NCBI GenBank assembly: GCA_021802125.1
Contig: JAKAAX010000001.1
Coordinates: 173,652 to 237,651, forward strand
DNA: 64,000 bases
Reading direction: 5' to 3'
From: Thermoplasmata archaeon
Lineage (GTDB): Archaea; Thermoplasmatota; Thermoplasmata; Lutacidiplasmatales; UBA184
Under the pieces are notes generated by a model. The model saw nothing but the letters and a program-made list of their open reading frames with translations, was not told where the DNA came from and did no database searches. Shown here one piece after another: positions 1 to 64,000 of this stretch. Every line of letters starts with the position of its first letter. The stretch's first letter is position 1. The position numbers were made by a program, and so were the translations under genes.

Positions 1-1
1 C

Positions 2-1180
2 GCGATCGCAACGCTTCGGCTTGGTCTCTCGGGCCACCGCGCCGAGGCCTGGCGCTCGATGCTCCGGGGGATCCGCGTGGAGAGGGATCGGCGCGCCTCT
101 CCTCGGTCCACCCCCTTCGACGGACCCATGGGGGGGAACGGGGCCCGGGAGCTCGCCCGGAAGCGCTTCTCCTCCGGACGGTTCACGGTGCACGACCTGC
201 AGGACTACCTGCGGTGCCCGTACCGCTTCTACCTGGAGCGCGTGCTCCGCCTCCAGGGCCCAGAAGAGGTGACCGACGAGGTCGACCGGCCCGCCGTCGG
301 CAGCGAGATCCACCACCAGCTCTTCGTCCTCCAGGACTCGCTCCGGGGCACGGATGGAAAGCTCACGGGTCTGACGGAGAAGGAGGCCCAAGTACGCGGA
401 CCGTCGCTCCAGACCCAACTCCGCACGTTCCTGGACACCCTCCGACCCAGGACCCCCGACCTCGAGACGCTCACCGTGCGATTCCTCGGGACGGGCGGCG
501 CAGCGGGGCGGAGCGGGATCGCAACGCTCCTCTCGCAGCTCGTCGAGGACCAGAGCGTGGTCCGCAGCGCGCACCTCGAGCTTCCTTTCGACGACCGGGA
601 ACCTCGATCGGGATCGGACATCGATCCCCAGCTTCGGCTTCCCGCGCTCCCGCTCGGCGAGGTGGACAGCCTGCACCCCGTTCTCGTAGGGCGCATCGAC
701 CGTCTCGGCTTCGGCCAGGGGCGGAGCTCCGGAGTCGTCATCGACGACTACAAGACCGGACGGTCCCGACCGAAGGACCAGGATGCGGCTCGAGAGGCCG
801 TACCCACCGGGCTCGAGCTCCAGCTCCCGTTGTACATGGCCGCCGCCCTCTACGGGCTGCGAGAGAAGGACCCCTCCGTCTTTCCCCTGGGGATGCGCTA
901 CCTGTGGATCTCCTCCGCCTACGAGACGGGCTTCGTATCCCTCCTCCGCCTCCCCCAGAAACCGCGTGAGGAGGCCCGGCAGCGCGAGCGCGGGGTCGCC
1001 TATGTGGAGATCGCGCTCCGGCACGCTCAGAACGCCGCGCAGGGCATCCTGCTCGGACGGTTCCCCATCAACGGCCGCTTCGCCTCGGCGGATGGCGGCT
1101 GCCAGTTCGCCGGCTACTGCGGTTTCGCACAGGGGTGCCGGTTCAACGGAGCACGGTTCGCGCTGAGAGGGGTCTCATGA
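2..1180 (+). CDS. AddB-like PD-(D/E)XK nuclease subunit, C-terminal part (5'-truncated by window edge)
   Basis: Frame is open back to position 2. CPYRFYLERVL, GRIDRL...IDDYKTG and LQLPLY are RecB-family nuclease motifs; C-terminal CQFAGYCGFAQGC. ATGA overlap with the downstream UvrD-family gene. Confidence 0.8.
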   Translation, partial: AIATLRLGLSGHRAEAWRSMLRGIRVERDRRASPRSTPFDGPMGGNGARELARKRFSSGRFTVHDLQDYLRCPYRFYLERVLRLQGPEEVTDEVDRPAVGSEIHHQLFVLQDSLRGTDGKLTGLTEKEAQVRGPSLQTQLRTFLDTLRPRTPDLETLTVRFLGTGGAAGRSGIATLLSQLVEDQSVVRSAHLELPFDDREPRSGSDIDPQLRLPALPLGEVDSLHPVLVGRIDRLGFGQGRSSGVVIDDYKTGRSRPKDQDAAREAVPTGLELQLPLYMAAALYGLREKDPSVFPLGMRYLWISSAYETGFVSLLRLPQKPREEARQRERGVAYVEIALRHAQNAAQGILLGRFPINGRFASADGGCQFAGYCGFAQGCRFNGARFALRGVS

Positions 1181-4100
1181 GTCCCGAGCCGCTTCCCCGC
1201 TCCTCTCCGTCGCGCCGCCCCCCCGTTCGCGACCATCCGCCTCCCGCACGGGAGACACCGACCTCCCGCACCGCACCTTCAGACCCGGTCCTCCCCGCGT
1301 CCCACCAAGGGCCGGTCCTTCCCCCGCCCCCACCGCCCTCCCTACCTCCTCCGCCCCCTCCCATTTCCCTTCCTCCTCCTCCCCCTCCACCGCCTCCGCC
1401 TCCGCCCCCACCCCCACCGCCACCCGCACCTCCTCCCCCGACGACCCCCGACGCGGCGCTTCTGGTGGCGGACCTGACGTCTGACGTGCTCCTCACCGCC
1501 GCGGCCGGGACCGGGAAAACGCACGCCCTCGTCGGCCGATACCTATCCGCCCTGGGAGATCCCCGGGAGGCGGGCGGACCTCCCGCGACCCGGGTCCCCA
1601 CGCTGGTGGCGATCACCTTCACGACCGCTGCGGCGGCGGAGATGCGCAAGCGCGTGGAGGCCGCGGTGCGCCAGACGGCACGCCAGTTCCCCCCCAAGTC
1701 CGAGGCTCGACAGACCTGGAACCGGGTGCTGGACGTGCTGCACGCGGCCCGGATCTCCACCATCCATGCGTTCTGCGCTTCCCTTCTCCGGGAGCTCCCC
1801 CTGTCCGCGCGCGACATCGCCGGCGTCGTCCCGGGGTTCGATGTCCTCGACGCGACGGAGGCGAACGCGCTGCGGGAGGAGGCGTTCCGAAGGACGCTCG
1901 TCCGCCTCCAGAGCGAGCGGGGAGCGCTGTGGCAGTCCTACGTGGCGTTGGCGGCCGAGCGTGGGGTCGCCGACGTCGCTGAGATGGTCCGTATCCTCGA
2001 GGAGCATCGGTTCGCGACCACCCCAAAGGCCCTGATGTCGGAGGCGGGGTCCGGGACCGCCCCGAACGGCCCGGGGGGTGGCCAGCCTGCGACATCGGGC
2101 GCGCCCCTGGAGACCCTGGGGAAGCTGTGGGAAGCGGTGCAAGAGAGCTACCGTCGAGCGAAGCAGGAGCGTGGGGGTCTCGACTTCGACGACCTGGAAG
2201 AGGCCGCCCTCGCGCTCACGGGCGACCCGAGCACCCTCGCCGAGCTGAGGGGTGGCATCCGACATCTGCTCGTGGACGAGTTCCAGGACGTGAGCAAGAG
2301 GCAGCTGGAGCTGCTCCTCCGGCTCCGGGGCTCCGATCCTCCCATCCGCCGGGCCCTCTTCGCCGTGGGGGACCCCAAGCAGTCGATCTACGCCTTCCGG
2401 GGGGCCCGAGGAGCGCTCGAGGGTCTGCGCGGGGCCATGCCCGGCCTGCGCGAGGGTCGCCTCGACCGCACGCGTCGGTTCCGCGACCCGCTCGCAACCT
2501 TCGTCAACCGGCTCTCCAGCGTCCTGCTCCCCGCCGAGGCCATCGGGGGACGGTACGAACCGATCCTCCCCGCCGAGACGGCGACCGGTGGCGCGGGATC
2601 CTCGACGCACGTGGACGTCGTCTGGCTCGAGGGACCGCTTCGGGCGACCCCTACCGCAGGCCGCGACGAGGTCCGCAAGGCCCTCCAGCAACGCTTCCTC
2701 GACCCATCGCTCCCCGGTCCGGTACCGGCCGACGAGGGTCTGGAGCACGCCGAGGCTCGCTTCATCGCCGGTTGGGTCGTCGACCGCCTGGCCGCGGGAG
2801 AGACGGTGCGGCCGTGGAGACCGGACGACGGGGACCTCCCGCATCGGCTCGGGCCGGGGGACGTCGCCCTGCTGCTCTCCTACCGCAGCCACGAGGAGGA
2901 GTACGTCGCCGCCCTGCGCGAACGCGGGCTCAAGGTGGTGACGCACCCCGGTGCGGGGTTCCACGGCCGTTCAGAGGTCCAGGACGTGATGAACCTCCTC
3001 GCCGTCCTCGCGTGGGAAGGCGACGAAGCTTCCCTCTACGCCCTGCTGCGCTCGCCCTTCTTCGCATTCTCGGACGAGGAGATGGCCGAATGGTTCCTCG
3101 CCGCCGAGAGCTCCGGCTCCCTTTCCGAGGCCTTCCGACACCGCGCTGCGGCGTCCCCCGGGTCTCGGGAAGCCCGGTCCCTGCAGTTGATCGAGGGCTG
3201 GCGGGCCCGGCGGGAGCGGACCCCGCCCGCGGAGCTCCTCCGCGACGCGTTGGACGACGTGGGGGCCTGGGGAACGTTCGCCGACGACGGCCGGGGAGGG
3301 CGGGCCCGCGCCAACGTCGAGAAGCTGCTGGACACGATACGCGAGCTCCCTCGCTCGGGGGTCGTCGGCCTGGCCGCCGTCCACCGGTACCTGCTCGAGC
3401 TCCAGGAGCGGGAGGCCGACGAACCCGAGGCCGGGGTCGAGCTTGCGCGCGACGCGGTCAACATCATGACCGTGCACGGGGCGAAGGGGCTCGAGTTCCC
3501 TCTGGTCGTGGTCCCGGGGCTCCAACGTCAGTGGAGCGCGCCGCGAGGGGCCCTGCTCGTCTCCCCAACGGGGAAGGTCGCCATCGAAGCTGGACCGGAG
3601 GAGGAAGGGAAGGAGGTGGGGAGCGGAGCCCCGGAGGAAGGGGAGCCTGCGGCCAAAGCCCCGACCGGAGCGAACGGGGCCCAGGCGGGGCCCGGCGGGG
3701 CCGCGACCTACGAGGAGGTCGTCGCGGCGCTCGCACATGACGCGGAGCTCGAAGCGCGTCGCCTGCTCTACGTGGCGGTGACCCGGGCCCGCGATCGTCT
3801 CCTGCTCACCTGCGTGCAACGCCGAAGCGCCGCGGGAGCTCCCCTCTCGTTCTCGCGCGAGCCCTGGCGCCGTTGGCTGGACGAGGCGTTCGGGTTCGAC
3901 GCGACCGTCGAGCGGGAGATCGCGTCGACGGAAGGCTGGCGCTTCCGTCGTCTCCCCTCGGCGGCCGCCGAGACCGCCCCACTTTCGAAGGATGCGACCC
4001 CGCTCCCGCTTCCGAAGTGGGTCGAGGCCGCCGACGCGCCCGGGGGCGAGGCTGCCCTGCCGTCCGAGGGAGGGACGGGGACCCTCCCCTTCGCCGAGAT

Positions 4101-4980
4101 CCTGGAGCCGGGAAAGCTCCTGCGCGATCACCGACGGGTGCCCTTCACCGTGACCGAGCTCGACCTCCTGCGCCAGTGCGAGGCACGCTGGTGGGCCTGG
4201 CGGAACGGAGCGGAGGACCCTCGGGCGGGTCCGCGTCCGGACGACCTGGAGGAACAGCTCACCCCCCTAGGGGGGAGCGAGGAAGGGGAGGACGCCGACG
4301 GGGACGCGAGGGGCGGCGCTGACTCGGCAGAGGAACGCAAGCGGCTCGGGATCTCCCTCCACACCGTGCTCGCTCAGGGTCCTCCGTGGGACGATCCGCG
4401 CCTGCCCGACCTTGTCGACCGGGCGCTTCCACGCTCGATCGCGGACCGGGAACGCCGGGTCGGGGAGCTCACCGAGGCCGCGAGGTGGGCGTTGCGACAG
4501 GACCTGTCCACCCCCGATGGCCCTCCTCTCCGAGAGGAGCCCCTGGCGCTGATCGTCGGGGACGCGGTCGTGTGGGGACGACCTGACGCCGTCTTCCTCT
4601 CGCCCGCCACCTCGCTGGTCGAGGACTACAAGGGCGGTCCCACGCGTGCGCCCTCCCCCGAGGTGCTGCGCACGCAGCACGGGTTCCAGCTTGGTTGCTA
4701 CGCCCTGAGCATCCGTCGTGGACGACGACCGGTCCACGTCCGCGTGGTCCTCCCTCGCGCCAAGGGGATGCTCGCGTGGGAGCTGACCCCCTTGGACCTC
4801 GATGCGCAATCGGAGGAGCTTCAGCACCTGGTTCGCCGTGCGATCTCCATCCTCGACCACGAGGCGAGTCCGACCCCGTGTGGCCGGGACGACTGCCCTC
4901 ACTGCTTGGCGAGGACGGCAGCCGTTCCCGTCGCGCCCCCCTCGACCCCCGCACCCTTGTCTTCCGATCCCGGCGCGTAG
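1177..4980 (+). CDS. AddA-like UvrD/SF1A helicase with C-terminal RecB-type nuclease
   Basis: AAAGTGKT, VDEFQD, VGDPKQSIYAFRGA, MTVHGAKGLEFP, LYVAVTRARDRL; nuclease GRPD...EDYKG...QLGCY. Start chosen at the ATGA overlap. Poly-Pro N-terminus. Confidence 0.88.
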   Translation: MSPEPLPRSSPSRRPPVRDHPPPARETPTSRTAPSDPVLPASHQGPVLPPPPPPSLPPPPPPISLPPPPPPPPPPPPPPPPPPAPPPPTTPDAALLVADLTSDVLLTAAAGTGKTHALVGRYLSALGDPREAGGPPATRVPTLVAITFTTAAAAEMRKRVEAAVRQTARQFPPKSEARQTWNRVLDVLHAARISTIHAFCASLLRELPLSARDIAGVVPGFDVLDATEANALREEAFRRTLVRLQSERGALWQSYVALAAERGVADVAEMVRILEEHRFATTPKALMSEAGSGTAPNGPGGGQPATSGAPLETLGKLWEAVQESYRRAKQERGGLDFDDLEEAALALTGDPSTLAELRGGIRHLLVDEFQDVSKRQLELLLRLRGSDPPIRRALFAVGDPKQSIYAFRGARGALEGLRGAMPGLREGRLDRTRRFRDPLATFVNRLSSVLLPAEAIGGRYEPILPAETATGGAGSSTHVDVVWLEGPLRATPTAGRDEVRKALQQRFLDPSLPGPVPADEGLEHAEARFIAGWVVDRLAAGETVRPWRPDDGDLPHRLGPGDVALLLSYRSHEEEYVAALRERGLKVVTHPGAGFHGRSEVQDVMNLLAVLAWEGDEASLYALLRSPFFAFSDEEMAEWFLAAESSGSLSEAFRHRAAASPGSREARSLQLIEGWRARRERTPPAELLRDALDDVGAWGTFADDGRGGRARANVEKLLDTIRELPRSGVVGLAAVHRYLLELQEREADEPEAGVELARDAVNIMTVHGAKGLEFPLVVVPGLQRQWSAPRGALLVSPTGKVAIEAGPEEEGKEVGSGAPEEGEPAAKAPTGANGAQAGPGGAATYEEVVAALAHDAELEARRLLYVAVTRARDRLLLTCVQRRSAAGAPLSFSREPWRRWLDEAFGFDATVEREIASTEGWRFRRLPSAAAETAPLSKDATPLPLPKWVEAADAPGGEAALPSEGGTGTLPFAEILEPGKLLRDHRRVPFTVTELDLLRQCEARWWAWRNGAEDPRAGPRPDDLEEQLTPLGGSEEGEDADGDARGGADSAEERKRLGISLHTVLAQGPPWDDPRLPDLVDRALPRSIADRERRVGELTEAARWALRQDLSTPDGPPLREEPLALIVGDAVVWGRPDAVFLSPATSLVEDYKGGPTRAPSPEVLRTQHGFQLGCYALSIRRGRRPVHVRVVLPRAKGMLAWELTPLDLDAQSEELQHLVRRAISILDHEASPTPCGRDDCPHCLARTAAVPVAPPSTPAPLSSDPGA

Positions 4981-5002
4981 CCCCGGTCCGAAGGGCGCCC
5001 AC

Positions 5003-5701
5003 TCACCCCGAGACGATCCCCGCGTCGGTCAGACGGAACGTGGCGACGCCACCGTCGGGGAGGGACCGGTGCTTGAGCAGGACGGCGCGGCGCCACCCCT
5101 CCCGGGCCCGCTCGAACCGCAGGATCGTCTTCGCCACGTGATTGAGGAACGAGCCACCGATGGGCTCGAACTGGCGGGTCTCGACATCGCGCCAGACCTG
5201 GTTCGTGATGAGAATCGGGATCGCACACTCCAGCCCCGCGTGCAGCAGGTCCGCCATCTGGACCGAGAGCGACTGGCGCGCCACGCCCTCCTCCTCCATC
5301 CCCAGCTGCAGCCGGTAGAGGAGCGTAGCCGAATCGACGATGACGAGACCCACCCGACGCTCCTGCTCGACGGCGAGCGAGCAGGCCCGCTCGACGGCGC
5401 GCTCCTGCTCCTCCAGGGTCTTGGGAGAGGTCAGCAGGAGCCTGCGGACCACGCGAGAGAGGTCGGTGCCCTGCCCTCGCGCCACTTGGTCCAGCCGGTC
5501 CAGCGAGAGGCCCTCGGTGTCGATGTACACGACCCAGCGGTCCGAGAGCGCGGTCCGGGCGGCCATCCACAGGCAGAAGTTGGACTTCCCCGTCCCACCT
5601 TCCCCGAAGATCTCGGTGATGGCCCCCTCCTCCAAACCTCCGGCCAACAACGCATCCAGGGAGCGGATGCCGGTGGGGAGCCTGCCGAGGTTCGGGGCCA
5701 C
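5003..5701 (-). CDS. radB: DNA repair and recombination protein RadB
   Basis: LPTGIRSLDALLAGG, GEGGTGKS, YIDTEG, IVDS, ITNQV and the RadB basic patch KHR; 232 aa with no RadA N-terminal domain. Confidence 0.92.
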   Translation of the reverse strand: MAPNLGRLPTGIRSLDALLAGGLEEGAITEIFGEGGTGKSNFCLWMAARTALSDRWVVYIDTEGLSLDRLDQVARGQGTDLSRVVRRLLLTSPKTLEEQERAVERACSLAVEQERRVGLVIVDSATLLYRLQLGMEEEGVARQSLSVQMADLLHAGLECAIPILITNQVWRDVETRQFEPIGGSFLNHVAKTILRFERAREGWRRAVLLKHRSLPDGGVATFRLTDAGIVSG

Positions 5702-5797
5702 GGACCGCCCGCACCGTGGTGCGGCGCTTAAGGACGGCGACGGGGAGGGGGACGGCCCCTATCCCGGACGCCGTGACCGCGGTGGGGCAGCAGGGCC

Positions 5798-8700
5798 CTA
5801 CCTGGACGACTTCCCTCCGAACGGGTCGGGAGCGACCTCGTCGATGGGACGCCCGGCGGGAGCGGGGGCACGAGCGGGGGCGGGAGCTGGCGCGGGAGCG
5901 GGGGCGGGCGCAGGTGGAGGTGCGGCGGGGGGCGGGCTAGAGGCCGCCGCGGCGCCAGCCCCGGCTCCGGCTGCAGCGCCCGCGGGGACCGCGACGTCCG
6001 GCGGGAGGGACCCGCCTGCCGACGGCCCATACCCCGGGGCTCCCCCGGGCGGAGGGCCCGCGTAGCTGGCGTCCCACGCGGGGTCCTGGCCCTTCGGGTG
6101 CTTGGGCCCACGGTGGCGACCCACCGCGATCGCCACGATGCCCGCAGCGATGGCCGCGACCACGAGGATGAGCAGCAGCGCCCACATCGGGATCGGGCCC
6201 ACCATCGAGTTCAGGAACCCGCCGTTGCCCGGCGAAGGCGAGGACCCGCCGTTCACCGCGACGGGAACGTTCGCCACGCCCGAGTGACCGGCGCTGTCGT
6301 TGACGAACAGGACCGCGTTGAACGCCCCCGACGTGTTGTAGACGTGCGTCGGGTCGGCCGCGGCGCTCATCCCACCGTCACCGAAGTGCCAGCTGTAGAC
6401 GTACGGGCCCGTCCCCCCCACGATCGTGGAGGTGAACGAGACCGCCTGTCCGACGTTGGCGGGGTTGGGGGATGGGGCCAGGTTGACCGAGAGGGCGCCT
6501 GCGGACTGGACCGAGACCGTCGCCTTCCCCGACGCCGTGCTCGACGCGGAATCGGTCACCACGACGGTCGCCGTGAACGTCCCCGAACGGGTGTAGGTGT
6601 GGCTCGCGACGCTGCCGGTCCCTGTCCCCCCGTCCCCGAAGGTCCAGGCGTAGGTGTAGGGGGGAGCGCCGCCAGAGCCGGAGCCCGTGCACTGGACGGA
6701 GAGGGGCGCGGGGCCGCTCGCCGGGGAACAGGAGGCGGTCGCGGCGAGCGCGCCGGAGGTGGGGCTCACCGTGAACGGGGCCGAGGTGCCGCGGGCCGTC
6801 ACGCCGTTCGCGTCGGTCAGGACCACGGTCACGGTGTACCCGGTCCCTGCCGCCGTGGGCGTGCACGAGTAGCTGGTCGTGGTGGAGGTCGAACAGCCGA
6901 AGAGCGCCGTGGACGCGCTCCAGGTCAGCTGGTCGCTTCCGGCCCCTGGGTTGGTGACCGTCGTGGTGAAGGTGACGGTCCCGCCGACCTGGACCGACGA
7001 GGGGCTCGGGGCGGGGGTGCTGAGGGACGGGTCCGGGCTGACCGTGAACGGCGCCGACGGGGAGCTCACCGAGAAACCGTTGGAGTCGGTCAGCTTGAAC
7101 GTCGCCGTGTAGGTCCCCGCGGTCACCGGTACGCAGGTGATCGAGGTGGATGCGGTGTTGGGGCAGCCGAGCCCGGTGCCCGGGGAGATCGTCCAGAGGA
7201 GCACGTCCCCGCCGGAACCGATGGAGGACACCGTAGAGGAGAAGGTGACCGTTCCGCCGACGTCCACGCCGCCCACGCTGGCGACGGGTGTGGTGATCGA
7301 GGGGTCCGCGGACACGACGTAGGTGGCGGAGGAACTACCCGTCTTGGACGCGGAGTCCGTCACCGTCACACCCACCGTGTAGGTTCCTGCCGCCGTGGGG
7401 ACGCAGGTCCAGGTGGAGGTGGCGGAATTCGAGCAGCCGAGCCCGGCCGACGGGGTGGAGGACCACGCGTAGGTGTAGGGGGCGGTCCCTCCCGACGCCA
7501 CGGTCGTGAAGCTGACCGTCTGGCCGACATCGACGCTGGTGGGGCTCCCCACGGGCGCGGTCACGGAGGGGCCCGAGCCGGCGCCGCCCGAGACCGTGAG
7601 GCTCGCGGAAGTGTTGGACCCCACGCCCCCGTTCGAGTCGGTCACCTTCGCGGTGACGGTGTAGGTCCCGGCGGTCGTGGGCGTGCAGGAGATCGAGAGC
7701 GCGTTGGCGCTGGTGCACCCGAGGCCCGAGGCGGACTGGGTCCAGGAGTACACGTCCGACCCGGATCCCGAGAGCCCCGCGGTCGCGGTGAACGTGAAGG
7801 CCGTTCCGACCACCGGCGCGGTGGTGGACGGGGCAGGGACCCCGACGGTCGGGGTCGGGTAGACGGTGTAGGCGGGGGCCGACCCCGTCCCGGAGTTCCC
7901 GTTCTTGTCGGTGACCTTCAGGCTCACCGTGTAGACGCTGGAGGCGGTGGGGGTGCACGTCAGCGTGGCCCCGGTGAGCGAGCCGCACCCCAGTCCCGTG
8001 GCGGGGGCGGTGCTCCAGGAGTAGGTGTAAGGCGTGGTCCCCCCGGAGACGCTGGGTGTGAACGTGACCGACTGTCCCGTGTCCGCGCTCGAGGGGGAGG
8101 CCGTGATGCTTCCGACGCTGGGGCCCCCGGTGGACCCGCCCGTCGCGCCCCGTACGTGGATCATGACCGAGTTCGAGGAGCCCGAGTTCGCCCCCTGGGT
8201 CACGGTGACGGTCGGCCAGTAGATCCCCGGGCTGGTGTAGGTGTGGGTGGTCCACGCAAGCGAGGTCGTGGCGGTCCCGCCGTCCCCGAAGTTCCACGCG
8301 TAGGAGTATCCCGTGAGCGGCGAGGAGCCGCCGGTGACGTCCGCCCCGAAGTCCACCGCGAGAGAGGTGTTCCCGAACGTGACGTTCGCCGCAAGGAAGG
8401 CGGTCAAAGCTCCGAAGGCGCCCGTGTTCCCGTTCTGGGAGGCGAGGAACATCGCGAGCTTGCCGACGTCGGCGCTCCCCAGCCCGGTCACCGGGTCCCA
8501 TCCGACGGTCGTGGTGTATCCGAAGCCCGGTGGGGCGGTCCCATGGATGTTGTTCCCGACGACGACGTCGTGCATCGCGACGTCGTAGTTCGCTCCCTTC
8601 GCGATGGTGTAGAGGTTGTAGTTGGCCATCCCCTGGGGCTTCGGCGTCGAGCTGTTGTATTGCCACATCAGGTCGAGCATGGCCGTGTAGGTCGGGCAGG

Positions 8701-10570
8701 CGAGGGAGGTCCCCGCCGAGAGGGTCACCCCTCCGGTGTAGATCATCCAGAACCACGTGCCACCGATGGCGGAGACGTCCGGGACCCCGCGGTTGGTTCC
8801 GGAGAAACCGGTCATCCCGGTCTGATAGTACGGGGCCGCGACGGAGGAGTAACCTCCCGTGGAGCCCTCGTTGTTCCCGCAGCTGGACTGGAAGGTCCCG
8901 TTCCAGGCGAACTCGCGGAGGAAGATGCCGCTCGGCTGTGGGTAGACGTCCGTCCCGCCCACGCCGACCCCGGTCGGGAAGTCCGCCGGCTCGTCGCGGC
9001 TCCCCGCCGTGAAGGCGCCGCAGTCGCCGCTCGAGCTCTGGTAGCTCTCGCCCTGGCTCGCGGCCTTCGTCCAGCACGTGTTGGCGACGGTGCCTCCTCC
9101 CCAGCTGTTCGAAGCGAGGTAGACCCCGTTCGAGAGCGTGTTCCAGGTGCAGTCGCCCTCCTGGATGGTGGAGTCGGCGAGGTCGACCACGATGGTCGCG
9201 TTGGGGGCCATCGCGTGGACGGCCTCCATGTCGAGCAGCGTCTCTCCGGACCAGCCGGAGGAGCCCCCGATGCACGACGACGCGCCGGTCCCGATGAGTT
9301 GCACGGTGGGCGCGGGCAGGCCCATGTCCGTCGAGTAGGTGGCGAGGTCGCTCTGGTAGCTGGAATAGCCGGGGTCGCAGAGCTCGTCCAGCCCGATCTT
9401 CGTGCCCTGCCCGCTCATGCCCATCCTCGCGAGGGTGGACGCGTCGTAGTAGAGCTGGTCCGTCGCGGGAGAGACTCCCGGGACGAGGCCCACGTCGTAG
9501 GAGGAGCTGCCGCCCGCGCTGTCGTTCACGAAGACCGTGACGTTCCCGCAGACCACCACGTCGCAGTAGTCCGATTGTCCCGGCTCGTAGTAGGAGTGGA
9601 AGTTCGCGAGGGAGGTCGCGCTCGTGACGAAGTTCTGGATCGTGCCGTCGAACCAGTGCCAGCTCACCTTGTACGGCGGCGTGCCGCCCGAGAGCGAGAG
9701 CGTCCAGGTGGTGTTCAGGTTCGTCGGCGGGAAGGCGATCGCGGTGTTCGCGGGGTGATACTGGATGATGTAGGGACTGGTGATGTTGATCACCAGCGCC
9801 GCGCTCCCGATCGACGGAACGGTCGAAGGAGACGGGGCGACCTCAAAGTGGGGGGCCCGTAGAAGGTCCACCGGGACCGGCGGGACCAGGGTCTGGAAGC
9901 CCCCGGACACCGACGCACCGAGGGGAGCGAAAGCGGAGGGCAGAGCGAGCGGTTGGGCCGGTCCGAACCCACTGCGCCCGGAGAGCTCGCCCTGGGAGAA
10001 GGTGGTGCCGAAGGCGGCACCCATGTTCCCGGCCGTCCCGACCAGGTTCCACAGGTACGGGCTGGTCTGGGTGACCTGGATGTCGTGCATCTCAAAGTAG
10101 GACAGGAGAGAGGCCTGGAGGGAGGCGTCCGGGGCGAAGGCGGCGTCGAACTGGTTCCCGACCAGGAAGTGGTGGTACTGGGGGCTCCCGGGCGTGTAGA
10201 TCTGGTTCAGGAGCTGCTGCTGGGCCGCGGCGTTCTGCGAAGGGAAGCTGAGCCCACCCGCGACCTCCGTGTTGGCCGCGAGGGCTCCGTTCCACTTCGC
10301 ACCCACGAGGCTCGGCAGGGCACCCGCTTGGATGGCCAGGTTCGGCGTCGCCCCCTGGGGGAGCGCATGCCCCGAGGCTCCGGTGCCGGAGGGGAGGGCC
10401 AGGGCGGGAGAAGCGGAGAACGCCAGGAGGGCGAGCGCGAGCAGCGCGAGGGCAATGCCGACGACCGGCGGCTCCACCTTTCTCGCTCGCATCGCTCGCT
10501 TCGACGACCGGCTCGACCGCTGCTCCAAAGAGACGCCCAACATGTTCGTGCACCGAGAGAGGACCGACAC
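5798..10570 (-). CDS. Membrane-anchored S53 (sedolisin/kumamolisin-like) serine protease with PKD/Ig-like repeats
   Basis: Signal peptide; prodomain (IYTPGSPQYHHFL); ETLLD, SSGDCG, RGVPDVSA, GTSLACP, WDPVTGLGS; PKD WxFGDG repeats; C-terminal TM helix and Pro/Ala tail. Start uncertain (10570, 10543 or 10492). Confidence 0.88.
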   Translation of the reverse strand: MSVLSRCTNMLGVSLEQRSSRSSKRAMRARKVEPPVVGIALALLALALLAFSASPALALPSGTGASGHALPQGATPNLAIQAGALPSLVGAKWNGALAANTEVAGGLSFPSQNAAAQQQLLNQIYTPGSPQYHHFLVGNQFDAAFAPDASLQASLLSYFEMHDIQVTQTSPYLWNLVGTAGNMGAAFGTTFSQGELSGRSGFGPAQPLALPSAFAPLGASVSGGFQTLVPPVPVDLLRAPHFEVAPSPSTVPSIGSAALVINITSPYIIQYHPANTAIAFPPTNLNTTWTLSLSGGTPPYKVSWHWFDGTIQNFVTSATSLANFHSYYEPGQSDYCDVVVCGNVTVFVNDSAGGSSSYDVGLVPGVSPATDQLYYDASTLARMGMSGQGTKIGLDELCDPGYSSYQSDLATYSTDMGLPAPTVQLIGTGASSCIGGSSGWSGETLLDMEAVHAMAPNATIVVDLADSTIQEGDCTWNTLSNGVYLASNSWGGGTVANTCWTKAASQGESYQSSSGDCGAFTAGSRDEPADFPTGVGVGGTDVYPQPSGIFLREFAWNGTFQSSCGNNEGSTGGYSSVAAPYYQTGMTGFSGTNRGVPDVSAIGGTWFWMIYTGGVTLSAGTSLACPTYTAMLDLMWQYNSSTPKPQGMANYNLYTIAKGANYDVAMHDVVVGNNIHGTAPPGFGYTTTVGWDPVTGLGSADVGKLAMFLASQNGNTGAFGALTAFLAANVTFGNTSLAVDFGADVTGGSSPLTGYSYAWNFGDGGTATTSLAWTTHTYTSPGIYWPTVTVTQGANSGSSNSVMIHVRGATGGSTGGPSVGSITASPSSADTGQSVTFTPSVSGGTTPYTYSWSTAPATGLGCGSLTGATLTCTPTASSVYTVSLKVTDKNGNSGTGSAPAYTVYPTPTVGVPAPSTTAPVVGTAFTFTATAGLSGSGSDVYSWTQSASGLGCTSANALSISCTPTTAGTYTVTAKVTDSNGGVGSNTSASLTVSGGAGSGPSVTAPVGSPTSVDVGQTVSFTTVASGGTAPYTYAWSSTPSAGLGCSNSATSTWTCVPTAAGTYTVGVTVTDSASKTGSSSATYVVSADPSITTPVASVGGVDVGGTVTFSSTVSSIGSGGDVLLWTISPGTGLGCPNTASTSITCVPVTAGTYTATFKLTDSNGFSVSSPSAPFTVSPDPSLSTPAPSPSSVQVGGTVTFTTTVTNPGAGSDQLTWSASTALFGCSTSTTTSYSCTPTAAGTGYTVTVVLTDANGVTARGTSAPFTVSPTSGALAATASCSPASGPAPLSVQCTGSGSGGAPPYTYAWTFGDGGTGTGSVASHTYTRSGTFTATVVVTDSASSTASGKATVSVQSAGALSVNLAPSPNPANVGQAVSFTSTIVGGTGPYVYSWHFGDGGMSAAADPTHVYNTSGAFNAVLFVNDSAGHSGVANVPVAVNGGSSPSPGNGGFLNSMVGPIPMWALLLILVVAAIAAGIVAIAVGRHRGPKHPKGQDPAWDASYAGPPPGGAPGYGPSAGGSLPPDVAVPAGAAAGAGAGAAAASSPPPAAPPPAPAPAPAPAPAPARAPAPAGRPIDEVAPDPFGGKSSR

Positions 10571-10704
10571 GGATCTGACCGACTCCCGGCGAGGCTCGAG
10601 GACCTTTCGGGCCCTAGTTAAGCGCTTCGCGGGCGCTAGCGCGCGCGTCGCCAGTCCGGGGGGGAAGCGACCGGGCAGGGAGGGCCCGGGCTCTCGACCG
10701 GGTC

Positions 10705-13700
10705 CTACCTTCGCCCACCGAACGGGTCAGGGGCGACCTCGTCGATGGGGCGGTCCGTGGGGGGTGGCCTCTTGGGCGCCGCCGCGGGCGGTGGGGGCGG
10801 TGGAGGGGGAGGAGGCGGCGGGGGAGGGGCCTGGGCTGGCGCGGGGCCCGCGCCCACCGAGGGCGCGACCTCGTCCGAGCTGGGGGCGACGTCGTGGCCG
10901 TCCGAGGTGACCGAACCGCTTCCCGCCGGCATGGGCCCGGGAGACGGGGCCACCGTGTCCGAAGCTGCGGGAGGGGGGGGGGGGGGGGATGCGGGAGGCA
11001 TCCCGGAGTAGGCGGGGTAAGCGGTTGGAGCGCCGGCGGCCACGGAGGGGCCCATCGCTCCACCCGGGGCCCCGTAGGGGGGCATGGGGGCACCTCCCAG
11101 GGGCACCGGCTCGTAGCCCATGGGTGCTCCACCCATCGATCCCTCGGCGGCGGCCACGGCGGCCCGGTTCCGGTGCCGTCGGACCAGGAGGGCGGCCGCG
11201 ATCGCGGCGATGACCACCACCAACAGGAGCAGCAGCAGCCACGGGTTGATGGATCCCATGAACCCGAACTGGTTGACCGCGGCGTTCACCGTCACCGAGA
11301 CCGAGGAGACGGCCGAGTGCCCGGCGGTGTCGTTCGCCCAGACGGTGGCGACGTAGGTGCCGGCCGAAGCGAACGCGTGCGAAGGGGTCGCGCCGGTCGC
11401 GGTCTGACCGTCCGTGAAACGCCAGGTGTAGACGTACTGACCGCTCCCGCCGGAGGCGCTCGCGGTGAAGGCCACGTTCTGGCCCACCGAGCTCGACGTC
11501 GGGTTGGCGGAGGCCTTCACCGTCAGGCCGCCCCCGCTCACGGGGTTCACCTGGACCGTCAGCGAGGTGCTCGCGCTCTTGCCGGAGCTGTCCGTGACCG
11601 TCAGGGACGCCGTGTAGGTTCCGGCCACGGAGTAGGTGTGCGTCGGGCTCTGGACCGCGCTGGTCCCCCCGTCCCCTAGGTTCCAGGTGTACGAGGCGTA
11701 GGGAGGCGTCCCTCCGGAGGCCGAGCCCACGAAGGCGACCACGAGCGGGGCGGTCCCGGAGGCGGGGGTCGCGGTGGGGAGCGCGGTCAGCGGACCGGAC
11801 GGAGCGACGACCGTGAGCGCGGAGGACGTCGCGCCCGAGGTCCCCCCATCCTGGTCGGTCACCGAGACCGTGACCGTGAAGGTGCCGGTCGCGGAGGGAG
11901 TGCAAGCTGCGACCGTCCCCGCGGAGGCCGTGCAGGTCAGAGACGACGAGGAGCCGACCCACGAGAAGGTGTCATGCCCGCTACCGGGCGAGGTCAACGT
12001 CGTCGAGAAGGACGCGGTCTGACCCGTGGACACCTGGGCCGGCGTGGGGGTCGGGCTCGTGAGCGAGGGAAGTGGGAAGACCTGGAAGTTCGCGCTCGTG
12101 GCCTTTGCGCTCCCGCCGTTCGAGTCGTGCACGGTCACCGTGACCGTGTAGTTGCCCGAGCCGGTCGGGACGCAGAGGACGGAGTTCGTCGCGGACGATC
12201 CGCACCCGAGCCCGCTCCCGGGAGAGGCGACCCAAACGTAGGTGTCGCCTCCGGAGCCGGCCCCCGTCAGCGTGGCGTTGAAGTACACGCCCTGCCCGAC
12301 GTCAACGCTGGTCCGGGACGCGAGGGGGGTCCCGACGGACGGGGCGGAGGTCACCGTGAACGGTGAGCTCGCGGAGCCGGTGTGCCCCTGGGAGTCGGTC
12401 GCAGAGATCGTCACCTGGTAGCTGCCAGCGTTGGTCGGCGTGCACGAGATGGTCAGCGCGTTCGCGCCGAGGCATCCGAGGCCCGTGCTAGGGCTCACGC
12501 TCCAGGTGTACTGGTCGCTCCCGGCCCCGGGGCTTAAGAGGGAGCTCGTGAAGGTCACGGTCTCGCCGACGTCCGCGGAGCTCGGGCTCGCGACCGGAGC
12601 GCTGACCGACGGGTTGGTGCTCACGGTGAACGACGCGGAGGTCGCGGATCCGCTCCCGCCGTTGGAGTCGGTGACGGTGATGGTCGTGGTGTAGGTCCCG
12701 CTCGCGGTGGGCGTGCAGGAGATCGAGAGCGCGTTGGCGCTGGTGCACCCGAGGCCGGTGGGAGCGCTCGTCCAGGCATACGTGGTGCTCCCGGACCCGG
12801 GGCTGGACAGGGTGCTCGTGAAGCTCACGGGGGCTCCGACCGAGCCGACGGGCGTGGAGGGTGTGGGCGCGGTCACGGTGGGAAGCGGGGAGACCGTGTA
12901 GGAGGAGGCGGGAGAGGTCCCTACGCCCCCGTTCGAGTCGGTGACGGCGACCACGATGGAGTAGGTTCCCGCGGCCGTGGGGGCGCAGGCGACCGTCGTG
13001 GCGGTGGAGGCGGAACATCCGAGGCCGGAGCTGGGGGTGACGGTCCAGGCGAAGGTGTTGGTGCCCGAGCCCCCGGAGGCCGTGGTGGAGAAGGTCACGG
13101 ACTGACCGACGTCCGCGCTGGCCGGGGTGGCGGTGGGCGCCGTCGCCGTTGGAAGGGCGTAGACCGAGAAGCTGGGAGATGTCGCCGAGGCCGTGTGCGC
13201 CGCGGAGTCCGTGACCGTGACGGTCATGGTGTAGCTCCCGGCGGCGGTCGGAGTGCAGGTGACCGTGCTGATGGACGATGCGCTGCATCCCATTCCCGCC
13301 GAGGGAGTCGTGGACCAAACGTAGGAGTACGGGGAGGTCCCGCCCGTGACGGTCACGGACCAGCTGACGGAGGTCCCGAGGTCGACGCTGGAAGGGCTCG
13401 GGGTTGGGGTGGAAACGGTGAGGCCTCCCCCTCCTCCGCCTCCGAAGCTCCAGCTCTGGACCCAGGTGTCCCATTCGTAGCAGCCCGAGCCGGTGCATCC
13501 GTGCTTGCCGGTCCACTCGCCGAAGCCCCACATCGTCTGGGAGGAGAGGTCCGTCGCCGCACCGGAGTAGTCGCCGAACCGGGTCGCGGCCGATCCTGCG
13601 GCGGTCCCCTTCTGGACCACCGTGGGGGTCTCGATCGTGCCGGTGGCGTCGGTGACCGCCTGCCCCGAGATCGCAACGCTGGGGTAGGAGGTGCTGCTAG

Positions 13701-15144
13701 AGAAGCTGTAGAGGAGGCCCATGTTCTGCGACGAGTCCAGGGTGACCGCCGGGTAGAACGCGTTCTCTCCGGAGGGGGTCCAGATGAAGTCCTGGACCAG
13801 CGAGGCCGTCGTGGTGTTCACCTGCCAGAGGTGGACACAGCTCGCGGCCCCACCGGAGCAGCTCCCGTCGTTCGCCGCCGCCCACATGTCACCGGCGCGC
13901 CACACCGCCGAACCGATCCGGTTGTCGTTCGTGACGACGGTGCCCCCGCTAGGCATCGGGGCCCCGCCCGGGGCGGTGGAGGTCGTTGAGAAGTTCTTGA
14001 ACGTGAAATGGTAGGCCGACGGCGGGGCCCCCGAGAGCGCGACGTAGTTCAGCTGGGAAGAGGACTGCATGTTCGAGCTGAGGAAGTAGATCGTGGAGGA
14101 GAGCGAGAGCATCTCCGCCGCATGGACGGACGCGTAGGCCGCCCAGGGCCCCACGATCAGGTAGGTGGGGGCGGTCCCGGCGAGCGCCTGCGACTTGTTG
14201 ATGACGAAGATGACCGCGCCGGCGAAGGTCGCTCCGCCCGCGAAGTCGTTGCCCGAGAGCGAGATGGTGTTCGCGCCCACCCCCACGTTGATCTGGTCGG
14301 GCAGGTCGCCCGAGGTCCCCGTGTGGTTCGGCATGTGGACCAGGTAGGTGTGCCAGACCAGCGGGGAGCTCGAGGTGGAGACCCCCAGGTAGGCGTCGCC
14401 GTAGTTCGACACGCTGATCATCTCGGCGAACCAGCGTCCCGAGATCGGGTCGTAGTGGATGTTCGGGTCGGAGAGGCAGTTCGACGTGCAAGAGGTGTTC
14501 AGGAGCGCATCCATCGTGCCGCTCGAGACCACGGTGCCCGAGGTGGTCCAGATCTCGTAGGCCGAGTTCACGGTCTCCATGACGTAGCCGGCTCCCACCG
14601 ATCCGGTGGTGTCCGGCGGCGTGCAGCCGCAGTTGTTCGGCGCCTTGTTGTTCAGTGCGTTCCAGCCGAGGGTGCCGTTGGTGTAGGTGAAGGGGGTGGA
14701 CCGCGGGGCGATGACCAGCGGGTCTGGCGCGGTGGGAGTGGCGGACCGGAAGTCCGGAAGGTGGACGACGCCAAGGTCCTGAGCGACCTCGACCTTTCCG
14801 AACTGCGAGCGGTCGAGGGGGTGCGGAGTGCCGACAGGGAGGCCGGGGATCGAGAGGTGGGGGACCGAGGAGGTCGTGAGGGGCGAGGCCTGGGCGGGGG
14901 CGGATGCGGTGGCGGTGGGAGTGGCGGTGGTGGCGGTGGTGGCAGTGGTGGCGGCGGCCGTCGCGGAGGAGTGCGCGACAGTTCCTGCGCCCAGCCCGGC
15001 CAACGAGGTGGCGGGGAGGCTCACCAAGGCCAGGAGAACCATCAGGGCGACGATCGTCAACGTCCACGCGCTCAGAAGCCACCGTTGGCCGGTCATGGGG
15101 TATGCGGCGTCCTCTCTCGAGAGGAACGCCATGCCATGCGCCAC
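10705..15144 (-). CDS. Large membrane-anchored surface protein: N-terminal beta-rich domain (PPDT...RFGDYS) plus PKD/Ig-like repeats
   Basis: Signal peptide, Thr/Ala linker, ~400-aa globular domain, about 8 Ser/Thr-rich repeats, TM helix (WLLLLLLVVVIAAIAAALLV-RRHR), Pro-rich tail. Start uncertain. Confidence 0.8.
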   Translation of the reverse strand: MAHGMAFLSREDAAYPMTGQRWLLSAWTLTIVALMVLLALVSLPATSLAGLGAGTVAHSSATAAATTATTATTATPTATASAPAQASPLTTSSVPHLSIPGLPVGTPHPLDRSQFGKVEVAQDLGVVHLPDFRSATPTAPDPLVIAPRSTPFTYTNGTLGWNALNNKAPNNCGCTPPDTTGSVGAGYVMETVNSAYEIWTTSGTVVSSGTMDALLNTSCTSNCLSDPNIHYDPISGRWFAEMISVSNYGDAYLGVSTSSSPLVWHTYLVHMPNHTGTSGDLPDQINVGVGANTISLSGNDFAGGATFAGAVIFVINKSQALAGTAPTYLIVGPWAAYASVHAAEMLSLSSTIYFLSSNMQSSSQLNYVALSGAPPSAYHFTFKNFSTTSTAPGGAPMPSGGTVVTNDNRIGSAVWRAGDMWAAANDGSCSGGAASCVHLWQVNTTTASLVQDFIWTPSGENAFYPAVTLDSSQNMGLLYSFSSSTSYPSVAISGQAVTDATGTIETPTVVQKGTAAGSAATRFGDYSGAATDLSSQTMWGFGEWTGKHGCTGSGCYEWDTWVQSWSFGGGGGGGLTVSTPTPSPSSVDLGTSVSWSVTVTGGTSPYSYVWSTTPSAGMGCSASSISTVTCTPTAAGSYTMTVTVTDSAAHTASATSPSFSVYALPTATAPTATPASADVGQSVTFSTTASGGSGTNTFAWTVTPSSGLGCSASTATTVACAPTAAGTYSIVVAVTDSNGGVGTSPASSYTVSPLPTVTAPTPSTPVGSVGAPVSFTSTLSSPGSGSTTYAWTSAPTGLGCTSANALSISCTPTASGTYTTTITVTDSNGGSGSATSASFTVSTNPSVSAPVASPSSADVGETVTFTSSLLSPGAGSDQYTWSVSPSTGLGCLGANALTISCTPTNAGSYQVTISATDSQGHTGSASSPFTVTSAPSVGTPLASRTSVDVGQGVYFNATLTGAGSGGDTYVWVASPGSGLGCGSSATNSVLCVPTGSGNYTVTVTVHDSNGGSAKATSANFQVFPLPSLTSPTPTPAQVSTGQTASFSTTLTSPGSGHDTFSWVGSSSSLTCTASAGTVAACTPSATGTFTVTVSVTDQDGGTSGATSSALTVVAPSGPLTALPTATPASGTAPLVVAFVGSASGGTPPYASYTWNLGDGGTSAVQSPTHTYSVAGTYTASLTVTDSSGKSASTSLTVQVNPVSGGGLTVKASANPTSSSVGQNVAFTASASGGSGQYVYTWRFTDGQTATGATPSHAFASAGTYVATVWANDTAGHSAVSSVSVTVNAAVNQFGFMGSINPWLLLLLLVVVIAAIAAALLVRRHRNRAAVAAAEGSMGGAPMGYEPVPLGGAPMPPYGAPGGAMGPSVAAGAPTAYPAYSGMPPASPPPPPPAASDTVAPSPGPMPAGSGSVTSDGHDVAPSSDEVAPSVGAGPAPAQAPPPPPPPPPPPPPPAAAPKRPPPTDRPIDEVAPDPFGGRR
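10973..10988. repeat. G16/C16 homopolymer inside the surface-protein CDS
   Basis: 16 consecutive G on + strand, encoding S-P-P-P-P-P on - strand. Confidence 0.9.
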
Positions 15145-15327
15145 CGTGGCTCCCTATGTAATCGTTCTGGCGGATGGAGCGCCGCCGAGAGGGACCAGGG
15201 GGTCGGACCGGTAAGGCCGGCTACGCAAGAGCGGGAGCCTGGGGGCTTCGTTCGGTGCCCGCCGGCCAGGAACTCGACACGTCCGAGAAAGGTCTCGGAC
15301 CTCAGGGAGGGCGGAGAAAGGTCGGAT

Positions 15328-15357
15328 GGGCCCGAAGGGCCCGAAGGCCCCGAAGGC
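15328..15357 (-). repeat. Three tandem CCTTCGGG units directly after the rpoP stop; can fold GGGCC-UUCG-GGCCC
   Basis: Minus strand reads TGA GCCTTCGGG GCCTTCGGG CCCTTCGGG CCC. Confidence 0.6.
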
Positions 15358-15492
15358 TCAGCGCGCCTTCAGGACCTTCTTGACGTTGGGGTGCTCCTTG
15401 TAGAAGATCTTCCCGCCGCAGTTGTCGCAGCGGACCCCGAAGAGGTTCGCGTCGGAGGGGAGTGGCTCGTGGCAACGGATGCAGCGGAACAT
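15358..15492 (-). CDS. rpoP: DNA-directed RNA polymerase subunit P (Rpo12), not in the supplied ORF track
   Basis: Hand-translated: MFRCIRCHEPLPSDANLFGVRCDNCGGKIFYKEHPNVKKVLKAR (44 aa, two CxxC). Canonical position after rpl37ae. Confidence 0.93.
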   Translation of the reverse strand: MFRCIRCHEPLPSDANLFGVRCDNCGGKIFYKEHPNVKKVLKAR

Positions 15493-15509
15493 GACGACCC
15501 GTGGGCGTT

Positions 15510-15818
15510 TCAGTCGGCGGTCCCCTTAACCTTTCCCTTCCCCGCGGGGCTGGCGGTGCCCGGGGCGGTCTCTTCCTCGACCCGGAAGATCGAGGGGGCC
15601 GGGCGGAAGGCGTACGCGTCAGAGGCAAAGGTCCGGTCGCAGCGGCTGCAGTGCCAGATCCCCGAACCCTGGCGGCGGACCGACAGGGTGGAGCACTTCG
15701 GACAGGAGTAGGTCGCGATGCGGCCCTTCTCCACTTCTATGGTCTTGCGACGGATACGGATCCCGTACCGGGGTCCCATCCAGCCGGTGATCCCGACCTT
15801 CTTCGTGCGCTTGGACAT
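15510..15818 (-). CDS. rpl37ae: 50S ribosomal protein L37ae (eL43)
   Basis: MSKRTKKVG...GPRYG, CPKC...GIWHCSRC zinc ribbon. Confidence 0.96.
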   Translation of the reverse strand: MSKRTKKVGITGWMGPRYGIRIRRKTIEVEKGRIATYSCPKCSTLSVRRQGSGIWHCSRCDRTFASDAYAFRPAPSIFRVEEETAPGTASPAGKGKVKGTAD

Positions 15819-15846
15819 CGCGACCCCCTGGGCTCGGCTTCTCCCT

Positions 15847-16626
15847 TTAGAGCTTTCGGATAAGGTCGCGCAGGCGGTCGCCGTGGGCGAACGCGCGGTC
15901 GGTGAGCTCCATCACGTCCTGCGGAGAGAAGGCGCCGATCTTGCCCTTCTGCATCGCGACGACGTTCCCGGCCTCGTCCGTGGCGATGGTGAGGCGCCCC
16001 TGGCAGGCGATCTCCTCCTCGCGTGCGGGGTCGACCACGATGGCGTCGCCGAGACGGACGAAGGTCGTCTCGATCGGCACGTGCTTCGGGTTGAGCGGGC
16101 GGTCCTCCCCGACCTCGAACTTCTTCGCGGGGACGGTCGTGTGGGTGAGCGCCGCCGAGGCGGCGAGCATCGCGGCGTCGATCAAGTTGCCGCTGTGGTC
16201 GAGCACGTGGCAGTCCACGTAGCAGACCCAGACCTTCTCCTGGGGGGTGATGCAGAGCCCTGCGAGGTCGACAGCGTCGGCCGCGCGGATGGCCCGGTCC
16301 ACGACCCGGGAGGTCTCGATCGCTTCCACCGTCGGCGGGCCCGGCTCGAACACCGGGGACGAGAGAGGCACGAGCTCCGCGTTCGTCGTGAGGACCCCGG
16401 CGTTCGGGGTGTCGGGGAAGGGCTTGCCGACCTCGACCTTGATACCGGAGAGGACCTTCGTCCCTCCGATCTCCGCGAGCGCGCTGCCGTCGGCGCTCGC
16501 GACGTAGCCCAGAGTGATCTTCACCGGGCGCATGTCGTCCAGACCCCGCCCGTCGAGCCGGTGACCCTTCTTCGCCAGGTCCAGCACGTGGGTGGTCATG
16601 ATCTCGGCGGCGACCTCTCCGCTCAT
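15847..16626 (-). CDS. rrp42: Exosome complex component Rrp42
   Basis: RLDGRGLDDMR, PFPDTPNAGVL, FEPGPP, SRVVDRAIR, GNLIDA; follows rrp41. Confidence 0.96.
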   Translation of the reverse strand: MSGEVAAEIMTTHVLDLAKKGHRLDGRGLDDMRPVKITLGYVASADGSALAEIGGTKVLSGIKVEVGKPFPDTPNAGVLTTNAELVPLSSPVFEPGPPTVEAIETSRVVDRAIRAADAVDLAGLCITPQEKVWVCYVDCHVLDHSGNLIDAAMLAASAALTHTTVPAKKFEVGEDRPLNPKHVPIETTFVRLGDAIVVDPAREEEIACQGRLTIATDEAGNVVAMQKGKIGAFSPQDVMELTDRAFAHGDRLRDLIRKL

Positions 16627-17384
16627 GCTGCCACCTCCGCTCCGGCGGACGGAGCAGAGACCGCGTACCGGTCCCGCAGTGCCTGCTTCTGGACCTCGTA
16701 GATCTTCTTGCAGCCGGTGACGCCCAGGTCGAGGGAACGCTTCAGTTCGTCCCGGGTCATGTGTCCCTCCATCTGGAGCAGGACCAGCCGTCCGCTCCGC
16801 GGGACCAGGGCCATCGGGAGGTCGGCCTCGCCGTAGTTGTCCTCTTCCTTCTTCAGGTCCAGGACGATGGTCCCGGCGACCTTGCCCACGGCCACCGCGG
16901 GCACCAGGTCCACCATCGGGATCCCGGCGTCAGCGAGGGCGACGGAGGCGGCGACGACCCCGGCGCACCGGGTGCCGGCGTTGGCCTGGAGGACCTCGAT
17001 GTAGATGTCGATGGACGTCCTGGGGTACTCCTCGACGAAGAGGACGGACTCGAACGCCTCGGCGATGACCTTGCTGATCTCCTGCGACCGGCGGTCGAGG
17101 CCGGGACGCTTCCGCTCGTCGACGGAGAAGGCGGCCATGTTGTACTTGCACTGGACCACGGCCTTCGTGGTCTGCTGAAGGTGGCGCGGGTGGACCTCGC
17201 GAGGTCCGTAGACCGCGGCCATGACCTTGTTGTCGCCCCACTCGACGAACGCGCTGCCCTCGGCCTGCTGCAGCGGCCCCGCAGTGATGCGAAGAGGACG
17301 CAGGTCCTCGAGCCCCCTACCGTCGATACGTCGTCCGTTGGCGTCCAGGAGCTGCGGAACGTCCTTTGCCCCAATGCTACCCAT
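16623..17384 (-). CDS. rrp41: Exosome complex component Rrp41
   Basis: RIDGR, VYGPREVHPRH, RRSQEISKVI, AGTRCA, EEDNYGEADLP; GAGGAG SD before the ATG at 17384. Confidence 0.96.
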   Translation of the reverse strand: MGSIGAKDVPQLLDANGRRIDGRGLEDLRPLRITAGPLQQAEGSAFVEWGDNKVMAAVYGPREVHPRHLQQTTKAVVQCKYNMAAFSVDERKRPGLDRRSQEISKVIAEAFESVLFVEEYPRTSIDIYIEVLQANAGTRCAGVVAASVALADAGIPMVDLVPAVAVGKVAGTIVLDLKKEEDNYGEADLPMALVPRSGRLVLLQMEGHMTRDELKRSLDLGVTGCKKIYEVQKQALRDRYAVSAPSAGAEVAA

Positions 17385-18558
17385 GTTGTGTCTCCTCCTC
17401 GAACTCTTGTCCTTCTTCGAAGTACGTTGGACCTTGAACCTCCCCCTTCGGGGGGCGCGGCGGGGAGCCGTCGTGGACCTCCTCGCTTCCGCCATCGCCG
17501 CTGTCGCGCGTCGGGCGGTCGTATTCCTCATGCTGGGGCGTCCGGCCCGCCTGGGTGTCCAGGAGCGCCTTGACCCGGTCGGTCAGCCCGACCTTCTGGC
17601 CCTCGCGGTCGATGAGCGCCAAGACCTCGCGCACGCGACGGATCTGGTCGTTGTCCCCGTCGATCCAGACACGGCCGTTCTGCCCGACCACGAGCTTGGC
17701 CCCGGTGTCCTGCTGGATCATCTGGATCATGCTGCCGGACTTGCCGATCACCCGAGGGACCTTCGTCGGGGAGATCTCCACGACGTACCCTCCCTCGAGC
17801 TTCCCCAGGCCCGGACCGTTCATCGAGACCCCGATGCGGCGCTGTTCGTCGATGCCCTCGACACGGACGATCACCGTCTCCCCGGGGCGGAGGTACTCCC
17901 CGCACTCGCCGTACTCCATCTGCCAGGGGGTCCCGGTCATGTGGAGCGGGGTGAAGTGGGGAGCTCGGATGTCCAGAAGCCAGTAGGTCGGCCCGACCGC
18001 CTGGATGATGCCGACGACCATGTCGTCGCGCTGCGGGATGTAGCGGCCCGAGAGCGGGATCACGCGGACGAAGGGAGGACGGGGAGAGAGCAGCCCCATG
18101 ACGCTCGCGTAGATCTTGCCGTCGTCGCGGGACCGGTAGGTGCCGAACCCGGGCTTGAGCCCCTGCGCGGGAACCTCCTCGCCGGGAAGGACCAAGACAC
18201 GCTCGCCGCCGCCGCCTCCGCCACGCCCCAACGGGCGTCGCTCGTGGCCGGCCTTCGGACCGAAGTAGCGGCGCTCGCCGCCCCGCGGGGGACCGTCGCC
18301 GCGACCACCTCGGCCGCCGCCTCGTCCACCGCGGTCGCCGCCTCCAGGACCGCCTCGGCCCCGGTCGCGGTCGCGTCCACGGCCCCGGTCTCCGCCACGG
18401 GAGGGGCCGTCGCCACGGCGGTCCCGGTCGCGGAAGCCTCCGCGGCCTCCACGGTCCCGCCTTCGATTGTCACCTTCTCCGCGGCGCTCCCCGCGGTCCC
18501 CGTCCCGATCGCGACCATCTTCGTCGCGTGCGGGAGAGGGAGTCCCGTCGTCTCCCAT
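17377..18558 (-). CDS. rrp4: Exosome RNA-binding cap protein Rrp4 with long RG/RGG-rich N-terminal extension
   Basis: VLVLPGE, VIPLSGRYIP S1 domain, KVPRVIGKSGSMI and GQNGRVWI KH domain; ATG at 18558, 35 nt after the SBDS stop. Confidence 0.93.
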   Translation of the reverse strand: MGDDGTPSPARDEDGRDRDGDRGERRGEGDNRRRDRGGRGGFRDRDRRGDGPSRGGDRGRGRDRDRGRGGPGGGDRGGRGGGRGGRGDGPPRGGERRYFGPKAGHERRPLGRGGGGGGERVLVLPGEEVPAQGLKPGFGTYRSRDDGKIYASVMGLLSPRPPFVRVIPLSGRYIPQRDDMVVGIIQAVGPTYWLLDIRAPHFTPLHMTGTPWQMEYGECGEYLRPGETVIVRVEGIDEQRRIGVSMNGPGLGKLEGGYVVEISPTKVPRVIGKSGSMIQMIQQDTGAKLVVGQNGRVWIDGDNDQIRRVREVLALIDREGQKVGLTDRVKALLDTQAGRTPQHEEYDRPTRDSGDGGSEEVHDGSPPRPPKGEVQGPTYFEEGQEFEEETQHG

Positions 18559-18592
18559 GTCGCCTTTGAACGGCGCGGCCACCCTCAGGGCC

Positions 18593-19315
18593 TTATTTAA
18601 CCATCGCGCTCTCGACTTGTCCCTTTGCGCGAGCGTTGAGCCGGTCCAGCAGCTCCGTCTGGATACCCCCGGGGATCTCGACGATGGCGCTCCAGCCACC
18701 GTCCGCGAGCCACTCCTCGGAAAGGATCCTGGCGAGCGCCTTGACCTCGCCTATGATCTTGGGGTAGAACTGCCCGGGGACGTGCAGTTTGAGCTTCACG
18801 TGCTCCAGCCGGATCGGCAGGAGCGGACGCAGCTTGGCGAGGACCTCTTCGACCTGGGCGTCCACGCCCCGGAACGGGTCGACGTGGTACTTCGCCTCGT
18901 CCATCGCGGCGCTGATGCGCGCGGGGGGATGGGGAGCGTTGGTCTGGGGGTTGATCGCGTTGCGCGAGATGTAGTCCACGATCTGCTTGCGCTTCGCGTC
19001 CACCATCGCCCGACGCTGCTCGGTGGTGACCTGCACCTCTCCCTTGCGGATGATCTCCTTCGCGATCGCGAAGACGTCCGCGGTGTGGAACTGCTTCTCC
19101 AGGTACTCGGAGGAGATCTTCTCCCCCTTCCTCGCATCCTTGTAGATCTGGTCCTGGGGCATGTGCTCCCGCAGGTCCAGGTCCTTGCCGTCCTTGATCG
19201 CCTGGACCGCGACGGGGTCCACGAGGACCTCGAAGTGGCTGCCCCCGAAGGCGAGCCGTGCGACGACGGCGTCGTCCGCCTCGCGGCGCTTCTTCTCGCG
19301 GCCCGGTTGCATCAT
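18593..19315 (-). CDS. Ribosome assembly factor SBDS/Sdo1
   Basis: [43 protein letters not shown]; canonical position between psmA and rrp4. Confidence 0.95.
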
Positions 19316-19349
19316 GGGAGGTTCTAGGGAGCTGGGTCCCTCGACCCTC

Positions 19350-20096
19350 TCAGCTCTTGGACCCCTTCTCCTTGGGGGCCAGGCGGGAAACGTACTTCTG
19401 GATCTGCTCGGAGTTCAGGCGGGTGAAGCCCTTCTCCTTCTGGATCGTGCAGATCTCGACGGACGAGAGGTTCGACGGGTCCTCCATCGACTGCTGAAGT
19501 CCCTCGAGCGCGAGCAGGACGGCCGAGTCCATGTCCATGCCCTGGCTGTACTTCTGTTCGAAGAGCTCCATCACCGGCGTGCGGTTGCCCCCGATCGAGG
19601 AGGCGCGGAACGACGTGAGCGAGCCGGAGGGGTCCGTCTCGAACAGGTGGACGCCCGTGTCGTCGTACCCCCCGATGAGGAGGGCCGTGCCGAACGGCCG
19701 GACACCGCCGTACTGGGTGTACTGCTGCTTGTAGTCGCAGATGCGCCGGACCAGCACCTCGAGGCTGATCGGCTCCGCGTAGGTCACGCGGTTGATCTGA
19801 GAAGCGAGGCGCGCGTAGTCGACCAGGACGCGGGCGTCGGCGACGAGCCCCGCCGTGGCCGCGCCGATGTGGTCGTCGATCTGGTGGATCTTCTCTACGC
19901 TGGAGGCTTCCGCCAGCTTCGGGTTCGAGATCCTGCGGTCCGCGACCAGCACGACGCCGTCCTTTGCGACGACCCCGGCGGTGGCGGTCCCGCGTCGGAC
20001 AGATTCCCGGGCGTACTCGACCTGGAACAGCCGGCCGTCGGGAGAGAATACGGTGATCGCGCGGTCATAGGCCATCTGGCCCGGTTGCATCTCCAT
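19350..20096 (-). CDS. psmA: Proteasome subunit alpha
   Basis: [37 protein letters not shown]. Confidence 0.98.
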
Positions 20097-20134
20097 GAGG
20101 TTGCGCCTCGGTTACGACGCGGGACATTCACCCC

Positions 20135-20142
20135 ATTTATAA
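20135..20142 (-). promoter_or_regulatory. TATA box of the psmA/exosome operon
   Basis: TTATAAAT on - strand about 40 nt upstream of the psmA ATG, in otherwise very GC-rich DNA. Confidence 0.7.
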
Positions 20143-20247
20143 GGACTCGTGGGGCGCGATGTCCGTCACGTCGTGGGGGCACCCTGACGCGTGGGGGGAC
20201 TCCGCGACGAACCCTTTTCCCTAATGGGTGTGGTCCGGCATGCGAAG

Positions 20248-22356
20248 ATGCCGGCCTCCCCGTTGAAGCCCGCGCGGCGGCTGGAACATGCGGCCTCCGC
20301 CTACCTGCGTTCGGCCGCCGAGCAGCAGATCGAGTGGTTCCCTTGGGGCGAGGAGCCCTTCCGACGGGCGAAGGAGAGCGGCCGCCCGGTCCTCCTCGAC
20401 ATCGGGGCCGCCTGGTGCCACTGGTGTCACGTGATGGACGAGGGGACCTACAGCGACCCTGAGGTCGCCCGGCTCGTCGAGCAGAACTTCGTCGCCGTGA
20501 AGGTCGACCGCGACGAGAATCCCGAGGTGGACCGGCGATACCAGAAGCAGGTGAACGCCCTCTCGGGGGAAGGAGGATGGCCGCTCACCGCCTTCCTGAC
20601 GCCGCAGGGAGAGACGTTCCTCGGCGGGACGTACTACCCGCCCGCCGACTACGGTGGACGGCCGGGGTTCCGGCGCGTGCTGCAGGAGGTCTCCCGTCTG
20701 TGGCGCGAAGAGCGCTCGGCGCTCCACGAACAGGCGGCCTCGGTGGCTCAGGGCCTGCGAAGCATGGAGCACCGCGGTTCGCAAGGCTCGCCCACGCTCC
20801 AGGGGTTCGTGGAGGGCACCGTGGCCCACGCCCTCGAGCAGTACGACGCCTCCCATGGCGGTTTCGGCGGCGCTCCGAAGTTCCCGCACCCCACCGGGAT
20901 CTCCCTCCTGATGCTCCACGCCGCGCGCTCCGGCGATGCGAGGAGCGCCGAAGCGGCGCGCAACTCCCTCCTGCACATGGCGGACGGTGGGGTCTACGAC
21001 CAGCTCGGGGGCGGGTTCCACCGTTACTCGGTCGATGAGGGATGGCGCGTCCCGCACTTCGAGAAGATGGCCGTGGACAACGCCCAGCTCCTGATCGCCT
21101 ACGTTGAGGGCTGGAGCGCGTTCCACGAGGAGCGGTTCCGGGAGGTGATCTCCGGGACCACCGAGTGGGTCCTCTCGACGCTCGGCCGTGACCCGAAGGG
21201 CGGGTTCGCCGCCAGCCAGGACGCCGACAACGCGCCGGGGGACGACGGGGGGTACTTCACCTGGTCCACCTCCGAGGTCCGGTCGCTCCTCACCCCGGAG
21301 GAGTTCCGGGCGGTCCGGTGGCGGCACGGGCTCGGCGGGGAGGCGCGGATGCACCTCAATCCCCTCCAGAGCGTGCTCCAGCGACTGTTCTCCGTCGCCG
21401 AGGTCGCGGACCACCTCAAGGTCGCTCCCGAGCAGGCGAGCTCCTGGCTGGAGTCGGCCCACGCGAAGATGCGGAAGGTCCGGGCGGCCCGACCCGAGCC
21501 GTTCGTCGACCCCGCGATCTACGCCTCGCTGAACGGCATGCTCATCGGCGCTCTCGCCGAAGCGGGACGCGCCCTGGGCGAGGCCCGCCCGATCGAGGCC
21601 GCACGGCGTGCCGCGGACCGCTTCCTCGCCGAGGCCTTCGACCCCCACCGGGGGGTCGCGCACCAGCTCGGCCCCCAGGGGGCTCTCGGCTGGGGCCTGC
21701 TCGAGGACCAGAGCGAGTTCGCCCTTGGGCTCCTCCGACTGGCCGAGGTCACCCAGGAGGGACGGTACGTGGAGCGCGCCCGTGAGGTGCTGGAGGTCGT
21801 CCTGCGGGAGTTCCCAACCCCGCCGGAGGGGCTGCTGCGCGACCTTGCACCGAAGCTCTACGACGGTCCGAAGGTGGGCGCGTGGGAGACGCCGAGCTTC
21901 CCCCTGGAGGACACTCCGCACCTTTCCGCCACCTCCGCAGCCGCGCTGGCCCTGCTCAAGCTGAACGCGCTGACCGGCGCGGCGGAGGAGGACCCGCGCG
22001 CGACCGCGCTCCTCAACGCCTGCGTCCCCCGCCTCCAGCATGCGGGACTCTTCGGGGCGGGCGCCGCGCTCGCCTCAGCGATCCACCTCGAACCTGCCGT
22101 CCGCGTGGTGGTGGAGGGCGAGGGCCCCGAGGCGGACGCGCTCTGGAACGCGGCGGTCCATACCTACCATCCTAGGAGAGTGCTCTTCCGCGGACCCCCC
22201 CAGCCGCCCTTCACCCTCCCGGAGGAGGCCGTCGCGGCGTCCGGTCGCGGAAGAGGCCCCCGAGCGTTGGTCTGTCGGGGAACCTCCTGCCTGCCCCCGA
22301 TCACCCGACCGGAGGAGCTCTCGCAGGCGCTCCGGTCCGGCTCGGGGAAGCGCTGA
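20248..22356 (+). CDS. YyaL/SSP411-family thioredoxin-domain protein
   Basis: WCHWCHVM, VKVDRDE, GGWPLTAFLTP, GGFGGAPKFP, GGGFHRYSVD, VPHFEKM. Start may instead be 20224. Confidence 0.92.
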   Translation: MPASPLKPARRLEHAASAYLRSAAEQQIEWFPWGEEPFRRAKESGRPVLLDIGAAWCHWCHVMDEGTYSDPEVARLVEQNFVAVKVDRDENPEVDRRYQKQVNALSGEGGWPLTAFLTPQGETFLGGTYYPPADYGGRPGFRRVLQEVSRLWREERSALHEQAASVAQGLRSMEHRGSQGSPTLQGFVEGTVAHALEQYDASHGGFGGAPKFPHPTGISLLMLHAARSGDARSAEAARNSLLHMADGGVYDQLGGGFHRYSVDEGWRVPHFEKMAVDNAQLLIAYVEGWSAFHEERFREVISGTTEWVLSTLGRDPKGGFAASQDADNAPGDDGGYFTWSTSEVRSLLTPEEFRAVRWRHGLGGEARMHLNPLQSVLQRLFSVAEVADHLKVAPEQASSWLESAHAKMRKVRAARPEPFVDPAIYASLNGMLIGALAEAGRALGEARPIEAARRAADRFLAEAFDPHRGVAHQLGPQGALGWGLLEDQSEFALGLLRLAEVTQEGRYVERAREVLEVVLREFPTPPEGLLRDLAPKLYDGPKVGAWETPSFPLEDTPHLSATSAAALALLKLNALTGAAEEDPRATALLNACVPRLQHAGLFGAGAALASAIHLEPAVRVVVEGEGPEADALWNAAVHTYHPRRVLFRGPPQPPFTLPEEAVAASGRGRGPRALVCRGTSCLPPITRPEELSQALRSGSGKR

Positions 22357-22389
22357 GCCTCCCCCAGGAGATGGCTCCGGCGACCTCGG

Positions 22390-23271
22390 TTACGGGGTGG
22401 CCGAAGGTCGTGGTCTCGCCGCTGCGGCTGACCTCGCCCCCCGGGGCGGCACGATCGCAAAACGGACCTCCCCCAGGTCGGTCCCGTCGAGCAGGTAGGC
22501 CCGTGAAGATCCCCTGGACAGGAACCGCCGGACCAGGAAGCGGTGCCCCCGCTTCGGCTCCTCCCGGTTCAACGCCTCGCTTGCGCACAGCGGGTTGAAC
22601 GCCGGGAGGACGAGCATCTCCCGGGCCCTCGGCAGGGGGTGGGTGCGTCTCCGACGGCGCTCGGTCCGGGTCAGCGGCGGGAGGATCGTGCGCAGCCAGC
22701 AGGGCTCCTTCCCGGTCTGCGATCGCTCGTGCGACGGGGCCAGGCGGAAGCCGGGGTGAAGATGTCCGGCGACCAGGACCTTCGCGCCGCGCAGCATCCG
22801 GGCCGAGGGCCACGCGTGACCATGGAAGTATCCCACCCCGTCGCGCAGGAGACCGTCGGAGGGATGGAGCGCCACCCCGCTGGGGAGCGTGCGTGCGATC
22901 CCGACGTCGTGGTTCCCCAGGACGAGCTCGACCTCGAGCCCACCATCCGCCAGCCTTCCGAAGAACTCGGAGAGCTCCGCCCGGACGTGGCGGGGGACCC
23001 CGCGGATCGGGTCCTTCACGTCTCCCAGGAGAAGGGCCCGACGTGCGCCCACCCTCGAACCCGCGTCGAGCAGGCCCTCGGCGAGGGCCCTGGGCGAGCC
23101 GGCCTCCGGGCGCGGAGTGCGCGGCGAGGGCAATGCGAGGCCCACGTGGACATCGGAGGCGACGATCATCGGGAACGCTCCCCCGACACGGAGGACCCGC
23201 GTGCCCCGGATCGGCTCAAGCGTGGGGACGGGCCCGCGAGCTGGCCGCGCCTCCTCGTTCACGTGTCCCAC
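22390..23271 (-). CDS. Calcineurin-like metallophosphoesterase (archaeal COG1407-like)
   Basis: SDVHVG, LLGDVKD, GNHD, FHGH, GHLHP, LPAFNPL. Confidence 0.85.
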   Translation of the reverse strand: MGHVNEEARPARGPVPTLEPIRGTRVLRVGGAFPMIVASDVHVGLALPSPRTPRPEAGSPRALAEGLLDAGSRVGARRALLLGDVKDPIRGVPRHVRAELSEFFGRLADGGLEVELVLGNHDVGIARTLPSGVALHPSDGLLRDGVGYFHGHAWPSARMLRGAKVLVAGHLHPGFRLAPSHERSQTGKEPCWLRTILPPLTRTERRRRRTHPLPRAREMLVLPAFNPLCASEALNREEPKRGHRFLVRRFLSRGSSRAYLLDGTDLGEVRFAIVPPRGARSAAAARPRPSATP

Positions 23272-23544
23272 CCCTGGAATGAGGGGTCGGCGGACAAGAA
23301 GGTGGTGCGGCGAGGTGACCGCTTCGGGGGGAGCGCTTGGAGGGAGAGTGCGGTGCCCACCGAGCGGGTCGTCGCTCCCTCCCCGCCTCTCCGCTCCACA
23401 CCCTCCCCTACCCTCCTGCTCGCGTTTCCCCTACGTGGAGGAGGCGGATCCTAGTCGTTCCGCGGCCCCGTGGCCGAGGCGTCCTATCCATTTAGTACTC
23501 GAAAGAACGAGGCCTCATATGCCACGAGACACCTATCGACCTCA

Positions 23545-25227
23545 ATGGCAGTGGGCCCGGAGGTCTACGCCCCTGCTGAGCATCTCCTGATCGCCGTGGA
23601 CCGGACGCTCGGGATCCTGGACCCTCTGCACGGGGTCGAGAGGCCCGCTTCGCTCGTGCGCCAGACGCTCATGGAAGTGATGGCCGAGGTGTCGAGCACC
23701 CCGCGCATATTCATCACGCTCCTCGCCCACCCCGAGGTCGCTCCCCCCGCGGGCGAGCGGCGCGACAAGGCCGTGCACGCGATGCAGGGCCTGATGGACG
23801 ACATGAACCAGGTCACGAACTGGTTGAACGTGTTCGTGGCGAGCCTGGCCACCACCTCCCGGGTCCGGAGCGTTCGTTGCGATGTTCCGTACCTTATGGT
23901 CAAGCGGCTCCGGGACCGGATCGCCGAGCTGTACCTTCTGTTGCACCCCGGGAACCTTCCCGCCGAGGGGCCCGGCGATCCCCGCCAGTATGGTGTCCCG
24001 CCTCCACCTCGGCCGCCCGGGCCCCCGCGCGCCGGCTTTGGCGTTGTCCCTAACGGCGTTCCCCCTCCGGGCGTCGCTCCGCGACCTCTTCCTCCACCTC
24101 CACCTCCGCCCTCGCCTTCCACGCCTCCACTCTATCCTCCCGCGCCCCTCGCATCGCCCCCGCGCGCACAGACCCCGGCTCCAGCTCCGGGGATGCCCCC
24201 GGCGCGGGAGCCGCTTCCCGGGCGGCCCCCGGTCGGGGGAGCGGACCCCGGCCCTCGCCCATACGCGCCGCCGGCCCCGACGGCCGCGCCCAACCCTCCG
24301 TCCCAGGCTCCTCGCCCGTCCCCTCCGACCTCCGCCCCACCCAATCACCTCCCCGAGGGAGTGACCCTCTACGTTCCCGTGGCCATCCAGCGACAGCTCT
24401 TCCCGTCGGCCCGTGACCCGCCGCCGGGCAGTCCGTCGGTCGCTCCTGGTCCCCCACCTTCCCCCGCCCCAGCGGCACCGGTCCGTGCGCCACCCATCGC
24501 TGCGCAGGCCCCTCCGCCCGTTGGACCGCGACCAACGCCTGCGGGGCCACCTCCGGTCACGGGAGCCATGACGCCCCCCCCGGCAAGGGACCCACCGGTC
24601 GCCAACCTCCCGACTGCCGGGACCCCCGTTGTCTCCACACCAGCCCCCCCGCCACCCGGACCTCAGACGGTTGTCGGAGAGGCTGCTCCCTCTGCACCAG
24701 AGGCTGCTTCCCCGCCACCGACCGCTGCAGCTCCTGGTCCCTCGCCCAGCGCTCCGGCGGAGGCGAAGCCCCCGGCAGCCCCGCCTCCGGGGTCGGGCGC
24801 CCAAGCGGCCTCCGGCCCGGCCGAGGTGAGGGCTCCTCCGCGGGCGGCGGGGCCCACCCCAGCGCCCAAGCCCTCAAGCGGCGGCAAGGTCCGGCGCCGA
24901 GCGAGCGCCTCGAAGACGGGCCAGGACACCGGTGGAGCTGCATCGAAAGGCCGCGTCCCGGCGGCGTCCTCACCCCCGACCGCTGCGCCGCCCCCGCGGA
25001 GCCAGGGCCCGGGCAAGGGGCAAGCCCAGGGAGCGGAGAGCCGAGCCTCTCCCTCCCCCTCTTCGTCTTCCTCTTCCTCTCCCACTCCCGCTCCCTCGGC
25101 CCCGTCGGGAGGAGGCTCGGAGAGCGCCCCGGTCAAGAAGGTCCAAGCCCGCAAGAAGAGCGGAGCGAAGGAGCCCAAGCCGTCCAAATCGGCACCCGCC
25201 GAAGCCGACGGCGCGAACGGACCTTGA
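23545..25227 (+). CDS. Hypothetical protein: helical N-terminal domain plus ~420-aa Pro/Ala-rich low-complexity region
   Basis: Long ORF filling the gap between recognisable genes; first ~140 aa have normal composition. Start may instead be 23470. Confidence 0.6.
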   Translation: MAVGPEVYAPAEHLLIAVDRTLGILDPLHGVERPASLVRQTLMEVMAEVSSTPRIFITLLAHPEVAPPAGERRDKAVHAMQGLMDDMNQVTNWLNVFVASLATTSRVRSVRCDVPYLMVKRLRDRIAELYLLLHPGNLPAEGPGDPRQYGVPPPPRPPGPPRAGFGVVPNGVPPPGVAPRPLPPPPPPPSPSTPPLYPPAPLASPPRAQTPAPAPGMPPAREPLPGRPPVGGADPGPRPYAPPAPTAAPNPPSQAPRPSPPTSAPPNHLPEGVTLYVPVAIQRQLFPSARDPPPGSPSVAPGPPPSPAPAAPVRAPPIAAQAPPPVGPRPTPAGPPPVTGAMTPPPARDPPVANLPTAGTPVVSTPAPPPPGPQTVVGEAAPSAPEAASPPPTAAAPGPSPSAPAEAKPPAAPPPGSGAQAASGPAEVRAPPRAAGPTPAPKPSSGGKVRRRASASKTGQDTGGAASKGRVPAASSPPTAAPPPRSQGPGKGQAQGAESRASPSPSSSSSSSPTPAPSAPSGGGSESAPVKKVQARKKSGAKEPKPSKSAPAEADGANGP

Positions 25228-25339
25228 GCTCCCGGACCGCCTCCGCCAGGGTGGGAGCGGCCTGTTGGCCCCTCGCGCTACCGGTGGACCGTTGAAGAGA
25301 GGTTAAGTGCCGGCCTCTCCTGTACCGCCCCCGGGCCCC

Positions 25340-26317
25340 ATGTTCTCGAACCGGGAAGAAGGGCTCGCTCGGGTCTGTGAGCTCCTCCAGAGGGCGGGGT
25401 TCTACCTCTTCGACGTCCACCACGTGCGGCCCACGCCCTTCGACCTGATCGCCCGCCGGGACTCCACGCTGCTCCTGCTGAAGGTGCTGAAGAACGCGGA
25501 CGCGCTCGGCCCGGAGGACGCCGCCGGGCTCCGCCTCGTGGCGGAAGCGATGGGGGCGGTGGCGCTGGTCGTCGGCGGGACCTCGGGGCCCCACGAACTG
25601 GAGACCGGGATCATCTACTCCCGGCACGGCGTGGTCATCGTCTCCCTCCCGACGCTCACGGAATATCTCACCAAAGGCATCCCGCCGCTCCTGGTCTCGG
25701 GCCCGGGGGGGAAGTTCGCCCGGATCGACGGGCCGCGGCTTCGCCGGGTACGGGAGGAACGCGGGCTCTCCCTGGCGGCCGTGGCCGATGCGGCGGGGGT
25801 TTCCCGCCGCACGATCCAGCTCTACGAGGAGGGCACCGGTGCGGACCTGACCGTCCTCGACCGACTGGAGCGCTTCCTGGCCGTGCAGCTCGCGATCGCG
25901 CTGGACCCGTTCGCCGAAGGGCTCGTCGGAGCGTACCGCTCACAGCCGGAGGAGGACCGCGCTCCGCCCCGGGTGCGGGGCCCTCTCCCTCCCGCCGTGG
26001 TCGAAGAGCTCAACGAACGCGGGTGGGACCTGATCATCACCCTGCGCACGCCCTTCGACCTCCTCGCCCGCGAGGAAGCGCGACGCGAGGAACGGGTGCT
26101 CATCGGGGTCGGAGACCTTCAGAGCGCCGAGCGGCGCTCCCGCCTCCTGTTCCAAGTGGCGCGCGTCGCCGAGGGGCAGAGCCTGTTCGTGGTCCCGGAG
26201 CGACGGTCGAAGACGAACGTCGATGGCGTGCCGCTCGTGAGCTACCAGGAGCTCCGCCGGCATGCGGGGCCCGAGGAGCTTCGCGAGCTCCTGCGGGAGC
26301 GCCGGAAGCGACCGTGA
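25340..26317 (+). CDS. Archaeal HTH transcriptional regulator (COG1395-like: two nuclease-like folds flanking a Cro/CI HTH)
   Basis: FDLIARR...LLLKVLKNAD, LETGIIYSRHG, LRRVREERGLSL...GVSRRTIQLYEEG, RTPFD. TTAAG about 35 nt upstream of this ATG. Confidence 0.85.
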   Translation: MFSNREEGLARVCELLQRAGFYLFDVHHVRPTPFDLIARRDSTLLLLKVLKNADALGPEDAAGLRLVAEAMGAVALVVGGTSGPHELETGIIYSRHGVVIVSLPTLTEYLTKGIPPLLVSGPGGKFARIDGPRLRRVREERGLSLAAVADAAGVSRRTIQLYEEGTGADLTVLDRLERFLAVQLAIALDPFAEGLVGAYRSQPEEDRAPPRVRGPLPPAVVEELNERGWDLIITLRTPFDLLAREEARREERVLIGVGDLQSAERRSRLLFQVARVAEGQSLFVVPERRSKTNVDGVPLVSYQELRRHAGPEELRELLRERRKRP

Positions 26318-27054
26318 GGTCGGCCCAGGCGGAGGCCCCGCAGCCGCTGCTGCTGCTCGGGGTCGTCCGCGGTCCGGTGGCCGAGGGGAGCCGGGTCGTG
26401 GACGCGCTCGGAGCTTTCCGCCCCGACCTTCTCGCCATCGGGCTCTCCCCGGAGGAGGTGCGGGCGCTCCAGTTGCATTTCTCCGACCCGTACTCCGAGC
26501 CCTGGGTCCCTCTCGCCTCGGCAGAGCTCGCTTACGCCCGGGGCCTCGCCCGCTTCGGCCCCGTCCGCGTGCCTTCCCCCGCGTTCCTCGCGACGCTCGG
26601 CTGGGCCGGGGAGCACGGGGTCGAAGTGCAGGGGATCGAGCCCCCCGACGACACGTACAGCGAGCTCTTCCTCGAGCACGTCGGATACTTCGACCTCCTG
26701 CGGAGGACGCTCGCGGACAGGAAGCTCCAGAACGCTCCGCCCGAGGCCGAGGACCCCGAGGCGTTCGCGGTCCGCTGGGACGCGCGGACCCACCCGGGCC
26801 GGGGCTCGCGAAGGCTGCTGGAGGCCCGGGGCCGGATGACCCGGGAGGCGTTGCTGAAGCTCTGCAAGTCCGGCGGAAGCTCCGGCGACAGCGCATCGCT
26901 CAAGAACCGGGTCGCCTTGGTGGTCGACGTGGAGCGCTTCGACCCTCTCCTCCATGAGCTTCGAGAGGCCCGCTGGAGCGCGCTCCAAGAGCCTCCCCGC
27001 CTCTCCGCTCCCCCGTCGAACGCGAAGGGAAGGACCCCCTCGAGCTCCGCATGA
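26314..27054 (+). CDS. Conserved-looking hypothetical protein (possibly TraB-like fold)
   Basis: GTGA overlap with the upstream gene and ATGA overlap with ppx; LLGVVRG...FRPDLLAIGLSPEE, FGPVRVPSPAF. Confidence 0.65.
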   Translation: MRSAQAEAPQPLLLLGVVRGPVAEGSRVVDALGAFRPDLLAIGLSPEEVRALQLHFSDPYSEPWVPLASAELAYARGLARFGPVRVPSPAFLATLGWAGEHGVEVQGIEPPDDTYSELFLEHVGYFDLLRRTLADRKLQNAPPEAEDPEAFAVRWDARTHPGRGSRRLLEARGRMTREALLKLCKSGGSSGDSASLKNRVALVVDVERFDPLLHELREARWSALQEPPRLSAPPSNAKGRTPSSSA

Positions 27055-28742
27055 GCGCCTCCACAAGGTCGGTCACCGTGACCCAGCACACGGAGCGGCC
27101 TCCGCTCCCGAGTCCCCCCGGGCGCGGCACGCTCGTGAACCGCCTCTTGGAGGGCACCGCCGGCTTCGAGCTCTACGATCTGAGCTCGACGCAAGGGCGG
27201 GTGGAGGGCGCGGGGTCGTCCGGGTCGGGCACCCGGGAGCGGCCGCATCGACCGTTCGCGGTCATCGACCTGGGGTCGAACACCGCGCGTCTCGTGATCT
27301 ACCGGAGCGCGCCGGTGGGACCGCCCTGGAGCGTGTTCGAGAGCAAGGAGGACCCCCGGCTCATGGACGGCGTGCAGAAGGACGGGCGGCTCACGGAGCT
27401 CGCCCGCCGCCAGGGCGTGTCCACCCTGCTCCGGTTCCGGCGTCTGCTGGAAGTGCACGGGGTGCGCGACATCCGGGCCGTGGCCACGAGCGCGGTGCGC
27501 GACGCGCCGAACCGCGCCTCGTTCGCGAGCGAGGTCCAGCGTCGGTGCGGGTTCCGGCTCCGGGTGCTCTCGGCGGCCGACGAAGCGCGGTACGGCTACC
27601 TCGGCGTTGCGAGCTCCCTGCCGCTCCAGAACGACCTGCTCCTCGACCTGGGGGGTGGGTCGCTCCAGCTCATGGCCGTCCGGGAGGGCCGGCTCCGGGA
27701 GAGCCTCTCGATGCCGATGGGCGCCCTCCGACTCCACCGCCGGTTCCTCGAGCACGACCCGCCGAAGCGCAAGGAGCTCGAAGCGCTCGAGGAGCACGTC
27801 CAGAAGGGGCTGAAGCCCCTGGACATGCTTGAGGCCCCCGACGACGAGCGCACGATCGGGGTCGGGGGCACCACGCGCAGCCTCGCCCACGTCATGGAGG
27901 CGATCCGCAGCTACCCGCTCCCCCGCGTCCACGGGTACGAGATGCGCACGCGCGACCTCGAACGGCTCTACGAGATCCTCTCGGAGAGCTCGGTCCCGGT
28001 TCGCCGCGAGATCCCCGGGCTCTCGGCCGGCCGCGCGGACCTCGTCGTCGCGGGGCTCGCCGTCGTCCTGGGGGTGCTCCACCGCCGCGAGGCCGAGACG
28101 ATGATCGTCTCCGGCTGCGGCATCCGCGAGGGCATCGCACAGGAGACGCTCGGCCGCCACCTCCCCTCGAACGCGGAGGAGATGGCCCGCGGGAGCGCTC
28201 TGGCCGCGCTCTGGTCCTCCGGCCTGGACCCTTCGCACTCCCGCCGGGTGCGGGAAGTGGCGCTGGAGCTCTTCGACCTCACGGAGCGGAAGCATCGCTG
28301 GGGGGAGGAGGAGCGCCTGGCGCTCGAGATCGCCGCCCTCCTCCACGACATCGGCACGAGCTTCAGCTACCCCGGCCACGCGCAGCACTCGGCCTACTTC
28401 CTGAGGAGCCGGCCGCTCTACGGGCTCACCCACCGCGGCTTCTTGCTCGCCTCCCTCGCGGCGGGGATGCACGAGGGGGAGGACCTCCCGGGGGGCACTG
28501 GAAAGCGATATCCCTCTGTCCTCAAGGAGGACGACGTCAGGGTGGCGCGCACCTTGGGAGCGATGCTGGCGATGGCGGAGGCGGTAGGCGACCTGCGTCC
28601 GCGTCCCCACTTCCGGCGCCGGGGGGACCGCCTGGACGTCCGGGTCCCTGGGGGCGTCGCACCGAACCAGCGGCTCTTCGACCGGGCCTGCCGGTGGTTG
28701 GATCGAACCGTGGAGGTGAAGGTCCGTGCCCGCGCCGCGTGA
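27051..28742 (+). CDS. ppx: Ppx/GppA exopolyphosphatase with HD-like C-terminal domain
   Basis: AVIDLGSNTARL, VATSAVRDAPN, EARYGYLG, DLGGGSLQL, GVGGTTR, GRADL, GIREG, LLHDIG. Exact start uncertain. Confidence 0.92.
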   Translation: MSASTRSVTVTQHTERPPLPSPPGRGTLVNRLLEGTAGFELYDLSSTQGRVEGAGSSGSGTRERPHRPFAVIDLGSNTARLVIYRSAPVGPPWSVFESKEDPRLMDGVQKDGRLTELARRQGVSTLLRFRRLLEVHGVRDIRAVATSAVRDAPNRASFASEVQRRCGFRLRVLSAADEARYGYLGVASSLPLQNDLLLDLGGGSLQLMAVREGRLRESLSMPMGALRLHRRFLEHDPPKRKELEALEEHVQKGLKPLDMLEAPDDERTIGVGGTTRSLAHVMEAIRSYPLPRVHGYEMRTRDLERLYEILSESSVPVRREIPGLSAGRADLVVAGLAVVLGVLHRREAETMIVSGCGIREGIAQETLGRHLPSNAEEMARGSALAALWSSGLDPSHSRRVREVALELFDLTERKHRWGEEERLALEIAALLHDIGTSFSYPGHAQHSAYFLRSRPLYGLTHRGFLLASLAAGMHEGEDLPGGTGKRYPSVLKEDDVRVARTLGAMLAMAEAVGDLRPRPHFRRRGDRLDVRVPGGVAPNQRLFDRACRWLDRTVEVKVRARAA

Positions 28743-29469
28743 TCCGGTCCCGACCCCCGCCCGCCCCGTGCCGTCTCCCGGGGGGCTCCGGTCGTCGCAC
28801 TACCCTGGGCGCCTGATCGTCTTCGAAGGGCTGGACGGCAGCGGCAAGTCGACGCAGGCCCACCTGCTCCTCAAGTGGCTGTCCTCCCGCGGGTACCGCG
28901 CGTTCTTCACGGAGTGGAACTCCTCGGACCTGGTCTCCTCCATCATCCGGCGGGGCAAGAAGAAGAACCTCCTGACTCCCACGACCTTCTCGCTCCTCCA
29001 CGCGACGGACTTCGCGGACCGGTTCGAGCGTCACATCCTCCCTCCCCTCCGGGCGGGGTACGTCGTCATCTGCGACCGCTACGTCTACACCGCCTACGCG
29101 CGGGACGCCGCGCGCGGATGCGACCCGGACTGGGTCCGGAACCTCTACGCCTTCGCCGTCCCCCCGGACAAGACCTTCTACTTCCGGGTCCCGGTGGAGA
29201 CCGCCCACAAGAGGAAGGAGGCCTCCCGCCTGAGGATCAAGTACTACGAGGCGGGCATGGACATGAACCTCTCCCACGATCTGACGGAGAGCTACCTCCG
29301 CTTCCAGGGACTGCTGAAGCGCCAGTACGACGTCCTCGCCAGGACCGAGGGGTTCCAGATCATCGAGGCCGAGCAGGACATCGAGGCCCTGCAGCGCGAG
29401 GTCCGCAGCGCGGTCCGCCCGCTGCTCGGAGGATTCCCGAAGGAGGAGGTGCTGGTCCATGGCACCTAG
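28726..29469 (+). CDS. Thymidylate-kinase-like P-loop kinase 1 (candidate polyphosphate kinase catalytic subunit)
   Basis: LIVFEGLDGSGKSTQ, FTEWNSS, HATDFADR, CDRYVYTAYARD, YYEAGMD. Confidence 0.85.
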   Translation: MPAPRDPVPTPARPVPSPGGLRSSHYPGRLIVFEGLDGSGKSTQAHLLLKWLSSRGYRAFFTEWNSSDLVSSIIRRGKKKNLLTPTTFSLLHATDFADRFERHILPPLRAGYVVICDRYVYTAYARDAARGCDPDWVRNLYAFAVPPDKTFYFRVPVETAHKRKEASRLRIKYYEAGMDMNLSHDLTESYLRFQGLLKRQYDVLARTEGFQIIEAEQDIEALQREVRSAVRPLLGGFPKEEVLVHGT

Positions 29470-30265
29470 GAAGGAGGAGACCCCCTCCGGGGCGAAGAAG
29501 CGCGACGGACGCCTGTTCGCCTGGCACCGGCGCGAGTCGCGGAACAAGGTGGAGAAGCTGGGGTTCAACAACTACGGGACCCGCCTCCCGGGGATCGCAC
29601 CGGAGTCGCTCCGTGGGCACCTCATCGTCATCGAAGGGGCGGACGGCTCGGGGCGCACGACGGAGTGCGCGATGCTCAAGGAATACCTCGAGGTGCAGGG
29701 GCACGCGGTCCTGGAGACCGGACTGCGCCGGTCGAACCTGGTGAGCGAGCAGATCGACCAGGCGAAGCAGGGGCACGTGCTGGGAGCGACCACGATGGCG
29801 CTCTTCTACGCGGTGGACTTCGCCGACCAGCTCGAGAACAAGATCGTGCCCGCGCTCGCGGCGGGCAGCATCGTGCTCTCCGACCGGTACATCTTCACCC
29901 TCATGGCGCGGGCCGTGGTCCGAGGAGCGTCGCGGCAGTGGGCCCAGCACCTCTACGGGTTCGCCATCCGCCCCGACATGACGATCCTCCTCGAGACCCG
30001 CCCCGAGATCCTGCTCCACCGGGCCTTCGGCAGGTACGGGTCGCTCGACTACTGGGAGTCCGGGATGGACCTGGGGATCTCGCGGGACCGCTTCGAGAGC
30101 TTCTTCCGGTACCAGTCGCTGCTGAAGACGGAGTTCGACTGGATGACGAAGACCTACGGGTTCGTGAAGGTGAACGCGAACCGTACCCCGATGGAGGTCC
30201 ACCGCGACGTCCGCTCCTCGGTCCAGCGGCTGCTCGAAGGGGCACGGCTGGAGACCTTCCGCTGA
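29459..30265 (+). CDS. Thymidylate-kinase-like protein 2 with variant P-loop (candidate partner subunit)
   Basis: LIVIEGADGSGRTT (Lys replaced by Arg), DFADQLE, SDRYIFTLMAR, YWESGMD. Confidence 0.85.
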   Translation: MAPRKEETPSGAKKRDGRLFAWHRRESRNKVEKLGFNNYGTRLPGIAPESLRGHLIVIEGADGSGRTTECAMLKEYLEVQGHAVLETGLRRSNLVSEQIDQAKQGHVLGATTMALFYAVDFADQLENKIVPALAAGSIVLSDRYIFTLMARAVVRGASRQWAQHLYGFAIRPDMTILLETRPEILLHRAFGRYGSLDYWESGMDLGISRDRFESFFRYQSLLKTEFDWMTKTYGFVKVNANRTPMEVHRDVRSSVQRLLEGARLETFR

Positions 30266-30279
30266 GCGGGGATCGAGGC

Positions 30280-31209
30280 ATGGCCCACGCGGCGAGGAGG
30301 GCCGCTCTCGAGGTGAGGAGGCGGAAGGCGGGTCGTAGCGCGACCATCTCCCTCCGGGGCTTCCTTCGCCGGGCCCAGGTCCGGTCGCTCCATCTTCGCC
30401 GCTTGCTGACCCTCGTGGCGGGGGCCACGCGACCACCCCCCGGGGTGGTCCACGAGCTGCATCGCGAGCTGCGCCGGGCGCGCATCGATGTCCGGGTCCT
30501 CCGGCGGAGCCTGCCGAAAGGGGAGCGGGCCCGGCTCCGCAGCCTGGAGGAAGGCCTGGACCGGCTCTCGGAGCTCGCCGGGGAGGCCCGGGACTCGGAC
30601 GTCCTGCTGGCCTCGCTGGCCCGCCTGACGAAGGGCGCGCCCCCCGAGGTCCGGCGCGAAGCCCGCTCGCTCGGGCTCCGGCTCTCCCGGGAAGCCACGG
30701 TCCGACACCGGGACCTGCGGGCGGAGGCGCGCAAGAGTCTCCGCCGGGCCTCCGAGCGGCTCCCTCCCCTGGAGCGTCGCAGGGCTACGGGCGTTCAGGC
30801 GGCGCACCGCTTCCAGCGCGTGGTGACGGAGGAGCTCGGAAGGGCCCATGAGGACCTGGTCCGCTCGAGACGGCGGGCGGCAAGGCGGCCCTCGGTCCGA
30901 CGGCTCCACCGTCTTCGGATCTCCCTGCGCCGTCTCCGCCACCTTCGCACGTCCATCGCTCAGGTGCCCGAGCGGGCCGACCTCGACACCGGATGGCAGC
31001 GTCTCCAGAGAGACCTGGGGGTTCACCACGACCTGGCGGTCCTGGAGGAGCTCCTCCGTTCCTCCCCCCGCTCCTCCGGTCGAACGCGGCTCCGCAAGCT
31101 CCTACGCGAGCAGATGGACGAGCGCGTGGCCAGGGCCCGGCACCATCTGGAGCAACAGGAGGTCCCCAGTCCCGCCGCGACCGGACGGCGGCCTTCCCGG
31201 GCGCTCTAG
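30280..31209 (+). CDS. CHAD domain protein (polyphosphate-binding)
   Basis: VHELHRELRRAR, GEARDSDV, LHRLRISLRRLR, LQRDLGVHHDL; very Arg-rich. GAGG before the ATG at 30280. Confidence 0.85.
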   Translation: MAHAARRAALEVRRRKAGRSATISLRGFLRRAQVRSLHLRRLLTLVAGATRPPPGVVHELHRELRRARIDVRVLRRSLPKGERARLRSLEEGLDRLSELAGEARDSDVLLASLARLTKGAPPEVRREARSLGLRLSREATVRHRDLRAEARKSLRRASERLPPLERRRATGVQAAHRFQRVVTEELGRAHEDLVRSRRRAARRPSVRRLHRLRISLRRLRHLRTSIAQVPERADLDTGWQRLQRDLGVHHDLAVLEELLRSSPRSSGRTRLRKLLREQMDERVARARHHLEQQEVPSPAATGRRPSRAL

Positions 31210-31643
31210 CGCCGACGACGAGCGCCGCCGGTGCCCCGGTGGCTCCGCGGCTCTTCCCCGGGCGGACGGTCGTCGAGACCGATCGCGTTGCCCGACGGGT
31301 CCCAGACGGTCCCGCCATGCTCGTCTTCCCGCGTGACTCGCACGCCCTGGAGCTCCAGGAAGCTCGCCGCCTTCGCGAAGTCCTGGACGCGCAGGCGGAG
31401 CGGGGTCTCCAGGCCCTGGGGGCCGAGACCCAGGGGCGTGAAGTCCTCCTGCTCGAAGAGCACGATCTCCCCCCCACCCGTGGAGATCTTCACCCGCTGG
31501 CAGCACTCCGCGTGAGAGTCGTCAGAGACACGGAACCCCAACAGGTCGCGGTAGAAGGTCAGGGCCTGGCCCAGGTCGCGGACGCGCAGGACGATTTGGC
31601 CCATGTCCAGGACCAGAGGCTCGCTCGACTCCCGCGTTTGCAT
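31206..31643 (-). CDS. VOC/glyoxalase-family protein
   Basis: IVLRVRDLGQALTFYRDLLGF...WDPSGNAIGL. Confidence 0.8.
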   Translation of the reverse strand: MQTRESSEPLVLDMGQIVLRVRDLGQALTFYRDLLGFRVSDDSHAECCQRVKISTGGGEIVLFEQEDFTPLGLGPQGLETPLRLRVQDFAKAASFLELQGVRVTREDEHGGTVWDPSGNAIGLDDRPPGEEPRSHRGTGGARRRR

Positions 31644-31665
31644 GTGCGTGCCCGTAGGACCCTCC

Positions 31666-33318
31666 CTATTCTTGACCCCTGCGGCCCGGAGCGCGCGCTC
31701 CGAACCATCCCCGGTCGACAGGAGCGTCGAGCTCCTCCTCGCCGTCCGCGGCGCGGGAAGCGTCGGGATGCGAGCGCCGATCTCGGCTACCCGACCGACC
31801 CGGCTCCCGAGGTTCCTTGCCCCCGAGAACCCTCCCACCCCGGTTGCGGGATCGGCGTGACCAGAGATAGGCCACCACGAGGGCTGCAAGGACTACGCCA
31901 AGCCCCAAGTCGACCAGGAGCGCCGTCGAGAGCCCGTGCGAAGGGGGGGAAGTGGGCCCTTTCGTCGCGTTTGTTCCGGTCGTCGTGTTCCCCCCAGGGG
32001 GGTTCCCTCCACCGACCGGAGGCGGGGGCGGGGACCGTACCTCGAGAGGGACGGTCGCGAAGGTCGCGGCGCCGCGACCGTCGGTGATCTGGGCCGCGAC
32101 CGTGAAGTTCCCCACGACCGCGGGGACGCAGGTGAGCGAGGTCACGTTCGCTGGAGCGCATCCACCGGGGAGCCCGGAGTAGAGGACCGTGAGGCCCCCC
32201 GCGCCTCCCGTCGCCACGAGAGAGAAGAGGACCGCGTTCCCCTGGGTGACAGGGGAGGGGCTCACGGAGAAGGCGAGTATCCTGGGGAGCGGCTCCACCG
32301 CGAGAAGGGCGGTCGCGCTCACGTTGGCTCCGGCCTGGTCCTGCAGGTACACGGTCACCGTGTAGTTCCCGGAGGCGTTCGGGTCGCAGACGAGGGGGGA
32401 ACCGGTACCCTGCCCGCAGCCGGGAGGGAGGCCGGAGAACCACTGATGGAAGGGGGGACTCCCGCCCGAGACCGAGGCGTTGAGCGTCGTGTTCTCTCCG
32501 AGGTCGATCACCGAGGGGCGGATCGTCAGCGTGGGGAGCGTAGGGGGGCCCAACACCGTCAGCACCTCCGTGTGGAGCACGGACGCTCCCACGGCGTCCG
32601 TCGCGTTCAGGCTGACGTAGTACGTCCCGACCGTTGTGTACGTGTGCAGCGCGGAGATCCCGGTGGCGTTGGTCCCATCGCCGAGGGCCCAACGGAAGGT
32701 GTAGGGCGGGGTCCCCTCGTAGGGGACGGCGGTCGCCAGCTCCGGGATCCCCGCGTCGGTCGGGTCGGAGCGGAAGAACAGCCCGGCGGTGAAGGGAAGG
32801 TTCACCAGGACCTTGTAGGAAGCGTTCACCGAGGCGGCGGCGCTGTCGTTCGCCCACACGGTGACGGTCCCGTTCCCCGCGCTGGGGAAGGACCAGTTGA
32901 CCCAGGGACCAAAGGAGGCCCCGCTGCCCTGGTCGGAGCGCCACGAGAGGTTGTAGGGAGCCACGCCTCCCAGGACGACCGCGTGGAAGGTGACCTCGCG
33001 CGCCTCGTCCGTGACGTTGGTCGACGCAGAGATCGAGACGGAGAGCGTGGACCGCACATTCTCCGTACCGGGCTTCCTCGCCGTGTCGGCGGGGGGGAGG
33101 TGGGTGAGGGACGACGGGGGAAGGGCTTCGTGAGGTGGGGAGGACGCCTGTCCCTGGTAGAGAGGTCCTCCGACCGGAAGGAGAGGTCCAGCAAGGACCG
33201 GCAGCACGGGGAGGGCGAGCAGGAGAAGCGAGACGAGAAGCGCGAGCGGGCCGTTGTGGCGGAGTTGGGACCTGCTCCGCGATGCGGGGGGAGAGGCGGC
33301 CCTCGCGCCGTCGCTCAC
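31666..33318 (-). CDS. Membrane-anchored PKD-repeat surface glycoprotein
   Basis: Signal peptide, GTPPYTFRWALGDG PKD motif, two C-x9-C repeats, many NxS/T sequons, C-terminal TM helix and charged tail. Confidence 0.8.
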   Translation of the reverse strand: MSDGARAASPPASRSRSQLRHNGPLALLVSLLLLALPVLPVLAGPLLPVGGPLYQGQASSPPHEALPPSSLTHLPPADTARKPGTENVRSTLSVSISASTNVTDEAREVTFHAVVLGGVAPYNLSWRSDQGSGASFGPWVNWSFPSAGNGTVTVWANDSAAASVNASYKVLVNLPFTAGLFFRSDPTDAGIPELATAVPYEGTPPYTFRWALGDGTNATGISALHTYTTVGTYYVSLNATDAVGASVLHTEVLTVLGPPTLPTLTIRPSVIDLGENTTLNASVSGGSPPFHQWFSGLPPGCGQGTGSPLVCDPNASGNYTVTVYLQDQAGANVSATALLAVEPLPRILAFSVSPSPVTQGNAVLFSLVATGGAGGLTVLYSGLPGGCAPANVTSLTCVPAVVGNFTVAAQITDGRGAATFATVPLEVRSPPPPPVGGGNPPGGNTTTGTNATKGPTSPPSHGLSTALLVDLGLGVVLAALVVAYLWSRRSRNRGGRVLGGKEPREPGRSGSRDRRSHPDASRAADGEEELDAPVDRGWFGARAPGRRGQE

Positions 33319-33330
33319 AGCCCGCCTCGC

Positions 33331-33927
33331 CTACCGGTGGGAGACTCGGGCGCCCTTCCCCCTTCCGGTAGGACGGCGCCTCGCCTTGCGAGGTTTCGGT
33401 GCGCGAAGGGGGCGTTTTCCTCGGACACGCCGAAGTTGCCCACGGGTGAGCGCCCAAAGAAGCCTGCCTCCCCCCGGACGGAGGGGCCCGGGGAAGTCCA
33501 GGGCCACCGCGCCCCCCTTCGAGAACTTCAGCACCGAGAGCCCTTCGCCCGACAGGCAGTACCCCACGAACCGAGAGAGGAGGGGCTCGTGCCCGACGAG
33601 GACCAGGTCGCCCCGGCCCTTCGCCGTGCGCGCGCGAAGGAACAGGGCCTCCAGGGAGGCGTCCGGTTCGAGCTCGGCCCAGCCCACTGCCCTGTCCGCC
33701 GGGGTCCAGACGCTGCCCAGGATCGAGGCCGTCTCCCGTGCGCGCGCGAGCGGGCTCGTCGCGCAGGACCCCTGCCGCTCCAGGAGCTCGGCGAGGCCCC
33801 GCGCCGCGTCGACGAACTCCTTGCGGCCGTTCGTCTTCAGCGGGCGCTCCCGGTCGTCGGGCCAGCTGGCGAAGTCACGGGACCGCGCGGGCGCGTGGCG
33901 GAGGAGCACCCAGCGCCGGCCGACCAT
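33331..33927 (-). CDS. sixA: SixA-like histidine phosphatase
   Basis: LLRHAPA, DDRERPL, TSPLARARETA, LVGHEP, KGG. Confidence 0.85.
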   Translation of the reverse strand: MVGRRWVLLRHAPARSRDFASWPDDRERPLKTNGRKEFVDAARGLAELLERQGSCATSPLARARETASILGSVWTPADRAVGWAELEPDASLEALFLRARTAKGRGDLVLVGHEPLLSRFVGYCLSGEGLSVLKFSKGGAVALDFPGPLRPGGGRLLWALTRGQLRRVRGKRPLRAPKPRKARRRPTGRGKGARVSHR

Positions 33928-33972
33928 CCGTTCCCCTGGGCGAGCGGACCGGCTTCTCGCGACCTCAGCCGC

Positions 33973-34518
33973 TCAGCTGTCGTCCTCTCGCAGGACGCGG
34001 GTGAGGATGTCCCGCGCCTTCGACTGGAGGTCGGAGAGCGGGCCCTCGTTCACGATCATGTAGTCCGCCAGCGCGAGCGCGTTCCCGATGCCCCACTTGA
34101 GCTCGCGGCGGTCGCGTTCGTAGAACGCCTCCATCGAGAGGCTGTCGTCACCGCGGCCGCGGTGGGTGAGCCGCTCGAAGCGGGTGTCGGGGGAGGCGTA
34201 GACCCCGAGGACGGTGAGGTCGCCGAAGTTGTGGCGGAAGACCGTGACCTCGGCGTCGGAACGGCAACCGTCGATGAGCGTCTTGGTCTCGGTGATCTTC
34301 GGGACGATCTTCTTCGCCCAAACCGAGGGGCCCTGCCGGTCCCGTTCCTCGTTCGCGACGCGCGCGTTGTTCTTGTCGTTGATGGGGAGGTTCCGCCGCC
34401 GGACCTCGTCGCGGACCAGGTCCCCCATCTTCATGACGTGGAACCCCAGCATCTTCGCGACGCCGACGATCTCGTCCTTCCCGGATCCCGGGAGACCCAC
34501 CGTCACCACGAGCTTCAT
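33973..34518 (-). CDS. Archaeal P-loop kinase, UPF0200/dephospho-CoA-kinase-like
   Basis: VGLPGSGK, MGDLVR, IDGCRSDAE, RFERLTHRGRGDD, RDRRELKWGIG, ADYMIVNEG. Confidence 0.85.
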   Translation of the reverse strand: MKLVVTVGLPGSGKDEIVGVAKMLGFHVMKMGDLVRDEVRRRNLPINDKNNARVANEERDRQGPSVWAKKIVPKITETKTLIDGCRSDAEVTVFRHNFGDLTVLGVYASPDTRFERLTHRGRGDDSLSMEAFYERDRRELKWGIGNALALADYMIVNEGPLSDLQSKARDILTRVLREDDS

Positions 34519-34533
34519 GCGCGGACGGTTTCC

Positions 34534-35199
34534 CTAGTGCCCGAGCCCCGGGGCCAGTGTCTCGGGCTCCGTGGCTTTCTGCATCCGGTCGGCCATGAGG
34601 GTAAAGGCCCGGGACTCGGCCTCCCACTGCTTCGCCTTCTCGATGTGCATGTCGGAGAGGACCTTCTTCTGAGAGGCGATCTGCAAGTGGTGGGCCGCGG
34701 CGTGCTCGAGCGACTTGGCCTTGCGTTGGAGCCCGGCCATCTTCTGCTGGATCTTTCGGATGCGGACATGGATCCTCGATTGGTCATGGGGCGCGACGGC
34801 GCCGGAGGCGGTGCCGCTGGCTCCCATCTGCAGGAGCTTCTGCTGCTCCTTCTGGTCGGACTCCAGGTCGGGGAGCTTCCCGAGGGTCGCCTGTTCCTTC
34901 TCACGAAGCACCGTCGCCCGGTGGCGGTGCTTCTCCATCACGGTGGTGAGGCGGGAGGCGCGGTGACGCTCCTTGAAGGCCATCCGCTCGTACTTCGCCG
35001 CCTCCTCCCGGAGCTTGGCGATGGAGGCGTACCCCATGCTCATGAACCGGGCGCTGCGGTCGACGTCCAACGTCGAACCGCTGGGGGGAAGGGACGTCGT
35101 GCTCGAGGAGACACCCGCCCCTGTAGAGGAGGTACCCCCGGCGGCCTGCGAGCCCGACGCGGGGAGGGGTGGGGAGGGAGGTTCCTGTTGACCAGGCAT
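34534..35199 (-). CDS. Hypothetical basic coiled-coil protein
   Basis: Two long helical segments rich in K/R/H/E/Q; co-oriented with neighbours; AAATAAG about 30 nt upstream. Confidence 0.65.
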   Translation of the reverse strand: MPGQQEPPSPPLPASGSQAAGGTSSTGAGVSSSTTSLPPSGSTLDVDRSARFMSMGYASIAKLREEAAKYERMAFKERHRASRLTTVMEKHRHRATVLREKEQATLGKLPDLESDQKEQQKLLQMGASGTASGAVAPHDQSRIHVRIRKIQQKMAGLQRKAKSLEHAAAHHLQIASQKKVLSDMHIEKAKQWEAESRAFTLMADRMQKATEPETLAPGLGH

Positions 35200-35259
35200 G
35201 AAGGCCCGAGAAGGGGTATCGACCCGCCTTATTTCAGTTCTTGTCCGGTGGAGGACCGC

Positions 35260-36828
35260 TCAGGGGGTCGCGGCCGCCTGCGGCACCGCGGGCCGGGGGG
35301 GTCGCGGCGGGACCAGCTGGCGCCTCACCTGGGACGCGATCTCGGCGGCGGGAAGTCGGCTCTGGGCACGGGAATCGCGCTCCCGTAGGGTCACGGTGCC
35401 GTCCTGAAGGGTCTGGGCGTCGACGGTGACCGCGAACGGGGTCCCCACCTCATCCTCCCGGGCGTAGCGCTTGCCCACCGAAGCGGTGAGCGGCACGGCA
35501 ACCGCGATCCCCTGCTCCCGGAGGGTCTCGGCGATCTCCTCCGCCTTCTCGCTGTGCATCTTGCGGATGAGCGGGAGCACGGCCACCTGGGTGGGGGCGA
35601 GGTAGGCGGGGAGCGCCCAGAGCGTGCGGGGGCCCTTCTCCTCCTCGGCCTCCGCGCCCGCCCCGGTGGTCGACGAGGGGGTCTCGGTCTTGAGGTGGAG
35701 GTCGGCCAGGCCCCAGACGTTCCGGTCGACCCCGAAGGTGAGCTCGAGCACGTGGGGCAGGAACTTCTTCTTCCCTGAAGGGTTCACGGAGAGGTCGGTC
35801 CCGGAGCCTTCGCCGTGGCGCGAGAGGTCGTAGTCCCCGCGGTAGTGGACCGCGCCCAGTTCCTTGTACCCCCCTAGGGAATCGAGCTTGACCTCGATGT
35901 CGAAGTGGATGCGGTTGTAGAAGGCGCGCTCCTTCTCGTTCTTCTCGAGGAGCCGGATCCGGTCGGCGGGGTAGCCCAGCACGTCGCGGAAGAACCGCAG
36001 GGAGTGCGCCAGGTGGTAGGCGTAGAAGGGCGGGATGTCGCCCTTCTGGATGAGCTCGCTCGCGGTCACCACCCGGGGCTCGACCGCCCCGGCCGCCCGG
36101 TCCGCTGCGCGCAGGCACGGGAGCTTCTCGTCCGCCACGCGGTCGAACGGGGGCGTGAAGTCCTCCGGGTCGAAGAAGATCTGGAGCTCGGCCTGGGTGA
36201 AGGCGCGCATCCGGAAGAGGACGTTGCGCGGGGCGATCTCGTTCCGATAGGCCTTGCCGATGATGGCGATGCCGAGCGGGAGCTGCTTCCTCCCGACGTC
36301 CCACATGCGGGCGAAGGAGAGGTAGGCCCCCTGGGCGGTCTCGGGCCGAAGGTAGGCCTTCTCCTTCCCCGCGGCGCCGAAGTCGAGGGCGAACATCAGG
36401 TTGAACGGTCGGGGCACGGAGAGCGCCCGCTCCCCGCAACGGGGGCAGGGGAGGTTCTTCTCCTGGAGGAGGCGGCCCAGGGCTTCCGGAGAGAGGCCCT
36501 CCACGTCCGTGACCCCCTTCTCCTCGAGCAGCGTGTCCGCCCGGGCGTGGTGGCCACACTTGGCGCAGGCGACGTCGGCGTCGGCGAAGTGCTCCAGATG
36601 GCCCGAGGACCGGACCACCGCCTCGGGGACGATATCGGCGGGCTCGATCAGGTAGTAGTTGGGGGAGAGCCCGACGAACCAGGAGGCCCAGGCCTCCTCG
36701 AGCCGGTGCTTCACCCCGAGGCCCACGGGACCGTAGTCGTAGAGCCCTGCCGCCCCGCCGTAGATCTCGGCGCTCGGCCAGACGACGCCACGACGCTTGA
36801 ACAGCGAGAGCAGCTCCTCGGTCTGCAT
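35260..36828 (-). CDS. glyS: Glycine--tRNA ligase (alpha2 type)
   Basis: EIYGG, YDYGPVG, SGHLEHF, YLRPETAQG, YRNEIAPR, FRMRAFTQAE, PHVLELTFGVDR, VGKRYAREDEVGTP. Confidence 0.96.
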   Translation of the reverse strand: MQTEELLSLFKRRGVVWPSAEIYGGAAGLYDYGPVGLGVKHRLEEAWASWFVGLSPNYYLIEPADIVPEAVVRSSGHLEHFADADVACAKCGHHARADTLLEEKGVTDVEGLSPEALGRLLQEKNLPCPRCGERALSVPRPFNLMFALDFGAAGKEKAYLRPETAQGAYLSFARMWDVGRKQLPLGIAIIGKAYRNEIAPRNVLFRMRAFTQAELQIFFDPEDFTPPFDRVADEKLPCLRAADRAAGAVEPRVVTASELIQKGDIPPFYAYHLAHSLRFFRDVLGYPADRIRLLEKNEKERAFYNRIHFDIEVKLDSLGGYKELGAVHYRGDYDLSRHGEGSGTDLSVNPSGKKKFLPHVLELTFGVDRNVWGLADLHLKTETPSSTTGAGAEAEEEKGPRTLWALPAYLAPTQVAVLPLIRKMHSEKAEEIAETLREQGIAVAVPLTASVGKRYAREDEVGTPFAVTVDAQTLQDGTVTLRERDSRAQSRLPAAEIASQVRRQLVPPRPPRPAVPQAAATP

Positions 36829-36859
36829 CCTTCCACCCTGAACGCTCCGGCCGGGGCGG

Positions 36860-38080
36860 CTACGCCACCGGGACGGCTCCTCCGACCGCGGACCTCCCGG
36901 GGACAAGAAGATGACGATGGGCCGACCTCGCGGCCACCTGGTAGTACGGGTCCTCGGTGGGCAGCCGTAGGACCAGCGCACGGGAGGGGGCCCCGGCTTC
37001 GAGCCGGGCGGCCGCGGGGCGACCCAGGATCTTCCAGGGGGTCACGAACACGGCGTCGACCAGCGTCCGCGGCTCGAGAGGCTCCCCCCGGGCGCGGCTG
37101 GAGAGGTAGGCGAACTCCATCTCCCGGAAAAGGTCGGGGGCCTGGAACATCACGTTGTCCGTTCCCAGGAGGAGGGGGATCCCGCGGCGTTCGATCTGGG
37201 CGAGCGGCGGGAACCGCCCGTAGAGGGCGTTGGAACGGGGGCAGGCGGCCACGGCCACCTTCGCATCCCGCACCGCGTCCAGGTCCTCCCCCGTCGCTTG
37301 GCAGAGGTGGACGAGAAGGTCCGGCTTGAGGTCGAGCACCGGGTCCAAGGATTCCCAAACGGACTCGCTCGCGTGCAGCGCCAGGCGCTTGCCCGCCCGC
37401 CGGACCTCCTGCCGAGCGAGCTCGGCCGCGCCCAGGGGGAGATCTCGGAGCGCGGAGAGCCCGAGGCCGTCCGCCTCCTGGAGCAGCGCACGGACCTCCC
37501 GGCGGTCCAGCGGGTCGGCCGGACGGCCGAGGGCGATCGCTTCGATCCCCGCGCCCTTCTCCGCCGCCCGGAGGAGCCGGACCCCGGGCGCCGCCTCTTC
37601 CCGGAAGTCCAGGGTCACCGCTGTGCCCAGGGCCGCCATCGCGGAGAGCGAGGCGCGCATCCCCTGGCGTTTCTCGCGCGGAGAGGTCTGCGCAAGCAGT
37701 CGATGCTTGAGCCCGTGCGGCGGGGCCACGACCTGATGGAACGGGAGCTTGGGGGGTTCCTTGGTCCAGACGCTGTCGCCCACGTGCGTGTGGCCGTTCG
37801 CGGCCAGCGGAAGCACGATCCCGTGCAGCTTCCTCTCGCCCGACCGCTCCGGGCCCAGGGTTCCCCGGCTCCCGCGCTCCAGGATCTCGCCCGAGGGCCC
37901 GATCCGTACCTCCCCCGGGACCGCCCCTTCCGAGTCTACGATGACTCCCACGACCCGGAGGACCTGGGGGGCGCCGCGTCGCTCACGCCGAGACGCGGGG
38001 GAGGCCGCGAGCCGCCGGAGGCGGGGCCTGGCTTGGGGAGGCGCCACCCACGGCCCGAGGATGTTCGGCATATAGACCAT
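36860..38080 (-). CDS. Amidohydrolase-family metallohydrolase
   Basis: NGHTHVGDS, PPHGLKHRLL, DFREE, LHASE, LVH, CPRSN, LGTDNVM. Start uncertain. Confidence 0.85.
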   Translation of the reverse strand: MVYMPNILGPWVAPPQARPRLRRLAASPASRRERRGAPQVLRVVGVIVDSEGAVPGEVRIGPSGEILERGSRGTLGPERSGERKLHGIVLPLAANGHTHVGDSVWTKEPPKLPFHQVVAPPHGLKHRLLAQTSPREKRQGMRASLSAMAALGTAVTLDFREEAAPGVRLLRAAEKGAGIEAIALGRPADPLDRREVRALLQEADGLGLSALRDLPLGAAELARQEVRRAGKRLALHASESVWESLDPVLDLKPDLLVHLCQATGEDLDAVRDAKVAVAACPRSNALYGRFPPLAQIERRGIPLLLGTDNVMFQAPDLFREMEFAYLSSRARGEPLEPRTLVDAVFVTPWKILGRPAAARLEAGAPSRALVLRLPTEDPYYQVAARSAHRHLLVPGRSAVGGAVPVA

Positions 38081-38389
38081 CGGGGGGCGCTCTCGCTTGA
38101 CCTCCCCGAGGATGGACGAGGAGGAAGGCTCCTAGGGTTCGGGTCCGCTCCGCGATGCAGAAGCGGGGCCCCTTGTCCGAGAGAAACCGAGCCCTCCCGA
38201 CCTCCTTGTCGGAGGGAAAGTGTTTCGCCCCAGGGGACCGGTATAGGTCCCCCGGGGCGTCCCGGGCGATACGCTCGGAGGGCTTCGGGCGCTCCCGGGT
38301 CGGCCTTCAGCGTCCCGTTGGAAGCCCTCTTCGCCCTGCCCGGTCCGGGTCCTCGGCCACGCTCCTTGGGTCCTTCCCTCTCCTCGATC

Positions 38390-39154
38390 CTACGGGGTCT
38401 TCCCAGGGGCCAGGTGCCCGGGGATGGTGGAGCCGAGGTAGAAGTACGCCGCCAGTGCCGCCAGCGCCATGAAGACCGGGAACGCGAGCAGGAAGAAGCT
38501 CACGTAGATCGGCAGGCGGTAGCGCAGGTCGCCGTTCTTCTCCTCCGTGGTGGAGGGCGAGATGGACTGGGCCGCGCGGACCGCGCCGGTCAGACCCCGA
38601 GCGGAGCGCGACGGAGCGGCGGTGGTCCAGAACATCTTCGAAGTGGCCCCGTTCGCCAGGTAGTGGTCGACGAGGACGGTCGCGGGGAACGCCATGATCC
38701 CCGACACGCCGAACCCGGCGTAGAGGAGCAGCGTCTCGAACGGCTCCTTGGTGTAGCTGTAGCCGTAGCCGGTCCACCCGTAGAACAGGGTGATGCCGCC
38801 CGCGACGAGCGCGAACAGCCCGACGTACTGCAGGCTGAGCTCCTTGTACATCGAGGCGGCAAGGGCCACCAGTACGAGCCCGAAGAGCAGGACCACATCC
38901 GTGAAGAAGATGTTGTACCCGCCCAGGGCAGTCCAGGGCTGATAGTTCCACACCATCTCACCCCACAGTCCAATGATGGTGGCCGCGATCCCCACCCCGC
39001 CCAACGGGACCGATGCTCCCGTCAGCGCCTGGCGGAGTCCCTTCGCGTCGTTCTTGTACATCCGGTACCAGCCGACGAGTCCGACGTACGTCAGAAGCAC
39101 GCCGCCCAAGAGCAGCAGAGCTTCGATCAGTCCGAGGTCATCGATGAACGCCAT
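38390..39154 (-). CDS. DUF981-like polytopic membrane protein
   Basis: MAFIDDL start with AGGAGG SD; GLWGEMVW...YNIFFTD, YTKEP; about 6 TM segments. Confidence 0.75.
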   Translation of the reverse strand: MAFIDDLGLIEALLLLGGVLLTYVGLVGWYRMYKNDAKGLRQALTGASVPLGGVGIAATIIGLWGEMVWNYQPWTALGGYNIFFTDVVLLFGLVLVALAASMYKELSLQYVGLFALVAGGITLFYGWTGYGYSYTKEPFETLLLYAGFGVSGIMAFPATVLVDHYLANGATSKMFWTTAAPSRSARGLTGAVRAAQSISPSTTEEKNGDLRYRLPIYVSFFLLAFPVFMALAALAAYFYLGSTIPGHLAPGKTP

Positions 39155-39563
39155 GGTTCCTCCTTTCCCTCCTTCCGATTCGTCTTCTCCGTTGGTAGGG
39201 CTTATGCCCCACCTCCCGCGTTCCGCCACGTCGCTGCGCTTGAGGTCTTGTTCGGCGTCATGGTCGCCCTCAACAAGGAAATGCGCGCGACAAGCCATCC
39301 GACCTCGGTCCCTGACGTCAGTACCATCAGGAGGTCCGCAGCCATGGCTTCGCACGGGGTTCCGGCTTGCGCAAGCCGAGGTCGCCCCGACCGGCTTCCT
39401 CGAGGAGGATCTCCGCTTTCGTCCGTCCGTGCGGACGGTCAGGAGGAGGGTGGAGGCTCCCGACCTCGGGGCGCTCACGTCCCGTTTCGTCAATTCCTCC
39501 TTACTTGTGCATCATAAGGCGCATTGGGCAAGAAACACCTGAGAGAGTGGGTTCGACGGGAAC

Positions 39564-40841
39564 ATGACCGCAGCAAGGAAGGGAGTGGAGGGGACTCCGC
39601 TCCCTGCGATGAAGGAAGGTGGGACCGAAGCGGACCTCATCCGGCGTGTCCAGCGCACGGGAGCCACGTCACTGACCGTGACCCTTCCCCGGTGGTGGAC
39701 CGAGTCGATGGGCATCCATCCCGGCGACGCCTTGCGGATCCGGGACGCGGGCTCCGGGCGTCTCGAGCTGGCGCCGGAAGCGATCGCGGCCCCGAGCGGC
39801 TCGGCGGCCCAGAGGACCCTCAGTGTCGACGCCCGCGACGCGCCGCCCCATCTCCTGCCGCGTCTCATCATCGGTGCCTACATCACCGGTCACGAGCAGG
39901 TCGTGCTCATGGGCCACATCTCTCCCGCGCAACGGACGGAGGTGACCTCCACCGTCGCCCGGCTCCTCGGAGCGAGCATCGTCGAGGACACCCCCGAACG
40001 GATCGAGATCCAGAACTTCGTCGACCCCACGCACTACGGACTCTCCCGACTCGTCTCCCGGTTGGTCGGGCTCCTGCGTCTGCAGGTGGAGGCTTGTGCC
40101 GCGGCGCTCGGCGACCACGGCGAGCTGGAGATCGAGAGGCTCAAGTCCATGGAGGACGAGGTGGACAAGATCTACCGGCTCATGGTGCGTCAGCTCTTGC
40201 TGGCCAGCGACAACTTCCAGATCGCGAAGGAGATCGGCGTGCCGAGCCACCACTTCCAGATGGGCTCTCGCGTGGTGGCCAAGGCGCTCGAGGAGATCGG
40301 CGACCTTCTCTTCGACATCGGACAGGAGCTCGGAGCGAGGGCGGTGGACGGGTGGGAGGTCCCCACCGAGACCTCCGCCGAACTGGCCCGGTGGCTCTCC
40401 CGCTTCGCCGCGCTCCTCGAGGGGACCACGACCGCGTTCTCCCGGGCCTCCCACACCGAGGCGAACGCCGCGCTCAACGAGATCCTGGGCGAGCTGCCCG
40501 CGCTGGCCGAGGTCGAGAAGACCCTTCCGCGGAGGGTGAAGGACAAGCCCGGTGCGCTCGTCGCCCAGAGGATGCTCTCGGGGCTTCATCAGGCGATGAG
40601 GATGTTGATCGTCATCAACGAGATCACGATCAACCGCGCGGTGGAACCCGAGGCCCTCCCCCGGCTGAAGGACCGGGTGCTCCACTTCCCCGGCAAGCAA
40701 GGGGGGCGGCTCACGGACGGGAACCCTGGAACCCCCTCCGTCCCGTCGCAGGGTCGGAGCGGGCCCCTATCTCCCAGCGCTCCTGTCTCTCCAGCGGCTC
40801 CCGCTTCTCCTGTCCCCCGCGCTCCTCCCCCGGACCCCTGA
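39564..40841 (+). CDS. phoU: Archaeal phosphate-uptake regulator (AbrB-like N-terminus plus PhoU domains)
   Basis: RRVQRTGATSLTVTLPRWW...GIHPGD, IIGAYITG, EDEVDKIYRLMVRQL, LEEIGD. Start may instead be 39609. Confidence 0.85.
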   Translation: MTAARKGVEGTPLPAMKEGGTEADLIRRVQRTGATSLTVTLPRWWTESMGIHPGDALRIRDAGSGRLELAPEAIAAPSGSAAQRTLSVDARDAPPHLLPRLIIGAYITGHEQVVLMGHISPAQRTEVTSTVARLLGASIVEDTPERIEIQNFVDPTHYGLSRLVSRLVGLLRLQVEACAAALGDHGELEIERLKSMEDEVDKIYRLMVRQLLLASDNFQIAKEIGVPSHHFQMGSRVVAKALEEIGDLLFDIGQELGARAVDGWEVPTETSAELARWLSRFAALLEGTTTAFSRASHTEANAALNEILGELPALAEVEKTLPRRVKDKPGALVAQRMLSGLHQAMRMLIVINEITINRAVEPEALPRLKDRVLHFPGKQGGRLTDGNPGTPSVPSQGRSGPLSPSAPVSPAAPASPVPRAPPPDP

Positions 40842-40922
40842 GCGGGCCCAGGCCGGGCTCGGCCGGTCCCCGACCAGGTCGCCCCGGGGCCCCTCCGCGA
40901 AGGCTCCAAAAGGGGGGCCGCT

Positions 40923-41888
40923 GTGCCGGACCCCGTGCCGAAGGGAAGCGCCGGTGCCCCCCTGGACCTGCTGGTCGCGGGCCACCTGAACCTGGACGCC
41001 GAGGTCCGTGTCCCGCACCTCCCTGGGAACGACCGTACCGTCCCTGTCCTCGGGAGAAGGGAGAGCCTGGGCGGGACCGCCGCGAACATCTCACGTTGGG
41101 CCTCGCACTTGGGCGTGCGGACGGCCCTGGCCGCGTTCGTCGGGCCGGACCTCCCTCCGCGGTTCTTGAAACGCCTGAAGCGGGACGGCGTGGAGACCGC
41201 GGACGTCGTCGTCCGCGCGGGGGAGTTCACACCCGTGTGTTGGATCTTCGAGGACGGGAAGGGAGGGCAGACCACCGTCATCGACCAGGGGGCGATGCGG
41301 TCGACGAAGACGGAGGGGTTGCCCCTGCGCTCGCTCCGGCGCGCACGTCTCGTCCACATCACGACCGGCGACCCCGTGTTCCAGCTCCGGCTGGCTCGCG
41401 CCGCCCGCCGGGCCGGCAAGATCGTCGCCTTCGACCCGGCCCAGGAGGTCCACTACCGGTGGGACCGAAAGGGTCTGGAGGAGCTGCTCGGTCTCTCGGA
41501 GATCTTCTTCGGGAACGAGCAGGAGTACCTCCGCGCGCGACACCTCATCCGGGCCGGCTCCCCCGAGGAGTTCCTCTCCCACGTGCCCGTAGCGGTGGTC
41601 ACCCGGGGCAAACGGGGCGCGAGGGCCTACACCCGTTCGGGCACGATCGACGTTCCCGCGGCTCCGATCCGCCAGTTCCACCGGGTCACGGGGGCGGGCG
41701 ACTCCTTCCGGGGAGGGTTCTACCGGGCCTGGTTCGCCGGAGAGCCGCTGCCCACCTGCCTCACCTGGGGGAGCGCGACGGCGGCCTCCCTCGTGGAGCA
41801 CCCCCCGGGCGTCGAGGGAGAGCTCCCGCCCACCGCGACCATCGAGAGGAAGGTCCCCGCCCGCCCGCGCGTTTCGAAGGGAAGATGA
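40923..41888 (+). CDS. PfkB-family carbohydrate/nucleoside kinase
   Basis: GHLNLD, GGTAANI, VGPD, FDPAQE, GNEQE, VTRGKRG, TGAGDSFRGGF. Confidence 0.88.
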   Translation: MPDPVPKGSAGAPLDLLVAGHLNLDAEVRVPHLPGNDRTVPVLGRRESLGGTAANISRWASHLGVRTALAAFVGPDLPPRFLKRLKRDGVETADVVVRAGEFTPVCWIFEDGKGGQTTVIDQGAMRSTKTEGLPLRSLRRARLVHITTGDPVFQLRLARAARRAGKIVAFDPAQEVHYRWDRKGLEELLGLSEIFFGNEQEYLRARHLIRAGSPEEFLSHVPVAVVTRGKRGARAYTRSGTIDVPAAPIRQFHRVTGAGDSFRGGFYRAWFAGEPLPTCLTWGSATAASLVEHPPGVEGELPPTATIERKVPARPRVSKGR

Positions 41889-41940
41889 GGCTCGGACGTT
41901 CGAGGCCCTTCCCCCGCACGCCGCTCTCGGAGGTCCTAAG

Positions 41941-43173
41941 ATGAGGATGACCGCGCTCGAGCGCCTCATCTCGGTGGAGGAGGCACGCCGACGCCTCCTT
42001 GGAGCGATCCACCCCGTCCGACGCACGGAGAGCATCCCCCTCGCCCAGGCGGTGGGCCGTGTGGCGTCGCGTCCCGTGCGCGCGCCCCGCCCCATCCCCT
42101 CCTTCCTCCGCGCGACCTGGGACGGGTACGCCTTCCGGGCCGTGGATGTGAAGGGGGCGAGCCGTTCGGCGCCTCGGTCCCTGCGTATCGTGGGCGAGCT
42201 GCACGCGGAGGAGCGGCTCACGCGACCGATCCGCGCGGGGGAGTGCGTGGCGATCGCCACGGGCGCGGCCCTTCCGTCGGGAGCGGACACCGTCGAGCTC
42301 TTCGAGAACGTGACCCTCGGCGAAGGAGAGGTCACTCTCACCTCCCCCGTGGGCCGGGGGAACGGCCTCGCCGAGCCGGGGGAGGACATCCGGCGCGGTC
42401 AGCGTCTGTTGGAGCGGGGAGACGTGCTCACCCCGGCCAGGATCGGGGCCGTCGGCGCGACCGGGGCCGACTCGGTGGAAGTGTTCGCACGACCCACGGT
42501 CGTCCTCGTGCCCAACGGGAACGAGCTCGTCCCTCCGGGGGGAGAGCTCGCGCCCGGCCGGATCCACGAGTTCAACAACTTCACCCTGGGCGCCCTGGTC
42601 TCCGCCTCGGGGGGGATCGCCCTGCCCCTCCCGCCGGTTCAGGACGACCCCGCCCTGATCCAGGGCACACTCGAGGGAGCCCTGCGGTACGCGGACCTGG
42701 TGCTCGTGACGGGTGGAAGCTCCGTGGGAGAGCGCGACTTCCTCCCCACGATCTTCCCCCGGATGGGTCGGTTGCTGTTCCACGGCATCAAGGTCCGGCC
42801 CGGAAAGCCCACGCTGGCGGCGACGGTCGGCCAGAAGGTCATGATCGGGATGCCCGGCCACCCGACGAGCTGCCTGTCCAACGGCTTCTGGCTCCTACTT
42901 CCCGCGATCCGCAAGCTCGCTTCCCTCCCGGGCGACGGGACGACCCTGGAGCGCGCCCGCCTGCGCGTGGACCACGAGGGCCCCACGAGCGGGTTCGCAT
43001 CCGTCGTCCCGGTCCGAGTCGAGGACGGGTGGGCGACGCCCACGTATCGGGGCTCCTCCGCCATCACGAGCCTGACGACCGCGAACGGGTACACGTTGTT
43101 CGGCCCCCGGCAGGGGAAGGTCCGGCGCGGTGCCGAGGTCTTGGTTCATCGCTTCCCCTTCCCGCTGGGCTGA
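41941..43173 (+). CDS. moeA: Molybdopterin molybdenumtransferase MoeA
   Basis: DGYAFRA, IATGAALPSGAD, GEDI, GNEL, TGGSSVGERDF, RPGKP, MPGHPTS. Confidence 0.93.
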   Translation: MRMTALERLISVEEARRRLLGAIHPVRRTESIPLAQAVGRVASRPVRAPRPIPSFLRATWDGYAFRAVDVKGASRSAPRSLRIVGELHAEERLTRPIRAGECVAIATGAALPSGADTVELFENVTLGEGEVTLTSPVGRGNGLAEPGEDIRRGQRLLERGDVLTPARIGAVGATGADSVEVFARPTVVLVPNGNELVPPGGELAPGRIHEFNNFTLGALVSASGGIALPLPPVQDDPALIQGTLEGALRYADLVLVTGGSSVGERDFLPTIFPRMGRLLFHGIKVRPGKPTLAATVGQKVMIGMPGHPTSCLSNGFWLLLPAIRKLASLPGDGTTLERARLRVDHEGPTSGFASVVPVRVEDGWATPTYRGSSAITSLTTANGYTLFGPRQGKVRRGAEVLVHRFPFPLG

Positions 43174-43267
43174 GAGGACCGCCCCGCTCCCACGAGCGCG
43201 GCGCGGGCCCTGTTTCCGGCCCGAGGCCGGCGGCAAAGCTCCTAAGCCGGTCCGTTTCCCTACGGTC

Positions 43268-44104
43268 GTGAGCGAGGACGCCCCGCGCATCGCCATCCTC
43301 TCCATCGAGGGAACGAACTGCGACCAGGAGCTCGAGCGCGCCTTCCAACTGCTCGGAGCGGCCCCCGAGGTCGTCCACCTGAAGCAGTTCGAGGGACGCG
43401 ACGTGAACCCCTCGCAGCGGCGACGTCTCCACGACTTCAGCGCGCTGATGGTCCCCGGAGGGTTCTCGGCAGGGGACTACGTCCGGGCCGGCGCGGTCCT
43501 GGGCGCCCGCGTGAAGAGCGTCCTGGGGAAGGACCTCGCGGACTTCGCCCGTGCGGGACATCTCGTCGGCGGGATCTGCAACGGCTTCCAGGTCCTGGTC
43601 GAGATGGGGCTCCTCCCCGGTCGCACCGGGGGGGCGCTCGGGTCGCCCCAGGCGGTGCTCAACACGAACGACTCCGCCCACTTCGAGTGCCGCCCGACGT
43701 TCTGCCGGTGGGAGGGAGGCAACTTCCGCCCCCTCGCAGGCCAGGTCGCGAAGGGGACCGTGTTCTACATCCCGTCCGCACACGGCGAGGGCAAGCTCAT
43801 GCTCTCGGGAGAGAAAGGGAACTCGCTCCCCGAGCTGGAACGGAACGGCCAGGTGCTCTTCCGGTGGGTCGATCCGGAGGGACAGGTGGCTGGTTACCCC
43901 TGGAATCCGAACGGAACCGAAGGGAACGTGGCGGGGATCACGAACCCGGAGGGGAACGTATTCGGTCTCATGCCCCACCCCGAGCGGTCGATCTCCCTGT
44001 TGCAGTACCCGGACTACACCCGCCGCGGGGTCCCGGACGGCCCGGGGGACGGCTGGAAGTTCCTCGAAGCGGTCGTCCGCTACGCCCGCAGGTCCGGCTA
44101 CTAG
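43268..44104 (+). CDS. purQ: Phosphoribosylformylglycinamidine synthase glutaminase subunit
   Basis: GTNCDQE, PGGFSAGDY, GICNGFQVL, AHGEG, NPNG, GLMPHPER. GTG start inferred. Confidence 0.95.
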   Translation: MSEDAPRIAILSIEGTNCDQELERAFQLLGAAPEVVHLKQFEGRDVNPSQRRRLHDFSALMVPGGFSAGDYVRAGAVLGARVKSVLGKDLADFARAGHLVGGICNGFQVLVEMGLLPGRTGGALGSPQAVLNTNDSAHFECRPTFCRWEGGNFRPLAGQVAKGTVFYIPSAHGEGKLMLSGEKGNSLPELERNGQVLFRWVDPEGQVAGYPWNPNGTEGNVAGITNPEGNVFGLMPHPERSISLLQYPDYTRRGVPDGPGDGWKFLEAVVRYARRSGY

Positions 44105-44116
44105 GGAGGACCTCCG

Positions 44117-44797
44117 GTGGCCGGGCCGGGAGAGGGCGCTCCCCCACGTTCGTCGGGGATCGGAGTCGAACATACCCGCTCCTGGGAAGCGACCTACCGC
44201 GGGACCCCTTTCGGCGATCTCCCGTGGTTCCAGACCCGCCCCAGCGCATGGATCGTCCGGGGACGGGAGGAGGGATGGGTCCGACGAGGCGGGAGGCACC
44301 TGGACGTCGGGTGCGGAGCCGGGACGAACGTGATGTGGCTCTCCGAGCACGGCCTGCGGGCGACGGGCGTCGACCTTGCCCCCTCCGCCGTGGGGGCCGC
44401 CCGCGGGCGCGCGCTGCGCCGCGCCTCCGCTCGATCCCCCGGGTTCCTCGCCGCCGACGCGCTCTCCCTGCCGTTCCGCAGCGAGAGCTTCGACTCCGCG
44501 AGCGACATCGGTTGCTTCCACACGCTCCCCATCGGACTGCGTCCCCGCTACGGGGAGGAGCTCCACCGGGTGATGCGCGGAGGGGGGAACCTCCTCCTGA
44601 GCTGGGCCGCGCGCGAGGAAACGCGCGAGAGCGGGCCGAGGCACCGTCTCTCGGTCGAAGAGGTCGTCCTAGCGCTGGAGCCGCGGTTCATCGTCCGCCA
44701 CCTCGAGTTCACCTCCCATCCGCGGAGCTGGCGGGGGATCCAGACCTACTCCGCGCTGCTGGAGCGTCGGAAGGCGCCACAGCCTCCCCCCCGCTGA
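44117..44797 (+). CDS. Class I SAM-dependent methyltransferase
   Basis: LPW, LDVGCGAG, GVDLA, DIGCFHTL. Confidence 0.85.
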   Translation: MAGPGEGAPPRSSGIGVEHTRSWEATYRGTPFGDLPWFQTRPSAWIVRGREEGWVRRGGRHLDVGCGAGTNVMWLSEHGLRATGVDLAPSAVGAARGRALRRASARSPGFLAADALSLPFRSESFDSASDIGCFHTLPIGLRPRYGEELHRVMRGGGNLLLSWAAREETRESGPRHRLSVEEVVLALEPRFIVRHLEFTSHPRSWRGIQTYSALLERRKAPQPPPR

Positions 44798-44829
44798 GCG
44801 ACCCGCGCGCGTCCCGGTCAAGGGGGGGC

Positions 44830-45435
44830 TCAGCCCGTGGCCGAGCTCGCCTGGAGTTCCAGGACCCAGAGGGTCTCCGCAGGGAGCACCCGGTCCCCGA
44901 CGAGGTCCACCACGCGCAGGGCAGGGGCTGGCACCGGTAGCCCTCGCGTCCGGATCGGGTTCTCCGGCAAGGAGGCCACGAGCAGGTACGCCCGGCCCCC
45001 CGGACGCAGATGGTCCGGGAGTTCGGCCACGAAGCGGCGCACGAACGCGAGGCCGTCCGGTCCGCCGTCGAGGGCCCGCTCGTGCCAGGGGTCAGGGTCC
45101 CGCCCCTCGCCGGAAGAAGGGAGGTAGGGAGGATTGCACAGCACCAAGTCGAACCGGCCGAGCCCTCCGAACAGGTCTGTCCGAACGGCTCCCACCTCGA
45201 GCCCACGTTGGGCGGCGGCCCGCCGGAGGGCCGCGAGGGCGAACGGGTTGACATCGGTCCCTGTGGCCCGCGCGCCGGCCCGAGCGGCCGAAAGCGTCGC
45301 GAGCCCCATTCCACACCCGATCTCGACGACCCTCTCCCCCCGCTCCACCCGGGCCGAGGTAGCGAGCAGGAGCGAGTCCTCCCGGACCGGGTAGACGTGG
45401 GGGACCTCCCCGAGGTCCAGGTCTCGGAGCTCCAA
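44830..45435 (-). CDS. HemK2/PrmC-type N5-glutamine methyltransferase
   Basis: VYPVREDSLLL, EIGCGMG, DVNP, NPPYLP, ALDGGPDG. Confidence 0.88.
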   Translation of the reverse strand: MELRDLDLGEVPHVYPVREDSLLLATSARVERGERVVEIGCGMGLATLSAARAGARATGTDVNPFALAALRRAAAQRGLEVGAVRTDLFGGLGRFDLVLCNPPYLPSSGEGRDPDPWHERALDGGPDGLAFVRRFVAELPDHLRPGGRAYLLVASLPENPIRTRGLPVPAPALRVVDLVGDRVLPAETLWVLELQASSATG

Positions 45436-45515
45436 GGGGCCGCTCGACGCCCCGCGCCATCTTTACGTTCTCCCCACCCAGACGGGCGCCCTCCCCCGAG
45501 GGAAGGAAGACCCCG

Positions 45516-46721
45516 ATGCCCGCGACTGGCTACGAGATCGCGGGAGAGCCGGCGGTCCTGGTGCGGGAGGGTGGGACGGAGTTCCTGCTTCCGGAGGCGA
45601 CCCCGCGCACTTCCCTGCGCGGTCCCGCGCGGCGGGCGCCGGTCTTCTACAACCCCGCCATGGCGCTCTCGCGCGACCTCCACGTCGCGGTGGTGCAGCG
45701 GCTCTCCCAGGTCATGGGCCGGCCCTTGGAGATCTGGGACGCGCTCGCCGCGAGCGGCATCCGCGGTCTGCGCGCGTTGAAGGAGACCGGCGGGGTCGCC
45801 TCTCTCCTCGCGACCGACCTCCAGCCGCACGCTGTCGAGGTGCTCCGGTCGAACCTGCAGCGGTCGGCTCCCTCCCACGTCCGCGCCACGGCCGTCTCGG
45901 CCGACGCCCACGAGGTCCCGCCGGGGGCCCCCTTCGACCTGGTCGATCTCGACCCGTACGGCACCCCGGCCCCGTTCATCCTGACCGCCGTCGAGGCGCT
46001 GCGGCCCGGAGGCGTCGTCGCAGTAACCGCGACGGACATGGCCGTGCTCGCGGGGGCCGAGCGCGAGGCGTGCCAGAGAAGGTACGGGGCGAGGCCCCTG
46101 CGGAACTACCTGTGCCGGGAGGCCGCGCTTCGGATCATCCTCGCCGAGGTCTCCCGCACCGCCGCGCGGAGGGGCCGGAGCGTCCACCCGCTGCTCTCCT
46201 ACGAACGGGACCACCATGTCCGCGCCTACCTCCGCCTGGACGCCCTGCGCGGGGACGAGCCCTCGCCGGTCCGCAGCGTCCCTTTCGAGGGCTACCTCGG
46301 GCCGCCGCTGCTCCACGGCGTCAAGGGGGGTCCCCTCTGGACGGGACCGCTCCACGACGCGACCTTCGTGGACGGGCTGCGGCCTCCCTCGGAACCCGCC
46401 CGTCCGCTCGAGCTTGCCTCCTGGCTCGAGCGCCTCCGAGAAGAGTCGAAGGTGGACGCGCTCTTCTACTACGAGAGCGGGGAGGTCGGGCGCCTCCTGC
46501 ACCTCACGAGCCAGCCCCCGCTCGAGAGCATCCTGGCCGAGCTCAAGGAGGGCGGATGGAAGGCCGCGCGGACCACCATGGAACCGTCCGGGTGGCGGAC
46601 CGACGCCCCCTGGCCGGAGGTGGAGCGGTGCATCCGCCGGGCGGAGCGGCGACCCCCGCCTCCCGCCGGAGCGGCGCACGGGGCGACCGAGGCACCTGCG
46701 GGTCGCGCGACCGGGGCCTGA
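45516..46721 (+). CDS. trm1: tRNA (guanine26-N2)-dimethyltransferase
   Basis: PVFYNPAMALSRD, ASGIRGLR, DLDPYGTPAPF, VTATD, GPLWTGPLHD, RTDAP. Confidence 0.93.
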   Translation: MPATGYEIAGEPAVLVREGGTEFLLPEATPRTSLRGPARRAPVFYNPAMALSRDLHVAVVQRLSQVMGRPLEIWDALAASGIRGLRALKETGGVASLLATDLQPHAVEVLRSNLQRSAPSHVRATAVSADAHEVPPGAPFDLVDLDPYGTPAPFILTAVEALRPGGVVAVTATDMAVLAGAEREACQRRYGARPLRNYLCREAALRIILAEVSRTAARRGRSVHPLLSYERDHHVRAYLRLDALRGDEPSPVRSVPFEGYLGPPLLHGVKGGPLWTGPLHDATFVDGLRPPSEPARPLELASWLERLREESKVDALFYYESGEVGRLLHLTSQPPLESILAELKEGGWKAARTTMEPSGWRTDAPWPEVERCIRRAERRPPPPAGAAHGATEAPAGRATGA

Positions 46722-46748
46722 CCCGCCCCCCTCCTCAGGGAGGAGTCC

Positions 46749-47618
46749 TCAGGCCTCGGTCACTTTGCCGGTCGATTCCTCGCGGACCTGCAGACGGCCC
46801 ACGACGATCCCGGGGGTCGGATGGGACCGGGCCAGGGAGAGCAGGCCGTCCGAGGCCAGGCCATCCGTCGCCAGGAACCCGAGGGAGAGGTACCACGCGG
46901 CCGGCGCGTAGACGAGGAGCGAGAGGAGCAGGTGGGACAGCCCCCCGTTCGTGAAGGGGAAGAGCGCGTAGAGCGCGGCGGTAACCCCTCCGACCAAGAG
47001 CAGCATCATCGTGAGCCAGAGCATCGGGAACTCCAGCGTGCCGACGATGTGCAGCCGGAGCCGGCCGAGAAGGTGGGGGGCCGCGGGGGAGAGCAGCAGC
47101 CCCAGCAAGACCCCCCCCAGCAGCACGTCCAGGAGGAAGCGCCCGGCGAGGACCGAGCCCTCGAACGGATCGGTGACTCCCCGGCGCTGGGATCCCGCCA
47201 GGTAGATTACCTCGAACACGAGGACGAGGGCGAAGAGCGTCAGGAACTTCGCCGTCCGTCCGTATCCCTCGGGGGTCTGGCCGAGGGGGGTCAGCACCAC
47301 TCGCCTGGGCCAGAGCGGCAAGGAGGCGAGCAGGCGCAGGACGGTCCACGGGGCGTAGGTGCCCAGGAACCGACCGGAGAGCCAGCCCACCGCGTACCAG
47401 ACCGGGGAGAAGACCAGGATGGCGATCAGGAGGAGCCCCAGCAGGCCGTACCCGATGAGAGGAGACCACGCGGCGGCGTGGAAGAAGCGGATCAGGAGGA
47501 GGTAGAGCACCACGAAGAGCGCGGGCACAGGCCATAGGAGCAGGGTCCTCAAGCGCGCGGACCGGGAAAGGGTCCCACCCGCTGCCGCGCCGGGGTGAAG
47601 TGGGTCAGGAGGGGTCAT
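46749..47618 (-). CDS. Hypothetical polytopic membrane protein
   Basis: About 6 hydrophobic segments from MTPPDP onward; starts 18 nt after the lhr stop. Confidence 0.7.
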   Translation of the reverse strand: MTPPDPLHPGAAAGGTLSRSARLRTLLLWPVPALFVVLYLLLIRFFHAAAWSPLIGYGLLGLLLIAILVFSPVWYAVGWLSGRFLGTYAPWTVLRLLASLPLWPRRVVLTPLGQTPEGYGRTAKFLTLFALVLVFEVIYLAGSQRRGVTDPFEGSVLAGRFLLDVLLGGVLLGLLLSPAAPHLLGRLRLHIVGTLEFPMLWLTMMLLLVGGVTAALYALFPFTNGGLSHLLLSLLVYAPAAWYLSLGFLATDGLASDGLLSLARSHPTPGIVVGRLQVREESTGKVTEA

Positions 47619-47635
47619 CGTCCGTCCGTCGCTCC

Positions 47636-50482
47636 TCAGTCCCAGAAGGCCCGGGTCTGGGCGTACCTGCGCTCCGCCTTCAGGAGCTCCCCCAGCAGCT
47701 CGTCCTCGCTCCGATGATGTCCAGCGAGGATCCTCCTGGCGGTGTCCGGGCCCACCCCCCGGGCAGCGAGGGCGATGAGGGCGATCTCCCCGTGCGTCGC
47801 GAGGAGGTCCGCGGTCGTGTAGGCCGCCTGCATGAGCTTGCGTTCCTGCGCGCTCACCAGACGCCCGGAGGAGGCGTTCCGTCTTCGGCGGGACTTCAGG
47901 TACCGCCGCAGGATCCGCAGCTCCTCCTCGCGCCGGGGGGAGACGACCGCGGAGAGCGACCCCTTGCAGATCCGGCAGGCCGAGCCTCCGGCGGACCTCC
48001 AGCTGTCCGCCGTCACGGTCCGCTCGAAGCCGCAACGCACGCACACGAGCAGGAGCGGCTCCTTGCGGAGCCGTTCACGAACGGCCCGGAGCAGGGTGGG
48101 GGGTGGCACGTCCCCCATCTGCTGCCAGCGAAGCCGCTCCAGAACGCGGCTGCCGAGCGAGCCGGGGAGGGGAGGGACAAGGACGAACGTGAGCTCCCCC
48201 GTGCGATGCCGGCTTAGGACCTCGCGTGCCCGGTCCACGTCGTAGCGATCGTGGAGGGTCTTCTCCAGCGCCTCCTCCCCCAGGGGCGTGCTCCGGCTCG
48301 CTTCCAGCAGGGGTTCGAGCGTCCGGAGCTGGCGGGCGTCGGCGCCGAGAGGCAGGAGGCCGAACTTCCTCGCGACGGTGGTGAAGCTCCACCGGTACTC
48401 CATTCCGGAGGGCACCATCCGCTCCAGGAGGCCCGGGACCGTGTCGGGGTCGACGTCCAGCAGCGAGGACACCTCCGTCGGAGCGGGGAGGGAGGGCAGC
48501 CCCACGACGAACCACGTGGGCTCGATGAGGAGCACGTCGGAGCGGACCCCGAACTTCGAGGTGGCGAGCCCGGCGAGGATCGTGGCGAGCGTCGCGTTGA
48601 CCCGGGTGCCGAAGCAGGCTCCGACCACCATCATCCGGCCGTGCACCTCCACGGTGACGCGCCGGTCGGTGGGGAACTCCGGGAGCGCGCGGACCTGGAG
48701 GAGCCGACGCCGCAGCCGCTCCAGGGCCTCCGGCGACCCCGGGTAGGCCGCAGGCTCCCCCGCTCGACGCAGCCGTCCGATCTCCTGGGCGACATCGAAG
48801 GGGACGGGGATGTCCTCCCCCGCCCATCGCGGCTCCGCCCCGATCTCCTGGACGGCCTCGACGAGCAGTTCGTCCTCCCGGAACTCGACGACCCTCCACG
48901 TCGTGCCGTGGAGGAGGAACGTGAACTCCGGGTTCGCCAGCACCTGGGTCACGACGAACCGCTCGTCGAGGGTGCCCATGACCTTCCGCGAGCCCATGTC
49001 CCGCAGGGGGTAGGTCTTCTCCTCGGGGATGAGGGAGAGCGACGCGTAGAACCTCTGGAGCGTCCCCCGTCCGGGCCGGAACCTAGCTCCCTCGCGCCGG
49101 ATCGAGCCCAGGCCCTCGAGGTACTCGGCGAGCTCGCGCACCTCCCCCAGGGAGAGGTCGCGCGTGGGGACGGAAGCGAGCAGCGTCGAGAGCGTCGCGT
49201 CCGCCGGCACGTCCTTCTCCGCCCTCAGGCAGGCGATGAGCTGCTGGGCGAGCGCGAGGCGGTTGCGGGGGCGGATCGCCACCGGCTCCACCTCCCGAGT
49301 GAGCACCCGGCGCCCGAGCACCAGGGACTCCTCGAGGTCCTCATCGTCGAGCGCGATCACCGTCCCGGAGGAGACCGCCCCCCGACGGTGCCCGGACCGG
49401 CCGATCCGTTGGAGCAGGCGCGAAGCCTGGTGGGGCGAGCCGAACTGGACCACGTGGTCGGCGGCCCCGATGTCGATCCCGAGCTCCAGCGAGCTCGTGG
49501 CCACGAGCGCCCTCAGTTCACCGGAGCGGAACCGCTCCTCGGTCTCCTCCCGGACCTCGCGCGAGAGCGAGCCGTGGTGCACGGCGACGGGGAGGTCCGG
49601 GGCGAGGAGCCTCAGGCGGGCCGCGAGGGACTCCGCCGTGGGACGCGTATTGACGAAGATGAGGGTGGACCGGTGGGTTTTCAGCTCCTCGACAACGGCC
49701 AGGAGCGCGGCGAGCAAGCCCTCGTCCGCCTTCAGGTCGCTCCGCAGCTTCGCGGGCAGCGCGGCGACCGCCTCGACGCTCGCCGGCGGCCGGACGCTCA
49801 CCTTGAACTCCTTCACCGCGGGAGCGTTGACGACCTTGACCGCGGTGCGCGGGGAAAGGTAGGTGGCGATCTCCGGGGGGTTGCCGATGGTGGCCGAGAG
49901 GCCGATCCTGCGGACGTGGTGGCCCGCGAAGGCGTCCAGCCTGTCGAGGGAGACCGCGAGCTGGGCCCCCCGGTCGTTCGAGGCGAGCTCGTGGATCTCG
50001 TCCACGATCACGGCCCTCAGGTTGAGCAGACCCTTGCGGAGCTGCTTGCCCACGAGCAGGAGCTGCAGCGTCTCGGGGGTGGTCACCAGGAGGTCCGGAG
50101 GGGACGCGGACTGCCGCGCCCGCTCTCGAGTCGGCGTGTCGCCGTGCCGGACCGCGGCGCGCATGCCCAGGGACTCCATCCACCCGACCAGACGGCCGTC
50201 GAGGTCGCGATTGAGCGCCCGGAGGGGGGTGATGTAGAGGATGCCGATCGGAGGACGGGGGTCCTCCAGGAGCTCTCCCAGCAACGGGAGGAGGGCCGCC
50301 TCGGTCTTTCCCGTCCCCGTGGGGGCGACCAGGAGCGCTTCTTCCCCGGCCGCGAGGACCGGCCAGGCCGCCGTCTGGATCTCGGTGGGTTCGCGGATCC
50401 CCCGGGCCTCTGCGACGGCCCGCACGCGCGCGTGGAGGATCTCAGGTAGTCCGAGAGGGACGTCGGGGGTCGGAGGGCGCAT
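47636..50482 (-). CDS. lhr: Lhr-family SF2 ATP-dependent helicase
   Basis: APTGTGKTEAA, YITPLRALNRD, RHGDT, TTPETL, VDEIHEL, GLSAT, HHGSLS, ATSSLELGID, QRIGRSGH; C-terminal CxxC...CxxC and ARGVGP. Confidence 0.93.
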   Translation of the reverse strand: MRPPTPDVPLGLPEILHARVRAVAEARGIREPTEIQTAAWPVLAAGEEALLVAPTGTGKTEAALLPLLGELLEDPRPPIGILYITPLRALNRDLDGRLVGWMESLGMRAAVRHGDTPTRERARQSASPPDLLVTTPETLQLLLVGKQLRKGLLNLRAVIVDEIHELASNDRGAQLAVSLDRLDAFAGHHVRRIGLSATIGNPPEIATYLSPRTAVKVVNAPAVKEFKVSVRPPASVEAVAALPAKLRSDLKADEGLLAALLAVVEELKTHRSTLIFVNTRPTAESLAARLRLLAPDLPVAVHHGSLSREVREETEERFRSGELRALVATSSLELGIDIGAADHVVQFGSPHQASRLLQRIGRSGHRRGAVSSGTVIALDDEDLEESLVLGRRVLTREVEPVAIRPRNRLALAQQLIACLRAEKDVPADATLSTLLASVPTRDLSLGEVRELAEYLEGLGSIRREGARFRPGRGTLQRFYASLSLIPEEKTYPLRDMGSRKVMGTLDERFVVTQVLANPEFTFLLHGTTWRVVEFREDELLVEAVQEIGAEPRWAGEDIPVPFDVAQEIGRLRRAGEPAAYPGSPEALERLRRRLLQVRALPEFPTDRRVTVEVHGRMMVVGACFGTRVNATLATILAGLATSKFGVRSDVLLIEPTWFVVGLPSLPAPTEVSSLLDVDPDTVPGLLERMVPSGMEYRWSFTTVARKFGLLPLGADARQLRTLEPLLEASRSTPLGEEALEKTLHDRYDVDRAREVLSRHRTGELTFVLVPPLPGSLGSRVLERLRWQQMGDVPPPTLLRAVRERLRKEPLLLVCVRCGFERTVTADSWRSAGGSACRICKGSLSAVVSPRREEELRILRRYLKSRRRRNASSGRLVSAQERKLMQAAYTTADLLATHGEIALIALAARGVGPDTARRILAGHHRSEDELLGELLKAERRYAQTRAFWD

Positions 50483-50698
50483 GTTCAACGAGGTGGGACC
50501 TCTGGACCTCAAAGCGAATAAGGCCGACCCAGAGGGCGTCCGGTCCGCGAGCACGGGAGGGCCTGGCCCCGCGGCCGACGGGAGGGCCGCGGCGGCGCTC
50601 GCGAGGGGGCAGCTCGGAAAGGATGGTCTGCCGCCCCCGAAGGGTCGGTTTCACGAACTCCTGGGAAACCTCTTGCCCCCTCAGTTCCTGGCTGGGGC

Positions 50699-51568
50699 GT
50701 GCCCGAGGCCGGAGCGCTCGACCAACGCATGGTGATCCTCGAGCGGAAGCTCCGGGAGATGGGGTCCGTGTTGGTCGCCTTCTCCGGGGGGGTGGACTCG
50801 GCCGTCGTGGCCGCCGCCGCCCATCGCGCGCTGGGGGAGAGGTCGCTCGCGGTCACCCTCGTCGGGCCGGCCGTGCCGAAGGAGGAGGTCGAGATGGCCG
50901 AGCGCGCAGCGCGCGCGATCGGGATACGCCATCTCCTCGAACCGCTGGATCCCACGGCGGACCCCCGGTACACGGCGAATCCCCTCGACCGTTGCTATTT
51001 CTGCCGTTCGCAGGAAGGTGGACGCCTGAAGGAGATCGCCGAACGGCAGGGCTTTGCGACGGTCGTCGACGGCATCCACGCGGACGACCTGGGCGACGAC
51101 CGGCCGGGAATGCGGGCCATGGGCGAGCTCGGAGTTCGCCACCCCCTCCTGGAGGCCGGGGCCGGGAAGTCGGACGTCCGGGAGATGGCCCGGGCGTGGG
51201 GACTCCCGAACCACGACGCTCCTTCGAACAGCTGTCTCGCCTCCCGGATCGCCCACGGGGAGGCGATCTCCTCCGAGCTCCTGCAGCGCATCGACGCCGC
51301 CGAGGGGCTGCTCCGCGCCCACGGGTTCCGCCAGGTCCGCGTCCGCACCTCGCAGGGAAAGGCGCGCATCGAGGTCGGGCCGGAGGAGGTCCCCCGGTTC
51401 GGCGATCCGTTCCTCCGTGTGCAGATCGGCCAGGAACTCCTCGCCCTGGGGTTCTCCAACGTTTCCATCGACCCGCAGGGCTACCGCCCCGCGGGAACGC
51501 GGACGTGGGACGGACCCCAGGCCCCCGGGCCGGTCGCCCCGGGACCGGCGGGGAGCGGCGGCACGTGA
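50699..51568 (+). CDS. larE: LarE-like ATP-dependent sulfur transferase (PP-loop)
   Basis: VAFSGGVDS, NPLDRCYFC, DDRPGMRA, SNSCLASRI, QVRVR, ARIEV, GYR. Confidence 0.85.
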   Translation: MPEAGALDQRMVILERKLREMGSVLVAFSGGVDSAVVAAAAHRALGERSLAVTLVGPAVPKEEVEMAERAARAIGIRHLLEPLDPTADPRYTANPLDRCYFCRSQEGGRLKEIAERQGFATVVDGIHADDLGDDRPGMRAMGELGVRHPLLEAGAGKSDVREMARAWGLPNHDAPSNSCLASRIAHGEAISSELLQRIDAAEGLLRAHGFRQVRVRTSQGKARIEVGPEEVPRFGDPFLRVQIGQELLALGFSNVSIDPQGYRPAGTRTWDGPQAPGPVAPGPAGSGGT

Positions 51569-53619
51569 CGTCCTCCACCCTCGACGCGACCGTCGGAGCC
51601 AAGACGCCCAGCACGGAACTGGTCCACCAGCCCATGCCGGGGAAGTTCCGGCTCGAGTCCCCGCTCGAGCCCCGGGGAGACCAGCCTCAGGCCATCCGGC
51701 AGCTGGTCAAGGGCGTCAAGGACGGCACGCGCTATCAGACCCTCCTCGGGGTCACGGGCTCGGGCAAGACCTTCACCATGGCCCACGTGGTGGAGGCGCT
51801 GCAGCAACCGACCCTGGTCATCTCCCCCAACAAGACCCTCGCGGCCCAGCTGGTCAGCGAGTTCCGCGACGTGTTCCCTCACAACGCGGTCGAGTACTTT
51901 GTCAGCTACTACGACTACTACCAACCCGAGGCCTACGTTCCCCAGATCGACCTCTACGTCGAGAAGGACGCGTCGATCAACGAGGAGATCGACCGGCTGC
52001 GCCACCGGGCGACGCAGGCGCTGCTCACCCGCCGGGACGTCATCATCGTGGCCTCCGTGAGCTGCATTTACGGTCTCGGCTCTCCGGAGGACTACCGCGC
52101 CCAGGTGCTGACGCTTCGCAAGGGCGAATCCTGGTCCCGCCGTGACCTCCTGCAGAAGCTCGTCTCCATGCGCTACCAGCGCAACGACACGGAGCTCAAG
52201 CGCGGACGCTTCCGGGTGCGCGGCTCGACGATCGACCTCATGGGTGCAGCGGAGGCCGGCCACCGCCTCGTGTTCGAAGGGGACCTGCTCGAGGAGATCC
52301 TCGGGTTCGATCCGGTGACGGGGGAGGACCGGGCCCCGGTGGAGCAGTTGCAGGTCTTCCCGGCGACGCACTTCCTCACGCCCCAGGAATCCCTCCAGGA
52401 CGCGCTCGCCGAGGTGGAGAAGGAGCTGGACCTGCGGTACCGCGAGCTCCACGCTTCGGGGAAGCTTCTGGAGGCTCAGCGGCTGAAGAGCCGGACCGAG
52501 TACGACCTGGAGATGATCCGGGAGGTCGGCTACTGCAACGGGATCGAGAACTATTCCCGCCACCTGACGCGACGCCAGCCGGGAGAGGCGCCCTACACGC
52601 TCCTCGATTTCTTCCCGAAGGACGCGCTCGTCTTCGTCGACGAATCGCACGTGACGCTCCCGCAGATCCGGGGGATGTACGAGGGCGACAGGAGCCGCAA
52701 GGACAACCTGGTCGAGTTCGGTTGGCGCCTCCCTTCCTGCCGCGACAACCGCCCGCTCAAGTGGCCGGAGTTCCTCCAACGCACGCACCAGATGATCTTC
52801 GTCTCGGCGACGCCGGGACCGATCGAACACAAGCTCTCGGGGGACCAGGTGGCCGAGCAGATCATCCGACCCACGGGGCTCGTCGACCCTCCGATCGAGG
52901 TCCGCCCGATCAAGGGGCACATGACGGACCTCGTGCAGGAGCTCCGCGCGCGCGTGGAGAAGGGCCAGCGCTGCCTGGTCACCACCCTCACCAAATCGAC
53001 CGCAGAGGAGCTCGCGAACTACCTCGCCGGCCTCCACCTGAAGGTCCGCTACCTCCACAGCGACGTCGAGACGCTCAAACGGGTGGAGATCCTGCGCGAC
53101 CTCCGGCTCGGCCGCTTCGACATCCTGGTGGGGATCAACCTGCTACGGGAGGGCCTGGACCTCCCCGAGGTCAGCCTGGTCGCCATTCTTGACGCCGACA
53201 AGGAGGGATACCTCCGTTCGGAGACCTCGCTCATCCAGACCTCCGGCCGAGCCTCGCGCAACTTGGACGGGAAGGTGATCCTCTACGCGGACCGGATCAC
53301 AGGGTCCATGGCCCGTGCGATGCAGGAGACCGCCAGACGGCGCGAGAAGCAGCTTGCCTACAACCGGGCCCACGGGATCGTGCCGGCGACCATCGTGAAG
53401 GAGGTCCACAGCCTCCTCGAAGGGGAGGAGGATGCGCCGAGCGGCGAGCTCTCCACGAGCGGCCTCGGCAAGAAGTGGAAGGAGCGCCTCCCGATGCTGC
53501 TCGCGAACCTCGAAGAGGAGATGCGTCTCGCCGCGGACCGCCTGGAGTTCGAGAAGGCGGGCAGGATCCGCGACCGGATCCGCGCGCTCCAGAAGGAAGC
53601 CGGGCTCAAGCCTCGGTGA
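51565..53619 (+). CDS. uvrB: Excinuclease ABC subunit B
   Basis: PRGDQPQAI, LLGVTGSGKT, YFVSYYDYYQPEAY, VDESH, GINLLREGLDLPEV, C-terminal UVR domain LEFEKAGRIRD. GTGA overlap with larE; ATG at 51634 is an alternative start. Confidence 0.97.
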   Translation: MTSSTLDATVGAKTPSTELVHQPMPGKFRLESPLEPRGDQPQAIRQLVKGVKDGTRYQTLLGVTGSGKTFTMAHVVEALQQPTLVISPNKTLAAQLVSEFRDVFPHNAVEYFVSYYDYYQPEAYVPQIDLYVEKDASINEEIDRLRHRATQALLTRRDVIIVASVSCIYGLGSPEDYRAQVLTLRKGESWSRRDLLQKLVSMRYQRNDTELKRGRFRVRGSTIDLMGAAEAGHRLVFEGDLLEEILGFDPVTGEDRAPVEQLQVFPATHFLTPQESLQDALAEVEKELDLRYRELHASGKLLEAQRLKSRTEYDLEMIREVGYCNGIENYSRHLTRRQPGEAPYTLLDFFPKDALVFVDESHVTLPQIRGMYEGDRSRKDNLVEFGWRLPSCRDNRPLKWPEFLQRTHQMIFVSATPGPIEHKLSGDQVAEQIIRPTGLVDPPIEVRPIKGHMTDLVQELRARVEKGQRCLVTTLTKSTAEELANYLAGLHLKVRYLHSDVETLKRVEILRDLRLGRFDILVGINLLREGLDLPEVSLVAILDADKEGYLRSETSLIQTSGRASRNLDGKVILYADRITGSMARAMQETARRREKQLAYNRAHGIVPATIVKEVHSLLEGEEDAPSGELSTSGLGKKWKERLPMLLANLEEEMRLAADRLEFEKAGRIRDRIRALQKEAGLKPR

Positions 53620-53834
53620 AGCGCGAGTCCCCTCGGGAGGACCGCGAGTCTTCCGCCGCGCGTCGAGGACTCGGAAGGCCGGAGACGAGGGAGGGATCAC
53701 CGGTCGGCGTGGTCCATTTCCCATCTGCGGAGGGCCAGAGACCGAACGACTCCCCCCGAGGACGGGCGCCGGACCCAAGGAGCCCCTTCGAGGGGGGCCC
53801 CCGGGCAACCCTATTAGTCCCCCGCCGTTCGAGG

Positions 53835-53926
53835 CCCCCTGCTGGGGGAGCCATCATGCGGCTGAGAGGACAGACCTTGTCTGTCGACCCCTCGAACCTG
53901 ATCCGGGTAATGCCGGCGCAGGGAAG
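53835..53926 (+). ncRNA. TPP (THI-box) riboswitch
   Basis: GGGGGAGCC...GGCTGAGAG, P3 hairpin GACAGA-cctt-g-TCTGTC, ACCCCTCGAACCTGATCCGGGTAATGCCGGCGCAGGGAA. Directly upstream of thiamine ABC genes. Confidence 0.95.
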
Positions 53927-53929
53927 ACG

Positions 53930-53971
53930 ATGGCCAGCGTAGAGGGTTCCCCCGCAGAAGGCGGGACATGA
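53930..53971 (+). CDS. Putative 13-aa leader ORF (MASVEGSPAEGGT) overlapping the thiB start
   Basis: ATG 3 nt after the aptamer's 3' AGGGAAG; its TGA overlaps the thiB ATG (ATGA). Confidence 0.4.
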   Translation: MASVEGSPAEGGT

Positions 53972-55209
53972 CCACGCTGCCCGGGAATACGACCGAGAGC
54001 GAGACCGAAGCGACGAACATTCCGTCCTCAACCCCCGGGGGGCACTCCCGCTCGCCGGAGCGCACCCACCGGGTCCGTCGGTCGGTCTCGGTGTGGGTGG
54101 TCGTGGCCGTGGTGCTTCTGGCGGCGGTCGTCGGCTTTGCCGCCTACCACATCCTTGCCGCGTCGAAGGGCTCCTCGTCGGGAAACGCTTGCACGTCGCA
54201 GTGCCACTCCCTAGTGGTCTGGGCCTACGACGGGATCTTCGGCGGGGGATCGTCTCCCGGGGCGGCCAGGGGAGCGGTCTTCCAGCAGTTCGGGAACCTG
54301 ACCGGGAGCACCGTGACCGTCGTGAGCGTGTCGGGCAACCTGGCCCAGGCGCTCATCAACGCGAAACCGGGGACGCTCCCGGACGTGGTGATGGGGCTGG
54401 ACGAGCTCGAGGCCCCCGAGGCCGACCAGGCGGGACTGCTGATCCCCTACACGTCGCCGCAGCTCGCGCACGTGAACCCCGCGGTGGTCTCCACCATCGC
54501 GCCGGACCACAGCGTGACGCCGTACGAATACGGCTACCTGGGTCTGGACTACAACATCTCGACCGACTCGTCCCTGGGGCACCCGTTCAGCCAGGGCGAC
54601 TTCTTCCAGGCGCTCCAGGCGAACCCGAGCCTCGCGAAGAACCTCTACTATCCCGACCCGGTCCAGGGGGACATCACGGGTGAGGAGTTCCTGGCCTGGG
54701 AGGTCGAGTACTACACCAACGTGCTCCACCAGAACTGGACGACGTTCTGGACCTCGGTGGCCCCGGACATCCACCCCCTGCCGGACTGGTCCACCTGCTG
54801 GTCCGAGTTCACCTCGGGCGTGGCCCCGACGTGCCTGAGCTACATCAGCGATCCCGCGGCGGAGGCCTACTTCGGGGCCGGCGGATGGATGAACACCAGC
54901 GTCGCGCAGCACGGGGGGAAGAACTGGAGCTGGATGACCGTCTACGGGACGGGCATCGTCAAGGGCGGGGTCCACAACCTGACCCTCGCCCAGGATTTCA
55001 TCGACTGGACGTTGGGGGGCACGGTCCAACGGGAGGTCCCGACGAACGAGTGGATGGAACCGGCGAACAACACCGTCTCGATGCCGGGCGTGTACAACTG
55101 GACCCTACCGCTCTCCTCGGTCTCGGCGGTGAACCAGTTCACGACCCCCTCGCAGAGCTCCTCGGAGATGACCTCGTGGGTCCTCCAGCTCGAGGCGATC
55201 GTGTTCTGA
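53968..55209 (+). CDS. thiB: Thiamine ABC transporter substrate-binding protein
   Basis: N-terminal membrane anchor; LVVWAYD, DVVMGLD, PYEYGYLGLDY, DP...TGEEFL, LSYISDPA, AQDFIDW, VQREVPTNEWMEP; TPP riboswitch upstream. Confidence 0.88.
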   Translation: MTTLPGNTTESETEATNIPSSTPGGHSRSPERTHRVRRSVSVWVVVAVVLLAAVVGFAAYHILAASKGSSSGNACTSQCHSLVVWAYDGIFGGGSSPGAARGAVFQQFGNLTGSTVTVVSVSGNLAQALINAKPGTLPDVVMGLDELEAPEADQAGLLIPYTSPQLAHVNPAVVSTIAPDHSVTPYEYGYLGLDYNISTDSSLGHPFSQGDFFQALQANPSLAKNLYYPDPVQGDITGEEFLAWEVEYYTNVLHQNWTTFWTSVAPDIHPLPDWSTCWSEFTSGVAPTCLSYISDPAAEAYFGAGGWMNTSVAQHGGKNWSWMTVYGTGIVKGGVHNLTLAQDFIDWTLGGTVQREVPTNEWMEPANNTVSMPGVYNWTLPLSSVSAVNQFTTPSQSSSEMTSWVLQLEAIVF

Positions 55210-55232
55210 GCGGAGCAGGGAGCCCGGTCGCG

Positions 55233-57032
55233 ATGGCGTCCTCCAAGCCGCCCGCCAGCCCCTCGCCGGGAGGGCCGGAGGCCGGGTTCGGTGGCGGGGG
55301 GATCTCGCGGGGGACGCTCCGTCGGTGGCGGACCTGGCTGGAGGACCTCCCTTGGCTCCTGCCTGCTGTCGCCTTCGTCCTGCTCTTCTCCCTCCTACCC
55401 CTGCTGGACGTCTTCTCGCAGGCGTGGACGTTCGGGCACGGCGTCCGGGGAGTGATCTTCCTCCTGCGCTCGAACAACGTCCTCGGGCGCGCCACCCGGG
55501 AGACGCTCGGCAACTCTCTGGAGCAGGGGGTGCTCAGCGCCGGGCTCGCCTCGCTCTGGGGAGTCCCCGTGGGGGTCTTCCTGGCACGGAACCGGTTCCC
55601 CGGACGCGACCTCCTGCTGGCGTTCCTCCTGGTCCCCTTCCTGCTGCCCGTCCTCGTCGTGGTGCTGGGCGTGCAGGAGCTTTTCACCTGCCCCGCTCAG
55701 GGCGCGTGCACCGGCTTCCTCTCCTCCCTCTGGCCGTCGCTCGGCGTGCTCGGCTCCGGTCTCCCCGGGATCCTCACCGTGAACGTGTTCTACAACACCC
55801 CGATGGTCGCGCTCTTCACCGTGGCGGGGATCGGTCAGAGCTCGCCCGCGATCGAGGAGGCCGTGGCGACTCTCGGAGGAGGGCCCTGGCGCGCGTTCCG
55901 CGACGCGTGGGGAAAGCACGCCCTGGTGGGCGGGGCGACCGGGGCGCTCCTCACGTTCCTGTTCAGCTTCCTGAGCTTCGCTCCCCCGCTCATCCTGGGA
56001 CAGTACTCGAACTGGACCATCGAGGACTGGATCTACTCGCTCTTCCAGCTCAGGTCGACGGTCGTCAGCCCCGACCTCGCCGTCGCCGTCTCCCTGTGGA
56101 CGGTCCTCTTCCTGCTCGGACCGAGCTTGCTCTACGTCCTCCTCGCCCGCCATGCGAGGCTCTTTGGAGGGACGCCGCGCCCGGTGCGAACGGTCCGGCT
56201 CGGAGCGCGTCCCTGGCGTGCGCTCCCCTTCCTCGCCGCGAGCGCCGCGCTGGTGGGGTTCGTCGCGGTGATGATCGCCTCGGTGCTCGTGGGTTCCTTC
56301 GTCGTCTCGAACGGAACGACGCTCACCTCCGCCCGCCTGGGCACCGGGAACTGGCTGCTCCTGTTCTCCTCCCGGACCACACAGGCGCTCGGAGGGACCT
56401 CCACCATGGGGGCGATCCTCAACACCGTGTTCTTCGCGGTGGTGGTGACGTTGCTGCTGCTGCTCGTGGCTCTCGCGGCGGGCTTCGCGAGGCTACGGCA
56501 CCCGCACGTGGGGTCCCTGGTCGACCTCATGAGCTTCGTCCCGATGCTCGTTTCTCCCGTCATCCTGGCGCTCGCCCTCTGGCTGTTCTACTACGGGACG
56601 CTGTACGTCCCGGCGTTCCTCTGGGTCCTGATCGTGGGGGCCCAGGCCGGGCTTGCGCTCCCGTTCGTCCTCGAGACGATCTCGCTCGCGCTCCGCTCCC
56701 ACTCTCGATATCCCCGGGAGGCCGCTCAGACGCTGGGAGCTCGCCGCTTCCGCGCCTTCCTGGACGCGGACGTGCCGATGGCGAAGGAGGCACTGATCGC
56801 CGGGGCGCTCTTCGCCTTCGCACTGTCCCTGGGAGAGTTCACTGCGACGAACTTCCTCTATACCCCGGCCTACACGACGCTCGTGGTCGAGATGTACGTC
56901 CTGGGCCTCAACCATTTCTCCGCGACCGCTCCCGGGGCGGCCGCGGCCATCGGAGCCCTCCTGGTCGTGATCAGCCTCGTTGCGTTCTACATCATCCTGG
57001 GGGTGGGCCGTCGTGGACATGGTCGAGGGTGA
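55233..57032 (+). CDS. thiP: Thiamine/Fe3+-type ABC permease (duplicated domain)
   Basis: FPGR...LVPFLLP, NVFYNTP, EEAVATLGG, EAAQTLGA, FALSLGEF. Confidence 0.85.
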   Translation: MASSKPPASPSPGGPEAGFGGGGISRGTLRRWRTWLEDLPWLLPAVAFVLLFSLLPLLDVFSQAWTFGHGVRGVIFLLRSNNVLGRATRETLGNSLEQGVLSAGLASLWGVPVGVFLARNRFPGRDLLLAFLLVPFLLPVLVVVLGVQELFTCPAQGACTGFLSSLWPSLGVLGSGLPGILTVNVFYNTPMVALFTVAGIGQSSPAIEEAVATLGGGPWRAFRDAWGKHALVGGATGALLTFLFSFLSFAPPLILGQYSNWTIEDWIYSLFQLRSTVVSPDLAVAVSLWTVLFLLGPSLLYVLLARHARLFGGTPRPVRTVRLGARPWRALPFLAASAALVGFVAVMIASVLVGSFVVSNGTTLTSARLGTGNWLLLFSSRTTQALGGTSTMGAILNTVFFAVVVTLLLLLVALAAGFARLRHPHVGSLVDLMSFVPMLVSPVILALALWLFYYGTLYVPAFLWVLIVGAQAGLALPFVLETISLALRSHSRYPREAAQTLGARRFRAFLDADVPMAKEALIAGALFAFALSLGEFTATNFLYTPAYTTLVVEMYVLGLNHFSATAPGAAAAIGALLVVISLVAFYIILGVGRRGHGRG

Positions 57033-58131
57033 GAGGGAGGGGGACGGGGAGAGGGAGCGAGATGCCCCCGGGTACCTCGAGGTTCGGGGACTGGTCGCCC
57101 GCTACCCCGAGTTCCGTCTGGGACCGATCGACCTCAGCCTGGGGAAGGGGGAGACGCTCGTCGTGCTGGGCCCGAACGGCTCGGGAAAGTCCACCTTCCT
57201 GCGCCTGCTGGCGGGATTGGAGCCCGTGGAGCGCGGCCGCATCCGTCTCGCGGGGAGGGACATCACCGACCTTCCGCCCCACCTTCGGAGCGTGGGGATG
57301 GTCTTCCAGGACCTGGCGCTCTTCCCCGGGAAGACGGTCTGGGACAACCTCACCTACGGGCTCGTCGTCCAGCGGTGGTCTCGACAGGAGGCCGAGAAGC
57401 GGGGAGAGGAGCTCCTGCGCGACTTCCACCTCTCCTTGCTCGCCGAGCGGCTCCCTTCGGAGATCTCGGGCGGGGAACGGCAGCGCGTCGCGCTCGCACG
57501 GGCTCTCGCGCCTCGGCCTTCCCTTCTGCTCCTTGACGAGCCGCTCTCCTCGGCCGACCCGCGGCTCGCCCGCGAGCTGCGCGGCGAGATCAAGGGCTAC
57601 CTCCGGGCTGCCGGGACCCCGGCGATCTACGTCACCCACGACTTCGACGAGGGGTTCTTCCTCGCGCAGAGGATGGCCCTTCTTCGAGAGGGCAGCTGGG
57701 TCCAGGAGGGCCCCGCGGAGCAGGTCTTCGACCGACCGAGCGACCCGTTCGTCGCGTGGTTCCTCGGCTACAACGTCCTTCCCCGCCCCTCCTCGCGCCA
57801 CGGCACCGTCGCGGTCCTCCCGGAGGAGGTGCGGCTGTGCGATCCCGGCGCGCCTGACGCCCTGGAGGGGGTCGTGGAGTCCCGGGGCGAGACCGGCTCT
57901 CAGGTCCGGATGTTCGTCCGACTCTCGACTCCTGCCGGACCAATGGGCGCGGAAAGAGAGGAGTCGCCGTTGCTCGAGCTTTTGCTTCCGCGCGGAGGCG
58001 CCGGGGCGGGGACCCCCGCGGTCGGAGCGAAGGTCCACCTCCGCTTCGAGCGTACCGTCGAACTCCCTCAGGACCTCCCTCCCAATGGCTTCAAGAGGGG
58101 GTTCGCGTCGGGGGAGCCTGGAGGACCATGA
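57019..58131 (+). CDS. thiQ: ABC transporter ATP-binding subunit of the thiamine importer
   Basis: GPNGSGKST, VGMVFQDLALFP, ISGGERQRVALARAL, LLLDEP, YVTHD. Confidence 0.85.
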   Translation: MVEGEREGDGERERDAPGYLEVRGLVARYPEFRLGPIDLSLGKGETLVVLGPNGSGKSTFLRLLAGLEPVERGRIRLAGRDITDLPPHLRSVGMVFQDLALFPGKTVWDNLTYGLVVQRWSRQEAEKRGEELLRDFHLSLLAERLPSEISGGERQRVALARALAPRPSLLLLDEPLSSADPRLARELRGEIKGYLRAAGTPAIYVTHDFDEGFFLAQRMALLREGSWVQEGPAEQVFDRPSDPFVAWFLGYNVLPRPSSRHGTVAVLPEEVRLCDPGAPDALEGVVESRGETGSQVRMFVRLSTPAGPMGAEREESPLLELLLPRGGAGAGTPAVGAKVHLRFERTVELPQDLPPNGFKRGFASGEPGGP

Positions 58132-58514
58132 CCGCTGCGGACACGCCCCCCTTGCTGCTCGTGGGAGGACCTGACGGGGAGCGCGACCTGTTGAAGCTCT
58201 ACCTGGCCCGGAACAACGTTGGGGTACTGGCTTCCGTCTCTCAGCTCACGGACGCTTTGCCTCACCTGGCGGCGCAGCCCGGCTGCACGCTCGTGCTCGT
58301 GAGGCCCCAGGACCTCGCGCAATCTGGCGTGTGGGTCCACGAGCGGCGGTCTCAGGGCTTCCAGGGCCGTGTCGGGGTCGTCGTCAAGGCCGAAGAGATA
58401 CGGGCCTACATCGGGAAGGGACGCTGGAACGATTTCGCGCTCAAGAGCCCCGTATCCGAGCCGGACTTCCTCGGAGCCGCCCGGTCCTCCTCCAGGCTCG
58501 CCGAACGGATCTAA
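58128..58514 (+). CDS. Small hypothetical protein, possibly a degenerate receiver (CheY-like) domain
   Basis: ATGA overlap with thiQ; alternating beta/alpha pattern ending DFALKSP; receiver Asp residues absent. Confidence 0.5.
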   Translation: MTAADTPPLLLVGGPDGERDLLKLYLARNNVGVLASVSQLTDALPHLAAQPGCTLVLVRPQDLAQSGVWVHERRSQGFQGRVGVVVKAEEIRAYIGKGRWNDFALKSPVSEPDFLGAARSSSRLAERI

Positions 58515-58532
58515 GGTCGCCTTCCTCCGGCC

Positions 58533-59633
58533 TTGTCCTCCACGCGCCCGAAGGCCTCCGCAAGGGCCTCCGGAAAGGTGTCCTACCCGTTCTTCCTCCA
58601 GAGCATCGCCCGTTCGCTCGGGGCCCCGCGACGGGAAGTGAAGGTGGGCCCCCGGCACGGGGTCGACGTCGGGGTGATCCGGCTCTCCCGGCAGCGCTCT
58701 TTGCTCCTGACGACGGACCCCCTCTGCCTCATCCCGGCCTTCGGGTGGGAGAGTGCGGCCCGGTACGCCTTCCACGTGCTGGCGAACGACCTGACCACGA
58801 CCGGGGTTGCCCCCCAGTTCCTCAGTGTCGACTGGAACCTCCCGGTGGACATGTCCGAACGCGACATGGAGACCGTCCTGCGGGCGCTCCATGACGAGTG
58901 CCGCAAGTTCGGGACCGCGATCGTCGCGGGACACACCGGGCGTTACCCCGGCGTGAGCTTCCCCATGGTCGGGGGCGCGACGCTCTTCTCGGTGGCGAAG
59001 CCGGGGACGTTCGTCACGAGCGCCGACGCCTGCCCGGGGTCCAGGGTTCTCCTCACCCGGACCGCCGCTCTCGAGACGGCGGTCACGGTGGCCCACCTCC
59101 ACCCTCACGAGACCGAGGAGCTGCTCGGGATCTACACGACCCGAAGCCTCCGCCGCCGGCTCGAGGAGCTCTCGAGCTCCCCGGAGGCGCTCAGCGCGGC
59201 CCGCGTGGCCGGCCTGGGCCCCCGCGGGGTCTCGGCGATGCACGACGTGGCCGAGGGAGGCATCGTCGGGGCTCTGGTCGAGATGTCCAGCGCTTCCCGT
59301 CTGGACCTCGAGGTCGACCTCTCTCAGGTGCCCGTGGAACCCGAGGTGGGGGAGCTCTGTTCCCGGTTCGGCGCGGACCCCCTGACCTCCATGGGCCAAG
59401 GCTCCCTCCTGCTCGCGGTCCACCCCAAGCAGGTCGCCGCCGTCGTGCACGCCCTCGAAAGGCATCGGCTCCCGGTCACCGACCTCGGCCGGTTCGGCCC
59501 CCGGGCTCGAGCCGACCCCCGGGTCCGCGACCGCGGCCGGTCGGTGAGCGCCCCTACCGTCGACGGGTTGACGATCATCAGCCTGGGCCTCGAGCGGGGA
59601 AAAGGCGGCCGAAGCCGGCCTCGCACGCGCTAG
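58533..59633 (+). CDS. AIR-synthase-related (PurM/ThiL/HypE fold) protein
   Basis: [46 protein letters not shown]. Confidence 0.85.
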
Positions 59634-59734
59634 CTCTCGGGGACGTGAGCGGCGCCCCCCGAGCGGTCGGGGGCCGGCCCACGACGCGCGGCGGCCAAGC
59701 TTATCCGCCCCACCCACCCTGCTCGCTCGCTCGA

Positions 59735-60418
59735 ATGCCCGCTCCCGTCGTCGTCGAGGGCCAGAAGGTCTGGAAGATCTACGCCTCCGAGGCCGGCGAG
59801 GTCCCCGCCCTCAAGGGGATCGATGTCAACATCCGGAAGGGCGAGATGGTCGCGGTCATGGGCCCGTCCGGCTGCGGGAAGACCACGTTCCTCAACTGTT
59901 TCTCCGGCCTGGACGACATCAGCCGGGGGACCATCCGGATCGAGGGGCGGGACCTGAAGAACCTCTCCGACAACGCCCGCAGCGAGTACCGGGCGCTCCG
60001 GATGGGTTTCGTCTTCCAGGCCTACAACCTGCTGCCGGTCCTGACCGCGCAGGAGAACGTCGAGCTCCCCCTGCTCGTCGCCGGCGTCCCTCCCAAGGAG
60101 GCGCGGCAGCGGGCGGTGCTCTGGCTGAAGGAGCTCGGGCTCAAGGGCCGCGAGCTCCACCGACCCAGCGCGCTCTCCGGCGGGGAGCAGCAGCGGGTCA
60201 CGCTCGCGCGCGCGCTCGCGAACCGTCCGGCGATCGTGTGGGCCGACGAGCCCACCGGCAACCTCGACGAGGAGAACAGTCACGCCGTGATGGAGCTCCT
60301 GCGGGACCTGAACCGGGAGCACCACCAGACCTTCGTCGTGGTCACGCACGACCCGTCCGTCGCCGCGGGCTGCGACCGGACGATGAGGATGCGGGATGGC
60401 CGGATCATCGGGGAGTAG
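59735..60418 (+). CDS. LolD/MacB-type ABC ATP-binding protein
   Basis: [41 protein letters not shown]. Confidence 0.92.
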
Positions 60419-63400
60419 ATCGAAGGGGTCGGCCTCTCGACCGGCTCCGTCGACCGACCTGCCGGGCTCCTCCGCCTCGGAGAAGCTCCGGCGACAGCGC
60501 CTGTCGAACCAGGTCCTCTTGACCGGCGTCACGCTCGGCCTCCTTCTCATCGGGACCTCCTTGTGGCTGGGGACCTCCCAGGGCCTTTCCCAGGCGAGCG
60601 CGGGACTCACCGCGCTCGGGGTGGGCGACCCCCTGGTGGGGCTCCTCGTCCTATTGGTCATCGCCGTCGCGCTCTTCTCCCTCGCCCTGGGGCTCAAGGA
60701 CCGGGTCATCGCGAAGATCGGCCTTCGGAACGTCACCCGCGCGAGGACCCGGACGCTGGTGCTCCTCTTCGGGCTGCTGATCGGCAGCGCGATCATTTCC
60801 TCGAGCCTCGTGATCGGCGACACGGTGGACAACCTTTCGGTCCACTTCACCTACATCGCGGACGGGGCCGTGGACGAGGCGGTCTACGCCCCCGCGCCGC
60901 AAGGAGGGATCGGGGGGACCTCGGTCAGCTACAGCACGTTCGACATGGCCATCTTCTCGTCCATGAACACTTCGGCCGCGCGCATCCCTAACGTCCAGGG
61001 GCTCACCCCGATGCTCATCACGACGGGGTCGGCCTACGACCGGACCCAGAACGTCGCGCAGCCCGGCCTCACGCTCATCGGGGTCGACGCCTGGGCGAGC
61101 TCGAACCTCGGGAGCTTCACCTCCACGACCGGCGCCTCCGTGAGCGGTCCCTCTCCAGGGAAGGTCCTGCTCAACGCGGCCGCGGCAACCGAGCTCTCCG
61201 CGCACGTGGGCGACAAGGTCTCCCTGAGCGGAGCGGCGCAGGTCCCGGTCAACTTCACCGTGCTCTCCCTGGTCAAGTCCGACACGCGCGGCGGGTTCCA
61301 GGACTCCGGCATGGGCGACGTCTTCCTCTCGCTCTCGGACGCCCAGGCGCTGTGCGGAGGGGTCTGCTCCGCCCACGCGACCCAGCCGATCAACTACATC
61401 GCCGTGACGAACACCGGGGGGCTCGTGGGAGGGACCGCCCACACGAACCAGGTCTGGGGGCCGCTCAACAGCTCGAAGAACGCCTCCGTCCTCGCGAACC
61501 AGAGGGCCGGGGGAACTCCACCGGGAGGCCTCGAGGTCCACTCCGTTCTCCTCTCAGACCTCCTTACGGCGGAGGCCAACGCCCAGTCCCTGACCCAGCT
61601 CTTCCTCGTCCTGGGGCTCTTCTCGATCGGGGCGGGCTGCGTCCTGATCGTGGGCATCTTCGCGATGCTCGCGGAGGAGCGGCGCGGCGAGATGGGGGTG
61701 GCGCGGGCCGTCGGAATGCGTCGTGGCCAGCTCATCCGGGCCTACTACTTCGAGGGGCTGGCCTACTCCGCGGGCTCCGCCCTCCTCGGGACGTTCCTAG
61801 GGGTCCTGGTCGGCTGGGGCATCATCCAGCTCTTCGCGAGCCTGTTCGGGAGCGGCGGCGGGGTCGCCGCCTCCGCCATCGTCGACTCCTTCACCTTCAC
61901 CCCCAGGAGCCTCGCCCTCGCCTACTCCGCCGGTTTCCTGCTCACGCTCGTCACCGTGAGCGTGACCTCGGCCTACGTCAGCCGGATGAACATCGTCCGC
62001 GCGATCCGCAGCCAGCCGGAGCTGATCCACAAGGAGCGCTCGCGCCGCGCGCTGCTCGGCTCCGGGGTCCTGCTGCTCCTCCTGGGCGCGGCGCTCTACG
62101 AGGTGGGACACAAGTCGGGGACCGACATCGATGTGGGATTCCTCGGGGCGAGCCTCCTCATCCTCGCGGTCGGGCTCATCGCCGCCTACCGGGTGCCGCT
62201 GCGCTGGACGTTCTCGGCCTCTGCGCTCGGCCTCCTCGTGTTCTGGGGCGACCTCCAGCTTCGGAACGACCTGTTCCCGGGAACGCACTCGGGGACGATC
62301 TTCGTGTTCTTCCAGATGGGGGTCTTCCTGATCCTCGCCGCGGTCATCCTCTACGTGTTCAACTCCGACCTCATCGTCCAGGCGCTCACGAGGCTCTCCC
62401 GGAGCGGTTCGAGGAACCTCCCGGTCGTCCGTCTCGCGTTCTCCTACCCGTCCCAACGACGGTTCCGTTCGGCCATGACCATCAGCATCTTCGCCATGGT
62501 CCTCTTCACGATCACGGCCATCGCCGCGATCGGGAACGGGATCTCCTCCGGAGTGTCGAACTCCATCCATACCGAGTCGGGGGGCTACCAGTTCTACGGC
62601 GTCTCCCCCACGCCGATCACCGACCTCGCCTCCCAGGTCCAGAACAACTCGACGCTGCGAGGGGAGGTCTCGACGCTCGTCTCGTTCTACTCGGGGATGG
62701 GCCTGATCAACCCGCTCCCGTCACAATCGTGCTCCTCCTCCCAGGCCTGCTTCGGTTACGGGCTCGCCGCCGCCCCGACTCCGCAGGACGGCACCCCGGC
62801 CTGGCAGGACTTCTACTCGACGAACCAGTTCAGCTTCTCCGCCACTCTGCCCGGCTGGTCGCCTTCGCAGATCTGGCAGGCGCTCGAGACCAACTCCAGC
62901 GTCGCCGTCGTGGACGGGAGCTTCCAGACGAACGCGCTCGCGGCCGCCATCCAAGGAGGCTCCGGTCACGCGGGGGTCCGGCCCGGTGACCGGATCACGA
63001 TCGATGGGCTCTTCGGAGGAACTTCCACCGTGGAGGTCGTCGGGGTCCTCTCGGAGCAGGTCCTCCAGGCCGTGCTGGTGAACCCCGCGCTGCTGACCGG
63101 CACTTTCCATTTCACCACCCAGCAGCTCTTCCTTCTGACGGGAGCCCCGGGGGTCGACCCGCGGACGGTGATCCAGACCTTCCAGACCCACTTCTTCGCC
63201 GACAACCTCGAGGTCTTCGATTTCGCGCAGATCCTGTCGACCACGCTGCAGTTCACCAACGCGTTCATCGACCTCCTCGAGGTCTTCGTGGCGCTGGGGC
63301 TCATCGTCGGGATCACGTCGCTGGGCATCCTGGCCCTGCGTGCGGTGGTGGAGCGGAGGACGCAGATCGGGGTCATCCGGGCGGTGGGGTTCCGGCGCTC

Positions 63401-63656
63401 GCAGGTTCTGGCCGTGTTCCTCACGGAGTACTCCTTCCTGGCCCTCATGGGCATCGGGATCGGAGCGGTGATGGGGCTCGTCCTGGCCTACAACCTGAAC
63501 GAGGCGGTGGGAGGGTTCTTCGCGTTCTCGATCCCTTGGACGAACCTCGCCTTCGTCCTTGGGACGAGCTACGCTCTGACGCTGGTCGCGACCGGGATGC
63601 CCTCCTTCCGCGCGTCGCGGATCCCTCCCGCGGAAGCGATCCGGTACTCCGAGTGA
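60396..63656 (+). CDS. FtsX/MacB-like ABC permease with two permease domains
   Basis: [43 protein letters not shown]; two large extracellular loops. Confidence 0.9.
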
Positions 63657-63811
63657 GCGGACCCGCGTGGGGGGCGGTCGCCCCGGCTTCCGTCGCGGGC
63701 AGGGCCCGGCGCGGACCGAACGTCGGGGGAGTCAAGCGAACGATTAACCGCTGAACAACTTCCCCCGACCGTTGCGACCCGTCCCGGGCCGCGAAAGGAG
63801 CACCCTCGCTC

Positions 63812-64000
63812 ATGTGCGAACACTGCGCCTCCGATCCCGAATGCCGCCACCCGGTCTGCTCCGCGAAGGGGTCGAGCTGCTCCTGCTCGCTCCAGGGCCC
63901 CGCGCAGTGTCCGACGTGCGGACACCCCTGCCTCGACTGGTGGTGGGGGATGGGGATCGTCGGCGCGCCGGACTGGGTCTCGGACTTCCTCGGCGGGCAG
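63812..64000 (+). CDS. Cys/His-rich protein, 3'-truncated by window edge (not in the ORF track)
   Basis: AAAGGAG SD upstream; MCEHCASDPECRHPVCSAKGSSCSCSLQGPAQCPTCGHPCLDWWWGMG..., 9 Cys in the first 40 aa. Confidence 0.6.
   Translation, partial: MCEHCASDPECRHPVCSAKGSSCSCSLQGPAQCPTCGHPCLDWWWGMGIVGAPDWVSDFLGGQ

Follow-up and report, generated by a model that had tools for sequence, protein, structure and literature searches.

The window analysed here, a stretch of 64,000 nucleotides from a Thermoplasmata archaeon (assembly GCA_021802125.1, contig JAKAAX010000001.1), contains four plus-strand genes that overlap or abut, as the first-pass annotation had described. These are ppx (27051..28742), encoding an exopolyphosphatase of the Ppx/GppA family with a C-terminal domain III/HD; the TMK-like genes TMK1 (28726..29469) and TMK2 (29459..30265), encoding the predicted catalytic (cPPK3) and regulatory (rPPK3) subunits of a family 3 polyphosphate kinase (PPK3); and a gene for a CHAD-domain protein (30280..31209), a member of a polyphosphate-granule-associated family. 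Read from the DNA, the junctions comprise a 17-nt overlap between ppx and TMK1, an 11-nt overlap between TMK1 and TMK2, with the TMK2 start preceding the TMK1 stop, and a 14-nt gap between the TMK2 stop and the CHAD ATG, with GGAGG-type stretches immediately 5' of the TMK1 and TMK2 starts. A 202-nt contig from an RNA library crosses the TMK2/CHAD junction, as a weak side observation.

The ppx product matches the Pfam families Ppx-GppA (4e-57), Ppx-GppA_III (2.3e-13) and HD (8.8e-6), as well as the exopolyphosphatase model TIGR03706 (5.5e-82, below the model cut-off). Its ATG shares bases with the stop codon of the preceding ORF (ATGA), and the start is uncertain, the longest reading beginning at 27051 and the Pfam domain only at residue 82. 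The CHAD ORF had been delimited from 29665, within TMK2, to 31209; its likely start is the ATG at 30280, which gives a 309-aa protein with Pfam CHAD over residues 37-260 (1.7e-15). At the E-values of the ppx, TMK1, TMK2 and CHAD identifications, chance is no concern. A SixA-like histidine phosphatase gene (33331..33927, minus strand; His_Phos_1 1.1e-4; TIGR00249 sixA 3.5e-12, below cut-off) lies 2 kb further on in the reverse orientation, hence outside the operon and associated with it at most. SixA-like ORFs are a frequent companion of the pair formed by relatives of TMK1 (c-types) and TMK2 (r-types): many of 80 named loci have one alongside, as does the S. tokodaii-type locus.

Separation of TMK1 and TMK2 from thymidylate kinases

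Both proteins match Pfam Thymidylate_kin (PF02223; 2.7e-27 for TMK1, 5.5e-21 for TMK2), and against the dTMP-kinase equivalog TIGR00041 TMK1 scores 107.8 bits, above the cut-off of 83.25, with TMK2 just below it (82.8 bits). They share with canonical Tmk the fold, the Pfam family, the ATP-site P-loop and the DRY motif, and public records label both as dTMP kinase, a name that the first-pass annotation had suspected to be wrong. On these grounds TMK1 and TMK2 could be ordinary, redundant dTMP kinases lying next to ppx by chance, a reading that we regard as very improbable, given the evidence below. PF02223 and TIGR00041 do not separate PPK3 from Tmk, and the genome carries a third, canonical tmk elsewhere (G000:C28:55579-56112; PF02223 1.4e-29; TIGR00041 111.5 bits), so that TMK1 and TMK2 are not its only tmk genes. 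Only this canonical Tmk keeps the dTMP-binding EP motif, named in a preprint (10.1101/2024.08.28.610084): at the aligned position it has QEPS, whereas TMK1 has TEWNS and TMK2 has TGLRR, and the two proteins thus combine a dTMPK fold with the absence of the EP motif and dTMP-site residues. Conversely, the family-specific DFAD and (Y/W)E(A/S)GMD motifs, singled out beforehand as unusual, occur in both TMK1 (HATDFADR, YYEAGMD) and TMK2 (YAVDFADQ, YWESGMD), and neither is found in the canonical Tmk of the genome, to which TMK1 is 33% identical (125 residues) and TMK2 25%.

The best solved relative of both proteins is st1543 (STK_15430) of Sulfurisphaera (Sulfolobus) tokodaii, which was solved without a partner and whose entries (PDB 2plr, 4nzy, 4rzx, 5h70) are titled dTMP kinase. 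By phmmer, TMK1 matches 2plr/5h70 at 1.6e-64, whereas the 38 other Tmk chains compared all score 4e-16 or weaker, 4e-16 being the best canonical Tmk; TMK2 matches 2plr at 3.5e-38. TMK1, which carries Walker A GLDGSGKST, DRY, TEWNSS, RGKKK and YYEAGMD, shares with st1543 the P-loop, TEWNSS, HATDF(A/S)DR and DRYxYTAYARD, and differs from it in the lid motif (KYYEAGMDM vs KPQEAGADI). The locus encoding the PDB protein was identified (467 bits over 213/213 residues), and TMK1 is 50% identical to its product. For TMK2, an AF2 model (pLDDT 77.4), with low confidence at residues 10-34 of an N-terminal tail of ~50 aa, finds eight st1543 chains as its best PDB folds (TMt 0.87-0.90), and the 50 best fold matches listed include no PPK2 chain. 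Neither TMK1 nor TMK2 matches the PPK2 family PF03976 at E <= 0.01.

The phylogeny proposed as a check agrees with this separation. In a tree of 79 rows, built by a quick method, TMK1 and TMK2 fall with PPK3 and apart from canonical Tmk (support 99), which argues further against ordinary dTMP kinases. A c clade (97), in which TMK1 falls, holds 34 c-types and five odd rows; TMK1 groups among Thermoplasmata c-types (99) and TMK2 among Thermoplasmata r-types (93). With the long canonical outgroup as root, the r-types form a grade rather than a clade. The Walker A lysine is kept in all 80 named relatives of TMK1. Judged by its sequence, TMK1 is an orthologue of cPPK3, distinct from canonical Tmk.

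A conserved pair and its Sulfolobus precedent

The precedent named in the first-pass annotation is real: two proteins of Sulfolobus acidocaldarius, Saci_2019 (catalytic) and Saci_2020 (regulatory), together make up a heteromeric PPK3 (SaPPK3), encoded in the operon order sixA-ppx-cPPK3-rPPK3-CHAD (Hofmann et al., JBC 2026, PMC12995831; preprint 10.1101/2024.08.28.610084). Saci_2019 forms polyphosphate and yields no dTDP, a lack of dTMP kinase activity that weighs against that function for its orthologue TMK1, and the true Tmk of that organism is Saci_0893; Saci_2020 alone has no PPK activity and shows trace ADP formation, but activates Saci_2019 with an optimum at 1:1 (PMC12995831). The same paper calls st1543 a cPPK3 homologue, and the locus encoding it has the order sixA-ppx-c-r-CHAD (the last weak), as described for S. 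acidocaldarius.

The present locus resembles SaPPK3 in its adjacent dTMPK-fold paralogues, directly 3' of ppx and 5' of the CHAD gene, in a c-type subunit with Walker A lysine and DRX intact, in the separate canonical Tmk and in the absence of the EP motif. The operon context of PPK3, ppx commonly with CHAD and SixA, is thus recognisable, with ppx-c-r-CHAD contiguous, and TMK2 supplies the adjacent r-type paralogue. The locus differs from SaPPK3 in its host, which belongs to Thermoplasmata and not to the crenarchaea, in a CHAD and SixA arrangement unlike that of Sulfolobus, with the SixA-like gene outside the operon, in a TMK2 that retains the DRX arginine and has Arg in place of the Walker A lysine, and in a genome that also encodes a PPK2. 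At 563 aa and with domain III/HD, its ppx product is of the long form; that of the S. tokodaii-type locus has ~420 aa. The SaPPK3 type of system is already in print, and this locus is a new member from Thermoplasmata, a group that the main text of PMC12995831 does not name, and lies beyond the groups characterised.

The pairing itself is widespread. Of the 80 named loci, 78 have an r-type ORF 3' of the c-type and in the same orientation, the exceptions being L057, which ends at a contig end, and L013, which has a CHAD-like ORF downstream instead; the same holds for 29/29 loci of the other archaeal phylum sampled. Across many phyla the pair adjoins ppx, SixA or CHAD genes, which again speaks against a chance neighbourhood of dTMP kinases. 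c and r also occur as a single fused protein, for example in P0241 (460 aa, named Alicyclobacillaceae), and in P0244, P0255 and P0276 both are fused to a Ppx domain III/HD; by the Rosetta-stone argument, such fusions in other lineages suggest that TMK1 and TMK2 associate physically. The heteromer proposed at first reading, which in a PPK3 would be an alpha2beta2 assembly with r activating c, received weak support from modelling. Net charge is +6 for TMK1 and +1 for TMK2, and the c-type is more positive than its r partner in 29 of 33 pairs, which fits the basic polyphosphate cleft that PMC12995831 describes for the c subunit only.

Taken as a sequence-based assignment, TMK1 is very probably the catalytic and TMK2 the regulatory subunit of a PPK3 within a polyphosphate operon. 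TMK1 would reversibly transfer the terminal phosphate between ATP/ADP and polyphosphate; if it works as SaPPK3 does, it would mainly form ATP from ADP and polyphosphate at low energy charge and synthesise polyphosphate only at a high ATP/ADP ratio. TMK2, its paralogue, would not catalyse the reaction itself but bind TMK1 and boost its activity through oligomerisation, while Ppx and the CHAD protein would hydrolyse and bind the polymer, respectively. A comparable design is known from two-domain class II PPK2 (e.g. PA3455), in which an active module is likewise joined by an inactive paralogous module for oligomerisation and the equilibrium likewise favours polyphosphate-dependent phosphorylation of nucleotides (PMC12995831), although it belongs to a different family and its modules are fused, whereas TMK1 and TMK2 are two genes.

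The P-loop and DRX motif of the regulatory subunit

TMK2, 38% identical to TMK1, carries Walker A GADGSGRTT, DRY (SDRYIFT) and YWESGMD. Both P-loops were read in the sequence, and the exchange of the Walker A lysine for arginine in TMK2, on which a pseudo-kinase partner had been proposed, stands. This exchange is the one feature that suggests an inactive TMK2; the DRX arginine, by contrast, is intact. Inactivity of rPPK3 has been attributed to replacement of that arginine (PMC12995831, section 7), a replacement that TMK2 does not show, and we read the mismatch as showing how far the published generalisation reaches, and not as grounds to place TMK2 outside PPK3.

The combination is not peculiar to TMK2, in which R66, D142, R143 and Y144 are invariant across 29 relatives. 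In the 78 named loci, drawn from many phyla, the r-type has arginine at the Walker A position in 78/78 and D-R in 78/78, and D142-R143-Y144, R151, R155, lid R188, E200 and D204 are retained in 74 to 78 of them; across 75 loci, 38 columns of the core reach 95% conservation or more, and r-types average 0.51 in pairwise identity, where c-types average 0.60. Loss of the DRX arginine was seen only among Sulfolobales-like r-types, where it affects 14/14 (ADGY) and the Walker residue is not fixed (Arg in ten, Lys in four); these proteins score 108-136 bits against TMK2 and 66-103 bits against TMK1.

P-loop NTPases mutated from Lys to Arg at Walker A commonly retain nucleotide binding and lose turnover. 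Within the same PPK3, TMK2 might bind ATP or ADP, as an energy-charge sensor or a slow second active site, a possibility to which we give limited weight. Its appeal lies in a catalytic site kept almost throughout, around a Walker position that is always arginine and never random, and in the confinement of DRX loss to the group whose Walker residue drifts. Against it, interface and fold constraints alone may account for the conservation, and Saci_2020 showed trace ADP formation only, without PPK activity, although it is of the DRX-less type (PMC12995831). Extended to this PPK3 and to the 78 loci examined in bacteria and archaea, with the Sulfolobales-like ones set apart, the tentative corollary, no more probable, is that in most PPK3s the 'regulatory' subunit serves as a nucleotide-binding module under constraint, sensing ATP/ADP or turning over slowly. 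If so, the invariant Arg-for-Lys P-loop, DRY and the lid arginine would set the direction of polyphosphate/ATP exchange, and the DRX-less Sulfolobus subunit studied to date would stand as a degenerate exception rather than typify the family. Whichever role TMK2 has, a family-wide arginine P-loop with intact DRY was unexpected from the published description (PMC12995831), and it makes the mechanism of the regulatory subunit open to a concrete mutational test.

Polyphosphate kinases of the genome and the family

As noted at first reading, the window holds no ppk1 or ppk2. Genome-wide, this holds for PPK1 (PF02503), which had no match in this genome (89.9% complete), but not for PPK2, whose only match is a one-domain protein on another contig, C33 (TIGR03709, 384.8 bits), so that PPK3 is not the only polyphosphate-linked kinase of the genome. 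Most genomes with a PPK3 are described as devoid of both PPK1 and PPK2 (PMC12995831). The TIGR03709 subfamily occurs in 4/4 genomes of the window's genus, this one included, and in 19/41 genomes of its family, which leaves room for a division of labour in which PPK2 would perform ADP/ATP exchange and the kinase encoded here would have another NDP or NMP as its main acceptor; the Thermoplasmata c-types are, moreover, only ~50% identical to the characterised group. We consider this improbable, since the c-type hallmarks TEWNSS, K78, R99, R126, R130, R163 and R168 are conserved across Sulfolobales-like, Thermoplasmata and bacterial loci, and SaPPK3 prefers ADP, with reduced activity on GDP (PMC12995831).

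The preferred assignment, a PPK3 exchanging phosphate between ADP/ATP and polyphosphate, bears on annotation well beyond this genome. For each query, 8,000 candidates were scored, of which more than 7,000 clusters (90% identity) reached E <= 1e-5, and TMK1, TMK2 and thousands of close relatives carry the dTMP kinase label. With such labels in place, and an equivalog that passes the catalytic subunit, the capacity for polyphosphate kinase activity would be underestimated both in Thermoplasmata and across many bacterial phyla. Run labels mark the window's family as acid-mine-drainage organisms, a setting in which polyphosphate has been discussed as a means of metal resistance and an energy reserve (PMC6864096). 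Within this family the c-r pair is present in 39/41 genomes, PPK1 in 0/41 and PPK2 in 19/41, and PPK3 would thus be the only recognisable polyphosphate kinase in about half of its members.

The gene run and its surroundings

The four-gene run that the first-pass annotation had placed at 27051-31209 was recovered, its members being consecutive and all on the + strand: ppx (27051-28742; Ppx-GppA 4e-57, with domain III/HD), the genes for two TMK-like proteins, TMK1 (28726-29469; Thymidylate_kin 2.7e-27) and TMK2 (29459-30265; Thymidylate_kin 5.5e-21), and the gene for a CHAD protein (30280-31209; CHAD 1.7e-15). As read from the DNA, the overlap is 17 nt between ppx and TMK1 and 11 nt between TMK1 and TMK2, a gap of 14 nt separates TMK2 from the CHAD gene, and GGAGG-like stretches lie just 5' of the TMK1 and TMK2 starts. 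The motifs quoted in the same annotation (GLDGSGKST, GADGSGRTT, DFAD and (Y/W)E(A/S)GMD) were likewise all present. The window has a G+C content of about 70% and sits on contig C54 of a 2.63-Mb genome with a completeness of 89.9%.

The Sulfolobus precedent named in the first-pass annotation proved correct: the S. acidocaldarius operon sixA-ppx-saci_2019-saci_2020-CHAD encodes a heteromeric family-3 polyphosphate kinase (PPK3; Hofmann et al., J Biol Chem 2026, PMC12995831). According to the main text of that paper, Saci_2019 (the catalytic subunit, cPPK3) synthesises polyP and does not act as a dTMP kinase, while Saci_2020 (the regulatory subunit, rPPK3) is inactive alone and activates Saci_2019 with an optimum at 1:1; the enzyme is reversible, with a strong preference for ADP + polyP -> ATP, and the true Tmk, Saci_0893, is encoded elsewhere in the genome (Hofmann et al., PMC12995831).

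Immediately upstream, a conserved ORF (26320-27054, +, within an ORF at 26023-27054) ends in a stop codon overlapping the ppx start (ATGA). The Pfam search returned no family for it, the protein atlas gave TraB/GumN as its lead (0.95), and in the window's family 40 of 41 genomes carry it; since it adjoins the PPK3 operon in some genera only, it was excluded from the PPK3 system. It is preceded by a gene for an HTH_3 regulator-like protein (25307-26317, +; HTH_3 4.6e-11) and by a 585-aa ORF (23470-25227, +) with extreme Pro/Ala/Ser richness along most of its length, a putative low-complexity protein with no family in the Pfam search; the long antisense ORFs overlapping it are to be expected at 74% G+C. 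On the opposite strand, a gene for a glyoxalase/bleomycin-resistance-fold protein (31206-31889, -) is convergent with the CHAD gene and overlaps its stop, followed by genes for a 550-aa protein with PKD domains (31666-33318, -; 1.7e-19, three stretches) and for a small AAA_17 P-loop kinase-like protein (33973-34518, -; AAA_17 5.2e-15). With its many N-x-S/T sequons and hydrophobic C-terminal stretch, both read by eye, the PKD protein looks like an archaeal surface protein.

Three runs of one study, labelled mine drainage metagenome, contain the stretch nearly complete and may be its source. A run from a second study contained 0.81 of the sampled words, its contigs covering 25200-29844 (43 differing letters) and 29816-32000 (14), and a contig from a third study covers 25200-29193 with 162 differences. 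One metatranscriptome run, belonging to the study that probably supplied the source sample, yielded six short contigs, including matches to ppx (27845-28033), the TMK2/CHAD junction (30193-30394) and CHAD (30466-30669); these do not establish transcription and give a weak hint of expression for those parts, TMK1 and most of TMK2 being uncovered, which is uninformative.

Kinship of the TMK-like pair

TMK1, the predicted catalytic (c-type) subunit, matched the solved S. tokodaii cPPK3 homologue st1543 (PDB 2plr/5h70) at E 1.6e-64, as against 4e-16 for the best canonical Tmk, and for TMK2, the predicted regulatory (r-type) subunit, the corresponding values were 3.5e-38 and 3.5e-14. The best fold matches of the TMK2 AF2 model (pLDDT 77.4) were eight st1543 chains (TMt 0.87-0.90), followed by ordinary Tmks, and no PPK2 was among the 50 fold matches listed. 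The two proteins are 38% identical to each other; identity to the genome's third Tmk-family protein is 33% for TMK1 (over 125 residues) and 25% for TMK2. This third protein, encoded on contig C28, is the separate canonical Tmk that the first-pass annotation had proposed looking for: it scores 111.5 bits against TIGR00041 and, in an alignment of the three, is the only one to retain the dTMP-site EP motif, which is named in the preprint of the PPK3 study. The mis-annotation as dTMP kinase suspected earlier is also supported: the NCBIfam dTMP-kinase equivalog TIGR00041 passes TMK1 at 107.8 bits (cut-off 83.25); the model is unable to separate cPPK3 from Tmk, and 'dTMP kinase' names are therefore widespread.

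A phylogeny against Tmk, also proposed earlier, was inferred by a quick method from 79 rows, three canonical Tmk rows serving as a long outgroup. All PPK3 rows stood apart from the canonical Tmks (99*), a branch (97*) set off the 34 c-types together with five odd rows, TMK1 grouped with Thermoplasmata c-types (99*) and TMK2 with Thermoplasmata r-types (93). Rooted on the three long canonical rows, the r-types form a grade in which long branches meet, and no order of events is drawn from it. The c-type and r-type parts of the tree repeat the same lineage groups, a pattern consistent with the two genes being inherited together. The match of TMK1 to the cPPK3 homologue, the tree and the canonical tmk elsewhere in the genome support the earlier reading of a paired polyphosphate kinase, and the ppx-TMK1-TMK2-CHAD run is very probably a PPK3 operon, a member of this recently published enzyme kind. 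For the window's own proteins, enzymatic activity, the favoured direction, assembly into a heteromer and the function of TMK2 are inferences.

Relatives were collected by scanning species genomes with the c-type alignment. The named loci are the best 80 of at least 574 confirmed stretches, a figure that does not count PPK3 genomes because it is a lower bound and the scan pattern also matches ordinary Tmk; all 80 are closer relatives than Sulfolobales. Among these best 80 of at least 574, archaeal loci belong to Thermoplasmata, Nitrososphaerales and Nitrosopumilales, and bacterial loci to Acidobacteriota, Nitrospira, Verrucomicrobiota, Planctomycetes, Chloroflexota, Bacteroidota and others; the neighbourhood often contains ppx and SixA-like genes, and an r-type ORF lies directly 3' of the c-type on the same strand at 78 of the 80, the exceptions being L057, cut by a contig end, and L013. 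The latter (Thermoproteota archaeon MAG, 3500-5172) is the sole one of the 80 in which a convergent CHAD-like ORF, not an r-type, comes after the c-type, and another contig of its genome (G002:C147) has a further Tmk-like match.

A sample of 401 genomes from the phylum holding a Nitrososphaeraceae locus contained the c-type at E <= 1e-30 in 29 genomes, with an adjacent r-type at all 29 loci. Fourteen of these (L100-L113) form a separate group, which we provisionally call Sulfolobales-like because the L106 protein aligns with PDB 2plr over its full length (467 bits, 213/213 residues) and the gene order around L106 is sixA-ppx-c-r-CHAD, the last being weak. Two 'NKY' paralogues, P0332 and P0353, had been considered as the Sulfolobales r-type and were rejected, their named relatives, including those of P0332, being Margulisbacteria and Obscuribacterales. 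Together with P0367 they are PPK3-like proteins in which the Walker Lys is kept and DRY is replaced by NKY or EQY, and the three take basal positions in the c clade of the 79-row quick tree.

The P-loop and DRX motif of the probable regulatory subunit

In the main text of the published study, replacement of the DRX arginine is offered as the reason for rPPK3 inactivity (Hofmann et al., PMC12995831). TMK2 does not fit this description, since it keeps D-R: it reads SDRYIFT, with D142, R143 and Y144 invariant across 29 relatives, and where Walker A normally has its lysine it carries an arginine (R66), likewise invariant. Among the named loci, taken from the best 80 of at least 574, the r-types have Arg at this position and keep D-R in 78 of 78 cases, the c-types have the Walker A Lys in 80 of 80, and 15 Nitrososphaeria-type loci follow the same pattern. 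The DRX arginine is lost only in the Sulfolobales-like r-types, all 14 of which have ADGY for DRY; in this group the YWESGMD motif has also decayed. Their Walker A lysine position is Arg in ten and Lys in four (L100, L101, L103 and L110), and the three of these four that the tree includes fall in a single subclade (99*), which suggests that the constraint on the P-loop relaxed after DRX loss.

From this distribution, and not from a rooted reconstruction, the Arg P-loop seems to be an ancient feature marking the r lineage, and the loss of DRX seems to have come later, as decay confined to one lineage. The r-type is otherwise well conserved: over 75 loci, with the Sulfolobales-like group excluded, mean pairwise identity was 0.51 for r-types versus 0.60 for c-types, and 38 core columns of the r-type are at least 95% conserved, including R151, R155, lid R188, E200 and D204. 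Walker A Lys-to-Arg mutants usually bind nucleotide and lack turnover, and TMK2 may have retained nucleotide binding.

Probable subunit association and the polyphosphate kinases of the family

The main text of the published study mentions one possible fusion only (Hofmann et al., PMC12995831). In P0241 (460 aa; from a cluster whose members carry the names Alicyclobacillaceae or Alicyclobacillus sp.), the N-terminal half is c-type, 50% identical to TMK1, and the C-terminal half r-type, 44% identical to TMK2. P0277 and P0321 likewise carry two Tmk-like domains per chain (454-471 aa for the three), and P0244, P0255 and P0276 (650-696 aa) combine c, a degenerate r and Ppx-domain-III/HD. P0339 (1610 aa) has an inorganic pyrophosphatase domain fused to a Tmk-like one, and P0365 is also among the fused forms. 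The c-r fusions support a physical association of c and r. Net positive charge is higher in the c-type than in its r partner in 29 of 33 pairs, which fits the basic polyP cleft that the paper's main text describes for the c subunit only.

A complex prediction for TMK1 residues 24-247 and TMK2 residues 46-268, each with its own alignment of 29 rows, scored 0.56 (runs 0.57, 0.54 and 0.56; best of three controls 0.01) and was graded as weak support, a value that likeness to solved Tmk homodimers may explain and that is therefore not counted as evidence. Contact agreement between runs was at least 91% and partner pLDDT at least 82. In calibration, the mark was reached by 58 of 80 solved complexes and, among 110 mismatched pairs, by 2; scores at or below 0.60 accounted for only 7 of the 80 solved complexes and for both passing mismatches.

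The best-named homologues come from 'Thermoplasmata archaeon', 'Candidatus Thermoplasmatota archaeon' and 'Euryarchaeota archaeon'. At E <= 1e-50, the c-type occurred in 36 of 401 genomes of the window's phylum, the window's own included, and in eight of the nine other genomes of its family in that sample. Across 41 genomes of the family, again with the window's own, the c/r pair was found in 39, PPK2 in 19 and PPK1 (searched as PF02503) in none; without the unpublished G821 the counts are 38/40, 19/40 and 0/40. The first-pass annotation had seen neither ppk1 nor ppk2 in the window; genome-wide, this held for PPK1 but not for PPK2, as the window's genome encodes a one-domain, 267-aa PPK2 on another contig (C33:7078-7740; L004 1444-2247, -; TIGR03709 384.8 bits). 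PPK2 co-occurs with PPK3 in all four genomes of the window's genus, counting this one.

The main text of the published study names Nitrososphaeraceae, Sulfolobaceae and 'a few bacteria', yet calls the clade predominantly bacterial (Hofmann et al., PMC12995831). Thermoplasmata are unnamed in its main text and preprint, and 'Euryarchaeo' occurs 0 times in the main text; the paper's supplements may already list Thermoplasmata members or show the Arg P-loop. Within the literature collection searched, no paper combined Thermoplasmata with PPK3.

What is new here is modest: the Thermoplasmata lineage, the co-occurrence with PPK2 and the DRX/Arg P-loop exception. The published signature of rPPK3 inactivation fails for TMK2 and for most of the family, which have an Arg-type P-loop instead, and PPK3 is the sole recognisable polyP kinase in roughly half the genomes sampled from the window's Thermoplasmata family.
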